Below, piece after piece: positions 1 to 64,000 of a stretch of DNA of 64,000 nt. How positions within the stretch are numbered: position 1 is the first letter of the stretch; every line of letters starts with the position of its first letter. This DNA is from Eledone cirrhosa. Lineage: Eukaryota. The notes under the pieces were generated by a model, which made no database searches, had not been told where the DNA came from, and saw only the letters and a program-made list of their open reading frames with translations. The DNA is taken from the NCBI GenBank assembly GCA_964016885.1, contig OZ024749.1, forward strand, positions 5,022,001-5,086,000, given 5' to 3'. A program made the position numbers and the translations under genes.

Positions 1-264
1 GGTTATAAGTACTTAGGGTTATGGGAAGTTGATAAAATAATTCCTTCTACTTTTGGCACAAGGCCAGCAATAATTCCAGTGAATTACTGGTACTTTATTT
101 TATCGACCCCCGTAAGTATGAAACGCCGAGGTTAACTTTGCCTTTCATCCTTACGGGGTCGATAAAATAAAGTACCAGTAATTCACTGGGATAATTGCTG
201 GCCTTGTGCCATAAAATAGAAAAAATATGTTATCAACTCCCCATAACCCTAAGTACTTATAACC
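1..264. repeat. Inverted (foldback) duplication spanning a SINE 3' half and LINE junction
   Basis: 1-~123 is an imperfect reverse complement of ~141-264 (ggttataagtacttagggttatggg... vs ...cccataaccctaagtacttataacc). It probably continues left of the window. Confidence 0.85.
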
Positions 265-1520
265 TTCCCTGATGGCAGCACCAATCCCATCAATGCTTTT
301 AATTTTGCCTCTGTTCAAGATTAACACACCACACTTATTTAATCTGAACTCCCTTCTGATATCAACACTTATTATATTACACCGTATTAATAAGGGAACC
401 AAGCTGGGATTCATTCTTACCTTAAAGCCTGAGGTCGTCCATGAATATTAAGTGGACGATTTTTTGCAGGCGATCTTTGAATTCATGCCCAGCCTTACAC
501 TCTCTTAGAAACTTAGTCATTGGTATCACCCACAGTACAAGCATCAATGGTGACAGGCTCTTCACTTGGAGTATACTTATCTATATTTCTTTCTATTGTT
601 CCTAAATGTCTTCCATATACTGTCAGTTCAGTCTTCCACTCTTTCATACTTTTCTTTAAGAATCGCTCAACATTTGATCCAATACCATATAACTTAATGC
701 ATTCCATAATCCAAGAGTGTAGAATCACGTCATAGGCTTTCCGGTAAACGGTCCATGCCACAATCAAGCTGGTTTTCAGCCTCTTTCTATTCTTAAGGAT
801 TGTTTTATCTATCAAAGGCTGGCCCTTTGTACCACTGCACTAACGCTTCCACCCTTTCTGCTCATTTGATAGAACTCCATTTTGTTCAGGATGCCCGTAC
901 ATTGATTCTACGATTATTACAGTCAATAATTTCTACATAAGTGGTAGGCATGTTATCAGACTGTAGTTGTCTACCACATTCCCCTTAGTGATATCTTTGT
1001 AGCACAAAAGTGTCCTCCCCTTTGTCGGTCACTTCGGTATGACTTGATCAGCATTTACCAATGTGTTGAATTGTTGAGTTATTTGTTCATGGCATTCACT
1101 AAATGTTTTGATCCAGTAGCCTTGAACTCCTATTCTAGAGACTTCCAGTTGCTCATCTTTTTCTGGCTTCCTTTAAGTCCCTAGCTGAAATGACTAATTC
1201 TGCCTGCTGTGGGCAAATTATTGTTTGTTTCATTATTATTATCATGCCTGTGAATATGTTCCTTTGTGGCTAGAGCTGAGCATCTGGAAACAATGTGGCT
1301 GATTGTGTCTTCCCTGACTCCATATATTCTACAGTGAGCTATTGTGATTTGTTTAATTATGTTCTTCTTGTAGTTTCTGGTGGGTAAACTTTGGTCTTGT
1401 GCTGCAATTAAAAATCCTTCAGCCTCAGTGCTTCGGATCTAGTTTTGTGTTTGCATCTCTACTTCCTTTCTATTTAGCTGTGTTGTGCATTGGCCATATA
1501 AGGATTTCTCTTGCCTTTAT
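222..1520 (-). mobile_element. Decayed Dong/R4-clade non-LTR retrotransposon fragment (RT region)
   Basis: Minus-strand ORF pieces AWTVYRKAYDVILHSWI and YKYLGL resemble the better-preserved RT at 26745-27812 (AWIDYKKAFDSLPHSWI, YKYLGV). Many stops and frameshifts. Confidence 0.85.
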
Positions 1521-1545
1521 TATTATCATTATTTTTAATATTCTG

Positions 1546-1746
1546 GGCGGTGGATTGGCGGTGGATTGGCAGTATCGGTAGAGGGTCGGACGCCATGCTT
1601 TCCAGCATAGTTACGTTCCTTTACGGTCTGAGTTCAAATCCAGCCGAGGTTGACTTTGCCTTTCATCCTTACGGGGTCGATAAAATAAAGTACCAGTAAT
1701 GCACTAGGTAATTGCTGGCCTTGTGCCTAAAGTAGAAACAATTATT
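1546..1746 (+). mobile_element. tRNA-derived SINE (family A)
   Basis: GGCGGTGGATTGGCAGTATCGG head (A-box-like, 11-bp head duplicated), GAGTTCAAATCC B-box, shared body ctttgcctttcatccttacggggtcgataaaataaagtaccag, (ATT)n tail. More than 10 copies in the window. Confidence 0.85.
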
Positions 1747-2325
1747 TTTAATATTCTCGTTTTTAATTCAGTTTCGTTCCATCCAGTGTATTACCGATTT
1801 TCCTATTGTTTTTAATGACTGTATCTCGGAGGACAAGGATTTTTAATGTATAAAGTATCGAGAATGATTGTTCTTTCTGCTTTAATTCAGTCGTTCTTAC
1901 AATAACTCTTTCTATTATAACGCAAACAGTTTTTATGGCTAGATTTACGTTTTATTCAAGAATATTAATATTTCAAAGCCCGCGCTCTCTTTTTATTTTC
2001 TCTCTTCTATCTCACCCACACATTTTCAGGCACCCACATATACATTCATACATACATATATACAAACACATTCGCACATACACATATATATATAAATACA
2101 TATACAAACATATACATATACATACATACACATACATATTCATACATATACATACATATACATATATATAAATACATTCATACATATACATACATACATA
2201 TATGCGTGCTTTCATATGTACATACGTATCTATTTATCTATGTTCACACGTACATATATACACATAAACGAAGCAACGTGCATATACATGCGAATTACTG
2301 TCACGTATAAGATAAACACATTAAA

Positions 2326-2328
<3 letters not shown>

Positions 2329-2393
<65 letters not shown>
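2329..2393. repeat. (ATT)n microsatellite
   Basis: Direct reading. Confidence 0.95.
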
Positions 2394-2399
<6 letters not shown>

Positions 2400-2772
2400 G
2401 TTTCGTTGTTGCTTTTATTGTTGTTGTTGTTATCGTTGTTGTTATTATGGTAATCATTATTATCAGCATTTAAATTATTATTATCATCATTTTTACTATC
2501 TTTATTATTAATATTGGTGTTATTGTTGTTACTGTTATTTCATCATCATCAGCAGCAACAGAGGAAACAGATTCATTATAGTTATTTGCCAGTTGGTATG
2601 TTTAAATATTTCTAACACACCTACTTGAGTAGCTTCACTTCGTTGACGTAATACCCACGGCGATTCCTATCAACGTTTATGACCGAGTTTGCAGTTACTT
2701 AAGAAGGATTTCTGTGAGTTTCTGTCTCACTCACACGAGATTGTATAATATTCTGAAGAATGAGGAGAGACA

Positions 2773-2831
2773 CATACACACATACACACACAAACGGATT
2801 TACGCTCACACATGTGTATGTATGTATATAT

Positions 2832-2862
<31 letters not shown>

Positions 2863-2891
2863 AATATGAATATACATGTATATATATATAA

Positions 2892-2938
<47 letters not shown>

Positions 2939-2973
2939 CATAAATAAATATATAAATATATATATATATATAC

Positions 2974-3014
<41 letters not shown>

Positions 3015-3022
3015 CATATTTT

Positions 3023-3053
<31 letters not shown>

Positions 3054-3112
3054 ATATATACATACATACACATGTGTGAGCGTAAATCCGTTTGTGTGTG
3101 TATGTGTGTATA
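2773..3112. repeat. Inverted repeat arms around a (TA)n-rich core
   Basis: cacaaacggatttacgctcacacatgtg (~2788-2816) vs cacatgtgtgagcgtaaatccgtttgtg (~3069-3096). Confidence 0.85.
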
Positions 3113-3158
3113 CAAATGTGGATTTTAGAATCCATATTCAATAAACAAACCAGGATTT

Positions 3159-3216
3159 TTCATTCTGAGGATTGAAAGCAAAACCTTTTGCTTTTAAGAA
3201 ACCACTGGTAAATGGA
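3159..3216 (+). ncRNA. Type I hammerhead ribozyme (GUA site)
   Basis: ttcatt-CTGAGGA-ttgaaagcaaaa/cc/ttttgcttttaa-GAAAC-cactg-GTA-aatgga. Helices I, II and III can all form. Confidence 0.75.
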
Positions 3217-3315
3217 TAATTGCCTTATGTTGTTTATTACATAATAATAATAATTAAGCTCTGTTGCTTACATAGAGCACTCTTTTTTCCTGGACTTTTC
3301 CGATGGAATTACTTC

Positions 3316-3382
<67 letters not shown>

Positions 3383-3383
3383 C

Positions 3384-3441
<58 letters not shown>

Positions 3442-3467
3442 GTATATATATATATATATATATATAC

Positions 3468-3552
<85 letters not shown>

Positions 3553-3553
3553 C

Positions 3554-3639
<86 letters not shown>

Positions 3640-3642
3640 GTA

Positions 3643-4872
3643 TATTTATTAAAATAACAGATTAAAGTTTAAGCAAAGAATAGCTGCTTTCACCCTTAAC
3701 GGGATCTTCTGAAACTAACAAAGTCAATCTGTAAACGCAGAACTGTATATTTCCAAAAACGTTGCAACCGGAGGAAGACAGGAAGACGATACTTTGGTTC
3801 GTGGAAACGTTCGCTGGCAAAGAACGGTGAAAAACAATTACGCGCAAAGACAGAATCACGTTTATGGTATAAAAGAGGTCGTAGACTAATGTTCTCTTAG
3901 GTGGTGCATAGAGACGTTCTCTGGCAATGAACGAAAAAACGAAGATAATAAGTCATATGTGGAGCGTGGAGAACAATAGCACGCAAAGACAAAACCACGT
4001 AAATGGTATAGCAAAAGTCGTAGACTAAAATTCTAACTAGGAGACCAAATGAATCTCCGCTACAGAGTTAAGAACAAAGTAAATAAATACAATACAGAAG
4101 TAATAGAAACAAATAAATACATACACGCAAACAGATACGTACATACACAAGCATCCGCAAAACCTTACCATAGGTATACAAAACCACGCACATATAAATA
4201 TGTGTGTGTGTGTGTATGGTCGTGTACAAATAAATAAATAATTATATAAACGTATATAAGTAAATAAATACGTATATAACAAGCGCACACACATACCTAC
4301 AAATAAATACACGAATGTTCGGAGACGTAAGTCAACTAAAACAAGAAGTACACATATACACACACCCACCATACGTACGAACCTGCATACTCACGCAGAC
4401 GCAAAACTCCCGTATACACATAGCCAAACCCTAAATACCAGAATATGTAAAACTTATACGCCATAACAGTCAAATATACGTACGAGAAGGTATACATGCC
4501 TTCACAAAACATTCGTGTAATATATACTTACCTATGCAAATAAGTAAAGGAATAAACAAAACATATACTTAGCTCCCGCATCAAGACGTAAAATATCCAC
4601 GTATAGATCGTGCTATCCGTTAGGGTATATCGTGGGGCTGTAGTACAGGAAAGTTTTGTGCAATTTATGTTTACAAGCCGAAATTGCCTCAGATTTTTTG
4701 TTTAAGATGTGGTCTGTGGCGTAGAGTATTTCCAGGGCCTCAGCGGCGCAGAGGTCACAAGGTCTTTTATTTCCGTAATACGATCTAGCTCTAGCTAGGA
4801 TCTCCCAGTGTAACTTATATTGGGTGTGGTTGTCTTTTAGACTCCAGATATAAGCTGAAAGTGACGTCATAT
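3643..4872 (-). mobile_element. Penelope-like element 3' fragment (GIY-YIG C-terminus plus 3' UTR/pLTR) in (TA)n
   Basis: Contains ORF 4613-4870. The UTR ends in AATAAA then (TA)n. A second copy of the UTR lies at 37928-38685. Confidence 0.8.
4613..4870 (-). pseudogene. C-terminal part of a Penelope-type GIY-YIG endonuclease
   Basis: [14 protein letters not shown]....Y....CDLC..E...I....LNKKSE....CKH matches the typical PLE endonuclease C-terminus pattern. 5' truncated. Confidence 0.8.
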
Positions 4873-4877
4873 TCCTT

Positions 4878-5002
<125 letters not shown>

Positions 5003-5335
5003 GTATATATATGTATGTATATATATATATATATATACATGGAGGGGGTATAATTTATATATATATTCATATTATACATACATTTGTATGTGTGCCTGTG
5101 TCTTCTATTGTGTGTGTAAGGCAGAGAGAGCGAGAGATGGAATAATGAATATATGTTGCTGTGAAAACAATGGATGTTATTAAAATACCCTATATATATT
5201 TTGCTGTTTTTTGTCTGAAAATTGTCTTGAAATTGTCAGACGACATTGCTTAACGGGCAATATTCAGGAAAATGTATGTATATAATTATGTGATGCATGG
5301 AATCTACATTGCCTCTGTATATACATAAATACATA

Positions 5336-5467
<132 letters not shown>

Positions 5468-5527
5468 CATACATACATACATATTTATTTTTTAAAAATA
5501 TATGTAAATATTTATTATATGTAGATA

Positions 5528-5643
<116 letters not shown>

Positions 5644-5662
5644 AGAGAAATATATCTATTCA

Positions 5663-5728
<66 letters not shown>

Positions 5729-6034
5729 TGATTCAGTGGATTTGTGCTTTACTGAGGAAACAAGCAATATTAGCATTTTATGGAATAGTAGAATATATTT
5801 ATTAAGAAGAATAGGTTTCACGTTGTGATTTTTATTGATTTATCTCAGTTATCTATGTTTCAAAGATGTCTGTAACAAGATCCATATTTATATCATAGAC
5901 AAGGCTCCCGCCCCAATCTACTCAAGACCTTTTACTGAAGCTTATTGAAGCCACATCAGAATCCATCTGTGAAGCGTTCGTAACTGCGTCTAATCAATAA
6001 AAAACCCAATATAAAACCTCGCTTTGTCCTTCTT

Positions 6035-6125
<91 letters not shown>

Positions 6126-6128
<3 letters not shown>

Positions 6129-6335
6129 AAAATGTTCAAGACCCCGGCGGCAGAGCTCAAGGCGTTTCGACGGCTTTTTCTGTCAAGAAATATTTTAGTC
6201 CAGAAATAGCCGTCGAAACGGCTTGAGCTCTGCCGTCGGGGTCTTGAAAATATTCGTATTACCCACTCTACTACCCTAAGTATTGAGTACTCTGGTTCGT
6301 CATGGTCCATCTGGTTCCTTACCACAACTCATTCG

Positions 6336-6374
<39 letters not shown>

Positions 6375-6478
6375 TATATATATATAACGAAGGAACCAGA
6401 TGGCCTATAAAGCATATATTTTTGTCCAGAATTAGCCGTCGAAACGGCTTCAGCTCAGCCGGCGGGGTCCTACTTGTT

Positions 6479-6480
<2 letters not shown>
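6126..6480. repeat. Palindromic dispersed repeat fragments in (TA)n (probable PLE pLTR tips); related copy at ~54490-54610
   Basis: 6137-6246 is a hairpin (aagaccccggcggcagagctcaag...cttgagctctgccgtcggggtctt). The motif gagctc(a/t)gccg(t/g)cggggtc recurs at ~6450 and ~54505. Confidence 0.65.
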
Positions 6481-6528
<48 letters not shown>

Positions 6529-6645
6529 CTGGTAGATAGTACTAGCAACTGGAAAGACCAACGGAAACATTGTTTCCTTGATCCGATTTTACGAAAGTCG
6601 ATCGATCCTTTTATATATATGTGTGTATATATATATATATATATT

Positions 6646-6689
<44 letters not shown>

Positions 6690-6778
6690 ACTATTGAGAG
6701 GTTATGAGCCCAATTTACTAGATTATTTTGCATAGCCACACAATGTTGATGCTTCTAACTTTCAAATACACGCATGCA

Positions 6779-6820
<42 letters not shown>

Positions 6821-6839
6821 CAAATAACGAAACGAAATT

Positions 6840-9800
6840 AAGCGTCAGTCATACAAAAGTGAGTTACAAACGAAGCGAAATTTAATTTCGTTTCGTTATT
6901 TGTTTTTATCGTCTCCGTTGAACCGGTACTTACTCACACTCTATGCAAATTAGTCTGCCCACTACTAATGTTCATAGAAAAAGCATATAACGATATGTGC
7001 TTTTACGATTCTCTAGAGAGGCCGGAAGATAGGTAAATATTGCTGATGAGTTGTAACAACAACGAAACTAGTTCAATATTCCTTGTCTGGCTTTCTGGAG
7101 AATAGAGGAAAGGTGTTTCCTCAAAAACCAGTATGACTCTAAAAACCGGTTTGTCTGTGTGTTTACATACAGAATAGCTGGCCACTCACAGTAAAGTGAC
7201 CAGTGAAAAAACTTTATAAAAAAAAAAAAACTTGGTACATCTACATATGTATACGTGTGTGTATTCATATACATACTAGTATTTCAGTATACATATATGG
7301 ATGTACATCTTTAACTTAATTGTTTAAGCGTCAGTCATACAAAAGTGAGTTACAAACGAAGCGAAATTTAATTTCGTTTCGTTATTTGTTTTTATCGTCT
7401 CCGTTGAACCGGTACTTACTCACACTCTATGCAAATTAGTCTGCCCACTACTAATGTTCATAGAAAAAGCATATAACGATATGTGCTTTTACGATTCTCT
7501 AGAGAGGCCGGAAGATAGGTAAATATTGCTGATGAGTTGTAACAACAACGAAACTAGTTCAATATTCCTTGTCTGGCTTTCTGGAGAATAGAGGAAAGGT
7601 GTTTCCTCAAAAACCAGTATGACTCTAAAAACCGGTTTGTCTGTGTGTTTACATACAGAATAGCTGGCCACTCACAGTAAAGTGACCAGTGAAAAAACTT
7701 TATAAAAAAAAAAAAAACTTGGTACATCTACATATGTATACGTGTGTGTATTCATATACATACTAGTATTTCAGTATACATATATGGATGTACATCTTTA
7801 ACTTAATTGTTTAAGCGTCAGTCATACAAAAGTGAGTTACAAACGAAGCGAAATTTAATTTCGTTTCGTTATTTGTTTTTATCGTCTCCGTTGAACCGGT
7901 ACTTACTCACACTCTATGCAAATTAGTCTGCCCACTACTAATGTTCATAGAAAAAGCATATAACGATATGTGCTTTTACGATTCTCTAGAGAGGCCGGAA
8001 GATAGGTAAATATTGCTGATGAGTTGTAACAACAACGAAACTAGTTCAATATTCCTTGTCTGGCTTTCTGGAGAATAGAGGAAAGGTGTTTCCTCAAAAA
8101 CCAGTATGACTCTAAAAACCGGTTTGTCTGTGTGTTTACATACAGAATAGCTGGCCACTCACAGTAAAGTGACCAGTGAAAAAACTTTATAAAAAAAAAA
8201 AAACTTGGTACATCTACATATGTATACGTGTGTGTATTCATATACATACTAGTATTTCAGTATACATATATGGATGTACATCTTTAACTTAATTGTTTAA
8301 GCGTCAGTCATACAAAAGTGAGTTACAAACGAAGCGAAATTTAATTTCGTTTCGTTATTTGTTTTTATCGTCTCCGTTGAACCGGTACTTACTCACACTC
8401 TATGCAAATTAGTCTGCCCACTACTAATGTTCATAGAAAAAGCATATAACGATATGTGCTTTTACGATTCTCTAGAGAGGCCGGAAGATAGGTAAATATT
8501 GCTGATGAGTTGTAACAACAACGAAACTAGTTCAATATTCCTTGTCTGGCTTTCTGGAGAATAGAGGAAAGGTGTTTCCTCAAAAACCAGTATGACTCTA
8601 AAAACCGGTTTGTCTGTGTGTTTACATACAGAATAGCTGGCCACTCACAGTAAAGTGACCAGTGAAAAAACTTTATAAAAAAAAAAAAACTTGGTACATC
8701 TACATATGTATACGTGTGTGTATTCATATACATACTAGTATTTCAGTATACATATATGGATGTACATCTTTAACTTAATTGTTTAAGCGTCAGTCATACA
8801 AAAGTGAGTTACAAACGAAGCGAAATTTAATTTCGTTTCGTTATTTGTTTTTATCGTCTCCGTTGAACCGGTACTTACTCACACTCTATGCAAATTAGTC
8901 TGCCCACTACTAATGTTCATAGAAAAAGCATATAATGATATGTGCTTTTACGATTCTCTAGAGAGGCCGGAAGATAGGTAAATATTGCTGATGAGTTGTA
9001 ACAACAACGAAACTAGTTCAATATTCCTTGTCTGGCTTTCTGGAGAATAGAGGAAAGGTGTTTCCTCAAAAACCAGTATGACTCTAAAAACCGGTTTGTC
9101 TGTGTGTTTACATACAGAATAGCTGGCCACTCACAGTAAAGTGACCAGTGAAAAAACTTTATAAAAAAAAAAAAACTTGGTACATCTACATATGTATACG
9201 TGTGTGTATTCATATACATACTAGTATTTCAGTATACATATATGGATGTACATCTTTAACTTAATTGTTTAAGCGTCAGTCATACAAAAGTGAGTTACAA
9301 ACGAAGCGAAATTTAATTTCGTTTCGTTATTTGTTTTTATCGTCTCCGTTGAACCGGTACTTACTCACACTCTATGCAAATTAGTCTGCCCACTACTAAT
9401 GTTCATAGAAAAAGCATATAACGATATGTGCTTTTACGATTCTCTAGAGAGGCCGGAAGATAGGTAAATATTGCTGATGAGTTGTAACAACAACGAAACT
9501 AGTTCAATATTCCTTGTCTGGCTTTCTGGAGAATAGAGGAAAGGTGTTTCCTCAAAAACCAGTATGACTCTAAAAACCGGTTTGTCTGTGTGTTTACATA
9601 CAGAATAGCTGGCCACTCACAGTAAAGTGACCAGTGAAAAAACTTTATAAAAAAAAAAAAACTTGGTACATCTACATATGTATACGTGTGTGTATTCATA
9701 TACATACTAGTATTTCAGTATACATATATGGATGTACATCTTTAACTTAATTGTTTAAGCGTCAGTCATACAAAAGTGAGTTACAAACGAAGCGAAATTT

Positions 9801-12800
9801 AATTTCGTTTCGTTATTTGTTTTTATCGTCTCCGTTGAACCGGTACTTACTCACACTCTATGCAAATTAGTCTGCCCACTACTAATGTTCATAGAAAAAG
9901 CATATAACGATATGTGCTTTTACGATTCTCTAGAGAGGCCGGAAGATAGGTAAATATTGCTGATGAGTTGTAACAACAACGAAACTAGTTCAATATTCCT
10001 TGTCTGGCTTTCTGGAGAATAGAGGAAAGGTGTTTCCTCAAAAACCAGTATGACTCTAAAAACCGGTTTGTCTGTGTGTTTACATACAGAATAGCTGGCC
10101 ACTCACAGTAAAGTGACCAGTGAAAAAACTTTATAAAAAAAAAAAAACTTGGTACATCTACATATGTATACGTGTGTGTATTCATATACATACTAGTATT
10201 TCAGTATACATATATGGATGTACATCTTTAACTTAATTGTTTAAGCGTCAGTCATACAAAAGTGAGTTACAAACGAAGCGAAATTTAATTTCGTTTCGTT
10301 ATTTGTTTTTATCGTCTCCGTTGAACCGGTACTTACTCACACTCTATGCAAATTAGTCTGCCCACTACTAATGTTCATAGAAAAAGCATATAACGATATG
10401 TGCTTTTACGATTCTCTAGAGAGGCCGGAAGATAGGTAAATATTGCTGATGAGTTGTAACAACAACGAAACTAGTTCAATATTCCTTGTCTGGCTTTCTG
10501 GAGAATAGAGGAAAGGTGTTTCCTCAAAAACCAGTATGACTCTAAAAACCGGTTTGTCTGTGTGTTTACATACAGAATAGCTGGCCACTCACAGTAAAGT
10601 GACCAGTGAAAAAACTTTATAAAAAAAAAAAAACTTGGTACATCTACATATGTATACGTGTGTGTATTCATATACATACTAGTATTTCAGTATACATATA
10701 TGGATGTACATCTTTAACTTAATTGTTTAAGCGTCAGTCATACAAAAGTGAGTTACAAACGAAGCGAAATTTAATTTCGTTTCGTTATTTGTTTTTATCG
10801 TCTCCGTTGAACCGGTACTTACTCACACTCTATGCAAATTAGTCTGCCCACTACTAATGTTCATAGAAAAAGCATATAACGATATGTGCTTTTACGATTC
10901 TCTAGAGAGGCCGGAAGATAGGTAAATATTGCTGATGAGTTGTAACAACAACGAAACTAGTTCAATATTCCTTGTCTGGCTTTCTGGAGAATAGAGGAAA
11001 GGTGTTTCCTCAAAAACCAGTATGACTCTAAAAACCGGTTTGTCTGTGTGTTTACATACAGAATAGCTGGCCACTCACAGTAAAGTGACCAGTGAAAAAA
11101 CTTTATAAAAAAAAAAAAACTTGGTACATCTACATATGTATACGTGTGTGTATTCATATACATACTAGTATTTCAGTATACATATATGGATGTACATCTT
11201 TAACTTAATTGTTTAAGCGTCAGTCATACAAAAGTGAGTTACAAACGAAGCGAAATTTAATTTCGTTTCGTTATTTGTTTTTATCGTCTCCGTTGAACCG
11301 GTACTTACTCACACTCTATGCAAATTAGTCTGCCCACTACTAATGTTCATAGAAAAAGCATATAACGATATGTGCTTTTACGATTCTCTAGAGAGGCCGG
11401 AAGATAGGTAAATATTGCTGATGAGTTGTAACAACAACGAAACTAGTTCAATATTCCTTGTCTGGCTTTCTGGAGAATAGAGGAAAGGTGTTTCCTCAAA
11501 AACCAGTATGACTCTAAAAACCGGTTTGTCTGTGTGTTTACATACAGAATAGCTGGCCACTCACAGTAAAGTGACCAGTGAAAAAACTTTATAAAAAAAA
11601 AAAAAACTTGGTACATCTACATATGTATACGTGTGTGTATTCATATACATACTAGTATTTCAGTATACATATATGGATGTACATCTTTAACTTAATTGTT
11701 TAAGCGTCAGTCATACAAAAGTGAGTTACAAACGAAGCGAAATTTAATTTCGTTTCGTTATTTGTTTTTATCGTCTCCGTTGAACCGGTACTTACTCACA
11801 CTCTATGCAAATTAGTCTGCCCACTACTAATGTTCATAGAAAAAGCATATAACGATATGTGCTTTTACGATTCTCTAGAGAGGCCGGAAGATAGGTAAAT
11901 ATTGCTGATGAGTTGTAACAACAACGAAACTAGTTCAATATTCCTTGTCTGGCTTTCTGGAGAATAGAGGAAAGGTGTTTCCTCAAAAACCAGTATGACT
12001 CTAAAAACCGGTTTGTCTGTGTGTTTACATACAGAATAGCTGGCCACTCACAGTAAAGTGACCAGTGAAAAAACTTTATAAAAAAAAAAAAACTTGGTAC
12101 ATCTACATATGTATACGTGTGTGTATTCATATACATACTAGTATTTCAGTATACATATATGGATGTACATCTTTAACTTAATTGTTTAAGCGTCAGTCAT
12201 ACAAAAGTGAGTTACAAACGAAGCGAAATTTAATTTCGTTTCGTTATTTGTTTTTATCGTCTCCGTTGAACCGGTACTTACTCACACTCTATGCAAATTA
12301 GTCTGCCCACTACTAATGTTCATAGAAAAAGCATATAACGATATGTGCTTTTACGATTCTCTAGAGAGGCCGGAAGATAGGTAAATATTGCTGATGAGTT
12401 GTAACAACAACGAAACTAGTTCAATATTCCTTGTCTGGCTTTCTGGAGAATAGAGGAAAGGTGTTTCCTCAAAAACCAGTATGACTCTAAAAACCGGTTT
12501 GTCTGTGTGTTTACATACAGAATAGCTGGCCACTCACAGTAAAGTGACCAGTGAAAAAACTTTATAAAAAAAAAAAAACTTGGTACATCTACATATGTAT
12601 ACGTGTGTGTATTCATATACATACTAGTATTTCAGTATACATATATGGATGTACATCTTTAACTTAATTGTTTAAGCGTCAGTCATACAAAAGTGAGTTA
12701 CAAACGAAGCGAAATTTAATTTCGTTTCGTTATTTGTTTTTATCGTCTCCGTTGAACCGGTACTTACTCACACTCTATGCAAATTAGTCTGCCCACTACT

Positions 12801-15800
12801 AATGTTCATAGAAAAAGCATATAACGATATGTGCTTTTACGATTCTCTAGAGAGGCCGGAAGATAGGTAAATATTGCTGATGAGTTGTAACAACAACGAA
12901 ACTAGTTCAATATTCCTTGTCTGGCTTTCTGGAGAATAGAGGAAAGGTGTTTCCTCAAAAACCAGTATGACTCTAAAAACCGGTTTGTCTGTGTGTTTAC
13001 ATACAGAATAGCTGGCCACTCACAGTAAAGTGACCAGTGAAAAAACTTTATAAAAAAAAAAAAACTTGGTACATCTACATATGTATACGTGTGTGTATTC
13101 ATATACATACTAGTATTTCAGTATACATATATGGATGTACATCTTTAACTTAATTGTTTAAGCGTCAGTCATACAAAAGTGAGTTACAAACGAAGCGAAA
13201 TTTAATTTCGTTTCGTTATTTGTTTTTATCGTCTCCGTTGAACCGGTACTTACTCACACTCTATGCAAATTAGTCTGCCCACTACTAATGTTCATAGAAA
13301 AAGCATATAACGATATGTGCTTTTACGATTCTCTAGAGAGGCCGGAAGATAGGTAAATATTGCTGATGAGTTGTAACAACAACGAAACTAGTTCAATATT
13401 CCTTGTCTGGCTTTCTGGAGAATAGAGGAAAGGTGTTTCCTCAAAAACCAGTATGACTCTAAAAACCGGTTTGTCTGTGTGTTTACATACAGAATAGCTG
13501 GCCACTCACAGTAAAGTGACCAGTGAAAAAACTTTATAAAAAAAAAAAAACTTGGTACATCTACATATGTATACGTGTGTGTATTCATATACATACTAGT
13601 ATTTCAGTATACATATATGGATGTACATCTTTAACTTAATTGTTTAAGCGTCAGTCATACAAAAGTGAGTTACAAACGAAGCGAAATTTAATTTCGTTTC
13701 GTTATTTGTTTTTATCGTCTCCGTTGAACCGGTACTTACTCACACTCTATGCAAATTAGTCTGCCCACTACTAATGTTCATAGAAAAAGCATATAACGAT
13801 ATGTGCTTTTACGATTCTCTAGAGAGGCCGGAAGATAGGTAAATATTGCTGATGAGTTGTAACAACAACGAAACTAGTTCAATATTCCTTGTCTGGCTTT
13901 CTGGAGAATAGAGGAAAGGTGTTTCCTCAAAAACCAGTATGACTCTAAAAACCGGTTTGTCTGTGTGTTTACATACAGAATAGCTGGCCACTCACAGTAA
14001 AGTGACCAGTGAAAAAACTTTATAAAAAAAAAAAAACTTGGTACATCTACATATGTATACGTGTGTGTATTCATATACATACTAGTATTTCAGTATACAT
14101 ATATGGATGTACATCTTTAACTTAATTGTTTAAGCGTCAGTCATACAAAAGTGAGTTACAAACGAAGCGAAATTTAATTTCGTTTCGTTATTTGTTTTTA
14201 TCGTCTCCGTTGAACCGGTACTTACTCACACTCTATGCAAATTAGTCTGCCCACTACTAATGTTCATAGAAAAAGCATATAACGATATGTGCTTTTACGA
14301 TTCTCTAGAGAGGCCGGAAGATAGGTAAATATTGCTGATGAGTTGTAACAACAACGAAACTAGTTCAATATTCCTTGTCTGGCTTTCTGGAGAATAGAGG
14401 AAAGGTGTTTCCTCAAAAACCAGTATGACTCTAAAAACCGGTTTGTCTGTGTGTTTACATACAGAATAGCTGGCCACTCACAGTAAAGTGACCAGTGAAA
14501 AAACTTTATAAAAAAAAAAAAACTTGGTACATCTACATATGTATACGTGTGTGTATTCATATACATACTAGTATTTCAGTATACATATATGGATGTACAT
14601 CTTTAACTTAATTGTTTAAGCGTCAGTCATACAAAAGTGAGTTACAAACGAAGCGAAATTTAATTTCGTTTCGTTATTTGTTTTTATCGTCTCCGTTGAA
14701 CCGGTACTTACTCACACTCTATGCAAATTAGTCTGCCCACTACTAATGTTCATAGAAAAAGCATATAACGATATGTGCTTTTACGATTCTCTAGAGAGGC
14801 CGGAAGATAGGTAAATATTGCTGATGAGTTGTAACAACAACGAAACTAGTTCAATATTCCTTGTCTGGCTTTCTGGAGAATAGAGGAAAGGTGTTTCCTC
14901 AAAAACCAGTATGACTCTAAAAACCGGTTTGTCTGTGTGTTTACATACAGAATAGCTGGCCACTCACAGTAAAGTGACCAGTGAAAAAACTTTATAAAAA
15001 AAAAAAAACTTGGTACATCTACATATGTATACGTGTGTGTATTCATATACATACTAGTATTTCAGTATACATATATGGATGTACATCTTTAACTTAATTG
15101 TTTAAGCGTCAGTCATACAAAAGTGAGTTACAAACGAAGCGAAATTTAATTTCGTTTCGTTATTTGTTTTTATCGTCTCCGTTGAACCGGTACTTACTCA
15201 CACTCTATGCAAATTAGTCTGCCCACTACTAATGTTCATAGAAAAAGCATATAACGATATGTGCTTTTACGATTCTCTAGAGAGGCCGGAAGATAGGTAA
15301 ATATTGCTGATGAGTTGTAACAACAACGAAACTAGTTCAATATTCCTTGTCTGGCTTTCTGGAGAATAGAGGAAAGGTGTTTCCTCAAAAACCAGTATGA
15401 CTCTAAAAACCGGTTTGTCTGTGTGTTTACATACAGAATAGCTGGCCACTCACAGTAAAGTGACCAGTGAAAAAACTTTATAAAAAAAAAAAAACTTGGT
15501 ACATCTACATATGTATACGTGTGTGTATTCATATACATACTAGTATTTCAGTATACATATATGGATGTACATCTTTAACTTAATTGTTTAAGCGTCAGTC
15601 ATACAAAAGTGAGTTACAAACGAAGCGAAATTTAATTTCGTTTCGTTATTTGTTTTTATCGTCTCCGTTGAACCGGTACTTACTCACACTCTATGCAAAT
15701 TAGTCTGCCCACTACTAATGTTCATAGAAAAAGCATATAACGATATGTGCTTTTACGATTCTCTAGAGAGGCCGGAAGATAGGTAAATATTGCTGATGAG

Positions 15801-18800
15801 TTGTAACAACAACGAAACTAGTTCAATATTCCTTGTCTGGCTTTCTGGAGAATAGAGGAAAGGTGTTTCCTCAAAAACCAGTATGACTCTAAAAACCGGT
15901 TTGTCTGTGTGTTTACATACAGAATAGCTGGCCACTCACAGTAAAGTGACCAGTGAAAAAACTTTATAAAAAAAAAAAAACTTGGTACATCTACATATGT
16001 ATACGTGTGTGTATTCATATACATACTAGTATTTCAGTATACATATATGGATGTACATCTTTAACTTAATTGTTTAAGCGTCAGTCATACAAAAGTGAGT
16101 TACAAACGAAGCGAAATTTAATTTCGTTTCGTTATTTGTTTTTATCGTCTCCGTTGAACCGGTACTTACTCACACTCTATGCAAATTAGTCTGCCCACTA
16201 CTAATGTTCATAGAAAAAGCATATAACGATATGTGCTTTTACGATTCTCTAGAGAGGCCGGAAGATAGGTAAATATTGCTGATGAGTTGTAACAACAACG
16301 AAACTAGTTCAATATTCCTTGTCTGGCTTTCTGGTGAATAGAGGAAAGGTGTTTCCTCAAAAACCAGTATGACTCTAAAAACCGGTTTGTCTGTGTGTTT
16401 ACATACAGAATAGCTGGCCACTCACAGTAAAGTGACCAGTGAAAAAACTTTATAAAAAAAAAAAAACTTGGTACATCTACATATGTATACGTGTGTGTAT
16501 TCATATACATACTAGTATTTCAGTATACATATATGGATGTACATCTTTAACTTAATTGTTTAAGCGTCAGTCATACAAAAGTGAGTTACAAACGAAGCGA
16601 AATTTAATTTCGTTTCGTTATTTGTTTTTATCGTCTCCGTTGAACCGGTACTTACTCACACTCTATGCAAATTAGTCTGCCCACTACTAATGTTCATAGA
16701 AAAAGCATATAACGATATGTGCTTTTACGATTCTCTAGAGAGGCCGGAAGATAGGTAAATATTGCTGATGAGTTGTAACAACAACGAAACTAGTTCAATA
16801 TTCCTTGTCTGGCTTTCTGGAGAATAGAGGAAAGGTGTTTCCTCAAAAACCAGTATGACTCTAAAAACCGGTTTGTCTGTGTGTTTACATACAGAATAGC
16901 TGGCCACTCACAGTAAAGTGACCAGTGAAAAAACTTTATAAAAAAAAAAAAAACTTGGTACATCTACATATGTATACGTGTGTGTATTCATATACATACT
17001 AGTATTTCAGTATACATATATGGATGTACATCTTTAACTTAATTGTTTAAGCGTCAGTCATACAAAAGTGAGTTACAAACGAAGCGAAATTTAATTTCGT
17101 TTCGTTATTTGTTTTTATCGTCTCCGTTGAACCGGTACTTACTCACACTCTATGCAAATTAGTCTGCCCACTACTAATGTTCATAGAAAAAGCATATAAC
17201 GATATGTGCTTTTACGATTCTCTAGAGAGGCCGGAAGATAGGTAAATATTGCTGATGAGTTGTAACAACAACGAAACTAGTTCAATATTCCTTGTCTGGC
17301 TTTCTGGAGAATAGAGGAAAGGTGTTTCCTCAAAAACCAGTATGACTCTAAAAACCGGTTTGTCTGTGTGTTTACATACAGAATAGCTGGCCACTCACAG
17401 TAAAGTGACCAGTGAAAAAACTTTATAAAAAAAAAAAAACTTGGTACATCTACATATGTATACGTGTGTGTATTCATATACATACTAGTATTTCAGTATA
17501 CATATATGGATGTACATCTTTAACTTAATTGTTTAAGCGTCAGTCATACAAAAGTGAGTTACAAACGAAGCGAAATTTAATTTCGTTTCGTTATTTGTTT
17601 TTATCGTCTCCGTTGAACCGGTACTTACTCACACTCTATGCAAATTAGTCTGCCCACTACTAATGTTCATAGAAAAAGCATATAACGATATGTGCTTTTA
17701 CGATTCTCTAGAGAGGCCGGAAGATAGGTAAATATTGCTGATGAGTTGTAACAACAACGAAACTAGTTCAATATTCCTTGTCTGGCTTTCTGGAGAATAG
17801 AGGAAAGGTGTTTCCTCAAAAACCAGTATGACTCTAAAAACCGGTTTGTCTGTGTGTTTACATACAGAATAGCTGGCCACTCACAGTAAAGTGACCAGTG
17901 AAAAAACTTTATAAAAAAAAAAAAACTTGGTACATCTACATATGTATACGTGTGTGTATTCATATACATACTAGTATTTCAGTATACATATATGGATGTA
18001 CATCTTTAACTTAATTGTTTAAGCGTCAGTCATACAAAAGTGAGTTACAAACGAAGCGAAATTTAATTTCGTTTCGTTATTTGTTTTTATCGTCTCCGTT
18101 GAACCGGTACTTACTCACACTCTATGCAAATTAGTCTGCCCACTACTAATGTTCATAGAAAAAGCATATAACGATATGTGCTTTTACGATTCTCTAGAGA
18201 GGCCGGAAGATAGGTAAATATTGCTGATGAGTTGTAACAACAACGAAACTAGTTCAATATTCCTTGTCTGGCTTTCTGGAGAATAGAGGAAAGGTGTTTC
18301 CTCAAAAACCAGTATGACTCTAAAAACCGGTTTGTCTGTGTGTTTACATACAGAATAGCTGGCCACTCACAGTAAAGTGACCAGTGAAAAAACTTTATAA
18401 AAAAAAAAAAACTTGGTACATCTACATATGTATACGTGTGTGTATTCATATACATACTAGTATTTCAGTATACATATATGGATGTACATCTTTAACTTAA
18501 TTGTTTAAGCGTCAGTCATACAAAAGTGAGTTACAAACGAAGCGAAATTTAATTTCGTTTCGTTATTTGTTTTTATCGTCTCCGTTGAACCGGTACTTAC
18601 TCACACTCTATGCAAATTAGTCTGCCCACTACTAATGTTCATAGAAAAAGCATATAACGATATGTGCTTTTACGATTCTCTAGAGAGGCCGGAAGATAGG
18701 TAAATATTGCTGATGAGTTGTAACAACAACGAAACTAGTTCAATATTCCTTGTCTGGCTTTCTGGAGAATAGAGGAAAGGTGTTTCCTCAAAAACCAGTA

Positions 18801-21422
18801 TGACTCTAAAAACCGGTTTGTCTGTGTGTTTACATACAGAATAGCTGGCCACTCACAGTAAAGTGACCAGTGAAAAAACTTTATAAAAAAAAAAAAACTT
18901 GGTACATCTACATATGGATACGTGTGTGTATTCATATACATACTAGTATTTCAGTATACATATATGGATGTACATCTTTAACTTAATTGTTTAAGCGTCA
19001 GTCATACAAAAGTGAGTTACAAACGAAGCGAAATTTAATTTCGTTTCGTTATTTGTTTTTATCGTCTCCGTTGAACCGGTACTTACTCACACTCTATGCA
19101 AATTAGTCTGCCCACTACTAATGTTCATAGAAAAAGCATATAACGATATGTGCTTTTACGATTCTCTAGAGAGGCCGGAAGATAGGTAAATATTGCTGAT
19201 GAGTTGTAACAACAACGAAACTAGTTCAATATTCCTTGTCTGGCTTTCTGGAGAATAGAGGAAAGGTGTTTCCTCAAAAACCAGTATGACTCTAAAAACC
19301 GGTTTGTCTGTGTGTTTACATACAGAATAGCTGGCCACTCACAGTAAAGTGACCAGTGAAAAAACTTTATAAAAAAAAAAAAACTTGGTACATCTACATA
19401 TGTATACGTGTGTGTATTCATATACATACTAGTATTTCAGTATACATATATGGATGTACATCTTTAACTTAATTGTTTAAGCGTCAGTCATACAAAAGTG
19501 AGTTACAAACGAAGCGAAATTTAATTTCGTTTCGTTATTTGTTTTTATCGTCTCCGTTGAACCGGTACTTACTCACACTCTATGCAAATTAGTCTGCCCA
19601 CTACTAATGTTCATAGAAAAAGCATATAACGATATGTGCTTTTACGATTCTCTAGAGAGGCCGGAAGATAGGTAAATATTGCTGATGAGTTGTAACAACA
19701 ACGAAACTAGTTCAATATTCCTTGTCTGGCTTTCTGGAGAATAGAGGAAAGGTGTTTCCTCAAAAACCAGTATGACTCTAAAAACCGGTTTGTCTGTGTG
19801 TTTACATACAGAATAGCTGGCCACTCACAGTAAAGTGACCAGTGAAAAAACTTTATAAAAAAAAAAAAACTTGGTACATCTACATATGTATACGTGTGTG
19901 TATTCATATACATACTAGTATTTCAGTATACATATATGGATGTACATCTTTAACTTAATTGTTTAAGCGTCAGTCATACAAAAGTGAGTTACAAACGAAG
20001 CGAAATTTAATTTCGTTTCGTTATTTGTTTTTATCGTCTCCGTTGAACCGGTACTTACTCACACTCTATGCAAATTAGTCTGCCCACTACTAATGTTCAT
20101 AGAAAAAGCATATAACGATATGTGCTTTTACGATTCTCTAGAGAGGCCGGAAGATAGGTAAATATTGCTGATGAGTTGTAACAACAACGAAACTAGTTCA
20201 ATATTCCTTGTCTGGCTTTCTGGAGAATAGAGGAAAGGTGTTTCCTCAAAAACCAGTATGACTCTAAAAACCGGTTTGTCTGTGTGTTTACATACAGAAT
20301 AGCTGGCCACTCACAGTAAAGTGACCAGTGAAAAAACTTTATAAAAAAAAAAAAACTTGGTACATCTACATATGTATACGTGTGTGTATTCATATACATA
20401 CTAGTATTTCAGTATACATATATGGATGTACATCTTTAACTTAATTGTTTAAGCGTCAGTCATACAAAAGTGAGTTACAAACGAAGCGAAATTTAATTTC
20501 GTTTCGTTATTTGTTTTTATCGTCTCCGTTGAACCGGTACTTACTCACACTCTATGCAAATTAGTCTGCCCACTACTAATGTTCATAGAAAAAGCATATA
20601 ACGATATGTGCTTTTACGATTCTCTAGAGAGGCCGGAAGATAGGTAAATATTGCTGATGAGTTGTAACAACAACGAAACTAGTTCAATATTCCTTGTCTG
20701 GCTTTCTGGAGAATAGAGGAAAGGTGTTTCCTCAAAAACCAGTATGACTCTAAAAACCGGTTTGTCTGTGTGTTTACATACAGAATAGCTGGCCACTCAC
20801 AGTAAAGTGACCAGTGAAAAAACTTTATAAAAAAAAAAAAACTTGGTACATCTACATATGTATACGTGTGTGTATTCATATACATACTAGTATTTCAGTA
20901 TACATATATGGATGTACATCTTTAACTTAATTGTTTAAGCGTCAGTCATACAAAAGTGAGTTACAAACGAAGCGAAATTTAATTTCGTTTCGTTATTTGT
21001 TTTTATCGTCTCCGTTGAACCGGTACTTACTCACACTCTATGCAAATTAGTCTGCCCACTACTAATGTTCATAGAAAAAGCATATAACGATATGTGCTTT
21101 TACGATTCTCTAGAGAGGCCGGAAGATAGGTAAATATTGCTGATGAGTTGTAACAACAACGAAACTAGTTCAATATTCCTTGTCTGGCTTTCTGGAGAAT
21201 AGAGGAAAGGTGTTTCCTCAAAAACCAGTATGACTCTAAAAACCGGTTTGTCTGTGTGTTTACATACAGAATAGCTGGCCACTCACAGTAAAGTGACCAG
21301 TGAAAAAACTTTATAAAAAAAAAAAAACTTGGTACATCTACATATGTATACGTGTGTGTATTCATATACATACTAGTATTTCAGTATACATATATGGATG
21401 TACATCTTTAACTTAATTGTTT
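6840..21422 (+). repeat. Tandem array of 30 x 486-bp hammerhead-containing units (retrozyme-like satellite)
   Basis: Period 486 (aagcgtcag at 6840, 7326, ...). 14583 bp = 30x486 + 3 extra A's (units 2, 10, 21). Only three substitutions noticed (8936, 16335, 18917). Flanked by (TA)n on both sides. Confidence 0.97.
7036..7080 (+). ncRNA. Type I hammerhead ribozyme of the array unit (first of 30; last at 21133-21177)
   Basis: Helix I aatattg/caatatt (7 bp), CTGATGA 7043-7049, helix II gttg-taacaa-caac, GAAA 7064-7067, palindromic CTAG, GUU cleavage triplet 7071-7073. Confidence 0.9.
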
Positions 21423-21443
21423 ATATATATATATATATACACA

Positions 21444-21603
<160 letters not shown>

Positions 21604-22526
21604 CAACAAAAGGGGTGCATTGGCCAAATTCATACACCTAATATACAACTCTACATAAGCTCCGTATATAAACTTCGTAAGCAGAAATCTCTAATTGCAT
21701 ATCTTCACATTTTACAGGCCCTCTCTATTTCCCCTTCTCCGGCGAGATTCTTATTCTATCCCTTCCTTAAACAACATCATTTGTTCTTTTTCATGCCTTA
21801 ATGAAAATTCATTATATTTCAAACGTTAACGCCAGACCATCAGGGATAATTTCCTCGTTTCGACTCATTAAAATGGGATTTATTGAAAACGTTCAAGTAC
21901 TCTGACCTTCCTCATTTAACTCGGCAATGAAAACAAAAAAAATAAAAATACAAATACAAGACTATTTACTGCATCGATCGTCTGATCGTAGACTGATCGT
22001 TAAAGTAAATTATTCTTCGTAGTAGTGATCGCTGTGTTGCAAGAAACTTCATTAATTCTATGTACGGATTAATTTTTATTGCAGGTATTCAATGTGTAAA
22101 TGGCGTTTCAATTTGCATGGCATTATGCAAATACTACATCGCCATATAACTGAAGACAAGCTCTCTCGCAATGCGAAAGCATTACATAGATAAATTCAAC
22201 TTTTAGACAACAGCGTATTATTGAACTAAACCGATAATAGAGCAATAAATTAAATATTTCGCATGATTTATTGATATATAGAATGCCTTGATAGTTTCCA
22301 TTATGGCTAAATTGTCTGCGTTTTAACATAATTCTGTTTAACAATGCAAGAGTTATGTAGGAATCAAAAGCAATGAATGAACACTTTGATTTGATTAGAT
22401 ACGTGTGTCATTTGGAACTTTGTGTAGGCTGTGTTTATGGTATAAACAAATTGAAGTCCTAGAAGAACCGAAGGAAGACTAACTCTTCACTGTAAATGGT
22501 GTGTAATATATGTTAGAGAGTAGGGT

Positions 22527-22715
22527 GCTGGATTAGCGGAAATATTCGAGCGTCGGATAAAATGATTTACGGAATTCAGTTACGTAAATTTACGTTCAAA
22601 TGATGCTGAGGTCAACTTGGCTTTTGATCATTTCAACAAAAAATAAACACCAGTACTGTGTTAGATATAATTCTGTTTCTCTTCCCCACAAATTGCTGCA
22701 ATTGTGGCTACATTA
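22527..22715 (+). mobile_element. Diverged SINE family A copy
   Basis: gagcgtcggataaaatg...gttcaaat...gaggtcaacttggcttttgatc...accagt...aaattgctg. Confidence 0.5.
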
Positions 22716-23090
22716 GAATATTACAAATCAATACACATTACATTGCAATAACAATGTAGCTGTTACCCGTGAGGTTGCTAGTTTAATGAGAACATATATT
22801 GGGTGTATTGTACCAGCTGTGCACCATTATGGTAACTATTAAGATTTTGCTACAAGCAATAGTAGCTGAGATGGAACGGAGAGTTCTCTATTGCAAAACC
22901 TTGCTGTTTCAATTGTAGATATTATTAGAAAAATTTCAAGAATTGACCTGTCGACAACTGCAATCACTGAGAAAGCAACATATCATCTTGAAAAAGATGC
23001 CCCAGAAAATTGTAAAAATCCTTAGTTTTACAGGTATAATCATACAAATAATTATTTACCGAGAGATTCCATGCATAGAGTAGTTTCATA

Positions 23091-23136
<46 letters not shown>

Positions 23137-23294
23137 CCCCCCCTCCGCAATATATATATATATGGCGTAGGCGGGGGTGGTCTATATATATATATAAGAG
23201 ATATGAAACTACTGTATGCATGGAATATATATATATATATAGTAATTTTGCTTATATGTATATATATATACATATATATATATATAAATATAAA

Positions 23295-24509
<1,215 letters not shown>

Positions 24510-24806
24510 TCATCATATATCATGCTGTTGCTGTGCATATGAGGTTGCCATTTTACGGACATTGCTTACTTAATCATTTCTATATTCTCTGAAATACAAA
24601 CAGAGTTTGTCATTATCTCCTAAAGGCAATGTTCAGAATATGATGTATATATAGAGATCTATATGTGAATAATGGATATTGAGCAACCTATCTACTATTA
24701 TTTATTTTTCTTCCGTTTCTTTAATTCTTCATAGCAGCACGTGTCAAAAGAATAAACTGACTTTATTTAACGTATCCATTCCTGCGTAATATATATATAT
24801 TATATA

Positions 24807-24858
<52 letters not shown>

Positions 24859-24910
24859 GTCTTTGTATTGTCCCTTGTGGCTAATAAATGAAATCATTAT
24901 TATTATTAAA

Positions 24911-25095
24911 GGCGGTGGATTGGCAGTATTGGGAGAGGGTCGGACGCCATGCTTTGACGTATAGAGTTACGGCCCTTGCCATTCTGAGTTCAAATCCCGC
25001 CGAGGTTAACTTTGCCTTTCATCCTTACGGGGTCGATAAAATAAAGTACCAGTAATGCACTGGTCAATTGCTGGCCTTGTGCCTAACGTAGAACA

Positions 25096-25098
<3 letters not shown>
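24911..25098 (+). mobile_element. tRNA-derived SINE family A
   Basis: Full head, B-box GAGTTCAAATCCC, body and (ATT)n tail. Confidence 0.88.
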
Positions 25099-25128
<30 letters not shown>

Positions 25129-25130
<2 letters not shown>

Positions 25131-27821
25131 AGTTGCATTTATCTTGCTTTATGTTCATACGAGTTATCACCAAGTCATAACCAGTGACCTCAAGAGACAA
25201 CAAGGTCCGCTATGTTCAAGAAAGAACATACATATTCACACATGCATCTTTAGTGTTTAGACTTGTGATGTACTTATATTGACAGAATCTTCCTTAGTAT
25301 ATGGGCAGTTCCCATTAGTACTATCTTTTGTATTTCTCCTATACGCGGGTTTCCTGGGATTTGCGATAAGTAGTCATTAGACCCCTTAGGTATCATTCCC
25401 AGAGCGCCTACAACCACTGGTATTGTTTTAGTTCTCAATTTCCACATTTTTCCAATTTCTATCTCCAGGTCCTTATAGTTGCTCAATTTTTCAAATGTTT
25501 TTATAGATACATTCTTGTCTATTGGAACAGACATATCAATTAGCAGGCATACCCTCTTTTTAAAGTCCTTCAATATTATATCAGGTCTATTTGCATCTAT
25601 TTTTCGGTCTGTTTGGATGCTAAAGTTCCACTAGATTGAGATGTGATCTTTTTCAAGTATGGGAGGTGGTTGATGCTCCCACCAATTCTTTTGATGGGGC
25701 AGGTCAAAATGCTTACACATTATCCAATGTATGTATTGTGCAGCTCTGTCATGCCTGTTTAGGTATTCGGTTCGAGCTATAGGACTGCACATTGAAATTA
25801 TATGGTCAATGGTCTCTGGTTGTTTTTTTCATACACGGCATAATGGGCTGCACCCATTTTTTATTATGTTGGCTTGGTAATTTTTTGTTGGCAGACACTG
25901 ATCTTGTGCCGATATAATCAGTCCTTCAGTCTCCGATTTCAGTCCAGAGGATACCAACCACTGAGGGGTTAAAGTTTTGTCAACATCAGGATTGTTAGCT
26001 CGCTCTGGGTATTTTCCATACAGAGGCTTTTCTTGCCATTTCTTAGTCAGTTTCTGTAGCAGTTCTTTCTTTGCAGTTACTTTTACCTGCTTTGCTTTTC
26101 CTGTGTTTTCCATTTCAGCAGTAAATGGGACTTCTGAAATGTGTAGTCCATTACTGTATCTTTGTGCATCTTTTGTAATGGAATATGATCTTTTGATGCT
26201 TTCGTGTTTCAAAACGAGTTTGATCATCCAATCATGTGATTCCCTTAGATATGTAGATAATCCAATTGTTGCAGTTTTCAACGCAATGTCTAACTGGATT
26301 AACCCACGTCCTCCTTCTTTCCTAGGGAGATATATTATATCTATATCTGCCTTAGGGTGATGCATTCTGTGCATGGTTAAGAATTTTCGAATTTTTGTAT
26401 CGAGCCTACGGATCTCTGTGCTTGACCAGTTGATGACATTGTAACTGTAGGTTACTACTGGTATGGCAAGCGTGTTTATGGCATCGATCCTATTCCTTGC
26501 ATTCAATTCCGTTCTTAAGATTGCTCTTACTCTGCGGTAACATTCCTTCCTTATCCTTTCCTTCATTGTCGAGTGCTTGATTCCGTCTCCTTCACAAACA
26601 CCTAGATATTTGTAAGTTTTTTCTTGATCAAGTTCTCTTATCACGTTCCCCCGATCAAGATTAATGTCTGAACTCTTCAGCAGCTTTCCTCTGGTGAACG
26701 TTGCTTTGGCGCATTTATCTAGTCCAAACTCCATTTTAATGTCATCACTGAACTGATTCATCATTTTTTGCAAATAATTTCAGGTCATCCATGTAGAACA
26801 GGTGATTAATGGTTTTGTCATAGACTTTATATCCATGTTTTGTTTCATTGAGCATTTTACTTAATGGTATAAGTGCGATGCAGAATAAAAGCGGTGATAA
26901 AGAGTCATCCTGAAAAATTCCACAATTAATATTAACTTCTCCAGCTTCCAGTGATTTTGTTTCACTATTCAAAAGGAGTGTCGTTTTCCATGTCTTCATA
27001 CTGAATGACAAAAACCTCCTGACAACGGGGGATATTTTGAAAATCTCTAAACATTTTTCAATCCAACTGTGTGGCAAACTATCGAATGCTTTTTTATAAT
27101 CTATCCAAGCAATCGATAGATTTTTGTGTCTATTATGACAATCTTCCAGTATCATTTTGTTAACCAGAAGCTGATCCTTACAGCCATATGAGCCTCGTTT
27201 ACACCCTTTCTGCTCAATGGGAAATAGATCATTTGTTATCAGGTGGTCATATGTGTATTCAGTTAGGACTGATGTTAAAATTTTATACATTGTGGTCAAG
27301 CAAGTTATCGGTCTGTAATTTTTGGGATTGTTTGTCTCATCATTCTTCGGAAGCAGGAATGTAATGCCGTTAACTAGCCATGATGGTATCTTTTCTGGCT
27401 CCTTAATTTTTTCATTGTAAAGTTGGGCTAACAGCTCATGAGACTCTGTGAAGCCATTTATCCAAAAGTTTTGTATTTTGTCTTTTCCTGGGGATTTCCA
27501 TTTGCTGGTTTTTCTTAGAGCCAAGCGCAACTGTTCAACTGTTATATTTTCCCATGTTTGTTCCTCAAGGTGAGCTGTATCTTTCATTTGTCTGTCTATC
27601 CATGGGGCATGTATGTTATGAACTTTTTCTTCGGCCCAGATCTTTTCCCAGAATTCTTGCACTTCCTCCTTGGGTGGTATTGATTTAGCAGTTATTTTTG
27701 ACTTACCAATTTTTCTGTAGAAGTTTCTTTGGTTGTTTTTGAACATATTATTGTCCTTATAGAATCTAGATCGTTTTTCAAAGCGCCTTATACGAGCAGC
27801 TTTGGCCGACACTTTTTGCTG
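25129..27821 (-). mobile_element. 5'-truncated Dong/R4-clade LINE (RT + CCHC + RLE endonuclease) inserted in (TAA)n
   Basis: RT motifs NYRPITCL, WIDYKKAFDS, GIFQDDSLSPLLF, HLFYMDDLKL, YKYLG. Zinc knuckle starts at CRV. RLE region IDMSVP..EKLSNY..PVVVGALG. (AAT)n tail at ~25096-25128 and (ATT)n upstream. Confidence 0.93.
25274..27812 (-). pseudogene. Frameshifted RT-RLE polyprotein (ORF pieces 26745-27812, 25829-26773, 25274-25573)
   Basis: Consecutive ORF-track fragments give RT, thumb and RLE domains, with frameshift/stop lesions. Confidence 0.9.
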
Positions 27822-28469
27822 GATTATTATTATTATTATTATTATTATAATAATGATAATAATTATTATTATTAGTAGTAGTATTTTTATTTCCCAACTA
27901 GCGGACCATTGAGAGTGAGTTAAACAGTTTTTTCACTTTTTTATTGTGTTTTTGTTTTGATATGCGCTCTATTTTCCTGCTATTAATTTTGTTTCTCACT
28001 CTTTTAAGTTGTGAAATAGACTGGTTCTCTACGCACGCGGCTGACACATTCCAGCTCGCTACTATATTGCTCGATAATGGGTAATCGCATCTAAAGTACG
28101 TTATAGGTTCTTGGAACTACCATTGTTACCATCGCTTTCCTCTAGCCACGGGGCTTGGAGGCATAAGCCGAATGCTACCATTCTATTATACATCGATGTG
28201 CGACTGCTATTTCTAATAGCCATCTTTTCACCTCTTATTAATTTGTGTGTGAGAGACGTTGGCTGAGAGCTTTTGACGGGTACGAAAGGATTAGTTTTCT
28301 CGTCTCGCGCCACCACGTAAAATGTGTAAATCGGTGGCTAGTCGAGAGATAGAGTCGTATTGGATGCCAGTTGCTTATCACTTTACCGCGTCAGTCGTCA
28401 TAAACAGTCATGACCGACATGGGCTGGTGTTTGGATTCTGTCGAGCGATTGGTTATTGATTAAGCCGTA

Positions 28470-28579
28470 CCAGCTGATGAAGCCCCATAAGCCGATTGTG
28501 CATTGTTGCATAATATATGCAGGCAGATGGTGCAGTGCACCTTACTGCTGCATCAGTGCGGCCGAAACTCGAGTCCGGG
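28470..28579 (+). ncRNA. Type I hammerhead ribozyme with ~83-nt helix II domain (GUC site)
   Basis: ccag-CTGATGA(28474)-agcc...ggcc-GAAAC-TCGA-GTC(28573-28575)-cggg. Palindromic loop III; one mismatch in helix I. Confidence 0.7.
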
Positions 28580-28724
28580 AACTATTATAGGCACCCGTTT
28601 TACGTGTGTTGTATTGAAGCAAATAACTGTGTGTATACTCTGGGAATATATCTTACATTTGCCCATGGAGTACGCTGAGATAGAACCGGTCTTGGCATTG
28701 ATAAATATGGTGGGTCCGTCAATT

Positions 28725-28787
<63 letters not shown>

Positions 28788-28788
<1 letters not shown>

Positions 28789-29672
28789 GAGATGTGTCAG
28801 AAAAGTTCCAGGACTGATGTCACAAAAGATTTATTTCAAACCCTAACTTCACACTAAGAGTTCTCTCCTTCAACCTAATCCCCCTGGGGTATGTAACTGT
28901 AATCTTAGCTCTCTGCAGCGACCAAACTTTTTTCTTCCTAATTTTATATACATGTCCTCTGTTTCAGGTCGTCAAGCAATGAGCACAGAGCAACGAACAA
29001 ACTTGAAGTTTCTGGTACGGTTGGAGAAAACTCCGTCAGAAGCACTGGGATTGCTGCAGCAAGTGTATGGAGATGAGATGATGCCACGCTCACGTGTTTT
29101 TGAGTGGTGCAAGATGATACCAGGAGCCGAAGGCCCTCAACAACCAGGACTGAGGTGAACGTTGAGCGCGTGAGGAGGATGATGCGTAGCGATCGTCGGC
29201 TGACTGTTCGACTGATGGCAAATGAGCTGGGCACAAATCGGGACAGCTTCTGGAAGATTCTCACTGAAGGTTTGGACATGCAGAAAGTCTGCGCGAAGAT
29301 GGTGCCAAAACTGCTGAACGATGACCAGAAGGGTCGACGCATGCAAGTATCCCAGGACATCCTCGAGCGTCTTGAAACCGAACCAGACTTGCTAAGGACA
29401 GTCATCACCGGTGATGAGTCATGGAACTTCGAGTACGACCCGGAGGGGAACCGTTTTGAAGAAGTGGACGATATCAAAAAGGCCGTGACGACGGAACTGC
29501 GGAGGATCCCGGAAGAATTATTCCAGGAGTGCATGCATGCAGGGCAGAAAAGGATGTAAAAGTGCATTAGACTCCAGGAGGATTACTTTGAATGATAGAA
29601 CTCTTAGTGAGAAGTTTGGGTTTGAAATAAATCTTTTGTGACATCAGTCCTGGAACTTTTCTGAAACACCTC

Positions 29673-29673
<1 letters not shown>
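28788..29673 (+). mobile_element. Mariner non-autonomous deletion derivative, copy 2
   Basis: TIRs cgagatgtgtcagaaaagttccaggactgatgt / acatcagtcctggaacttttctgaaacacctcg, TA flanks, same ITGDESW..YDPE|G..FE deletion junction. Confidence 0.93.
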
Positions 29674-29754
<81 letters not shown>

Positions 29755-29861
29755 TAGTATATCTACTAACATATGCGTACAGATGTACGCTAATGCCAGC
29801 AAATACACAGGTTATGTCATAGTACCTAGGTGGTTCAATGCAGGAGGATGCAGAACTATAA

Positions 29862-29990
29862 TATAAAAGATGTAAAATAAGAAAATTTAAAAAAATTAAA
29901 AAAATTAACTTACTTACTAAAATTTTCACTCCAAAAAATTTTAGTAAGTAAGTTAATTTTTTTAATTTTTTAAAATTTTCTTATTTTACG

Positions 29991-29998
<8 letters not shown>
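29862..29998. repeat. AT-rich near-perfect palindrome (~65-bp arms) ending in (TA)n
   Basis: ...aaattaacttacttactaaaattt / aaattttagtaagtaagttaattt... Confidence 0.85.
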
Positions 29999-30055
<57 letters not shown>

Positions 30056-31976
30056 TGTTCTTGGCCTGAATTTGTGCATTTAGCGTTAGTACGTTCATTC
30101 CAGACGTTAGATTTTTGAAATTCAAGAAATGATATTTCTCGTACCAATTATCTGTATTAAAATGGAAGTTTGAGATGTCATAATGCCATGGTCAACAATG
30201 ACAATAGACTAACCTTACGAAAGAGATACAGACAAAGGGGAGAGGAAGAGAGAGAGAGAGAACTTTAGAATAACATTTAGCGATTACTCAGATAAAATTA
30301 ATGGAAAATATTTCGAAGCAATTTCTGAAACTTTTGTCTTTATAAACTTTCGATTATAATTCGCGGGAAATAAAATAATACCTGTTTCTATTGTACAAAG
30401 ACTTACTGCTAAAGGGTTTATAATTATCTAAAGATCGTTGTTCAAAACTTTACATACGACACATTGGGAGATTATGCTCCAAATACCATTTTCGTAATGA
30501 AATGTTAAATCTTCTCACCAAATCCCCTTCCCTCGAATTCTGATTATTTAAAAAAAAAAGACTTTCATTAAACTATTGGAAAAAATGGTTCACATATTTA
30601 TATGAATCAGACAACTAAATACTATACTTTATTCATGGAATATATCATTTAAATAGAGTTTGATAGAAAAATAAAAAAAAATAAAATTTAGATTGGGAAG
30701 AAAGAATTGAATGTAAAATAGAACGATATAAAGAAAAAACGGAAAAGAAAAGAGGGAATTTCAAGGAATCTAGTGTCACAAAAGAAGGTTGAGGGTGAGG
30801 GTGATTGATCTCTGGGCCTAAGGTGCAGCGGTAAAAGGGCTGCACCACGTGGACAAGACCGCAAAAGCATTGCCGCGGAAAATGGCCAGCGATACCCGCT
30901 GTAACAGCTACTCCACCTCGCTGACGTTCAGATCTTGAGGAGGAGCTCAATTACGCCGACAAAATTTACCATAATTTATCATATTTTTATAAGGACTGAC
31001 ACCAAATTAGTAATCTGAAATGTATGAAATCGTATTAGGAAATCGCTCAAAATTGTAGTTAATTTTCTCGATAATTTAAGAATCAGAGCATTTTCTTTTT
31101 GCTTTTTTATGAATATGGTTGTGTAGGAGTTAAAATGTGGTTCTGAAAACATATCTTTTTCGATGTTAGTATATCCTTATAGAGAACATTCAGAGAAGGT
31201 TTAAGAATGATCTAAAACGTTGACCACAACCAACACCAACAAAAACAACGTCAGCAACATGAACCACCATTACCAACAATAACAAACGTTCCATCACCAC
31301 CACCAACAACAACAAAAAAAAACAACCTTAACCACAAACAAAATAAAAAAAAGAATACATCGTCACCACCAAAAACAAAAACAGCATCACCACCCACAAC
31401 AACGAAAACAAGTGGAGTGACAACCCTACCACCACTACCACCACCACCACCACCACCACCACCATCACAAACACCGCCACCACCACTACCACCATAAACA
31501 ATAACAGAACCTCCGCTAACACAAATAATAACAATATAAAAAAGAAAGCTCCATTTTCAGTGAAAATCCAAAAGGAAGTAATATGTTATAGTGGTTCTCA
31601 ACCGAAATCCCTCAATGGGAATAAAACCTTTGGAAAAAGAAGAAACTGGATATTGGTAGCAGAGAATCACAAAAAAAAACAACAAAAAGAAGCAGAAACA
31701 AAAATAAAGACAATAAAAAAGAAAGGTGAAATGACTTTCTACAATGATAAATGATTTCCAAGTAAGGATTGTGAAGTTTTTAGAAATGAAGAAAAATAGG
31801 TTATATTCATGAGTAAAAGAAATTATTCATCTTCTCAGAACAAATGTTACATCAAATACAATCTTTAACTCAGTCCTCTTCAAATATTCTTCCCAAATTT
31901 GTATCTGCTCTTATCTCTTTCTCTCTCACTTTCTCTCATTCACTCTCCCCCACACACACGCTCTCTCTCTCTCTCA

Positions 31977-32056
<80 letters not shown>

Positions 32057-32099
32057 AATGAGCACACACGCTGACACTATTCCTCTCCATATTTCGCAT

Positions 32100-32147
<48 letters not shown>

Positions 32148-32409
32148 GCAAACACGCATGCCCCCTCTCTTTTTCTCACTCACAAACACGCACATTCTCC
32201 TTCTCCCTCACCATATTTTCCTCTCTCTATTTCTCTTTCTCTCTCTCACACACTCACCCAAACATACTGTCTATCTCTCACCACACCCCTCTCTCTCTCT
32301 TTCACACACACAAACACTCATTCTCTCTCCCTCTCCATATTTCGCTGTCTCACTCTACTTCACACACACCCACACTCATAATTTATCTCACATTCGGCTA
32401 TCTATTCAT

Positions 32410-32485
<76 letters not shown>

Positions 32486-32527
32486 CATTCAAATATTAAT
32501 AAAATAGATGTTCTTGTGATCAATAAA

Positions 32528-32593
32528 ATTTTATTATACATATTTCAGAGGTACGTGAATCAGGTTCAGCAATACGTCCTCATCAGATAAAAT
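32528..32593 (-). ncRNA. Minimal type I hammerhead (PLE pLTR type, AUA site)
   Basis: Minus strand: attttat-CTGATGA-ggacgt...acgtacctct-GAAAT-atgt-ATA-ataaaat. Confidence 0.65.
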
Positions 32594-32725
32594 AAAATTA
32601 TACATGACATACCCTGAGATGTTAGATGGCTAAGATTTAATGAAGGTCGTGGCCTACCTTGATTAAATCTCGAGTTTTAGGGGATTCAAACCCACACACA
32701 CACAGACAGACATCCTCAGTAGTTT

Positions 32726-32811
<86 letters not shown>

Positions 32812-32814
<3 letters not shown>

Positions 32815-32872
32815 CCATCTATATAAATCTATCTATTTATAGATGGATAAATAGATAGATTTATATAGATTG

Positions 32873-32931
<59 letters not shown>

Positions 32932-32988
32932 CCATCTATATAAATCTATCTATTTATAGATGGATAAATAGATAGATTTCTATAGATG

Positions 32989-33028
<40 letters not shown>

Positions 33029-33065
33029 CATCTATATAAATCTATCTATTTATCCATCTATATAG
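32812..33065. repeat. Repeated foldback units (cccatctatataaatctatctattta...) separated by (TA)n
   Basis: Same ~30-bp motif in alternating orientation at 32814-32874, 32931-32990 and 33027-33060. Confidence 0.8.
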
Positions 33066-33840
33066 ATCTATCTATCTTTCCATCGATGTAGATCTATCTA
33101 TATATATATATATATATATATATATAAGCAAAGGATATTTATAGATCTATCTATCCATCTATATAGCCCCATCTATATATATCCACAGTTATATTTATCT
33201 ATAACTACATTAATTTAATATCTTTATTTTAAACTGTTCATTATCAATTTTTCAATTACAACAGTACTACATAATTGTTTCTGTTTGTTTGATAACTTCT
33301 GTTGAGTGCTTCATTCGGTTTGTCTAAAGGAATTCATTCCTTTGTCTCAAATTGGAATTCATCGCCAAAAGCGGGGATTACCTCCCTTGGAGAAAAACCA
33401 CGTGTCTATAGCGAAATTTAATGCTAGAGCATACCCGCAGAGGCTAAAGAACACAAGACTTGCTAAAGAAGGAAATCCTTCGTTCTGTCTTCAAAAACTA
33501 TTACCGTGCAGACTCCTGCAAGCGGAATTTGTCGAACTTGGCTTTACAGAAACCTAGCGCTGATGTGGTGTGCTGTATGTGATGTATATCGTGTCCTATA
33601 CGATATGCATTATATATTTTGCGTTCAGTGTCGCCGTTTTCGAGGTCAGTCTAAAATCTTTTCCTGAGTCCTGTATTTTCGTTGCTCTAGTGATGCGGCT
33701 GGACTGCCGATCGCTATATTTGATTTGCTAAGCTGTCTAAAAGTATTGTTATTACATTGGGGTACATATCCCATCCGAGTGCTAAAGCTACAGACCGATT
33801 TTGCATTCGTTAACTACAGCTTCGTTAATACTGTACTAAA

Positions 33841-33934
<94 letters not shown>

Positions 33935-33935
33935 C

Positions 33936-33966
<31 letters not shown>

Positions 33967-33997
33967 GAAGTAGTTACACAACAGTTAGTTCAACATA

Positions 33998-34037
33998 CCG
34001 AGAACAAGTGTTTCACCTTAGCGGATCCTCAGCTCGG
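33998..34037 (-). ncRNA. Minimal type I hammerhead (GUU site)
   Basis: Minus strand: ccgag-CTGAGGA-tccgctaaggt-GAAAC-actt-GTT-ctcgg, with a perfect 5-bp helix I. Confidence 0.75.
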
Positions 34038-34391
34038 ATCTGCATGGTTATAGGAACAGGAAGGACAACCGTACGAACGCACATGCGCAGAAACTCGGTC
34101 ACTTCACACAGGCAATACTAGACTGCGTGCAAGAGGTGTAACGGGAGATAACCTCGAAAGTCCGGAAAGTTTTTAGGTTGAAAATAACATTAAAATAAGA
34201 TTAAAAATAAAATTACAAAGAATCAGTCCGGAGCCTTGTAGTTATGCAATAGATGTTTGGTGACATGTGGACAGCGTGTGAAAAATTCACTTCTCGTGTA
34301 TATATATATATATATATATATACAAATATATATATATATATATACATATATATATTTATATGTATATATATATATGTATATATGTATATAC

Positions 34392-34477
<86 letters not shown>

Positions 34478-34764
34478 GTATATGGTGGTGTGTGCGAAGA
34501 CGGTGGTACTGTTTTGCCTATGTTATAATATGTTTTATAATATGTTTGATATTTTCGATATTTTGGTGTTTCTCTACATTCGGGATTGTATATCATACAC
34601 ATAATACTATTGATTGCCTGCTTTAACTGCCTGATCCTACAAGTAACAATCTGCCGCACTCTAATCCTATATAAATAAGACACGCGTGCATGCTACACGT
34701 GAGATTGTTTCATACACTGAATACTCTAAACTTTTCTCTTTCTTTATCTTCATAAACTGCCAAT

Positions 34765-34970
34765 GTTTTATTTTTATTTTTATTTTTATTTTTATTTTTA
34801 TTTTTATTTTTTATTTTTATTTTTATTTTTATTTTTATTTTTATTTTTATTTTTATTTTTATTTTTATTTTTATTTTTATTTTTATTTTTATTTTTATTT
34901 TTATTTTTATTTTTATTTTTATTTTTATTTTTATTTTTATTTTTATTTTTATTTTTATTTTTATTTTTAT
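34765..34970. repeat. (TTTTTA)n microsatellite
   Basis: Direct reading. Confidence 0.95.
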
Positions 34971-35095
34971 CCTTTAACCTTTATATGTATATCATTATGA
35001 TGGACGTCATCCCACTGTGGGTCAATATATGCATATGTTTTTATATGTCTCTTGTGTTGAAAAGGAGGTCAAGTATGTTATAGATCACTAAATAG

Positions 35096-35144
35096 TTGCT
35101 CCGAAGAAACCAAACCTCGGTTTCGAGGAAACAATTGTAAGCAA
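35096..35144 (+). ncRNA. Hammerhead-like motif with CCGAAGA core (GUA site)
   Basis: ttgct-CCGAAGA-aacc..ggtt..-GAAAC-AATT-GTA-agcaa, followed by AATAAA and (TA)n. Confidence 0.6.
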
Positions 35145-35180
35145 ATAAATGATTTAAACTGAACTTTGCTTATTGTAATC

Positions 35181-36298
<1,118 letters not shown>

Positions 36299-36666
36299 CG
36301 TATGTGTGGGAATAGGGAACAGCTTATCTTTTATCACGTTATTCCCCTGAATGCACCAGCTTGTTAAGGTTTGAGGTTTTTTCCAGTTCTTTACGTTATG
36401 CTTCAAAAAATAGATTTCCTCAATCCAAAAGTCTATCAACCTTTCCAGACCTTCACAGTTCCAAGCTCAAATAATAGGTTAGAACTTAAATAAGAGTTAT
36501 ACTGTGTCTATTGTTGTTATTCATTCTTGGTACAATACATAAGTGTGTACACTTATGTAGGTGAGGAATTAAAAAAACTGTTGTTAACTTTCAACGTCAG
36601 TACCACATGAAATCATATTTGAGAGAGACACCAAAACTTTGGCAGATAACACACTTACAGCATTGC

Positions 36667-36711
<45 letters not shown>

Positions 36712-36714
36712 TTC

Positions 36715-37465
<751 letters not shown>

Positions 37466-37469
37466 ATAT

Positions 37470-37674
37470 GCAGTTGAGTAAAAAGTCCAATGTTTAAAAT
37501 TAGCTTCGTTTATTACTGCTATATATATTTCAGTGACAGCCATCTTTGGCTGTGACCTCTTCAGGCAGTCCCAATTAGTGTGGTATAGACAAGTACATAT
37601 GTTGTTGACGTGTATAATTTTGTCAATACTCTGATATGTCCAGATTCTGGTTGGGTTGTTATTATATATTATAT

Positions 37675-37705
<31 letters not shown>

Positions 37706-37927
37706 ATGCAGTTGAATAAAAAGTCCAATGTTTAAAATTAGCTTCGTTTATTACTGCTATATATATTTCAGTGACAGCCATCTTTGGCTGTGACCTCTTC
37801 AGGCAGTCCCAATTAGTGTGGTATAGACAAGTACATATGTTGTTGACGTGTATAATTTTGTCAATACTCTGATATGTCCAGATTCTGGTTGGGTTGTTAT
37901 TTCACTGAGGAACTGGAATCATATGAG
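37470..37927 (-). mobile_element. Two tandem PLE-type pLTR tips, each with a minimal hammerhead (37515-37569, 37753-37807)
   Basis: Minus: actgc-CTGAAGA-ggtcacagcc/aaagat/ggctgtcact-GAAAT-ATAT-ATA-gcagt-AATAAA. Same family at 52200-52700. Confidence 0.85.
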
Positions 37928-38685
37928 CTGTGAAAAACAATTACACGCAAAGACAGAACCACGTTTATGGTATAAAATAAGTCGTAGACTAATGTTCTCT
38001 TAGGTGGCTCATGGAGACGTTCTCTGGCAATGAACGGAAAAAACGGTGATAATACGTCATATGTGGAGCGTGAAGAACCATTGCACGCAAAGACAAAACC
38101 ACGTAAATGGTATAGCTGAAGTCGTAGACTAAAATTCTAACTAGGAAACCGAATGAATCTCCGCTACAGAGTTAAGAATAAAATAAATAAAATACAATAC
38201 AGAGGTAATAGATATTAAATAAATACATACACGCATGCAAAAACGTACATACACAAGCATACGCGAATACACTTGCAATAGGTATACAAAACCACGCACA
38301 TATAAATATGTGTGTGTGTGCGTGTATACAAATAAATAAATAATTAACTAGACGTATATAAATAAATACGTATATAACAAGCGCACACACATACCTACAT
38401 GTAAATACACAAATGTTCGGAGAACGTCAACCAAGACATGAAGTACACATATACACACACCCAACGTACGTACGAACCCGCATACTCACAGAGACGCAAA
38501 ACTCCCGTATACACATAACCAACCCATATGTACCAGAATATATAAAAATTATACGCCATAACGATTTTTTTTTAAATACCCACTTCTGCGTTTACAGATT
38601 GACTTTGTTAGTTTCAGAAGATCCCGTTAAGGGTGAAAGCAGCGATTCTTTGCTTAAACTTCTAATCTGTTATTTTAATAAATAT
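37928..38685 (-). mobile_element. Second copy of the 3643-4872 PLE 3' UTR with an inverted pLTR tip
   Basis: 37928-38562 matches ~3826-4468 in the same orientation. 38583-38683 is the reverse complement of 3643-3742. Confidence 0.85.
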
Positions 38686-39145
38686 TTGCTCTACGGTTCT
38701 TATATATTTTATATATATTTATCCTTATCGAGCCTTCTTTGGATTTTAGTCTTCACCACAGAACTTATGTTTACCGAATTCGCAGACCAGACCCCTTCTT
38801 CCTCCCGTTAGACCTGTGCGAAATTCCTTCCTTGCTCACATTTCAACCAGGTTTGATGGTCTTTATTCTCTCGTTCACGATTCCACCGAATTTATATTCA
38901 TAGAAATCTGGGACTTGTTTCTTTCTCCATCACTTTCTGTTGCTCAAACCATTTTGTTTGTTTACCCTCGCGTCGCCTTTATTTACGTGTCCCAACGACA
39001 TTATTTAGCCGTTGCTCGCACCAACCTGAGGTATATGGCCTTTAAAGCGATGAAATGCCTACGACGGTTGGAAGGCCACTGATGAAGGACAAACTTTTTC
39101 ATATGTAACCCATTTGCAACGCCGCAGCTCTATTATTATCATATT

Positions 39146-39200
<55 letters not shown>

Positions 39201-39558
39201 CGTTTCTGAATTTGTTTAGCAAGATTCTTTATCTGAAATCGTGTGTTGAAACCGATATTGTTATACTTTGGGAGGGTCATGTTGCCAATAAGAAACACAC
39301 GTGTGTTTCTTATTGGCAACATGACCCTCCCAAAGTATAACAATATATATATATATATATATATATATCGAGCGGTATATTATAACTGAACAAAGAAGAA
39401 GAACGAACACAGAAATTTACATATATGTGTTCAAACCGTAATGGATCAGAATCGCTAAGGTGAAATAAATACTAACTCAGACAATAGGGTTTACCAGACT
39501 CAATTTAAGAATAAATCAAGAAAAATAAATACAAACCATAATTGTGGTAACTACCGAA

Positions 39559-39641
39559 CACCCGGACAATTTTGATAAAAACTGTTTCACAATATTATTT
39601 GTGAAAGGGATTTACCAAAGTCCTAAGCTCATCAGCGGGTG
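39559..39641 (-). ncRNA. Inverted sister copy of the 40132-40213 hammerhead
   Basis: Minus: cacccg-CTGATGA-gc...gt-GAAA-cagtttt/tatc/aaaattg-TC-cgggtg. Confidence 0.8.
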
Positions 39642-40131
39642 AAGAAATTAGTAACCTTATCACTTCTAAATCTAATTAGAAACTGGGTAATGTGTGTATA
39701 TGTGACGCACATGGTTATTTTTCTTTATTTTTCTTGGTTTATTCTCAAATTGAGTCTGGTAAACCATATTGTCTGTAGTTAGTATTTTTTTCACCTTAGA
39801 GCTTTTGATCCATTACGATTTGAACGCATATATGTAAATGTCTGTGTTCGTTTTTCTTTTTCGTTCAGTTATAATTTACGGCTCGGAAAAGCTTTTTTTT
39901 AGAGCTAATTTACTGTAATGAGACTATTTTGAGTTTCTAACTCAATACATGCCTTGATATATTCGGCTCAGTTAATTCGTCGAGCTAATTCAAATGTCGA
40001 GTAAACTAGAGTGCTATTTTTAGTGGCGAGAGTATGCAACACACGCTAAGTTCGGGAACCATGTGCGTCACATATACACACATTATCCAGTTTCAAATTA
40101 GATTTAGAAGTGATAAGGTTACTAATTTCTT

Positions 40132-40213
40132 CACCCGCTGATGAGCTTAGGACTTTGGTAATCCTTTCCAAAAATAATATTGCGAAACAGTTTTTATCAA
40201 AACTGTCCGGGTG
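40132..40213 (+). ncRNA. Type I hammerhead with stable 7-bp helix III (GUC site)
   Basis: cacccg-CTGATGA-gc...gc-GAAA-cagtttt/tatc/aaaactg-TC-cgggtg. Confidence 0.88.
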
Positions 40214-40387
40214 TTCGGTAGTTACCACAATTATGGTTTGTATTTATTTTTCTTGATTTATTCTTAAATTGAGTCTGGTAAACCCTATTGTCTGTAGTTA
40301 GTATTTATTTCACCTTAGCGATTCTGGTCCATTACGATTTGAACACATATATGTAAATGTCTGAGTCCGTTTTTCTTTTCTGTTCAG

Positions 40388-40419
<32 letters not shown>

Positions 40420-40425
<6 letters not shown>

Positions 40426-40636
40426 TTGCAAGGCTTTTAATATGTAATCGTGTGTCGAAACAAATATTGTTATGTTTGGGGATGGTCATATTGTTATAAT
40501 ATTGCCAGAAATAACAACAGGACACACTCACTGTTTGGTTGGTTTTCACATCTGTATCTTTTATATCTCCATAGTTATTTCATCTAGCAATCAATGCTTA
40601 TCATTGATTAACCAACGGTTAAAAATACAGATATAA

Positions 40637-40687
<51 letters not shown>

Positions 40688-41273
40688 ATCAAATCTTTTT
40701 CGTCACACATCTGCGACATCACCAGTGGTGCTATTATGTTTCCTCCCGTTGTATTGTGATGTCTACACGATTTATATTTTATTTTATTTCATTTATTTAT
40801 TGATTCTTGTCTCTGTCTATGTTTGCGCATGTTTTTGCGTGTCTGTTTAATCTGTGTTGTGTGTGTTCGTGTTTGAGTGTATGTATTATTGTTTTTGTCT
40901 TTGCATTCTTTGTTCACTAGTGTGTGTTTATATGTGTTTGTTGTAATTGTACTTGTGTATATATTTATTTATTTATATTTCCTTTAGGCCAGTATTGTTT
41001 GTTTGGGTATGGTTGTTACTGTTATTCCATTCGTTCTTTCTGTTTAACTTTGGTTTTCTTAGTTCTATCTCAGTTGCTTCTCTAATTTAACTACCTGTTG
41101 AGTTATTACTATTCTTAGATATTATGTTAATTTCTATGTTGTTTATATCACCGTCATGTCTTTGTCTGGTGTGTTCATATAGTACTGAGCCGTTTTTTCG
41201 TCCTTTTAGATACCCCCAGTGTTGGTCTATTCTCTCTCCTGATGTCACCGATGTGTGACCAAAGAACTTTGAT

Positions 41274-41323
<50 letters not shown>

Positions 41324-41705
41324 CGTCTGCATTTTTAACCGTCGGTCAATCACTGATATACATTGATTGCCAGATAAATTAACTATGGAGATATAAAAGG
41401 TACAGAAGCGAAAACCAACCCAAACCAAACAATGATTGTGTTCTCTTATTATTTCTGGCAATAATATAACAATATATATATATTTGTTTTGCAAGGTTTT
41501 TGATATGAAATCGAGTGTTGAAACAAATATTGTTATATTTGGGGAGGGTCATTTTCCTATCATATTGCCAGATATAATAATAAAACACACTCACTATTTG
41601 GTTTGGATTGGTGTTCGTTTCTCTATCTTTTATATCTCCATAATTAATTTATCTGACAATCAATGTTTGTCATTGATTGACCAACAGTTAAGAATACAGA
41701 CATAA

Positions 41706-41754
<49 letters not shown>

Positions 41755-42040
41755 CATATATATTTATATATATATATTAGTCTATCAAAGTTCTTTCCTT
41801 CACACATCTGGGGCATCATCTTTTACACCCACCCTCTTCATCTGATTGCTAAATGCTGAGGCAGGGCGTATTACTGAATCAGCTTTTGCAATTCTTGCAC
41901 TTAATTCAGCCTGCTGCATTCCATCACTCATGTACACGACTCCAAGATGCTTGAATTTCTGTAACTGCTTCAGTAGAAATCCTGAAGGGCGGTTTTTCTG
42001 CTAGTATTATAACAATATGACCCTCCCCAAATATAACAAT
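40420..42040. repeat. Cluster of short dispersed repeats in direct and inverted orientation separated by (TA)n (probable PLE tips)
   Basis: gtgt(c/t)gaaac..atattgttat.tttggg.a.ggtcat family at ~39210-39345, 40420-40635, 41320-41710 and ~42000-42040; tagtctatcaaa family at 40682, 41279(-) and 41778. Confidence 0.7.
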
Positions 42041-42052
42041 ATATATACATAT

Positions 42053-42130
<78 letters not shown>

Positions 42131-42131
<1 letters not shown>

Positions 42132-42194
42132 CGTAAATACATATGTGTGTACAAACGTACAGTAGTATGTATATATATACATACAAGCACACAC

Positions 42195-42225
<31 letters not shown>

Positions 42226-42545
42226 CGTATGGGCTTACCGAATATTTATTATAATGTTCGGTTTGTTTCTAAACAAACAGCCCGAGTTAAGCCGTACAGT
42301 ATTTAGCAACCATCGTTGCCCTTTTGTTCAACACTGACACAGGAACGATGTACTAGTTTCAAGCTTATTAGCTATCGTCAGCATCGTATACCTTTCTGTC
42401 AGATGATTGAACGTGTGAAAGTATATACTTTCCTTATGCTGTTTGTTTACAAACAAACCGAACATTATAATAAATGTTCGGTAAACCCATACGTACATAT
42501 ATACATACTACTGTACGTCTTTACACATATATGTATGTACGTATA
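42131..42545. repeat. Inverted repeat pair (~110-150-bp arms)
   Basis: ttaccgaatatttattataatgttcggtttgtttctaaacaaacagc vs gctgtttgtttacaaacaaaccgaacattataataaatgttcggtaa. Confidence 0.85.
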
Positions 42546-43059
42546 CATACTTATATTTAGGTATCAGCCGTGCTAAGAGTGAGAAATGAAATTTCGTTTC
42601 ATTCTTTTCCATACATATATATATATATAAATTAAATGAAGGAATATATATATCTTTATACAAGTATAGATATATAGAAAAGCGTCCAACCGAAACTAAA
42701 TTTTATTCTATGAAACAACTAACAAAGATCAACCCATTCTGTGTTTAATATAATCATATCTGGGAAAAGCAAGATAAGAACAAATCTTTACTTACTTACT
42801 TTAATGTCCCTACCGTAGTTTCATTGAGAAAATAACAATAATTCGAGTATTGCGAGAAATGTCGAATCATCAAGAGACTTTCTCAGTCGAGAAAGGCAAT
42901 TCAAGACAGTAAAATTCTTCCTTGTTCAGTGAAAATTCCAAATGAAAGAACTATCACGTGATATGCGATCAAAAGACATTAAAGTAAGTAAAGACGGTTT
43001 TCTGATATCGTTTGCTTTTCCCATATATATATATATATATATATTAAAATAATGAAGGA

Positions 43060-43250
43060 AGTGTGGTACGGAACCATGTGGAGCATAACGCACCAGAGTA
43101 CTCGATACCTGAATGTTATACCCATTTTCACAAGATAAGGATTCTCTTACCCACTCCGAGTTGAGTGGAAGATCACCCCGTCAGACGGGGAGGTCTGACA
43201 AGTCTGTTATCACCATGAACTGAATACCGTAACCACTAGGCTACTCGCCT
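43060..43250 (-). mobile_element. tRNA-headed SINE (different family), diverged
   Basis: Minus strand begins ggcgagtagcctagtggttacgg (tRNA D-arm/A-box). No complete cloverleaf. Confidence 0.45.
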
Positions 43251-43658
43251 TTACTATTCTGAACAAATATTGCAAAGTATTCTCTCCTATCATTCGACGA
43301 CACCGCCACTTAGCTGCCTTCAGCGGAAATAACGATTAGAAAAAAAAAAGAGAGAGAAATGCTGCGAGAATATTCACAACGCAGAAAAGTTAATAGTTAA
43401 TATACTAGTCGTTTATGTAATGCAGAATTGCAGTGCAGGTGCAGCACAATCGGCGCTGCATATCGATAAATTGAATATTGCATTACTGTCTTACAGTTCT
43501 CATATGTTACACCATGCTTCCATAGAATGTTGTCGAAATTTTCTCATTAGCAACTAATGGGCTTATATATTCATACCTTCACCAGCAAACATCGGAACAC
43601 AGACACATACACATAGACGCACACAGACGCACACACACACACATACCCATACACACAC

Positions 43659-43692
<34 letters not shown>

Positions 43693-44165
43693 TCAATAAT
43701 ACAGACATTCACACACAAACAAACATCCATACACACACACATACACAATCATGCAGACATTCACATACACACACACACAATCATACAGACACATACACAC
43801 ACATACACAACAATACAGACATTCACACACACACACATACAATCACACAGACACACACACACAATCATAAAGACACTCACACATGCATACACAAATATAT
43901 TCATATGCATATAATCACATATACTTGTATATATATATATATGCATGTATGGCTGTGTTGTTACGTGGGTGTGTCTATATATATAGGTATGGCTGTGTTG
44001 TTAGGTGGGTGTGTCTGTGTATGTATGTATGGCTCTGTGGTTACGTGGGTGTATCTATGTGTGTATGTATGGCTGTGTGATTACGTGGGTGTGTCTATAC
44101 ATGTATGTATATATACACATACACACACACACATATATATATATATACACACACACAAACATATG

Positions 44166-44201
<36 letters not shown>

Positions 44202-44463
44202 TATATAGATATACATTCATACATGTATATATATGTGTGTGTTTTTATCGGTATGTAGGTATGCATATACGTATGCACACACACACACACACACACATAC
44301 ATATATATGTGTGTGTGTGTGAGTGTGTGTACTTCATTATAATAGTTAGAAATTACACGATGGTCATTAGACATTCTGCGCTACTGTGCAGTTAATGAAG
44401 CGTCTCGAACATGTATACGACCAATGATTGGAACAGGATTTACCATATACCGTATATATATAT

Positions 44464-44507
<44 letters not shown>

Positions 44508-44520
44508 TCACACGCACACA

Positions 44521-44560
<40 letters not shown>

Positions 44561-44628
44561 CGGACGATATATTCACGTGGGCATATGTGCATTTCTATAA
44601 TATATGTGTGTATGTGTGCGCATAAATA

Positions 44629-44775
44629 CTTACATGGTGGCTGCCAACTCGTTTTCGAGTACGGCCACTACTTTATATCCATGTAGGAGAACTCCTACCG
44701 ATTCCGCTGAACGAGTGTGACTTTTTAGTCCAGCCAGCGACTTGAAAACACTGGTACAAACACTGGTACTTGTGA
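44629..44775 (-). mobile_element. RTE-type LINE 3' terminal fragment
   Basis: C2H2-like end VCTSVFKSLAGLKSHTR, then a short UTR with a ctcg-aaaa-cgag hairpin. Confidence 0.55.
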
Positions 44776-45754
44776 TAATTATTGATACATAGTGCTGGGC
44801 CCATGTGACGACATACATACGTACATACAGATATTCTTTTCTTTTACCACCTTGCCACCAGGAAGTTGGCCGGTGAAAAGATATACTCGAAATTAAGAGA
44901 AACAGAACACACATATACATACATTTGTGCTCAAAAATGTTTTACCTATTTTGTGTGCTCATATATTTATTTGTAATACTACACCTATCCTCATCTGTTT
45001 CTTTGATTGGCTGTGATTATTCCCCTCCCTTTACTAACCACATCCTCTTCCGGCTTATCTGCGCTTTCGACTGTACTAACGTGAACCTTCGTTACACTTG
45101 TTATTGTGAATCTAATCTAATCTGTTGAGATTAACATCTGTCTGGTATCGGTGTATTAATTCAATCTTATTTCAATCAACTTATTAATGCCGTACAGAAG
45201 TATTAACCAAAGGACTTACCACGGATATTATTTCTTCGTTTCAACAGGTTTTTTTTCGGTGTTAGTTCAGTAAGTGTTGCAATTATGTTGGTTCAAATTT
45301 CTATTAACTTACTACCATTGAATTAATTTAATTCCCTTTTCAATCGAGTTAGCATTACGTGTAAAGAATTACTATTTTTTAAAACTCTGTTGATATGTGT
45401 CTGCTTGTGAGTGTTTATTTTGTTTAAATACTATTTTTATTCCCTTCTTCCATTCCGTTTTAACATGTTTTAATAACAATCTAGTTGTCTCCTTCACTTT
45501 CTCGGGGAGACACATTATTTCGACGAGGAAAGAGAATAAGCAAAAGAAGAAATACGATATCTGAATGAGCAAGGAGGGGGAAGAAGAAGAAACACTCGAA
45601 ATATTTCGTATATTCTTTTTTTAATTTTGAACAAACACCGCCATAGTTAGTCGTCCAATGAAAAAGTTCAAATGAAATCGTCCAATGAAAAAGTTCAAAT
45701 GAAATACCGTGAGCGTATCAACTCGTTTTCTTAGAACGAAATCAAAAATATAAG

Positions 45755-45920
45755 AGGGTCGGACGCCATGCTTTGACGCATAGTTACGGCCCTTGCCATT
45801 CTGAGTTCAAATCCCGCCGAGGTTAACTTTGCCTTTCATCCTTACGGGGTCGATAAAATAAAGTACCAGTAATGCACTGGATAATTGCTGGCCTTGTGCC
45901 AATAGTAGAAACAATTATTG
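45755..45920 (+). mobile_element. SINE family A, 5' truncated
   Basis: Near-identical to 24935-25098. Confidence 0.88.
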
Positions 45921-46665
45921 ATATAAAATGAAGGAAATAAAGACACTGAACAACAAAGAGAGGGAGAAGGAAAATTGAATCATTACCGATAACATCAACA
46001 ACAAGAATTAAAACATAAACTGTGATATAGAAGAAATGGGGGAACAAGAGAATGAGTAAATTAAATAAAGACAAGAAAAACGAAGAAATGTGTGTAGAAG
46101 GAAGGGGAGGGGCAAGGAAGCTGACCGATAATGAATAACAACAGCAACGTGGATGAAAAGGAAACAAGAAAGAAAATGCAGAAAAATACGAAGCAAGAGA
46201 AACATTTGAATGAGAAGATCGGCGCCTACCTCTGATATAAAACATTTCTCACAACTAGCAATCAAGATAAGTGGGCAAACTGAACTGTTTTCTATAGATG
46301 TGGGATTACAAGTTGTGCCAAAAACAAGCACACTTTCATTTGTAACGAAAATTAATAGTATTTACAAAGTTTTACAAGCTTAAAGCCGTTTAAAATAAAA
46401 CATACAAAAAGAAAACAGAAAAAAAAGACAAGCAAGAATTACGATGACTGAGACAACAACAGCTGCAATAACGAATGGTGTCTGACTGTAATGAATGACT
46501 TTCGCTAACCAGTGTCTACTTCCTGTCAAGTATGACATTGACTAGCCAATAAACGTGTGTTAGTTTTAACAGGTGAGTGTGTGTGTGTGTGGGGGTTGGC
46601 TGTGTGTGTGTCTACAATAGTTTATTGGAAACCAGAAGGCAGAAAACGTCTGCATCTCTCTCTCT

Positions 46666-46700
<35 letters not shown>

Positions 46701-48084
46701 ACTGTGTCGGAGAAAGACTGTGTGATGGTGATATAATTCGAAAGGGTGTATGTATGTGTGTGTATATATATATATTTATTTATATATATATATATATATG
46801 TGAAAACTGGAACGGGAACAAAAACGGAGGCAGTACAAACAAAGGTTTATTAGTGTCACGCTCTTGAGAGTGCTGGGGTCGTTTCGGGCATAAGCCCTTC
46901 TTCAGGGAAAAGTGGGTGGGAAGATAGTTCCGAAGATGTGTGGCGGAGTGGTGGAGAGACATTTAGAAAAAGGGGGGTGGAGAAAAGGGAGGGAAACACG
47001 GTGGAAGGGGTACAAATAAAAATAAACAAAGATAAACAAGTGGTGGAAGGGTGTAGGTGTGGTAACGGGTGGAGTAGGGGGGGGGGGGGGGGGGGGGGGT
47101 ATTCGCGGGGAGAGCTGAAGGTGGTGTTTCTGTATGTGTGTAGGTGTACGTGTGTGTGTGAATGTGAGAGTTGGGGGGAGAACGAGGTTCCATGTTCAGG
47201 AAAAGGTGTCGGGGTGGGTGTAGGTCGGCGTGTGCGTGCGTGTAGATGGTGGAGGGGGGGTTGTGAGGATTCCGGAGGCTGAGTGTGTATATGTGGGGGT
47301 ACGCACGTGTGTGTTGGTGTTTATACGTGGTGTGGATGTGGGTGGCGTGGTTCGAAAAAAAAATTGAGTGTACCCTTGAAATATATATAATAGAATAAAT
47401 ATATATATAATAGAATAAATATGGTACTTTGGTACGCACTTATCAGATAAAATACAAAATTTGTTTTATAACCAGTGACATACCCAGGAATCAGACCTTA
47501 ACAGGTCAGGTTTCTTTTGGATAGTACCTTTAAAATATATATAATAGAATAAATATAGTCTCCATTTATTAATATCATTGATATTATACTCCGGAAACTG
47601 TCGAGTGCTTCGAATCTGTTATAAATATATTTGTAGAACTACCAACAAATTAAATATCTCTTTCCTTATATATATATATATATATAAGTTTTTTTTCCGT
47701 GTATGTCAATATTTATTTATAAAACAAATCTGTATTTTATCTGATGAAAGCGCACCATAATTTGCCTTGGTTGCCCTTGAATTATGTATAAAATACATTT
47801 GGTTTTATAAATATAGTTTCCATTTATTAATATATTGTATATATATATATATGAGAGAGATATGTGTGACAAAGAAGACACAGGCGTATGTGAAAGAAAT
47901 ATGTGTGTGTGTGTGTGTATGGAAGAGACATGAAACAGATTTGAATTTATTGAGAGATGTCTCGTAATCAGATAGAGAAAGGAGGAGGAGAGAGAGAGCA
48001 GGAGATTGGGATAGATGAAGTGAAAGGCATGAACGTAAGAGGGAGAAAGATAAATACAGAGAATGATGTTTTACATATGAAGAC

Positions 48085-48750
48085 TGAGAGAGAGGGTAGA
48101 AATAGAGCGAACGAGAGAGAGAGAGATGGGGGTAGAAATAGAGCAAACGAGAGAGAGAGACAGGGAGGTAGAAATAGAATGAACGAGAGAGACAGGTGGG
48201 GGTAGAAATAGAGAGTGAACGAGAGAGAGACAGGCAGATGGGTGTACAAATAGAGAGCGAACGAGAGAGAGAGAGAGATAGGTGGGGGTAGAAATAGAGA
48301 GCGAACGAGAGAGAGACAGATGGGGGTAGAAATAGAGAGCGAACGAGAGAGAGACAGATGGGGGTAGAAATAGAGAGCGAACGAGAGAGACAGAGGGCGG
48401 TAGAAATAGAGAGCGAACGAGAGAGAGACAGATGGGGGTAGAAATAGAGAGCGAACGAGAGATACAGAGGGCGGTAGAAATAGGGAATGAACGAGAGAGA
48501 GAGAGAGAGAGAGAGATGGGGGTAGAAATAGAGACCGAACGAGAGAGACAGAGGGCGGTAGATATAGAGAGTGAATGAGAGAGAGAGACAGGTGGTGGTA
48601 GAAATAGAGTGAACGAGAGAGAGAGGGATGGGGGTAGAAATAGAGACCGAACGAGAGAGGCAGAGGGCGGTAGATATAGGGAATGAACGAGACAGAGAGA
48701 GAGAGAGACAGGTGGGGGTAGAAATAGAGAGTGAACGAGAGAGAGAGATA
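48085..48750. repeat. Purine-rich minisatellite (~36-45-bp unit ggggtagaaatagagagcgaacgagagagagacagat)
   Basis: ~17 variable units. Confidence 0.9.
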
Positions 48751-49131
48751 GAGATTTGCTATACAGATAGAGGAATGTCAATTTGAGGCGATATACATGA
48801 GATGGAAAAGGGATGAACTTTAATGAGGCAGAGAGTGTGAGAGATGAGAGAGGGGTAGAGAGAGACAACGGCAGAGAAATAGAGAAAGTGGGAAAGATTT
48901 GATATAATTTACTGAACCCCCTAACCTTGGAGTAATTGGCTTCTGGTGTGACTTGAATATTAAAACATTGCTACAACAGCACAGACAACTGTATTACTTC
49001 AAATAGTGAATAAGTAGCGCAGCTCTGTCTGTGTGTACATGTTACTACATTTCTTTATTTTTTTTTTCCTCTTTAGTTTTCTACTACTACACTATATTTT
49101 CCCTGCTTTCATCTTAGTTCTACTTTTCTAA

Positions 49132-50400
49132 GGTAGTCTCGGCATGGTCAAATGGATAAGGGTTCACTTCGCAATCATTGGGTTACGGGTTCGAATCCAT
49201 TTCGCGGATTCGTTTTGGGAAATGTGATTTACCAATGCATCGGATCAATCCAATGCTTTGTTAGTGAAACTGGGTAGATAGAAACTATCTGCAAACCCGT
49301 TGTATTGACTGCACCTTTAATTCAAAGTGCTAGCCTTGTCACAATCTGTAGTCCATTGAATCACTTTGGAACTAATGAAAGACTGGGGTCACCCCAGAAG
49401 TTTCTGGTCTTGTACCTATGCTAGAAACCATTATTATTACCATTATTAAGGGCGGTGGATTGTCAGTATCGGTAAAGGGTCGGACACCATGCTTTGCAGC
49501 ATAGTTATGCACCTTTACGGTCTGAGTTCAAATCCTGCCAAGGTTAACTTCGCCTTCCATCCGTATGCGGTCGAAAAAATAAAGTACCAGTAATGCATTG
49601 GGATAATTGCTGGCCTTGTGCCAAAAGTAGAAACAATTGTTGGCAGTATCGACAGAGCGTCGGACAACATGCTTCATAGTATAGTGTTACGCCCTTTACG
49701 ATCTGAGTTCAAATCCCGCTGTGGGTAGCTTTGCCTTTCATCCTTACGAGGTCGATAAAATAAAGTACCAGTCACGCACTAGGGACGATTTTAATCGACT
49801 TTTCCCTCCCCAAAAATTGCTGGCCTTGTGCCGAACTCAGAAACTATTATTACTACCATTTTATAGAGGTGGTGTCGGTGGATTAGTACTTTCTTTATAG
49901 CGTCAGACGATGTTTTGTGACATATATGTCCCATTAAGTTCTGAGTTAAAACCCGCAGAAATTACTTTGCTTTTCTTCCTTACGGGACCAAGTAAAGTAC
50001 CAGTAACGTGCTCGGACTGATTTAATCGACTTTCCCCCTCTTCCAAGATTGGTGGCCTTGTACCTCAATGAAAAACCATTAATACCATTATTTAATATAG
50101 GTCGCCTAAAATATATACATACGTTGCTTACCTGTACAGACAATATTTATTAGAATGCTGTTGAAATGCGTATACATTTATTGAGACACCGTGTATATCG
50201 ATTTTGTTTGCAATACGAATTTCTTCCGTGGTGTTTTTTTGGAAAATAATCTAACTTTATATATTTTAAAGGCGGTGAATTGGCAGAATCGTAAGATTGT
50301 CGGATAGATAGCCTTGCGGTATTCGTTCCTGTTCTGTTCTCTCTGAGGTCAAATTTGCCTGTCATTTATGCAAGGTCGATAAAAAAGTACCAGTTAACAG
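49132..50400 (+). mobile_element. Head-to-tail cluster of at least 5 tRNA-derived SINEs (~49132, 49451, 49640, 49868, 50271)
   Basis: Repeated A/B-box heads (ggttcgaatcc; gagttcaaatcc) and aaagtaccagt bodies separated by (ATT)-rich tails. Confidence 0.8.
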
Positions 50401-51769
50401 GAGTGGTGAAACTGGAGAGAACAGGCGGCCTGTTCCCATCCCACCCTGTAATTCTAATTTTCTCTCTAAACTACCAAAACGCACATCTATTTGTATATGC
50501 GCTACAATTTATGTACATGTTACGTTTATCGCAAATCGAACGGTTTTATATCTTAGTTGATATTTGATAACAGCTAAACTAAACACTACAAATAAACTGA
50601 CTAAATGTAACCCCCTCCTACACACTCCAATTCAGGAGTACTTCCACCACCCCTGGTCAATTATAGGTGTCGATTATTTCTCTGTGTCTATTTTACACTA
50701 CCACTCTCTCCCTATCTATCCTTCTCTGGAATAAATCTGCTGTGTTTAGAGCTGAAGAGGGATAGACTGCGTCAGGTCTTAAGTAATGCTATATGTCAAT
50801 GCGACCCTCTTATAATTCCCACATGAGTTGCGGAACCATACATATATATATTTGATAATCTGATGGTGTGCTTAAAAATATATATATTAAATTGAAACTT
50901 TTTCAATTCAAAATTACAGCAAAATCAAAATATTTTGATATATTGTTTAAATCGCCCATGCTTATTTATTTCATGTATATTTATTTGGCTGGTTTGCTTT
51001 TCAATCACAACTCTTGCGCTAAATTTACTCTCTAGTTTTGCTAATGATATATGAACTTTTCAAAATTTACCCTACATGTTTTGTTTCTTTTATGGGAATA
51101 TTTCAAATATTTGATTTGTGTTTAGATTAGCATAGAGAGAGGCAAGGCTGGTTAGGTCTGGCAACAGTACATCAGAAGAAGTGCTGTTAAACAAGTGTTG
51201 CTGTATGTCTACTACAACAAAAGACATGTGATCTGCACACAAAGAATCAACATAAATACGACTACCTTTATTTTTCCTTCTTTTTATTCTCTTTGATTGG
51301 AGCAATAAACTATGAAATGTGAAAGTTAGAAAGAAAAATAAACCAGATACCTGACGCTAAATATATTAAAACTCAGCTACAGACATTTGTCATTAGAATA
51401 CCACGGCCATTTTATTTTTCCCTTACATAATACAAACAGATAAGCGATCAAACACACAGGCACACATATATATAAACTTTTTTATTATTATATATATGTA
51501 TAGGTATTTTTTCTCCTTATGTATACACACTTGTATTATTATGTATATATATCTGTTTCTATCTTCTACATTTGTGTGTATTTATGTACATATATAAATA
51601 TGAAAGTTTGTATGGGAGACATATATGTATAATTTTATATAAAGATATTCAAAGATTAACTGAATATGAACGCTATGTACATGTTTCTGGTGCATAGAAA
51701 TATTTGGTTTGTGGATGCATATGTTTGTAAGAGGTATATGCACATGAGTATGTGGTATATATATATATA

Positions 51770-52170
51770 TATATTGAAAGGATAACAAGGACGATTGGTT
51801 ACTCCTTCGTTACATTTTTTGGTAGGTGACGCGCGTTCCGCCACTGATAAGCTCAAGGTTCGATGTGTATCGATCTTACCCGACTCAATAATCGGCAGCT
51901 CGACAGACCCTTTAAAATGGGTCCTTTAAAGGGTCCGTCGAGCTGTCGATTATTGAGTCGGGTAAGATCGATACAGATCGAACCTTGAGCTGATCAGTGG
52001 CGAAACGCGCGTCACCTACCAATAAATGTAATGAAGGAGTAACCAATCGTCCTTGTTATCCTTTCAATATATTACACTCTGTACAGCTCTACACCTCAAC
52101 ACAGAAGTGAACCTAAACATCGAGTACTCACCCGGGTGAACCTGCAGTAACCCCAAATTACACTCTCTGC
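51770..52170. mobile_element. Head-to-head PLE pLTR pair with hammerhead-like motif (GAAAC-GCGC-GTC)
   Basis: 51770-51916 is the reverse complement of 51925-52071. Plus arm: ggt-CCGTCGA-gctg...tggc-GAAAC-GCGC-GTC-acc. Confidence 0.75.
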
Positions 52171-52196
<26 letters not shown>

Positions 52197-52201
<5 letters not shown>

Positions 52202-52719
52202 AAAGTTAAATAAAAGTCAAATGATTAAAATTTAGCTTCATTTATTACTGCTATATATATTTCAGTGACAGCCATCTTTGGCTGTGACCTCTTCAGGCAG
52301 TTTGAATTAGTATGGTATAGACAAGTACATATGTTGTTTAGGTGTATAATATTGTCAATACTCTGATATGCCCAGTTCCCTGTTGGGTTGTTATTTCAAT
52401 GAGGAACTGGAGTCATATGACTTGAGTTCCTCATTGAAATAACAACCCAACAGGGAACTGGGCATATCAGAGTATTGACAATATTATACACCTAAACAAC
52501 ATATGTACTTGTCTATACCATACTAATTCAAACTGCCTGAAGAGGTCACAGCCAAAGATGGCTGTCACTGAAATAGCAGTAATAAACGAAGCTAAATTTT
52601 AATCATTTGACATTTATTTAACTTTATTTTACACGACTCCGGAGTAACCAAACCAAATTGCGCACTTTGTCGAGTGCTCCAGCCTGCATACTGAGGTGTT
52701 GGTATACAACCAACATAAA

Positions 52720-52720
<1 letters not shown>
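52197..52720. mobile_element. Head-to-head pLTR pair of the 37470 family, with hammerheads at 52247-52301 (-) and 52532-52580 (+, helix III deleted)
   Basis: ~210-bp arms 52200-52410 and 52425-52630. Confidence 0.85.
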
Positions 52721-52756
<36 letters not shown>

Positions 52757-52761
<5 letters not shown>

Positions 52762-53445
52762 CAAGGGCGAATGGTTACCCCTTCATTATGTTTATTGGTT
52801 GGTGATGCCCCTTTCGCTATTAATCGGCTCATGGTTCGATCTCTATCGATCTGGCCTGACTCTGTAATCTATGGCCCGTCGAACTTCTGTGGAAACTTTC
52901 GCCTGTAGTGTAGGTGGAGGGGGTGTCATGAGTGAGCTGGTGGTGAGAGGTAGTGTCATGAGTGAGCTGGTGGTGAGAGGTAGTTTGTGATTGGCGGGGT
53001 ATGGCGTTTTGACTGTCTCCAGACACGTTGACGTGTATGTTGAGGCTGATGTTCTGTGTGAGGTGAGAATGTGGTGATGGTGCGGTTTATGATACGGGAT
53101 TAAAGATTGCGATGTTTTATTATTGGGTAGGGTGTAATTAATCCACCAATCAAAACAACTTTTATTGACCACCATATGGACGTTACACTTTTCCGTACAC
53201 CATGTATGTTCATTCTGTTATTACAACCACAGAGGTCCGACGAGCCATTGGTTACAGAGTCGGGCTAGATCGAACCTTGAGCTGATCAATAGCGAAACGC
53301 GCGTCATTAACAATAAACGTAACGAAGGAGTAACCATTCGTTCTTGTTTTATTCTATTACACTCTGTCTAGCTCTTTACCTTGATACCTAAACATCGAGT
53401 GCTCACGCGGGTGAACCTACAGTAACCCCGCGTTACACTCCCTGG
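52757..53445 (+). mobile_element. PLE 3' UTR with inverted tip; same family as 51770-52170
   Basis: ggt-CCGACGA(53237)-gccattg...caatagc-GAAAC-GCGC-GTC(53303-53305). Inverted diverged copy at 52757-52885. (TA)n flanks. Confidence 0.75.
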
Positions 53446-53602
53446 ATATATATATATATATAATACACAGGTCTCCCCCAAAAATGTATACATATTTTGA
53501 TCAAGTGTACAGGCAATATTTAATGGAATGCTTTTGAAGTGTGTATACATTTTTAGTACACCTTATATATATATATATATATGTGTGTGTGTATGTGTGT
53601 GT

Positions 53603-53697
<95 letters not shown>

Positions 53698-54436
53698 TAT
53701 ATATGTGTATATATGAACGGTTAGAACACAGAAGCAAAAAGTAAATAAAAAAAAAGTTATTTGAAATTTCGCTTTTATCAAAACAAATTCATTATAAAGA
53801 AAAGAACGATGGTGTTTATTTCGATGACACAATATTGTTTGATATGCAATCAGGTTGTTTCTGTGTTTTATACTGCTTATTTCTGTCATTAAATCAATAA
53901 GTTATATCAACTATACTTTAGAAGTTAACAATTTCTAGTCTTGATAGCTGCATATGTCTACGTCCATTGATGTTTCCTTGTATGTTTATTCCTTTACTTA
54001 CATGTTCACTAACAATTGTTTCCTGTTCATAATACATCAATGTAGACTTTGTTTTTTAAAGCTTTTTATGGCTATATATAATCTGATCCGCTTGCGTGTC
54101 TATTGTGTGCGTGTGTGACGCTTTGGGTGTGTGTGTGTGTGTGTGTGTGTGTTTGTGTTAGTTTGTATAAGGAGTCCGTTTTGTGTATGGGAAAATGTCG
54201 TTTCCTTCTTTAGATATGTATACGAAATACATAGTTGTATTGTACTTTTCTGAAATGTGTGAATATGTAAACACGTAAATGTATGTGTATAAATATGTAT
54301 ATAGATATGGGTGTCTGTATATATGAAATATATATATGTTCATGTATATATACATACATGAATTTATGTACATGTGTATAAATGTGTATTTATATATATA
54401 TATATACACATACATGAATATGTACATGTGCATAAA

Positions 54437-54480
<44 letters not shown>

Positions 54481-54634
54481 GTGTGTGTTTAGGAAAAGTG
54501 CCCGGAGCTCAGCCGTCGGGGTCCTGACTCTTTTCCTATTACCCACTCTACTACCTTAAGTATCGAGTTCTCTGGTGTGTGATGGTCCACCTGGTTTCTT
54601 CCACACTTTCTTTGTTTATATATATATACATATG

Positions 54635-54699
<65 letters not shown>

Positions 54700-55339
54700 G
54701 AAAATACGTACACATATGTCACTGTTTATGTACATATATACATGTATCTGTGTATGTATGCATATACATAAATGTGTATATAAATATATATTTATTTGTG
54801 TGTATGTCCACACAAATACAAGAATGTATGTAGACGTGAATATGTGTATTCAGACATAAATGCTCATATTTTAACTTAACTTCACACAGGTACATATGTG
54901 TACTTGTCTACTTCATTTATAAACTTTGGAAATTATTTCGTCTTTTTGTGAATATCATTTTATTGGACTTTACAAGTTTTCGTTCTCCCTTGCAGAATCG
55001 GGAGAGTGTCTGACAAAATGCAATGAGGTATTTAGTTACGACTTATTAGGCTCTGAGTTTAAATCACGATGAGGACTGTTTTTCCTTTCATCAATTCAGT
55101 AAAGTCTTGGGGTTAATATACACGATATTCCTTTTCTGCAAATTGCTGGCGTTTGGTTATCAGATAGCACTATTTTATTGCAATTTTTTGTTTGTTTTTA
55201 TATATGGATTTCTTTTATATTCTATATATTTTGAGTTCTAAACCAACCAGATTCAAGGCATATTTATTTTTAAAATTCGTTTCTGGTTTAGTCACATGTC
55301 CCAAAATGATATTTGTGAGGAAAGTCAATTAAATTGAAC

Positions 55340-55925
55340 ACACTGGTAATATTTTTATCGATCTGGTAAGGATGAAAATTAAAGCTAACCCCGGCGGGAT
55401 TTAAATTCAGAACGTATGTGTGAGAAGTGTGTTACTACAAGGCCAGCGAGGCCTAGGCCATGTCATCCGACTGTCTGAATCGGATCAGAAGAAATCTCAG
55501 AGCTATGGACTGGTACTTAATTTACCTTCTTCAAATGTACAAAATTTACTTCGGTGGGATTTGAATTTCTGAAAGCCAATCCTATGTAATCTATATATTA
55601 TACGATCACATACCTCCTGAAAGAGTCGTGGCAACACCTTATTGAAATACGGTGTTTGTTGGGCATTTGTAAGCCTGGAGAAGCCCATCTCTCTCCAAGC
55701 CTAAATACAGCAGATTTCTTCCAGAGAAATAGACGCAATGAGAAAGAGATATAAGAGGAAGAATCGACCCCAGTACTAGACTGGTACTTTGTATATTGAC
55801 CTCAAAGGGATGACACGCAAAGTTTCCCTCTGTGCAATTTGAACTCAGATAGCAGAGAGCCGGAACGAATAGCATAAAGCATTCTTATCCGACGTTCTAA
55901 CGACTCTGCCAATTCGCCACCTATG
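55340..55925 (-). mobile_element. Diverged minus-strand SINE copies (~55340-55430, ~55505-55570, ~55760-55922)
   Basis: ctggta(c/a)t...gatttgaac/tcagaac...ctgccaattcgcc is the reverse complement of the SINE head and body. Confidence 0.6.
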
Positions 55926-57124
55926 TCATTCTATCCGATATTCTAAATAATTCGCCAGCTCGCCTCATGGTTGGATTGGTTATTTCCAATCATAGAATAA
56001 TAAATTGGAGAGAAAGAAAGGAAAGGCAATGTTAGACTAACAATATTTGCGTACAACCTGCGTATAATACGCAGGTTGTACGCGAAACACCAATATTTAT
56101 ATTACTTTGCCATATTATCGTGTTATCGTGTCGCCTAATGATTACTTTGTTCTCGCGTCGACAGAAGAAGAAAAAAATCGATAGAATAAAGTTGGCATAG
56201 TTGTGTATGAGAAGATTTAGCTTTCATGAGAGATCTGCTATATATATATGAGAGATTAAATAATACCCTCCTCCATATAAACTGACCAAATGCATTTTCG
56301 TTAATGCTCTCCTATATAATATTTTAATGACTTCTGTTATGAATGTGTTTGGAAGCTTTTAATGAAAACTGTCTGTGCCAGTCACGTAAACGATGAAAGT
56401 GGCAAGTCACGTTTTGCTGGCAGTTTTTGAAGCAGTTTTAATGTTCACTAGCAGAGGTACACGGCGTTGCACGGTATAACTCTCAATGGAGTATTCGTTC
56501 AAATGAATCGAAAAACTTCCGTTAAAACACTACTATGGAAGTAACAATTTATAGGTGTTGGCCCTAAAGAGGGCCTTTGAGCGTTCACTTTTAAATATCT
56601 CTGCGGCTGTGCTGCCAGCAAAGACGAATCCAATGGTAACAATTTAAAGTTGGTAGCCCTAAAGAGAGCTTTGGATCGTTCACTCTTAAAAGTCCCAGCG
56701 GCAGAGCTGTCAGCAAAAACGATTCCGATTATAGGTGGTGGCCCTTAAGAACTCCTTCACACCACTTTGTTTGTGTCGTATTTGCTTTGCTTGTTATTTG
56801 AGATTGTACCTAGAAAAGCATGTAACAGTCGCTGGCCACAAAAACGGCCTTGGCAAGGTCACGTTGGAATGTCAAAAGAATGTGTAAATAAGATGTAGGG
56901 AAAGTAGATTAATTAGGTTAAAACTACGGAACATCGATAGCAAAGCCTAATAGCAACAGATAAATGCGGAAAACTGAGACATTGAACATTTATAACGTAT
57001 AGCAAAAGCAACCTCGGATGCATACGTGGTATTGTCAAAAGGACAAAAATAGCACACGAAACAGCAAATGTAAGCACTTATGGAAAAATAAAAAACAGCG
57101 ATTACTTGTTGGCGGATGGGGTGC

Positions 57125-57659
57125 TTAAGAAACTTCCTTATAGACTATATTTTGGGTTTTCTCGCGAGTTTCCAAAGCAAATAGGTTATGCCGGCTCCCC
57201 ACTTGAGAGCAGCCAACATATAGTTGACCATGGGAGAAGCACGGTTCTTCGAAATTAAGCCCTACGACCGTCTGACCCTGTGATTTGTTAATCGACATGG
57301 CGAAACTGAACCGGAGAGGGAATTGCAGCCTTCTGAATGTGAAAGGAATGTCTTTACCGGATGGAATGATAGGTATCCTTGGTACGAATAAATGATTCCC
57401 CCTTACCACATCCTGTAAGTATTGTTGCCTCAATAACATGAGGCATCGCCTTTTGGACGACCAGACGCGTGCCTTCGGGAAGCCTTTGGGCTTCCAAATT
57501 CCTGAGGAGCATGACAGGGGCACATTTCTTAAGTCGCAGTAAGTGTGGTGGCAATCCGGGAGGGTCTAGGGAGTTAAGAAATGATGTCGGGTAATTAACA
57601 CCTTCGTCCAGATCTGCCATATAGTCAAGGGACTTGTAGCCATGCAGGTTTCCAGGCAA
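57125..57659 (-). pseudogene. Helitron PIF1-family helicase C-terminal fragment (frameshifted)
   Basis: ORFs 57354-57659 and 57125-57523 carry SF1B motifs IV-VI. Confidence 0.9.
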
Positions 57660-57769
57660 GCACAGCGTAGTCGGAGGAGGGGTCGTAGTTAAAGGCCTTC
57701 AACAGCCATCGTGAATTGCAAGTCCTAGAAATGCCACCTAATGATGATCGCTGCTGTTCATCTAGCAGA

Positions 57770-58170
57770 AATCGGAAACGTCGTTGCTCTAAGGTTTCAG
57801 TATTTCGTGCAGCAGCAGTGGCAGAGGCGTCCCTGCTTCGCCGAACGGCGCGTCGCCCTTCATCTTCTCGAGCGCGAGCAGCGGCTGTCGCAGTGGTGTC
57901 CCTGCATCGTCGAACGGCGCGTCGTCCTTCATCTTCTCGAGCGCGAGCAGCGGCTGTCGCAGTGGTGTCCCTGCATCGTCGAACGACGCGTCGTCCTTCA
58001 TCTTCTCGCGGTGACAGCAGCGGCTGCTGCAGTGGAGTCGCTGCTTCGTCGAACGGCGCGTCGTCCTTCATCCTCTTGAGCGCGAGCAGCGGCTGTTGCA
58101 TTGGCGTCCCTCCTTCGTCGAACGGCACCTCGTCTTTCATCCTCTCGAGCGCGACCAGCAGCAGTCGCGG
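57770..58170 (-). repeat. ~69-bp coding tandem repeat (STPR-like, RRCRDTTATAAARAREDEGRRAV) in the Helitron N-terminus
   Basis: cgaacggcgcgtcgtccttcatc.tctcgagcgcgagcagcggctg repeated ~5 times. Confidence 0.8.
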
Positions 58171-58742
58171 CAGCATCTTTGCTCTGTCGATATTCACGCC
58201 AACTGTCACCCTCCTCCGCTCATGCAGCTGCCGTCTGAACAACATTCTATGAGAGCCTGATCGCAGTTGCATTTACATCTCTTCGGAGAGACGCCTTCGC
58301 TTAGCCCTACTTACATCATTAGATAATCGACCAATGAAAGTTCTTTTCTTGGGGGGCATTGTTTTTAGAAAATTAACCAGGGAGAAAGATAAATAATGGA
58401 CAAATAAGGTTTAAGTAAGCAAATTTAAACACGGATATGAATTGTGAAAAAAATGTGATAAATCTATGGGGTCTGAGAAAGTGGGTATGTTTTGCAAGAT
58501 TTTGTGTACCAATCAAATTTCAGGTTTTAAGGTAGGGGAAACGCAGCGGACGGACTACCTGTCATAAAGGAAATTAAATAGTGTGGCTCCAGTGGTGGGT
58601 ATATAATGGGCATTATGTTTTTTCAGTTCGAACATAGCAATAAGTAAGTACTAACCATTGAAAGGATACAGGCAAAAATGGCCGAAAAATCACAGCATGA
58701 TAAACTGGAACCTTATGAACATAAACGCATTAACTAAACATC

Positions 58743-60945
58743 TCGCTGGCGGTTTCATCATGACAATGGACTCGGTGGTCAACTGGATTGGTTCCACCCG
58801 CGACACTAGTCGTCCTACATAGCCCCACAGGTCGGTAACGCCCGGGCAGTGTACAAATGCGTGCACGACGGTTTCCACGTTGCGCATACATCTTGGACAG
58901 ATCATTTTCGAAGCGTCTCTGCTCGGGCGCCCGTGTCTGTAGAGCTTGCCTCGAACTGGTAGAGCTCCTTGGTAGCACTGCCAGGCCAGGGACTTTTGGA
59001 AGTTGTCCATTGTTCCTGGGCGGAAGATCCTACCGAACAGACTGGCCAGTTCGTCCTCCTCTACGCCTAGAGTTTCTCCGAGCGCGTCGTCGCACTTGCT
59101 GCGGACCAACCTTCTATAGAAGGTCGAAGTGGAGTCTCCACTGATCGCCGGGTCCGTTTGCCAGAGGACTGTGAGCGCCTGACCACATTCGATGTGCCAG
59201 TCACCCATTTTCTTCGGTCTTTGCTTGACTCAGGCTGCAGCTCGGTCAGCGAGCCGAGTCGTGGGAAGGCTCGCCACACGAACGGGGGCACACACCGGTT
59301 GTCCGGTGAGGAATACGTGGAGGTGCCGCAGCCTGAGCGCGTGTTTGCGCATCGTCAGCCACAGCATCCCTAACCCTCTGTTTGAAGGGTGTTGGCAGCA
59401 GATGGATCTTCTCACCAAAGGATCCCGTTTCTTCAAAAGGAATTGAAAGAGCGCGCGCTCCATTTTGGTGAGCATTTTAGCTGGACAAAGCACAACAGTC
59501 AAGCGGTATTAGATGACGGACGCTATAAAAGTGTTCGCCACCTCCGGTCGACCTTTCAAGGATAGTTTGCACTCGGCCCACTGCTGGGTGAGCGCAAACA
59601 CCTTGGCCGTCAGCTCGTTGCAGTTCTTCTCCACCTGGAGGTCCGGACCAAACCAGACCCCGAGCAGCTTTACATGTCCTTCCGTCCAGCGTCCGAAGAC
59701 GCCATCGGAAGGCATCGGTTTGCCTCTCCACGTTCCGAGTTGCAAACCGACGGATTGGTCCCGGTTCAGCTTCGCTCCTGTGAAACTTTCGTATTCCTCC
59801 AGTAAGGTGCCGACATCCCCGATTTGTGAGGGGCTCGACACCATTACTGTCACGTCGTCGGCGCCGGCCGACGGCGCTTTTCGCTGTCCCGGTTCCAAAG
59901 GGAAGCCCTGCAATTGCTCCAACTTCCGCAGTAGTGGCTCGAGCGTCAGTACGTACAGAAGGGAGGAGAGAGGGCACCCTTGTCGGATGGATCGCGGGAT
60001 ATGGAACGGCTCCGAGAGGTAGCCGTTCATCTTGACCCTTGAGCAGATGATGTTGCTGTGCATTGCAGCAATCCAGCCCCTGAACACGGGTCCGAAGCCT
60101 ACCGCCTCGCGCACCGCATCCAGGTAACGATGGTCAACCCTATCGAAAGCTTTAGACTGATCCAAGTTGATCAGAGCCCCACCTAAACCGGGGTTACACC
60201 CTACCCTCACTATGATGTATCGCATGAGGTGGAGGTTATCGTGTATGGACCTAGTCGGGATTGCGCATGTCTGCGCTTCTCCCACCTGATTTTCGACGAC
60301 AAACACCAGCCTCTTTACCAACACCTTGGCCAAAATCTGTAACTCCTAGTTTAGCAGAGTTATGGGCCGGAAGTTGCCTATGTCATCCCCCTTATTCTCG
60401 TCCTTCCTGACTAACGTGTATACGCCCTTGGTCACAGAACTGGTAATTCTCCCATTCTGCTGCTGGCTGCTTCCATGAGACCGGAGAACAAGTCCGGCAT
60501 TGCTACGTAAAATTCGTAGGGCAGACCGTCGAGGTCTGGAGATTTGCGTTTGCCGCATTGGCTCAGCGCGTCCCCTATCTGATCGGCTGAAATCGGCCTT
60601 TGGCAGAACTTCGTCTCACCGTCCGACAGTCGCCGCACGCCGTCGAGGTATGGACCGAAACCCACAACCCCTCCCGGCGTGACGCCCTGACCGGACAGTT
60701 GAGCAAAGTGCCGCTGAAAGGCCGCGCACATCTGCTTCGGCTCACGTATTACGCGTCCGTCTTGGTCCTTCAAAAACCGAATCGTGGACTTGTTACCACT
60801 TTTCGCCTCCGTCACTCGGGCCCAGCTAACAGCTTTGTCTCCCTCGTTTCCCAGAGCACGTATCTTGCTCCTGACAACGCAGCCCCTTCGTGCTTTGTGT
60901 CGAAGAACTTTCCAAGGCCGTTCTTGTCGCTAACAAGCTGGTTAC
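58743..60945 (-). mobile_element. Tx1/L1-clade LINE ORF2 fragment (RT + zf-RVT), decayed and truncated at both ends
   Basis: SPDLDGLPYEFY, NFRPITLLN, LDQSKAFDRVDH, SIRQGCPLSSLLY, ADD, KLLGVWFG, GGLG-like RGLG, CPRC...ETVVHAFVHC. Confidence 0.92.
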
Positions 60946-61029
60946 GTTGCCACTCCTAATATATACATAGGCAACTTCACACTTCAATTGGAAAACTTTA
61001 TTTTAGAATAATTCTTACTGTTGTTGTTC

Positions 61030-61300
61030 TCTTTTTCCTTCTTTTCTTCTTTTTCTTCTTTTTCTTCTTTTTCTTCTTTTTCTTCTTTTTCTTCTTTTTC
61101 TTCTTTTTCTTCTTTTTCTTTTTTTTCTTTTTTTTCTTCGTTTTCTTCGTTTTCTTCGTTTTCTTCTTCGTGTTTTCTTCGTTTTCATCTTTTTTGTTTT
61201 CTTTTTCGTCATCGTCTTAATCTTCTTTCTATTAATATTAGTATTGTTATTATCATCATTCTCATTATCATCATTATTGTCATAATAATAATTATTATTA
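61030..61300. repeat. (TTTTTCTTC)n and (ATT/ATC)n low-complexity tract
   Basis: Direct reading. Confidence 0.9.
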
Positions 61301-61302
61301 TT

Positions 61303-62302
61303 TACGGCCCTTGCCATTCTCAGTTCAAATCCTGCCGAGGTTAACTTTGCCTTTCATCCTTACGGGGTCGATAAAATAAAGTACCAGTAATACACTGTGT
61401 ATTTGCTGGCCTTGTACCAAATATAGAAGCAATTATTATTGCAGCTGCATTCGTCTTATTTTTGTGTTGTTTTGTTCCTGTTGTAGAAATGTCTGAACAT
61501 CACAAGAACTGGAAACATATTTAACAAACTTTTATTTCAGTGAATTCCAGCCTACGTAGTAGTTTTTGTTGCTGTAGTCACTGTTGTTGTTGTTGGTTGT
61601 GATATTCTTACATTTGTTATCGTAAGTGTTGTTGTTGTTGTTGTCGTTGTCGTTGTCGTCGTTGTTGCTGTTGTCGTTGTTGTTGATATAGTTGCATTTT
61701 TATCGTTTTTATTTTTGAAGTTGTTGTTGTTGCTGGAAATATCGTTTTATTTGTGATATTAGGCAGTATCGGTAGAGCGTCAGGTACCATGCTTTGCAGC
61801 ATGGATTTGTGGCCCTTCACGTTCTGAGTTCAAGTCCCACCGAGGTTCACTTTGCCTTTCTTTCTTACGAGGTCCATAAAATAAAGTACCAATCATGTAC
61901 TGGAGTAATAGTTGGCCCTGTGCCAAAACTAGAAACAACTATTATTGCTGCTGTCAATGTTGATGCTGTTGACAATATTGTTGTTTCATTTATTTATTGT
62001 TGTTATTGTTGTTATTGCTCGTTATTGTTATGCCGTTGTAGTTGTTAGTTGTTGTTGTTATTTCACGTTATTGTTGTGATGTTGTTGGCGGTGGATTGAC
62101 AGTTTCAGTAGAGGATCGGACACCATGCTTTGCATTATAGAGTTACGGCCCTTTATAATCTGAGTTCAAATCCCGCCAAGGTGATCTTTGTCTTTCATCC
62201 TTACGGTGTCGATAAATGAAGTATCAGTCACACACTGGGTCGATTTAATTGACTTTCCCCAAAATTTATGGCCTTGTGCCAATATAAGAAACCGTTATTA
62301 TT
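61303..62302 (+). mobile_element. Three SINE family A copies (61303-61440, 61761-61946, 62087-62302)
   Basis: B-box gttcaa(a/g)tcc plus shared body and (ATT) tails. Confidence 0.82.
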
Positions 62303-62399
62303 TTGTTGTAGTTGTTGTTATTGACTGTTATTGTTGTTATTTCCTGTTATGTTGTTATTGTATGTTATGTTGTGGTTATGTTGTTGTTAGTTGTTGTAA

Positions 62400-64000
62400 G
62401 TTGTTATTGTCTGTTATGTTGTGGTTATTATGTTGTTAGTTGTTGTTAGTTGTTATTGTCTGTTATGTTGTGGTTATTATGTTGTTAGTTGTTGTTAGTT
62501 GTTATTGTCTGTTATGTTGTGGTTATTATGTTGTTAGTTGTTGTTAGTTGTTATTGTCTGTTATGTTGTGGTTATGTTGTTAGTTGTTGTTAGTTGTTAT
62601 TGTCTGTTATGTTGTGGTTATTATGTTGTTAGTTGTTGTTAGTTGTTATTGTCTGTTATGTTGTGGTTATTATGTTGTTAGTTGTTGTTAGTTGTTATTG
62701 TCTGTTATGTTGTGGTTATGTTGTTAGTTGTTGTTAGTTGTTATTGTCTGTTATGTTGTGGTTATGTTGTTAGTTGTTGTTAGTTGTTATTGTCTGTTAT
62801 GTTGTGGTTATTATGTTGTTAGTTGTTGTTAGTTGTTATTGTATGTTATGTTGTGGTTATTATGTTGTTAGTTGTTGTTAGTTGTTATTGTCTGTTATGT
62901 TGTGGTTATTATGTTGTTAGTTGTTGTTAGTTGTTATTGTCTGTTATGTTGTGGTTATTATGTTGTTAGTTGTTGTTAGTTGTTATTGTCTGTTATGTTG
63001 TGGTTATTATGTTGTTAGTTGTTGTTAGTTGTTATTGTCTGTTATGTTGTGGTTATTATGTTGTTAGTTGTTGTCAGTTGTTATTGTCTGTTATGTTGTG
63101 GTTATGTTGTTAGTTGTTGTTAGTTGTTATTGTCTGTTATGTTGTGGTTATTATGTTGTTAGTTGTTGTTAGTTGTTATTGTCTGTTATGTTGTGGTTAT
63201 TATGTTGTTAGTTGTTGTTAGTTGTTATTGTCTGTTATGTTGTGGTTATTATGTTGTTAGTTGTTGTTAGTTGTCATTGTCTGTTATGTTGTGGTTATTA
63301 TGTTGTTAGTTGTTGTTAGTTGTTATTGTCTGTTATGTTGTGGTTATTATGTTGTTAGTTGTTGTTAGTTGTTATTGGCTGTTATGTTGTGGTTATTATG
63401 TTGTTAGTTGTTGTTAGTTGTTATTGTCTGTTATGTTGTGGTTATTATGTTGTTAGTTGTTGTTAGTTGTTGTCTGTTATGTTGTGGTTATTATGTTGTT
63501 AGTTTTTGTTAGTTGTTATTGTCTGTTATGTTGTGGTTATTATGTTGTTAGTTGTTGTAAGTTGTTGTCTGTTAGGTTGTGGTTATTATGTTGTTGTTAG
63601 TTGTTGTTAGTTGTAAGTTGTTATTGTTTGTTATGTAGTGGTTATTATGTTGTTGTTAGTTGTTGTTAGTTGTATGTTATGTTGTGGTTATGCTGTTGTT
63701 AGTTTTAATGTCTGTTATGTTGTTATTATGTTGTTGTTAGCTGTTGTTAGTTGTTATTGTCTGTTATGTTGTGGTTGATGTTATGTTGTTAGTTGTTGTA
63801 AGTTATTGTGTTATGTTGTGGTTGATGTTATGTTGTTGTAAGTTGTTATTGTCTGTTATGTTGTGGTTGTTGTTAGTTGTTATTGTCTGTTATGTTGTGG
63901 TTATTGTTAGTTGTTATTGTCTGTTATGTTATGTTGTTGTTAGTTGTTATTGTCTGTTATGTCGTGGTTGTTGTTAGTTGTTATTGTCTGTTATGTTGTG
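62400..64000. repeat. 49-bp (46-bp variant) GT-rich minisatellite, degenerating rightwards
   Basis: Unit gtctgttatgttgtggttattatgttgttagttgttgttagttgttatt at 62409, 62458, ... Confidence 0.95.

What the first reader, a model, noticed from the sequence alone, without database searches (positions are those of the whole stretch)
6782..6907. Array's left junction carries a 26-bp inverted piece of the unit and sits in (TA)n: a Penelope-type integration footprint
Seen: aaaaacaaataacgaaacgaaattaa (6816-6841) is the reverse complement of ttaatttcgtttcgttatttgttttt (6882-6907). (TA)n lies immediately left of it and immediately right of 21422. Both array ends fall at the same register (..tta|agcg), giving exactly 30 units. 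Known: PLE insertions often have inverted 5' segments. Inferred: the array entered by PLE-mediated reverse transcription (rolling-circle copying or repeated template jumps), not by slow satellite growth.
Basis: partly seen in the sequence, partly recalled or inferred. Interest (0 to 1): 0.7.

Follow-up and report, generated by a model that had tools for sequence, protein, structure and literature searches.

The report
Rolling-circle ribozyme repeat, Penelope footprint
The inverted piece is the short second arm of a back-to-back insertion of a repeat with a predicted self-cutting RNA motif, which sits about two thousand times in TA microsatellites of this genome; sister insertions pair two different fixed ends and share RNA-editing-like marks across both arms, so a Penelope-type transposon enzyme likely copied one small RNA circle from both cut DNA ends.

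Summary
Observation confirmed: the exact inverted match is 28 bp (6814-6841 against 6882-6909), with (TA)n on both sides. The array is 30 near-identical 486-bp units, each with a type I hammerhead motif: an animal non-LTR retrozyme. The inverted piece is the family's fixed 3' end 'A'; the array ends at a second fixed end 'B', about 70 nt upstream. The genome holds 1,948 A/(TA)n and 1,385 B/(TA)n junctions. Head-to-head insertions pair A with B (35 of 39 pairs, p=1.5e-7). Both arms carry the same variant, and variants shared within an insertion are biased to sense-strand A>G. Two such clusters occur only in their own insertion, in both arms and in every copy of that stretch. Best reading: a Penelope-like protein primes both target strands at the two tail-flanking sites of one, probably circular, RNA. 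Not shown: the partner element, the circle, cleavage, the empty site. Four of six long sister arrays also grew in place, so 30 units need not be 30 laps. One-sided tails and inverted copies are known for Penelope-like elements. This scan noted the same architecture earlier elsewhere in this genome.

The parts
6782..6815 (.). Left (TA)n target remnant
6814..6841 (-). Short inverted arm, 28 bp; monomer positions 39-66; its outer end is the family's fixed tailed 3' end A
   Evidence: exact match; same end at 1,948 (TA)n junctions
6838..6841 (.). TTAA microhomology shared by the two arms at the head-to-head junction
6838..21423 (+). Long arm: 30 head-to-tail 486-bp units ending at the fixed tailless 3' end B
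7025..7096 (+). Type I hammerhead motif of unit 1 (one per unit); CUGAUGA core at 7043, GAAAC at 7064, predicted cut after 7074
   Evidence: RF02275, 37.7 bits, E=1.2e-7, below the gathering score of 52; cleavage not tested
7206..7224 (+). 19-nt A-rich insertion private to this array, present in all 30 units including first and last (placement ambiguous within the A run)
   Evidence: otherwise identical to the L001 monomer; 30 matches in G000, all here
7327..7395 (+). 'Tail' between end B and end A (69 nt; 74 nt from the alternative B position), shown at the unit 1/2 boundary; holds a 13-bp hairpin
21422..21599 (.). Right (TA)n target remnant with scattered CA interruptions

Best explanation
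This is one young head-to-head insertion of a 467-nt hammerhead-bearing non-coding repeat (an animal non-LTR retrozyme) in a (TA)n tract, likely made by a Penelope-like RT/GIY-YIG protein acting in trans that primed both cut target strands on one, probably circular, RNA. Shown: two fixed outer ends A and B about 70 nt apart, one of each per insertion; variable inner ends joined with microhomology; both arms from the same sequence variant; sense-strand A>G marks shared across arms and successive units. Inferred: the protein nicks both strands of (TA)n; one 3' end starts cDNA at A, the other at B; each runs round the circle with strand displacement for a variable distance (here 28 nt and up to 30 laps); the two cDNA 3' ends anneal at TTAA and fill each other in. 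Some of the 30 units may have been added later by local duplication.
For: A/B pairing: 35 of 39 outward-facing pairs within 25 kb on the first 144 Mb of C1, 19.4 expected, p=1.5e-7; 59 of 61 fully typed insertions (sample partly anchored). Same source: arms of one insertion differ by a median 0.5% against 3.9% between insertions, partner arm strictly closest in 38 of 68. RNA template: variants carried by all copies in an insertion are A>G 31 against T>C 10 (p=0.0015), copy-private ones 29 against 25. Same molecule, repeated: a clustered A>G haplotype occurs twice in G000, once in each arm of L015; another three times, once in one arm and in two successive units of the other arm of L037. Not simple fold-back: in 16 of 61 neither arm contains the other. 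Not one pass of a cut linear monomer: 58 of 76 A arms and 57 of 69 B arms cross the predicted cut site. Multi-lap at birth: C1:30.83 Mb has 6 and 12 full units in opposite arms with no variable column; this array's private insertion is in all 30 units and nowhere else. Junction microhomology of 2 nt or more in 16 of 28 clean junctions against 17.7% expected. G000 encodes long open RT plus GIY-YIG frames with the C-x4-C-x2-C linker, and one such coding family shows tailed and tailless ends head-to-head in (TA)n (L176). In vitro a Penelope-like protein cuts and extends both strands and starts at two sites flanking the tail (PMC11167929).
Against: No coding element sharing sequence with the monomer was found among 50 GIY-YIG loci examined, of 10,596 first-look candidates. 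No RNA data show a circle, expression or cleavage. Four of six long sister arrays show shared variants in block patterns, so in-place growth is common. Exceptions to the pairing exist: 2-3 B/B and 1 A/A (C1:363.1 Mb), and several insertions show only one arm. Inner ends are weakly enriched at the hammerhead cut site (9 of 168, p=0.02, window chosen after the fact), which fits some cut linear templates. For L015 and L037 the arm lengths do not exclude fold-back. 44 of 72 anchored junctions were set aside from the microhomology count. The motif scores below the Rfam gathering threshold, and 8 of 9 retrozymes tested in the Xenopus preprint did not cleave.
Confidence: 0.68

Rival explanations
1. 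Same Penelope-type double priming, but the template is linear: a hammerhead-cut monomer that the RT re-enters by repeated template jumps, or an uncut multimeric transcript of a donor array.
For: Weak excess of inner ends at the predicted cut site (9 of 168; 11 of 145, p=0.06); unprocessed RNA was the dominant substrate in vitro (PMC11167929); dimer-like alternation in some arms.
Against: No donor with the 19-nt insertion or with the two edited haplotypes exists in the assembly; units show no junction scars at the cut site; jumps between independent RNAs would mix variants from a pool about 4% diverse. Jumps back onto the same molecule remain possible.
Confidence: 0.15
2. A short (two- or few-unit) Penelope-type insertion was followed by fast local amplification (unequal exchange or slippage) to 30 units. 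This is compatible with the best explanation for the ends and differs on where the copy number comes from.
For: Block-shared variants in 4 of 6 long sister arrays, including another 30-unit B arm at C1:5.74 Mb with 13 shared-variant columns.
Against: Here all 3 substitutions are in single units, and both terminal units carry the private insertion, so at least two units came from one template; C1:30.83 Mb has long identical arms on both sides of the inversion. Three mutations give little power.
Confidence: 0.4
3. One priming event followed by fold-back (self-priming) of the cDNA, or use of an antisense template, makes the inverted arm, as proposed for rotifer Penelopes; the second fixed end would be a resolution site of the endonuclease.
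For: Proposed in PMC3846280 (passages); this junction could fold back over a 40-nt loop; large overlaps occur at internal hairpins; containment is possible in 45 of 61 insertions.
Against: In 16 of 61 insertions neither arm contains the other; the A>G bias is on the hammerhead-sense strand in both arms; the two tail-flanking sites are RT start sites in vitro (PMC11167929).
Confidence: 0.1
4. A DNA-level element (Helitron/DINE-like or MITE-derived satellite), or an assembly artefact.
For: TA targets, subterminal hairpins and tandem arrays also occur in such elements (recalled); a 14.6-kb near-perfect array can be mis-sized by assembly (not testable here).
Against: Variable inner truncation, two-arm geometry, one hammerhead per unit and strand-biased A>G marks; flanks differ and the right flank is single-copy; the A/(TA)n junction is seen in independent contigs (X1, X5).
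Confidence: 0.04

Closest known systems
Animal non-LTR retrozymes (PMC7229834, passages read; bioRxiv 10.64898/2026.07.22.740005, abstract to discussion read)
   Same: Non-coding tandem units of a few hundred bp with one type I hammerhead each, low GC, up to tens of units per array, dispersed, co-occurring with Penelope-like elements; a circular RNA copied into tandem cDNA is the proposed route.
   Different: In the text read, these papers infer Penelope-like mobilisation from co-occurrence and pLTR similarity and describe no insertion ends. Here the ends, the inverted second arm, the one-sided tail and editing-like marks give direct genomic evidence. No pLTR homology was found here, and expression and circles were not shown.
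Endonuclease-bearing Penelope-like elements, Neptune type (PMC8557442 and PMC3846280, passages read)
   Same: Inverted 5'-truncated copy head-to-head, tail at only one end, (TA)n target without a visible duplication, hammerhead, microhomology at the 5' junction.
   Different: No ORF; whole-unit tandems up to 30 rather than partial tandems; tail of 69-74 nt rather than 30-40; strict A/B pairing and single-template origin of both arms are quantified.
Poseidon PAc in vitro mechanism (PMC11167929, main text read)
   Same: Both strands cut and extended, AT-rich target, two RT start sites flanking the tail, predicted dimer.
   Different: That work did not link the two start sites within one insertion, used linear RNA and found no strand difference in start site; the genomic pairing here implies the two starts are coupled.
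L1 twin priming
   Same: Both target ends prime on one RNA, giving a head-to-head inversion joined by microhomology.
   Different: The second start is a fixed site, not a chance internal annealing site; the arms overlap and can each exceed one unit.
MRC1 and other non-autonomous Chlamys elements (PMC8557442, passage)
   Same: Non-autonomous Penelope-like elements with multicopy head-to-tail insertions in microsatellites.
   Different: They generally share 3' sequence with an autonomous family and most Chlamys lack canonical hammerheads.

Membership tests
Animal non-LTR retrozyme | Tandem units of a few hundred bp, low GC, no ORF, no LTR/PBS/PPT | tested here: met
   30 x 486 bp, GC 0.34; no ORF of 100 aa or more in the array; no TG..CA ends, PBS or PPT by inspection
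Animal non-LTR retrozyme | One type I hammerhead motif per unit | tested here: met
   RF02275 full-length match, E=1.2e-7, all core bases present, below gathering score; units near-identical
Animal non-LTR retrozyme | Self-cleavage activity | not testable with these tools
   needs in vitro transcription
Animal non-LTR retrozyme | Expression as circular monomer RNA | tested here: inconclusive
   no usable RNA run; a 497-nt self-overlapping contig in X4 fits a circle or a tandem equally; editing-like marks are indirect
Animal non-LTR retrozyme | Dispersed multi-copy family | tested here: met
   9,862 exact copies of a 22-mer, 1,948 A ends, 1,385 B ends
Insertion made by an EN+ Penelope-like element | Fixed 3' ends, variable 5' truncation, inverted 5'-truncated copy | tested here: met
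Insertion made by an EN+ Penelope-like element | Tail present at one end only | tested here: met
   35 of 39 pairs, 59 of 61; length 69-74 nt is outside the published 30-40
Insertion made by an EN+ Penelope-like element | AT-rich or (TA)n target | tested here: met
   42 of 47 outer ends; 1,948 of 2,441 non-internal A sites continue as TATATA
Insertion made by an EN+ Penelope-like element | Autonomous partner sharing pLTR or 3' sequence | tested here: inconclusive
   coding elements are abundant, none of 50 loci examined shares sequence with the monomer
Insertion made by an EN+ Penelope-like element | Empty (TA)n allele or target-site duplication | tested here: inconclusive
   no paralogous empty site; flank not covered by laid contigs; duplication unreadable in (TA)n
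Autonomous Penelope-like element | RT plus GIY-YIG ORF | tested here: not met

The most novel reading that the evidence does not exclude
A Penelope-like RT dimer loads on one small ribozyme RNA circle at two fixed sites flanking the tail, primes both strands of a cut (TA)n tract, and performs two-polymerase rolling-circle reverse transcription for up to about 30 laps (14.6 kb), so that a kilobase-scale satellite array is born in one retrotransposition event; editing marks on single RNA molecules record this in the genome.
Probability: 0.4. Interest if true: 0.8.

Novelty: new variant of a known kind. Interest (0 to 1): 0.62.

Why it matters
How Penelope-like elements form their inverted arms and one-sided tails is described as open (PMC8557442), and mobilisation of animal retrozymes by these elements through circles is proposed but not shown in the papers read. 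This family offers about two thousand young insertions in one genome whose ends, pairing and molecule-level A>G marks test both questions by computation, and it names a small RNA, a target and candidate proteins for an in vitro assay. It also gives a route by which satellite arrays can start as one retrotransposition event.

Tried and rejected
Apparent fixed 5' start at unit position 437: an alignment break caused by the private insertion, rejected. TRIM/LTR reading: no TG..CA, PBS or PPT, rejected by inspection. Partner search: 30 GIY-YIG loci at 1.5-kb flanks and 20 at about 9 kb gave only neighbouring independent insertions and 30-bp weak matches inside ORFs. Sequence beside L006 held no ORF of 120 aa. 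In-register test for a heterogeneous multimer template: 41 against 42 and 29 against 26, uninformative. Collision of arms with the other start site: no excess near A (5 of 145), weak near B (18 of 145, post hoc), scan test p=0.15. Empty-site test: right flank single-copy, left flank an old repeat with no linked copy; laid contigs skipped the flank. Presence in 11 organism labels is not taken as evidence of spread between species: raw reads of the study of X7 gave 0 reads on the monomer and depths are low, so carry-over is possible. The only A/A pair proved to be two separate insertions, and the 20.7-kb A/B pair two separate A/B insertions. Isolated folding of the hammerhead stretch was not significant against shuffles (z=-1.45). 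The Chlamydomonas mutation preprint (passages) did not bear on the question.

Full report
Observation. The inverted piece is real and slightly longer than reported: 6814-6841 is the exact reverse complement of 6882-6909 (28 bp), 40 nt apart. (TA)n lies at 6782-6816 and 21422-21599 and the array between them has 30 units of period 486. The units differ by 3 single-unit substitutions and 3 units with one more A in a homopolymer. TTAA at 6838-6841 can be read as part of either arm.

What the unit is. Each unit holds a type I hammerhead motif on the + strand (7025-7096; Rfam RF02275, E=1.2e-7, 37.7 bits, below the gathering score of 52). The array has no ORF of 100 aa. The unit equals the 467-bp monomer of L001 except for a 19-nt A-rich insertion, which occurs 30 times in G000, all in this array. 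This fits an animal non-LTR retrozyme (PMC7229834, passages; bioRxiv 10.64898/2026.07.22.740005, parts 1-3 of 5). Cleavage and expression were not shown. The host was not identified; earlier notes call it a cephalopod, which I did not test.

The family and its two ends. Other copies have variable 5' ends and two fixed 3' ends on the hammerhead-sense strand: A at monomer position 66, and B at 459-465 of the 467-nt monomer, 69-74 nt upstream of A. Exact A followed by TATATA occurs 1,948 times and B followed by TA repeats 1,385 times, against 0 for the reversed controls. Of 9,862 copies of the 22-mer at A, 7,421 continue into the next unit; of the other 2,441, 1,948 (80%) run straight into TATATA. 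In the homology-selected loci, which were not chosen by flank, 42 of 47 typed outer ends abut TA repeats. The window's 28-bp piece is end A pointing outward and the array's right end is B. Similar very short arms of either type occur elsewhere (L081-L083, L197, L204, L215).

One A and one B per insertion. From the 100 A ends and 76 B ends listed for the first 144 Mb of C1, 39 outward-facing pairs lie within 25 kb: 35 A/B, 3 B/B, 1 A/A, against 19.4 mixed pairs expected by independent choice (p=1.5e-7). The A/A pair is two separate insertions and one long A/B pair is two A/B insertions. Among 84 head-to-head junctions parsed (one duplicate locus dropped), 61 had both outer ends typed: 59 A/B and 2 B/B; 23 had an end out of view or atypical. 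That sample is partly anchored: A-anchored loci cannot show B/B, and I chose the B-anchored loci among ends without a listed partner plus three B/B pairs. One true A/A exists at C1:363.1 Mb. A tail at one end only, an inverted 5'-truncated copy and (TA)n targets are the published footprint of Penelope-like elements (PMC8557442, passages; PMC3846280, passages), with tails of 30-40 bp.

Both arms come from one RNA. In 68 insertions with 100 or more shared columns, the arms differ by a median 0.5% against 3.9% between insertions, and the partner arm is strictly closest in 38. That A-to-I editing is read as A>G is established knowledge. L015 carries a cluster of at least six A>G changes in the tail; the haplotype occurs twice in G000, once in each arm. 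The cluster of L037 occurs three times, once in the B arm and in two successive units of the A arm. On a linear RNA these would be different nucleotides; on a monomer circle they are the same ones. A lost or unassembled donor, or jumps back onto one linear molecule, could also explain it.

Geometry. In 16 of 61 insertions neither arm is contained in the other, so the second arm cannot be a fold-back copy of the first cDNA; L015 and L037 are not among the 16. Most arms cross the predicted cut site (58 of 76 A, 57 of 69 B), so one pass over a cut monomer is not the rule; a weak excess of inner ends near the cut site (9 of 168, p=0.02, window chosen afterwards) allows some linear templates. Of 84 junctions 72 could be anchored; 44 had inserted bases or subfamily mismatches and were set aside; of the 28 left, 16 have 2 nt or more of microhomology against 17.7% in simulation (p=3e-6). 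A test for in-register heterogeneity was uninformative.

Laps or local growth. C1:30.83 Mb has 6 and 12 full units in opposite arms with no variable column, which favours many laps at birth. But 4 of 6 long arrays fetched (C1:5.74, 14.04, 69.50, 117.9 Mb) have variants shared in block patterns, showing growth in place. Here all 3 substitutions are private and both terminal units carry the private insertion, so at least two units, and possibly all 30, came from one template. The shared register of the two ends is weak evidence (7 of 69 B arms, 3.8 expected, p=0.09).

The enzyme. G000 has 10,596 first-look GIY-YIG candidates, 150 scored. Open frames of 938, 1,096 and 636 aa hold an RT domain, two with a Pfam GIY-YIG hit, and a C-x4-C-x2-C linker, the motif given for the Neptune and Nematis clades; no tree was built. 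One coding family shows tailed and tailless ends, paired head-to-head in (TA)n at L176. None of 50 GIY-YIG loci examined shares sequence with the monomer, so the partner is unidentified. In vitro, the anole Poseidon protein cuts and extends both strands, prefers AT-rich DNA and starts at two sites flanking the tail (PMC11167929, parts 1-2 of 4). This supports reading A and B as start sites.

Mechanism. Shown: fixed paired ends, (TA)n target, shared source of both arms, sense-strand A>G marks, microhomology. Inferred: a Penelope-like protein in trans, probably a dimer, nicks both strands; one end primes at A and the other at B on the same RNA; each cDNA runs round a circle by strand displacement; their 3' ends anneal and fill in. 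Confidence about 0.9 for Penelope-type insertion, 0.75 for double priming on one RNA, 0.68 for the full reading with a circle, about 0.5 that most of the 30 units were made at insertion.

Not tested. The empty site: the right flank is single-copy, the left flank is an old repeat, and laid contigs skipped the flank. Independent contigs confirm the A/(TA)n junction (X1, X5). No RNA run was usable.

Novelty. Retrozymes and the Penelope footprint are each known. Six searches found no paper that describes the footprint on a retrozyme, the A/B coupling within single insertions, or editing marks shared across arms; the library lacks most subscription papers, including the older Penelope reviews, and I did not read the supplements of PMC7229834 and PMC11167929 or those of the preprint, which may bear on this. 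This scan noted the same architecture earlier for this and sister families in the same genome; those notes are not independent evidence. Class: new variant of a known kind; interest 0.62.

Noticed in passing
window 6127-6253 and 6420-6472: A near-perfect inverted repeat with arms of about 55 bp and a related single copy, each between (TA)n tracts; pieces of the same short family flank L017, L031, L049 and L093.
   Followed up: no
window 34032(-), 37564(-), 37802(-), 42381(-), 46905(-), 52296(-), 52537(+): Further hammerhead-like motif matches by regular expression; 37564/37802 lie in a 238-bp tandem duplication, 52296/52537 face head-to-head, 42381 resembles the sister retrozyme family of L034/L155/L171.
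   Followed up: no
window 7206-7224 (every unit): The private insertion reads as a short duplication with an oligo(A) between, possibly a scar of RNA tailing and rejoining; its near-constant A13 argues against a fresh template jump in each unit. Unexplained.
   Followed up: partly
L034:1-2400, L047:2660-3450, L171:7980-9001: Distant sister hammerhead tandem families (about 70-77% alike in parts) beside this family; in L034 two monomer types alternate with an 864-bp period.
   Followed up: no
L050, L083, L182 left flanks: The retrozyme sits in the (TA)n directly after the 3' end of the L161-type coding Penelope-like family: insertions pile up in the same tracts.
   Followed up: no
L015, L032, L048, L119 flanks: The same interrupted microsatellite motif appears on both sides of the insertion, as if one pre-existing tract was split (seen by eye; not counted).
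   Followed up: no
L035 (G000:C1:131.44-131.45 Mb): Nine successive units differ from the next units at many columns, several of them A>G, within one array: possibly two templates in one locus.
   Followed up: no
window 23805-24509, 25829-27932, 58690-60345 (all -): Fragments of a mariner-type transposase and of two LINE-type reverse transcriptases.
   Followed up: partly
window 62332-63999: A 49-bp T/G-rich tandem repeat running off the window end.
   Followed up: no

Follow-up and report, generated by a model that had tools for sequence, protein, structure and literature searches.

A tandem hammerhead array in Eledone cirrhosa as a probable young insertion of a dispersed retrozyme family with Penelope-like ends

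The window analysed here, a stretch of 64,000 nucleotides of contig OZ024749.1 (positions 5,022,001 to 5,086,000) in the Eledone cirrhosa assembly GCA_964016885.1, contains a tandem array that we interpret, with a probability of roughly 0.8, as a young insertion of a non-coding hammerhead retroelement (non-LTR retrozyme) borrowing the reverse transcriptase (RT) and GIY-YIG protein of a Penelope-like element (PLE). This reading builds on the size of the family to which the array belongs, its two fixed ends (termed S and L), its (TA)n targets, the pairing of S with L ends, the match between paired arms and covariation in the ribozyme. A preliminary description had proposed a candidate non-LTR retrozyme mobilised by a Penelope-like RT. 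This is the best reading, and it now gains direct support from ends fixed at S and L, from arms in inverted orientation and from the use of (TA)n tracts as targets. As a singular satellite, on the other hand, the array does not stand: it belongs, probably as a young insertion, to a repeat family that is mobile and abundant, with at least about 1,560 insertions. The genome also has a second array of about 30 units, and the window array is not exceptional in it.

In agreement with the 30 copies of a 486-bp unit first described, TRF delimits in this one assembly an array at 6838-21423 with a period of 486, 30.0 copies and 99% matches (Table 1). Within the array, 23 of the 29 complete monomers are identical, and variation is confined to three private substitutions and one poly-A length variant present in three units. 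No stop-to-stop frame of at least 100 amino acids occurs in 6838-21422, where the units repeat head to tail with no LTR pair, and the GC content of the array unit is about 0.34 (34% for the family). The length of 486 bp is a local variant, as family units measure 464-470 bp (45 units, with subfamilies 83-100% alike) and all 30 units of the array carry in addition a 19-nt A-rich insertion; apart from it the array unit is identical to that of another locus, L002. A search for the insertion elsewhere in the assembly did not find it, and no other array carries it. When DNA was searched with the tail only, 28 of the 40 rows listed were the window array itself. The unit is also contained in contigs from six runs of four studies under four organism labels, the kind of run being unstated and none listed as RNA.

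Table 1. Positions of the array, its flanks and the parts of its unit, numbered from the first letter of the window.
Feature	Position	Strand	Description	Basis
Left (AT)n microsatellite	6782..6816	.	Insertion target	TRF
Short inverted arm	6814..6841	-	Monomer positions 295-322; outer end is the L (tail) site; TTAA 6838-6841 common to the long arm	
Long arm	6838..21422	+	30.0 head-to-tail units of 486-487 bp; from monomer position 251 to the S site (~252)	TRF and unit comparison
Type I hammerhead, first of 30	7036..7080	+	Helix I 7036-7042/7074-7080; core 7043-7049	
First hammerhead, further parts		+	Helix II 7050-7053/7060-7063; GAAA 7064-7067; palindromic loop III 7068-7071; predicted cut after 7073	
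Predicted monomer RNA from one cut site to the next	7074..7559	+	Highly self-paired, -153.1 kcal/mol, z -10.4	
19-nt A-rich insertion	7206..7224	+	Private to the array, all 30 units	Comparison with family loci
Long AT-rich hairpin	7235..7309	+	Lies just 5' of the S site; the related 424-nt family has a homologous hairpin	
S site	7321..7326	+	Monomer 248, 250, 253; first of the fixed 3' ends seen in family insertions; putative RT start	
Tail, S to L	7327..7395	+	~70 nt, hairpin 7357-7385	
L site	7395 (6909 in first unit)	+	Inferred second RT start	
Right (TA)n microsatellite	21422..21599	.	Insertion target	TRF

The full type I hammerhead motif, searched as the 5' strand of helix I, CUGAUGA, helix II, GAAA, CUAG, UU and the 3' strand of helix I, is matched exactly in 30 of 30 units, as had been claimed; the matches start at 7036 and follow at a spacing of 486 (26 times) or 487 (three times), with one predicted cut per unit. 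Helix III consists of one base pair closing the palindromic loop, helix I gains three further pairs (7031-7033 with 7081-7083) beyond a 2-nt bulge, and CUAG and GUU are both present as noted before, but the two overlap, CUAG ending in the G with which GUU begins. That no core position is altered is likewise correct for all 30 units; because these are nearly identical, however, such conservation says little and is not independent evidence of selection. Across 165 family motifs, in contrast, helix II covaries (80 U-A, 84 A-U and a single U-U mismatch) and the cleavage triplet is GUU in 97 and GUC in 67 cases, together 164 of the 165, and the ribozyme has therefore been kept. In a consensus fold of 17 units, 10 of 150 pairs are changed on both sides, and a unit under organism label X4 combines a compensatory helix II pair with GUC. 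Comparison against the genome yielded 9,270 exact motif matches and none for a reversed control. Judged by its sequence, the putative self-cutting RNA motif is genuine and not a chance occurrence.

None of 100 shuffled sequences is predicted to fold as stably as the monomer RNA, for whose opposite strand -124.7 kcal/mol was calculated. In the lowest-energy fold the CUG of the core pairs with loop III (-9.4 versus -4.6 kcal/mol with helices I and II open), and this predicted sequestration of the core would count against the preferred reading. The fold energies suggest a weak monomer and rescue in the dimer through a 6-8-bp palindromic duplex (-6.6 kcal/mol). When two motifs were co-folded, dimeric helix III was not the lowest-energy form.

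Thousands of dispersed copies with fixed ends make this a mobile family. The right end of the array itself (21418-21423) is the S site, and its left end bears a 28-nt inverted piece, absent from the preliminary description, that is the reverse complement of 6882-6909. Junctions as at the outer end of this short arm number 1,560 exact L/(AT)5 matches genome-wide, with none for the controls. When the array was checked for a large target-site duplication, both flanks proved to be (TA)n; loose ends with (AT)n also occur at 6909, 7813 and 7882 in contigs of run X1, and amongst family loci (TA)n adjoins 50 of 51 S ends. We took 90 loci in chromosome order from the list of L junctions, all of which belong to the family. 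At these loci 58 of 62 resolved inverted arms stop at S, four elsewhere and none at L, the remaining loci being single-arm (12) or extending beyond the fetched DNA (16). An unconditioned count of head-to-head pairs over C1 (0-148 Mb) gave 35 L+S, two S+S and one L+L, so that 35 of 38 pairs combine one L with one S end where 19 would be expected (p = 3e-8). The homologous 424-nt family, in which helix I is kept by compensatory changes, has two ends as in the main family. Two fixed 3' ends, a tail at one end only of inverted insertions and a (TA)n target constitute the 'tail' signature of Penelope-like elements, in which the tail is the stretch between two RT start sites (PMC11167929).

The two arms of a locus differ by a median of 0.67% (48 loci, maximum 3.3%), compared with 4.5% to other loci, a likeness that conversion between inverted arms could have raised. 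At 14 of 49 loci each arm has sequence that the other lacks, and these therefore are not fold-back copies; copying of one arm from the other is ruled out for those 14 loci only. On the preferred reading, plus-strand multimers would be transcribed and cut by their hammerheads after GUU or GUC, probably as dimers via the palindromic loop III, and the monomers ligated into circles. A PLE protein would then bind the hairpins around S and L and nick both strands of a (TA)n tract, one cDNA being primed at S and the other at L from one template molecule or one source transcript; each would vary in length from less than one unit to many before the two were joined head to head. In the window array, the L cDNA would have ended after 28 nt and the long arm would have come from the S cDNA. 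A stricter version, of which thousands of genomic copies would be the record, appears doubtful to us: a dimeric RT/endonuclease would use a single RNA circle made by the ribozyme to prime both nicked (TA)n strands, always one from S and one from L, and would travel round it up to about 30 times (14 kb). Were this true, the circle that gave rise to the array would be recognisable by the 19-nt insertion. Some arrays (L064, L056 and the second array of about 30 units, on C1) would by their unit sequences need multimeric templates or later duplication, which counts against the preferred reading.

Later duplication is the alternative that fares best, at somewhat less than even odds: the same element and the same PLE-driven insertion, with most of the 30 units arising afterwards, when unequal exchange or replication slippage enlarged an insertion of one or a few units that had the 19-nt extra. 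It would account for a long arm that is an exact multiple of the unit (beginning at monomer position 251 and stopping at about 252), for the restriction of the insertion to the window locus and for the rarity of long arms, the median being about one unit and five units being reached by at least four of 90 L arms and at least three of 65 S arms within the fetched DNA. Shared variants, found in L056 as a 6-unit block duplication and in the C1 array at eight of 14 substitution columns, point in the same direction. Against it, all three substitutions of the window array are private and its poly-A variants are not periodic, although with n = 3 this is weak, and several identical units in each of two arms at L220, L164 and L195 (in L220, 18 complete units across both arms with zero variable columns) are more simply explained by one insertion.

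It is rather unlikely that the template was, rather than a circle, a linear multimer left uncleaved after read-through transcription of an array already present, the hammerhead being slow or acting at another stage. Such a template would fit the predicted sequestration of the core and the alternation of two unit types common to both arms of L064, and the PLE protein PAc uses uncleaved RNA in vitro, where insertion has no need of ribozyme cleavage (PMC11167929). The 5' ends of L arms moreover cluster near the S site (16 of 79 versus 6.3 expected, p = 4e-4), a pattern expected if a single linear RNA served for twin priming. A surplus of 5' ends at the cut site, apparent in score-ranked loci, was gone in the position-ordered set (11 of 140 versus 7.8 expected, p = 0.16; 7 of 61, p = 0.053, for S arms alone); templates therefore run through the cut site, which counts in favour of the preferred reading. 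Against a linear template stand the helix II covariation and the limitation to GUU and GUC, which show that the ribozyme is kept, and the circles made by coral, mussel and axolotl retrozymes according to the main text of PMC7229834; a 30-unit linear template would also need a source array with the 19-nt insertion, and the assembly has none elsewhere.

The Penelope-like end signature recurs in a Neptune-type PLE of this genome (L213): two copies that are 99.7% alike stand head to head over 3,266 bp, and of their ends, which lie in (TA)n, one is short and the other carries the tail. The Neptune-type family has the end rule and the loop III/UU architecture in common with the retrozyme family, but not the sequence. 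Its tail measures 42-60 nt; that the retrozyme tail of about 70 nt exceeds this as well as the printed 30-40 bp counts against our reading. In order to find a partner, 50 GIY-YIG loci out of 10,596 candidates were searched with blastn and with a profile built from 12 family units, the window unit and one unit of the related family. None of the 50 was a PLE with a homologous terminal repeat; the matches were nested retrozyme copies and AT-repeat noise only. The family also lacks the RT/GIY-YIG open reading frame (ORF) of an autonomous PLE, both in the array and within the fetched 1.5-4 kb upstream of the 90 L junctions (0 of 90). That the units are 5'-truncated terminal repeats (pLTRs) of such a PLE is very improbable: the end signature is the same, and retrozymes and pLTRs are related in Xenopus according to the available text of 10.64898/2026.07.22.740005, but the arms at L-junction loci pass through whole units into further units instead of leading into an ORF, and homology to the 3' ends of the 50 GIY-YIG loci does not go beyond the nested copies. 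The probability is negligible that the array is no more than a satellite in which something like a hammerhead arose by chance, or that it was created by the assembly. In favour of this are an empty covariance-model check (Rfam, gathering threshold, no matches in the window) and 14.6 kb of near-identical units open to mis-counting by the assembler. On the other side, the family has dispersed copies in the thousands that keep fixed ends and show covariation, which refutes a chance motif, and the unit recurs in runs of four organism labels, X4 included.

Until now, animal retrozymes and PLEs have been linked by the hammerheads that they share, by their co-occurrence and by similarity of their terminal repeats; the present family adds evidence at the level of junctions, namely fixed ends, the rule of one S and one L, and paired arms that go back to one template. 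The available text of PMC8557442 names as an open question how insertions in tandem and in inverted orientation are produced by PLEs. For testing this, and whether circles are the real templates, the ORF-less family with its identical young copies offers a compact substrate in a 467-nt RNA whose putative start sites are mapped.

Schistosoma Sm-alpha and cricket pDo500 likewise have hammerheads in tandem repeats, for which monomer RNAs have been predicted or demonstrated; they are compared with the family by description only. The same applies to newt satellite 2, as described in the main text of PMC7229834. A literature search on cephalopod satellite DNA with hammerheads found nothing, and amongst titles and abstract openings on Penelope-like twin priming none concerned this insertion pattern. 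The closest relatives by character are the metazoan non-LTR retrozymes, which are likewise non-coding tandem units with one type I hammerhead each, low GC, thousands of copies, arrays from dimers to tens of units, a highly self-paired monomer and PLEs in the same genome. Comparison with main texts supports the family as new amongst them, although it may be listed in supplements or in Repbase/Dfam. Retrozyme units measure 225-245 bp in coral, 350-390 bp in mussel and 330/350 bp in axolotl, within an overall 150-450 bp (PMC7229834, main text). The family unit of 464-470 bp (486 here) is longer, and in this sense the unit is at the long end for animal retrozymes, as first described; it lies, however, inside the 51-972 bp of consensus units in the available text of 10.64898/2026.07.22.740005, where eight of nine predicted Xenopus dimers were not cleaved in vitro. 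The family further differs in that many copies use GUU, and it alone, as far as these texts go, shows ends fixed at S and L, arms in inverted orientation and insertion into (TA)n (the word 'inverted' occurs 0 times in the main text of PMC7229834); circles were shown for the coral, mussel and axolotl retrozymes, whereas the present family is known from sequence alone. The one-pair helix III with a palindromic tetraloop resembles that of axolotl HHR_Amex1, a ribozyme that needs to be dimeric for efficient cleavage. From the GIY-YIG PLEs (Penelope/Poseidon, Neptune and Naiad; PMC8557442, PMC11167929, PMC4209133) the family is set apart by the lack of an ORF, by a tail of about 70 nt as compared with 30-40 bp in the text available and, for the PLE ends sampled in this genome, by the absence of sequence homology. 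With them it shares, as far as those texts describe, a hammerhead of type I whose helix III is palindromic, 5'-truncated copies arranged in tandem and in inversion, a tail often at one end only and AT-rich or (TA)n targets (PMC8557442); PAc cuts and extends both strands of AT-rich DNA (PMC11167929).

Tandem Repeats Finder returned a single array with a period of 486, 30.0 copies and 99% matches, in which the complete hammerhead motif occurs exactly 30 times, bearing out the preliminary description of a 30-copy array with a full type I hammerhead in every unit. Helix I comprises 7 bp, with 3 bp more beyond a bulge, helix II 4 bp, and helix III one pair closing a palindromic loop. Of the 29 complete monomers, 23 have one and the same sequence, and the variation amounts to a poly-A tract that is 1 base longer in three units and to three private substitutions. 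The cores were rightly described as unaltered, but given this near-identity they reflect youth and not selection inside the array. An Rfam scan of the window at gathering scores gave no match. Folded from cut to cut, the monomer reaches -153.1 kcal/mol (z -10.4; 0 of 100 shuffles as stable) versus -124.7 kcal/mol for its complement, and the array holds no frame of at least 100 codons.

The genome comparison proposed in the preliminary description revealed thousands of family copies dispersed with fixed ends through the 3.0 Gb genome. A search with a degenerate hammerhead pattern of 33 letters gave 9,270 exact matches, and its reversed control gave none. The insertions have two fixed 3' ends about 70 nt apart: the tailed end, L, at monomer position 322 (counted from the predicted cut), which is joined to (AT)5 in 1,560 exact matches, and S, at positions 248-253, whose junction has 698 forward-strand matches and 1,281 on the reverse strand, the latter including repeats of one place. 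Complete family units measure 464-470 bp (45 loci). The window unit equals that of one fetched locus, L002, with 0 substitutions plus a 19-nt A-rich insertion, all 30 genome matches of which lie inside the window array. In a second array of 30 complete units, on C1, the long arm ends at S and the L arm measures 346 nt. The unit is also present in runs bearing four organism labels.

The insertions were dissected at 90 L-junction loci, taken in chromosome order from 100 listed places with two and the last eight left out (L131 and L132 are duplicates within this set); all 90 belong to the window family. Of the 62 resolved inverted arms, 58 end at S (244-253), four elsewhere and none at L; 12 other loci have a single arm and 16 extend past the fetched DNA. 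One L+L locus, L051, occurs in the score-ranked set. As this test begins at L, both junctions were also paired over C1 0-148 Mb, where the matches listed (88 L, 80 S) formed 35 L+S, 2 S+S and 1 L+L pairs, versus 19 L+S expected under independent ends (p = 3e-8). With the indel-rich positions 125-171 masked, the arms of a locus diverge by a median of 0.67% and at most 3.3% (48 loci), compared with 4.5% to other loci, and the best match is the locus's own other arm in 22/48. At 14/49 loci neither arm is contained in its partner, so neither is a fold-back copy there. Omitting truncated, duplicate or ambiguous arms (11/90 L, 4/65 S), 5' ends show no enrichment at the ribozyme cut (11/140 versus 7.8 expected, p = 0.16); those of L arms accumulate near S (16/79 versus 6.3, p = 4e-4), a count that an AT-rich hairpin beside S may skew. 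Both ends of the window array lie in (TA)n microsatellites, and its left end carries a 28-nt piece that corresponds to monomer positions 295-322 in reverse complement, two features overlooked before; from position 251 the long arm runs to its right-hand end at about position 252.

Mobilisation by a Penelope-like reverse transcriptase (RT), as proposed earlier, is thus supported by the fixed ends, S/L pairing, (TA)n target and arm identity; such ends, inverted arms and targets are the signature of Penelope-like elements (PLEs). PLEs form partial tandems and inverted 5'-truncated copies in (TA)n targets, with a tail of 30-40 bp frequently at one end only (PMC8557442). In vitro, this tail is the interval between two internal RT start sites, AT-rich DNA is cut and extended on both strands, and the protein is a predicted dimer (PMC11167929). 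Most likely, tandem units would be transcribed, self-cleaved, probably as dimers, and ligated to circles; a PLE protein would use the two nicked target strands as primers, one at S and the other at L, and both cDNAs, from one template or source, would be joined head to head. The RNA steps would follow by analogy with other retrozymes (PMC7229834), and the two-site rolling-circle reading of insertion is tentative, at a probability of about 0.3.

Arms of many units can arise in one go, as at L220, where 18 complete units across both arms show 0 differences. Thirty laps on one circle would fit the private 19-nt insertion shared by all 30 window units and their three private substitutions; the array length, an exact multiple of the unit, would equally fit a short insertion enlarged afterwards. 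Later DNA-level change does happen, as seen in a 6-unit block duplication (L056), in arms that both alternate unit types (L064) and in variants shared by non-adjacent units of the C1 array. The L054 array has 7 units of one type followed, after a break, by 3 of another, which suggests a template switch or two insertions.

Beyond the window array, the motif was found in 117 of 128 loci scanned (169 distinct motifs, counted once per locus). In the 165 of the window motif's length, every core position is conserved in at least 161, the triplet is GUU in 97, GUC in 67 and GUG in 1, and one pair of helix II is split between U-A (80 motifs) and A-U (84), with a single mismatch, a change that counts as about one event since the copies are related; one contig of sequencing run X4 has both its partners, plus GUC. 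Two-sided changes affect 10/150 consensus pairs (17 diverse units). Helix I is also preserved, through compensatory changes, in a 424-nt family that is homologous to this one (68% over about 200 nt); its AT hairpin and tail are homologous to those of the window family, and its two-ended arrangement is the same. Judged from these sequences, the hammerhead is under selection across the family. Against ribozyme activity, the core CUG is predicted to pair with loop III in the fold of lowest energy (-9.4 kcal/mol versus -4.6 with helices I and II alone). Pairing of two loops III as a palindromic duplex (-6.6 kcal/mol) would fit the dimeric action reported for motifs of this type (PMC4209133, PMC7229834); folding two motifs did not return this dimer as best structure.

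Positions of the array, related repeats and candidate elements (window positions unless prefixed by a fetched locus or contig)
Feature	Position	Strand	Remarks
486-bp array	6838-21423
28-nt piece	6814-6841
Two small head-to-head insertions	6128-6340; 6385-6482		another family in (TA)n; short, strong hairpin; 35 examined sequences match; arms end at different fixed points (by eye)
Second hammerhead repeat	37423-37901; 52171-52623	- (motifs)	238-bp dimer between (TA)n tracts; long helix II, loop III palindromic; 12 examined sequences match
Isolated hammerhead-like motif	3165	+	relaxed scan
Isolated hammerhead-like motif	about 32586	-	relaxed scan
Broken mobile-element frames	23405-23833; 25274-27932; 57125-57698; 58690-60929	-
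Broken mobile-element frame	29104-29559	+
424-nt retrozyme family	L136:6060-7144; L209:493-1063		GUA; U-U at helix II base
C1 array (L218+L219)	G000:C1:5738084-5752756
Open PLE frame	L198:2309-5122	-	938 codons stop to stop; RT match; GIY-YIG above threshold
Open PLE frame	L200:275-3562		1,096 codons stop to stop; RT match
Neptune-type pair	L213:2760-6025		3,266 bp, head to head, 99.7% alike; one short, one tailed end, in (TA)n

By eye, the broken frames in the window are putative mariner-like transposase pieces, two non-LTR reverse transcriptases and a helicase-like piece. Of 10,596 GIY-YIG candidates in the genome 150 were scored, and the two loci with open frames, L198 and L200, are candidate active elements. 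Most sampled PLEs are Neptune- or Nematis-type, from the CxxC linker by eye (label after PMC8557442). L213 belongs with L201, L205 and L211 to a Neptune-type family whose ends are either short or tailed (the tail measuring about 42-60 nt) and which carries a variant hammerhead; in the L213 terminal repeat this variant shows UU and a palindromic loop III. Among 50 GIY-YIG loci, no PLE carried a terminal repeat with homology to the unit.

The literature searched, supplements of the two key papers and Repbase/Dfam apart, gave no account of the window family or, for retrozymes, of a one-S-one-L rule; the family may be undescribed, as first suggested, but its kind, the retrozyme, is already known. 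A preprint of 2026 makes the case that repeats of this sort derive from PLEs and are non-autonomous, and reports units of 51-972 bp, arrays of up to 300 units and cleavage in 1/9 dimers assayed (Li, Clavereau and Pollet, 10.64898/2026.07.22.740005). The novelty is modest, and the junction evidence unusually clean. In sequence the family corresponds to metazoan non-LTR retrozymes and not to an autonomous PLE, and it shares with PLEs the inverted copies, the tail at one end and the (TA)n targets.

Follow-up and report, generated by a model that had tools for sequence, protein, structure and literature searches.

For metazoan type I hammerheads, published work (PMC4209133, PMC7229834) takes cleavage as a dimer, by way of a palindromic helix III, as the default, and through these two papers we have accepted the statement of an earlier note on this DNA that the minimal hammerheads of Penelope-like elements (PLEs) and those of newts cleave as dimers. 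The axolotl ribozyme HHR_Amex1 has a helix III of the same class as the one described below, a single pair capped by a palindromic tetraloop; its monomer is reported as 6% cleaved in 1 h and its dimer as much more so (PMC7229834). Copying of a circle by a borrowed reverse transcriptase (RT) has been hypothesised earlier for retrozymes (PMC7229834), and local DNA amplification has also been proposed as an origin of arrays (bioRxiv 10.64898/2026.07.22.740005). PLE insertions, for their part, are described as having a one-ended tail (PMC8557442), which has been tied to two internal RT start sites (PMC11167929).

The array in the window and its hammerhead

The window, by which we mean the whole 64,000-nucleotide stretch of Eledone cirrhosa DNA that was analysed, contains 30 tandem copies of a 486-bp unit at 6838..21423 (+), the outer end of the array lying at a site here called S1 (Table 1). 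Twenty-three of the 30 units are identical, while three differ by one extra A and three by one substitution. The unit has a GC content of about 34%, and the ORF list of the window shows no ORF of at least 100 amino acids in the array, and thus none for an RT with GIY-YIG as found in an autonomous PLE. Every unit carries about 20 A-rich bases (7206-7225 in the first copy) in excess of the usual 466-470-bp unit. No target-site duplication is discernible in the flanks, which are (TA)n. The outer end of the inverted arm at 6814..6841 (−) lies at a second site, S2, and a 4-nt TTAA overlap forms its junction with the array; the 72-nt tail (6838..6909) is predicted to contain an internal hairpin. Judged from these sequence features, namely a non-coding tandem repeat of a few hundred bp with less than 50% GC and an intact hammerhead, the array represents a single non-LTR retrozyme insertion, a known kind of element.

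Table 1. Features at the left end of the array, with the first copy of the unit, and the two flanks (window positions)
Feature	Position	Strand	Basis
(TA)n microsatellite, left flank; inferred insertion target	6782..6813	.	Other family insertions also adjoin (TA)n
Short inverted arm, reverse complement of unit 45-72	6814..6841	-	Exact 28-nt match
72-nt tail between S1 (unit ~484-486) and S2 (unit ~72), first copy	6838..6909	+	End classes
Hammerhead with long extended helix I (predicted), first copy	7008..7103	+	Fold
Helix I, 5′ strand	7036..7042	+	Preceding GUA bulge aligns with bulge of Rfam HH9 model
Catalytic core C3-A9 (CUGAUGA)	7043..7049	+	Rfam HH9 alignment
Helix II and loop 2	7050..7063	+	Compensatory change 7051/7062 in other subfamilies
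Core G12-A15.1 (GAAA)	7064..7067	+	
Helix III palindrome ACUAGU; predicted 6-bp inter-unit helix	7067..7072	+	Folding models
Predicted cleavage site after U17, GUU triplet	7073..7074	+	Hammerhead numbering
Monomer RNA of 486 nt predicted between two cuts; candidate circle	7074..7559	+	Inference; circular fold predicted
(TA)n microsatellite, right flank	21422..21599	.	

Positions in the ribozyme follow the usual hammerhead numbering scheme, in which N7 tolerates change. By its sequence the unit carries a type I hammerhead, with the core CUGANGA...GAAA, helices I and II and an NUH triplet, and this hammerhead is intact and identical in all 30 units; helix II shows a compensatory change between subfamilies. 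An Rfam search at the gathering level gave no match. The HH9 model matches below it (E 6e-8, 37.7 bits, gathering score 52), and aligns with the core, loop 2 and the bulge of helix I, helix III being short; the model expects a longer helix III.

Window 7064-7073 reads GAAACTAGTT, within which 7066-7073 reads AACTAGTT. The palindrome that the earlier note saw in the latter is real, and it recurs unchanged in every one of the 30 units; the same note placed only CUAG between GAAA and the cut, and CUAG is indeed present, but GAAA is followed by CUAG-U-U, so that the tetraloop sits between A15.1 (7067) and U16.1 (7072), with U17 at 7073. Palindromes make up 8 of the 486 8-mers and 15 of the 486 6-mers of the unit. 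As a bare palindrome this one is unremarkable; it is meaningful through its position as helix III of a type I hammerhead.

Elsewhere in the window are what we take, from their motifs, to be decayed mariner-like transposase fragments (23379-23885 and 28847-29582) and, presumably, two non-LTR reverse-transcriptase remnants and a helicase-like fragment (25274-27932, 58690-60929 and 57125-57698, all on the minus strand).

Helix III in three families and the mode of cleavage

A generic hammerhead core pattern has 12,759 matches in the genome, while its reversed control has 14. About 9,300 hammerhead copies belong to the family of the window array (family A) genome-wide, N17 being U in 6,125 and another base in 3,155 (controls 0), and the unit is found on many contigs; from its sequence distribution, this is a dispersed, multi-locus, that is mobile, family. 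Among 100 non-U matches listed, N17 is C in 98 and G in two (loop and N17 tallies here and below are hand counts of the matches listed). Of the proposed 8-mer palindrome, the hexamer ACUAGU (7067-7072) is conserved but the full 8-mer is not, since N17 varies. The suggestion that the GUU triplet could tune processing finds no support here: GUU and GUC subfamilies have both spread by the thousand, and a sister family uses GUA. According to PMC9217987, the triplet alone does not determine cleavage efficiency. At locus L163 two copies of one arm have G17 and are predicted to be inactive, and at L102 A17 is insertion-wide.

The sister family with GUA (family B), located via a shared end motif, is likewise tandem and is 66-68% identical over about 250 nt. 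Its pattern finds 11,542 copies, with the CUAG loop in 90 of 100 matches listed, and it retains ACUAGU with different helices I and II. Family C is older and mostly single-copy, its kinship resting on shared motifs read by eye; it has 206 copies, and its palindrome is ACAUGU (in 80 of 100 matches listed). On this sequence comparison, the constant feature is a self-complementary hexamer rather than the 8-mer or GUU. One family B array (L217, C1:319892000-319898500) has units that alternate CAUG and CUAG loops, with a higher-order period of about 980 bp; its neighbouring units could not form a matched helix III, which makes it a natural test case.

Sequencing runs X1-X20, labelled as one wastewater metagenome and 16 coded organisms, also contain the family or parts of it; the depths range from about 5 to several hundred thousand, and relatives, diet or carry-over are possible origins. 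No RNA run stands among the 24 runs listed for it. The contigs of eight runs examined, which are of unknown kind and bear on presence and variants only, list no change at 7067-7072. Closed unit-length contigs occur in runs X6, X9 and X12 and are compatible equally with tandem DNA and with circles.

By analogy and from folding models, we consider it likely that the hammerhead is cleaved as a double hammerhead through ACUAGU; the dimer proposal is partly supported, conservation adding weakly to these two lines. In the nearest-neighbour model, closing helix III within a monomer costs +6.1 kcal/mol and the ACUAGU duplex yields −4.8, so that by predicted energies helix III is weak and self-complementary, as in double hammerheads. 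The probability of the A15.1-U16.1 pair is about zero in seven of seven folded copies. When the unit of the window is folded alone, the UAG of the palindrome is instead predicted to pair with core C3-U4-G5 (probability 0.72-0.92). For a two-unit transcript, the predicted energies, which leave out tertiary contacts and kinetics, are −223.5 for the free (off) fold, −215.9 for one active monomer, −214.3 for the double hammerhead and −208.3 for two active monomers. According to these models the double hammerhead is cheaper per site, yet not for the first cut, where a single active monomer is slightly lower in energy; the double fold also requires the swapping of a helix I of about 30 bp. An 8-bp duplex extended by A14-U17 was rejected as the functional unit: although stabler (−6.6), it would occupy core bases, and it is absent from a third of the copies.

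Loop 3 variants are rare family-wide (20 and 51 copies), as are variants at the control position N7 (18), and raw within-family counts thus did not separate the loop from N7 as a neutral control. We have surveyed insertions, namely the loci of loop variants and 10 N7 loci, one very long array being represented by two 10-kb parts. Changes that break self-pairing of the loop are insertion-wide in none of 22 multi-unit cases (three single-unit loci are uninformative), as against a rough expectation of 3-6 that assumes 1,000-2,000 multi-unit insertions (P 0.04-0.002, overdispersed). The wobble-compatible variant CUGG is insertion-wide in five of six cases. Selection for wobble pairs was dropped as the main reading of these arrays, since all five have other A>G changes, and insertion-wide CUGG is better read as editing than as selection. 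The swap from CUAG (families A and B) to CAUG (family C) is essentially one event between families; within family B a swap occurs at only two loci, in one of them alternating with CUAG units. Pairing of loop 3 with the core is predicted for family C too, so that conservation of the loop could serve self-inhibition.

This last point leads to the most serious alternative, in which the same element spreads through circles but each hammerhead cuts alone, perhaps helped by a contact between helix I and loop 2 or by a bound protein, and the loop is kept to switch the core off. The predicted folds give it some weight, with the single active fold not disfavoured relative to the double one, the long local helix I forming first and loop 3 pairing with the core in families A, B and C; moreover, coral and mussel retrozyme monomers are reported to cleave well (PMC7229834), and an anole PLE hammerhead to cleave only with protein (PMC11167929). 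On the other hand, a helix III of one A-U pair over a tetraloop belongs to a class described as poor at monomer cleavage (PMC7229834), and the two different loops are both palindromes. We therefore regard cutting by lone hammerheads as rather unlikely, and keep the double hammerhead as the preferred reading.

Insertion ends, shared variants and the template of the arrays

The tandem arrangement had been put down to dimerisation. Taken alone, dimerisation does not account for it: whatever the mode, two cut sites are required to release a unit, and marks of Penelope-like reverse transcription from one monomeric template are seen in the arrays. We have analysed 112 insertions, which together contain 472 copies with a hammerhead; most come from the beginning of contig C1, the others being best BLAST hits and loci selected for their variants. 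Their outer ends fall at S1 or S2, 72 nt apart, and adjoin (TA)n. Among the 70 two-arm insertions, 58 could be classified at both ends, and all 58 have one S1 and one S2 end; the others comprise 12 two-arm insertions with one unclassified end, 40 one-arm and two complex ones. The window array obeys the same rule, its 28-nt inverted arm ending at S2 and the array at S1. The TA target, inverted arm and one-ended tail make up, as far as sequence can tell, the anatomy of a PLE insertion.

An autonomous PLE of Hydra-clade type with its own hammerhead and two-site ends is present in the same genome (L051, L066), and the same ends were seen by eye in three of three two-arm loci of its copies (L051, L052, L054). 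The Hydra label comes from the RWR, DKT, CxCX5C, CxxC and CxH motifs, compared by eye with PMC8557442 and not from a tree; Pfam gave no match in three PLE ORF pieces. No homology of the retrozyme unit to a PLE pLTR was detected in the one Hydra-type family compared. The ORFs of the Hydra-type PLE lie at L066:4289-6997 (−) and L051:2897-4939 (+), and its hammerhead (L066, L051) combines a GUU triplet with a nearly palindromic helix III, ACAUUGU. More PLE-like ORF fragments, of other families, occur beside (TA)n at L030, L075, L076 and L091, where another abundant hammerhead-like core motif is seen. In the window itself, another repeat has two small insertions at 6079-6528, both flanked by (TA)n. 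The inverted arms of each seem to have their ends at two different sites, which resembles a second tail system of the PLE type; related sequence is found beside L014 and L075.

A variant was called insertion-wide when present in all covering copies (at least two) of an insertion and absent from its nearest relatives, and the spectra exclude N7, both loop positions, the A-run and the edges of gaps. On the hammerhead strand, the 145 insertion-wide variants include 78 A>G, 15 T>C, 13 C>T and 13 G>A, as against 42, 43, 55 and 57, respectively, among 399 minority variants (Fisher p 1e-6 for the A>G bias). The bias survives every subset tried: A>G exceeds T>C by 44 to 10 in unselected loci, by 32 to 10 for variants in both arms, and, counted per insertion, by 36 to 11 of 59, or 9 to 1 for insertions with three or more. 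The changes are also clustered, with A>G accounting for nine of ten in L158, eight of eight in L013 and seven of eight in L122 across 14 units. Recurrent sites are unit positions 38, 112, 115, 190, 233 and 241. ADAR editing has clustered, strand-specific A>G as its hallmark (PMC2873906). The neighbours of the changed A's fit such editing only in part: a 3′ G is enriched (29/77, p 1e-4) and a 5′ G barely depleted (10/78 versus 22/142 A's), while invertebrate hyper-editing is reported to favour a 3′ A (PMC5625713). The changed A's are not more paired than other A's in the predicted circle (p 0.26).

Neither RT errors nor the editing of a linear multimer would be the same from unit to unit, so that changes common to all units and both arms point to a single monomer as the source of the whole insertion, in the simplest case a circle that was copied again and again. 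The evidence thus points to an A-to-I-edited circular monomer on which a Penelope-like enzyme would have carried out repeated reverse transcription. Insertion-wide A>G is absent from the window array, whose only such variant is one T>G that L003 has as well, and for this reason its own edited circle is proposed by way of the family.

Could the arrays be tandem simply because activity needs dimers, the repeats being built and kept at the DNA level by unequal crossover after a single insertion, along the route proposed in bioRxiv 10.64898/2026.07.22.740005? Periodic minority variants in the long arrays L056, L100 and L126 agree with this, and DNA-level expansion does add later to long arrays. 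As the origin of the tandems, however, it is improbable, given the fixed S1 and S2 ends on opposite arms, the A>G sets common to both inverted arms, minority variants without A>G excess, and unselected insertions of which 17 of 72 have one hammerhead (median 2). More doubtful still is the idea that hammerhead cleavage is incidental, a PLE enzyme copying uncleaved linear multimers and the A>G variants stemming from inherited alleles or polarisation error. Hammerhead mutants are reported to have left insertion by the PLE PAc unaffected in vitro (PMC11167929), and some shared variants are clearly lineage-level; but editing of linear multimers predicts a minority A>G excess, which is absent (42 versus 43), mis-polarisation would raise T>C equally, and the helix II covariation and a core kept over three families also count against the idea. 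Copying of one circular monomer thus stays our preferred account.

Proposed mechanism and comparison with described systems

Taken together, the sequence, copy numbers, end sites and variant spectra, all observed directly, lead us to favour, as the likely course, a tandem retrozyme cut as a double hammerhead via ACUAGU, whose array is written by a Penelope-like RT circling one RNA monomer. A multimeric transcript would be made, in which a lone hammerhead is predicted to fold off, the UAG of the palindrome pairing with core C3-U4-G5. Two hammerheads would then swap helix I strands and pair ACUAGU with ACUAGU, and two cuts would free one unit with its ends held together by its own helix I; pairing and release, taken jointly, are reasonably probable. 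The released unit would be ligated at unit position 236/237 into a circle, in which the lone hammerhead stays off and some A's may be edited to I. A Penelope-like RT/endonuclease, for which the co-resident Hydra-clade elements would be the best candidate, would nick (TA)n and prime one strand at S1, the other at S2; it would go round the circle a variable number of times as it copies, and the two resulting arms would join head to head. We hold this nicking, two-site priming and circle copying with good confidence, the pattern being observed and the enzyme and template inferred.

In its fullest form, towards which we lean only slightly, the genome would preserve the retrozyme cycle as a fossil record: each array would be the copy of one A-to-I-edited RNA circle made by a dimeric Penelope-like enzyme whose priming is invariably at S1 for one DNA strand and at S2 for the second, and the helix III palindrome would act as a switch with two states, cutting when paired with a neighbour and protecting the circle when paired with its own catalytic core. 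The element would work like a non-autonomous PLE passenger, its expression, circles and cleavage being predicted.

The element and the dimer idea are already known, and what appears new is the genomic evidence for the mechanism: in a literature search by title and start of abstract, with most subscription papers outside its scope, these patterns were not reported for retrozymes. Strand-specific shared A>G changes and the strict rule of one S1 and one S2 end offer a genome-only test of how arrays arise. From these patterns come also a candidate enzyme and two priming sites that an in vitro assay could use, as well as constraints on the way in which PLE enzymes produce their inverted arms and one-ended tails.

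Among described systems, the nearest are the non-LTR retrozymes of metazoans (Cervera and de la Pena 2020, PMC7229834), in particular axolotl Rtz_331/HHR_Amex1 and newt satellite 2. The Eledone family shares with them tandem non-coding repeats of low GC without LTRs, one type I hammerhead each, a one-pair helix III closed off by a tetraloop that is a palindrome, and coexistence with PLEs. It differs in a unit of 466-487 bp, slightly above the 150-450 bp given in PMC7229834, in GUU as the triplet of its commonest subfamily, and in its (TA)n insertion, inverted arms and two fixed end sites. With the Hydra-clade PLEs (Craig et al. 2021, PMC8557442) and PAc (Frangieh et al. 2024, PMC11167929) it has in common the (TA)n target, 5′ truncation, an inverted 5′ arm, a one-ended tail set by two RT start sites and a type I hammerhead; in contrast to these, the retrozyme has no ORF, its tail is 72 nt instead of 30-40, and its arrays reach at least 30 full turns. 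A palindromic, unstable helix III and the dimer model link it to the minimal PLE hammerheads (PMC4209133), from which it is set apart by a canonical architecture that combines a helix I of 6-7 bp with a bulge and a long extension.
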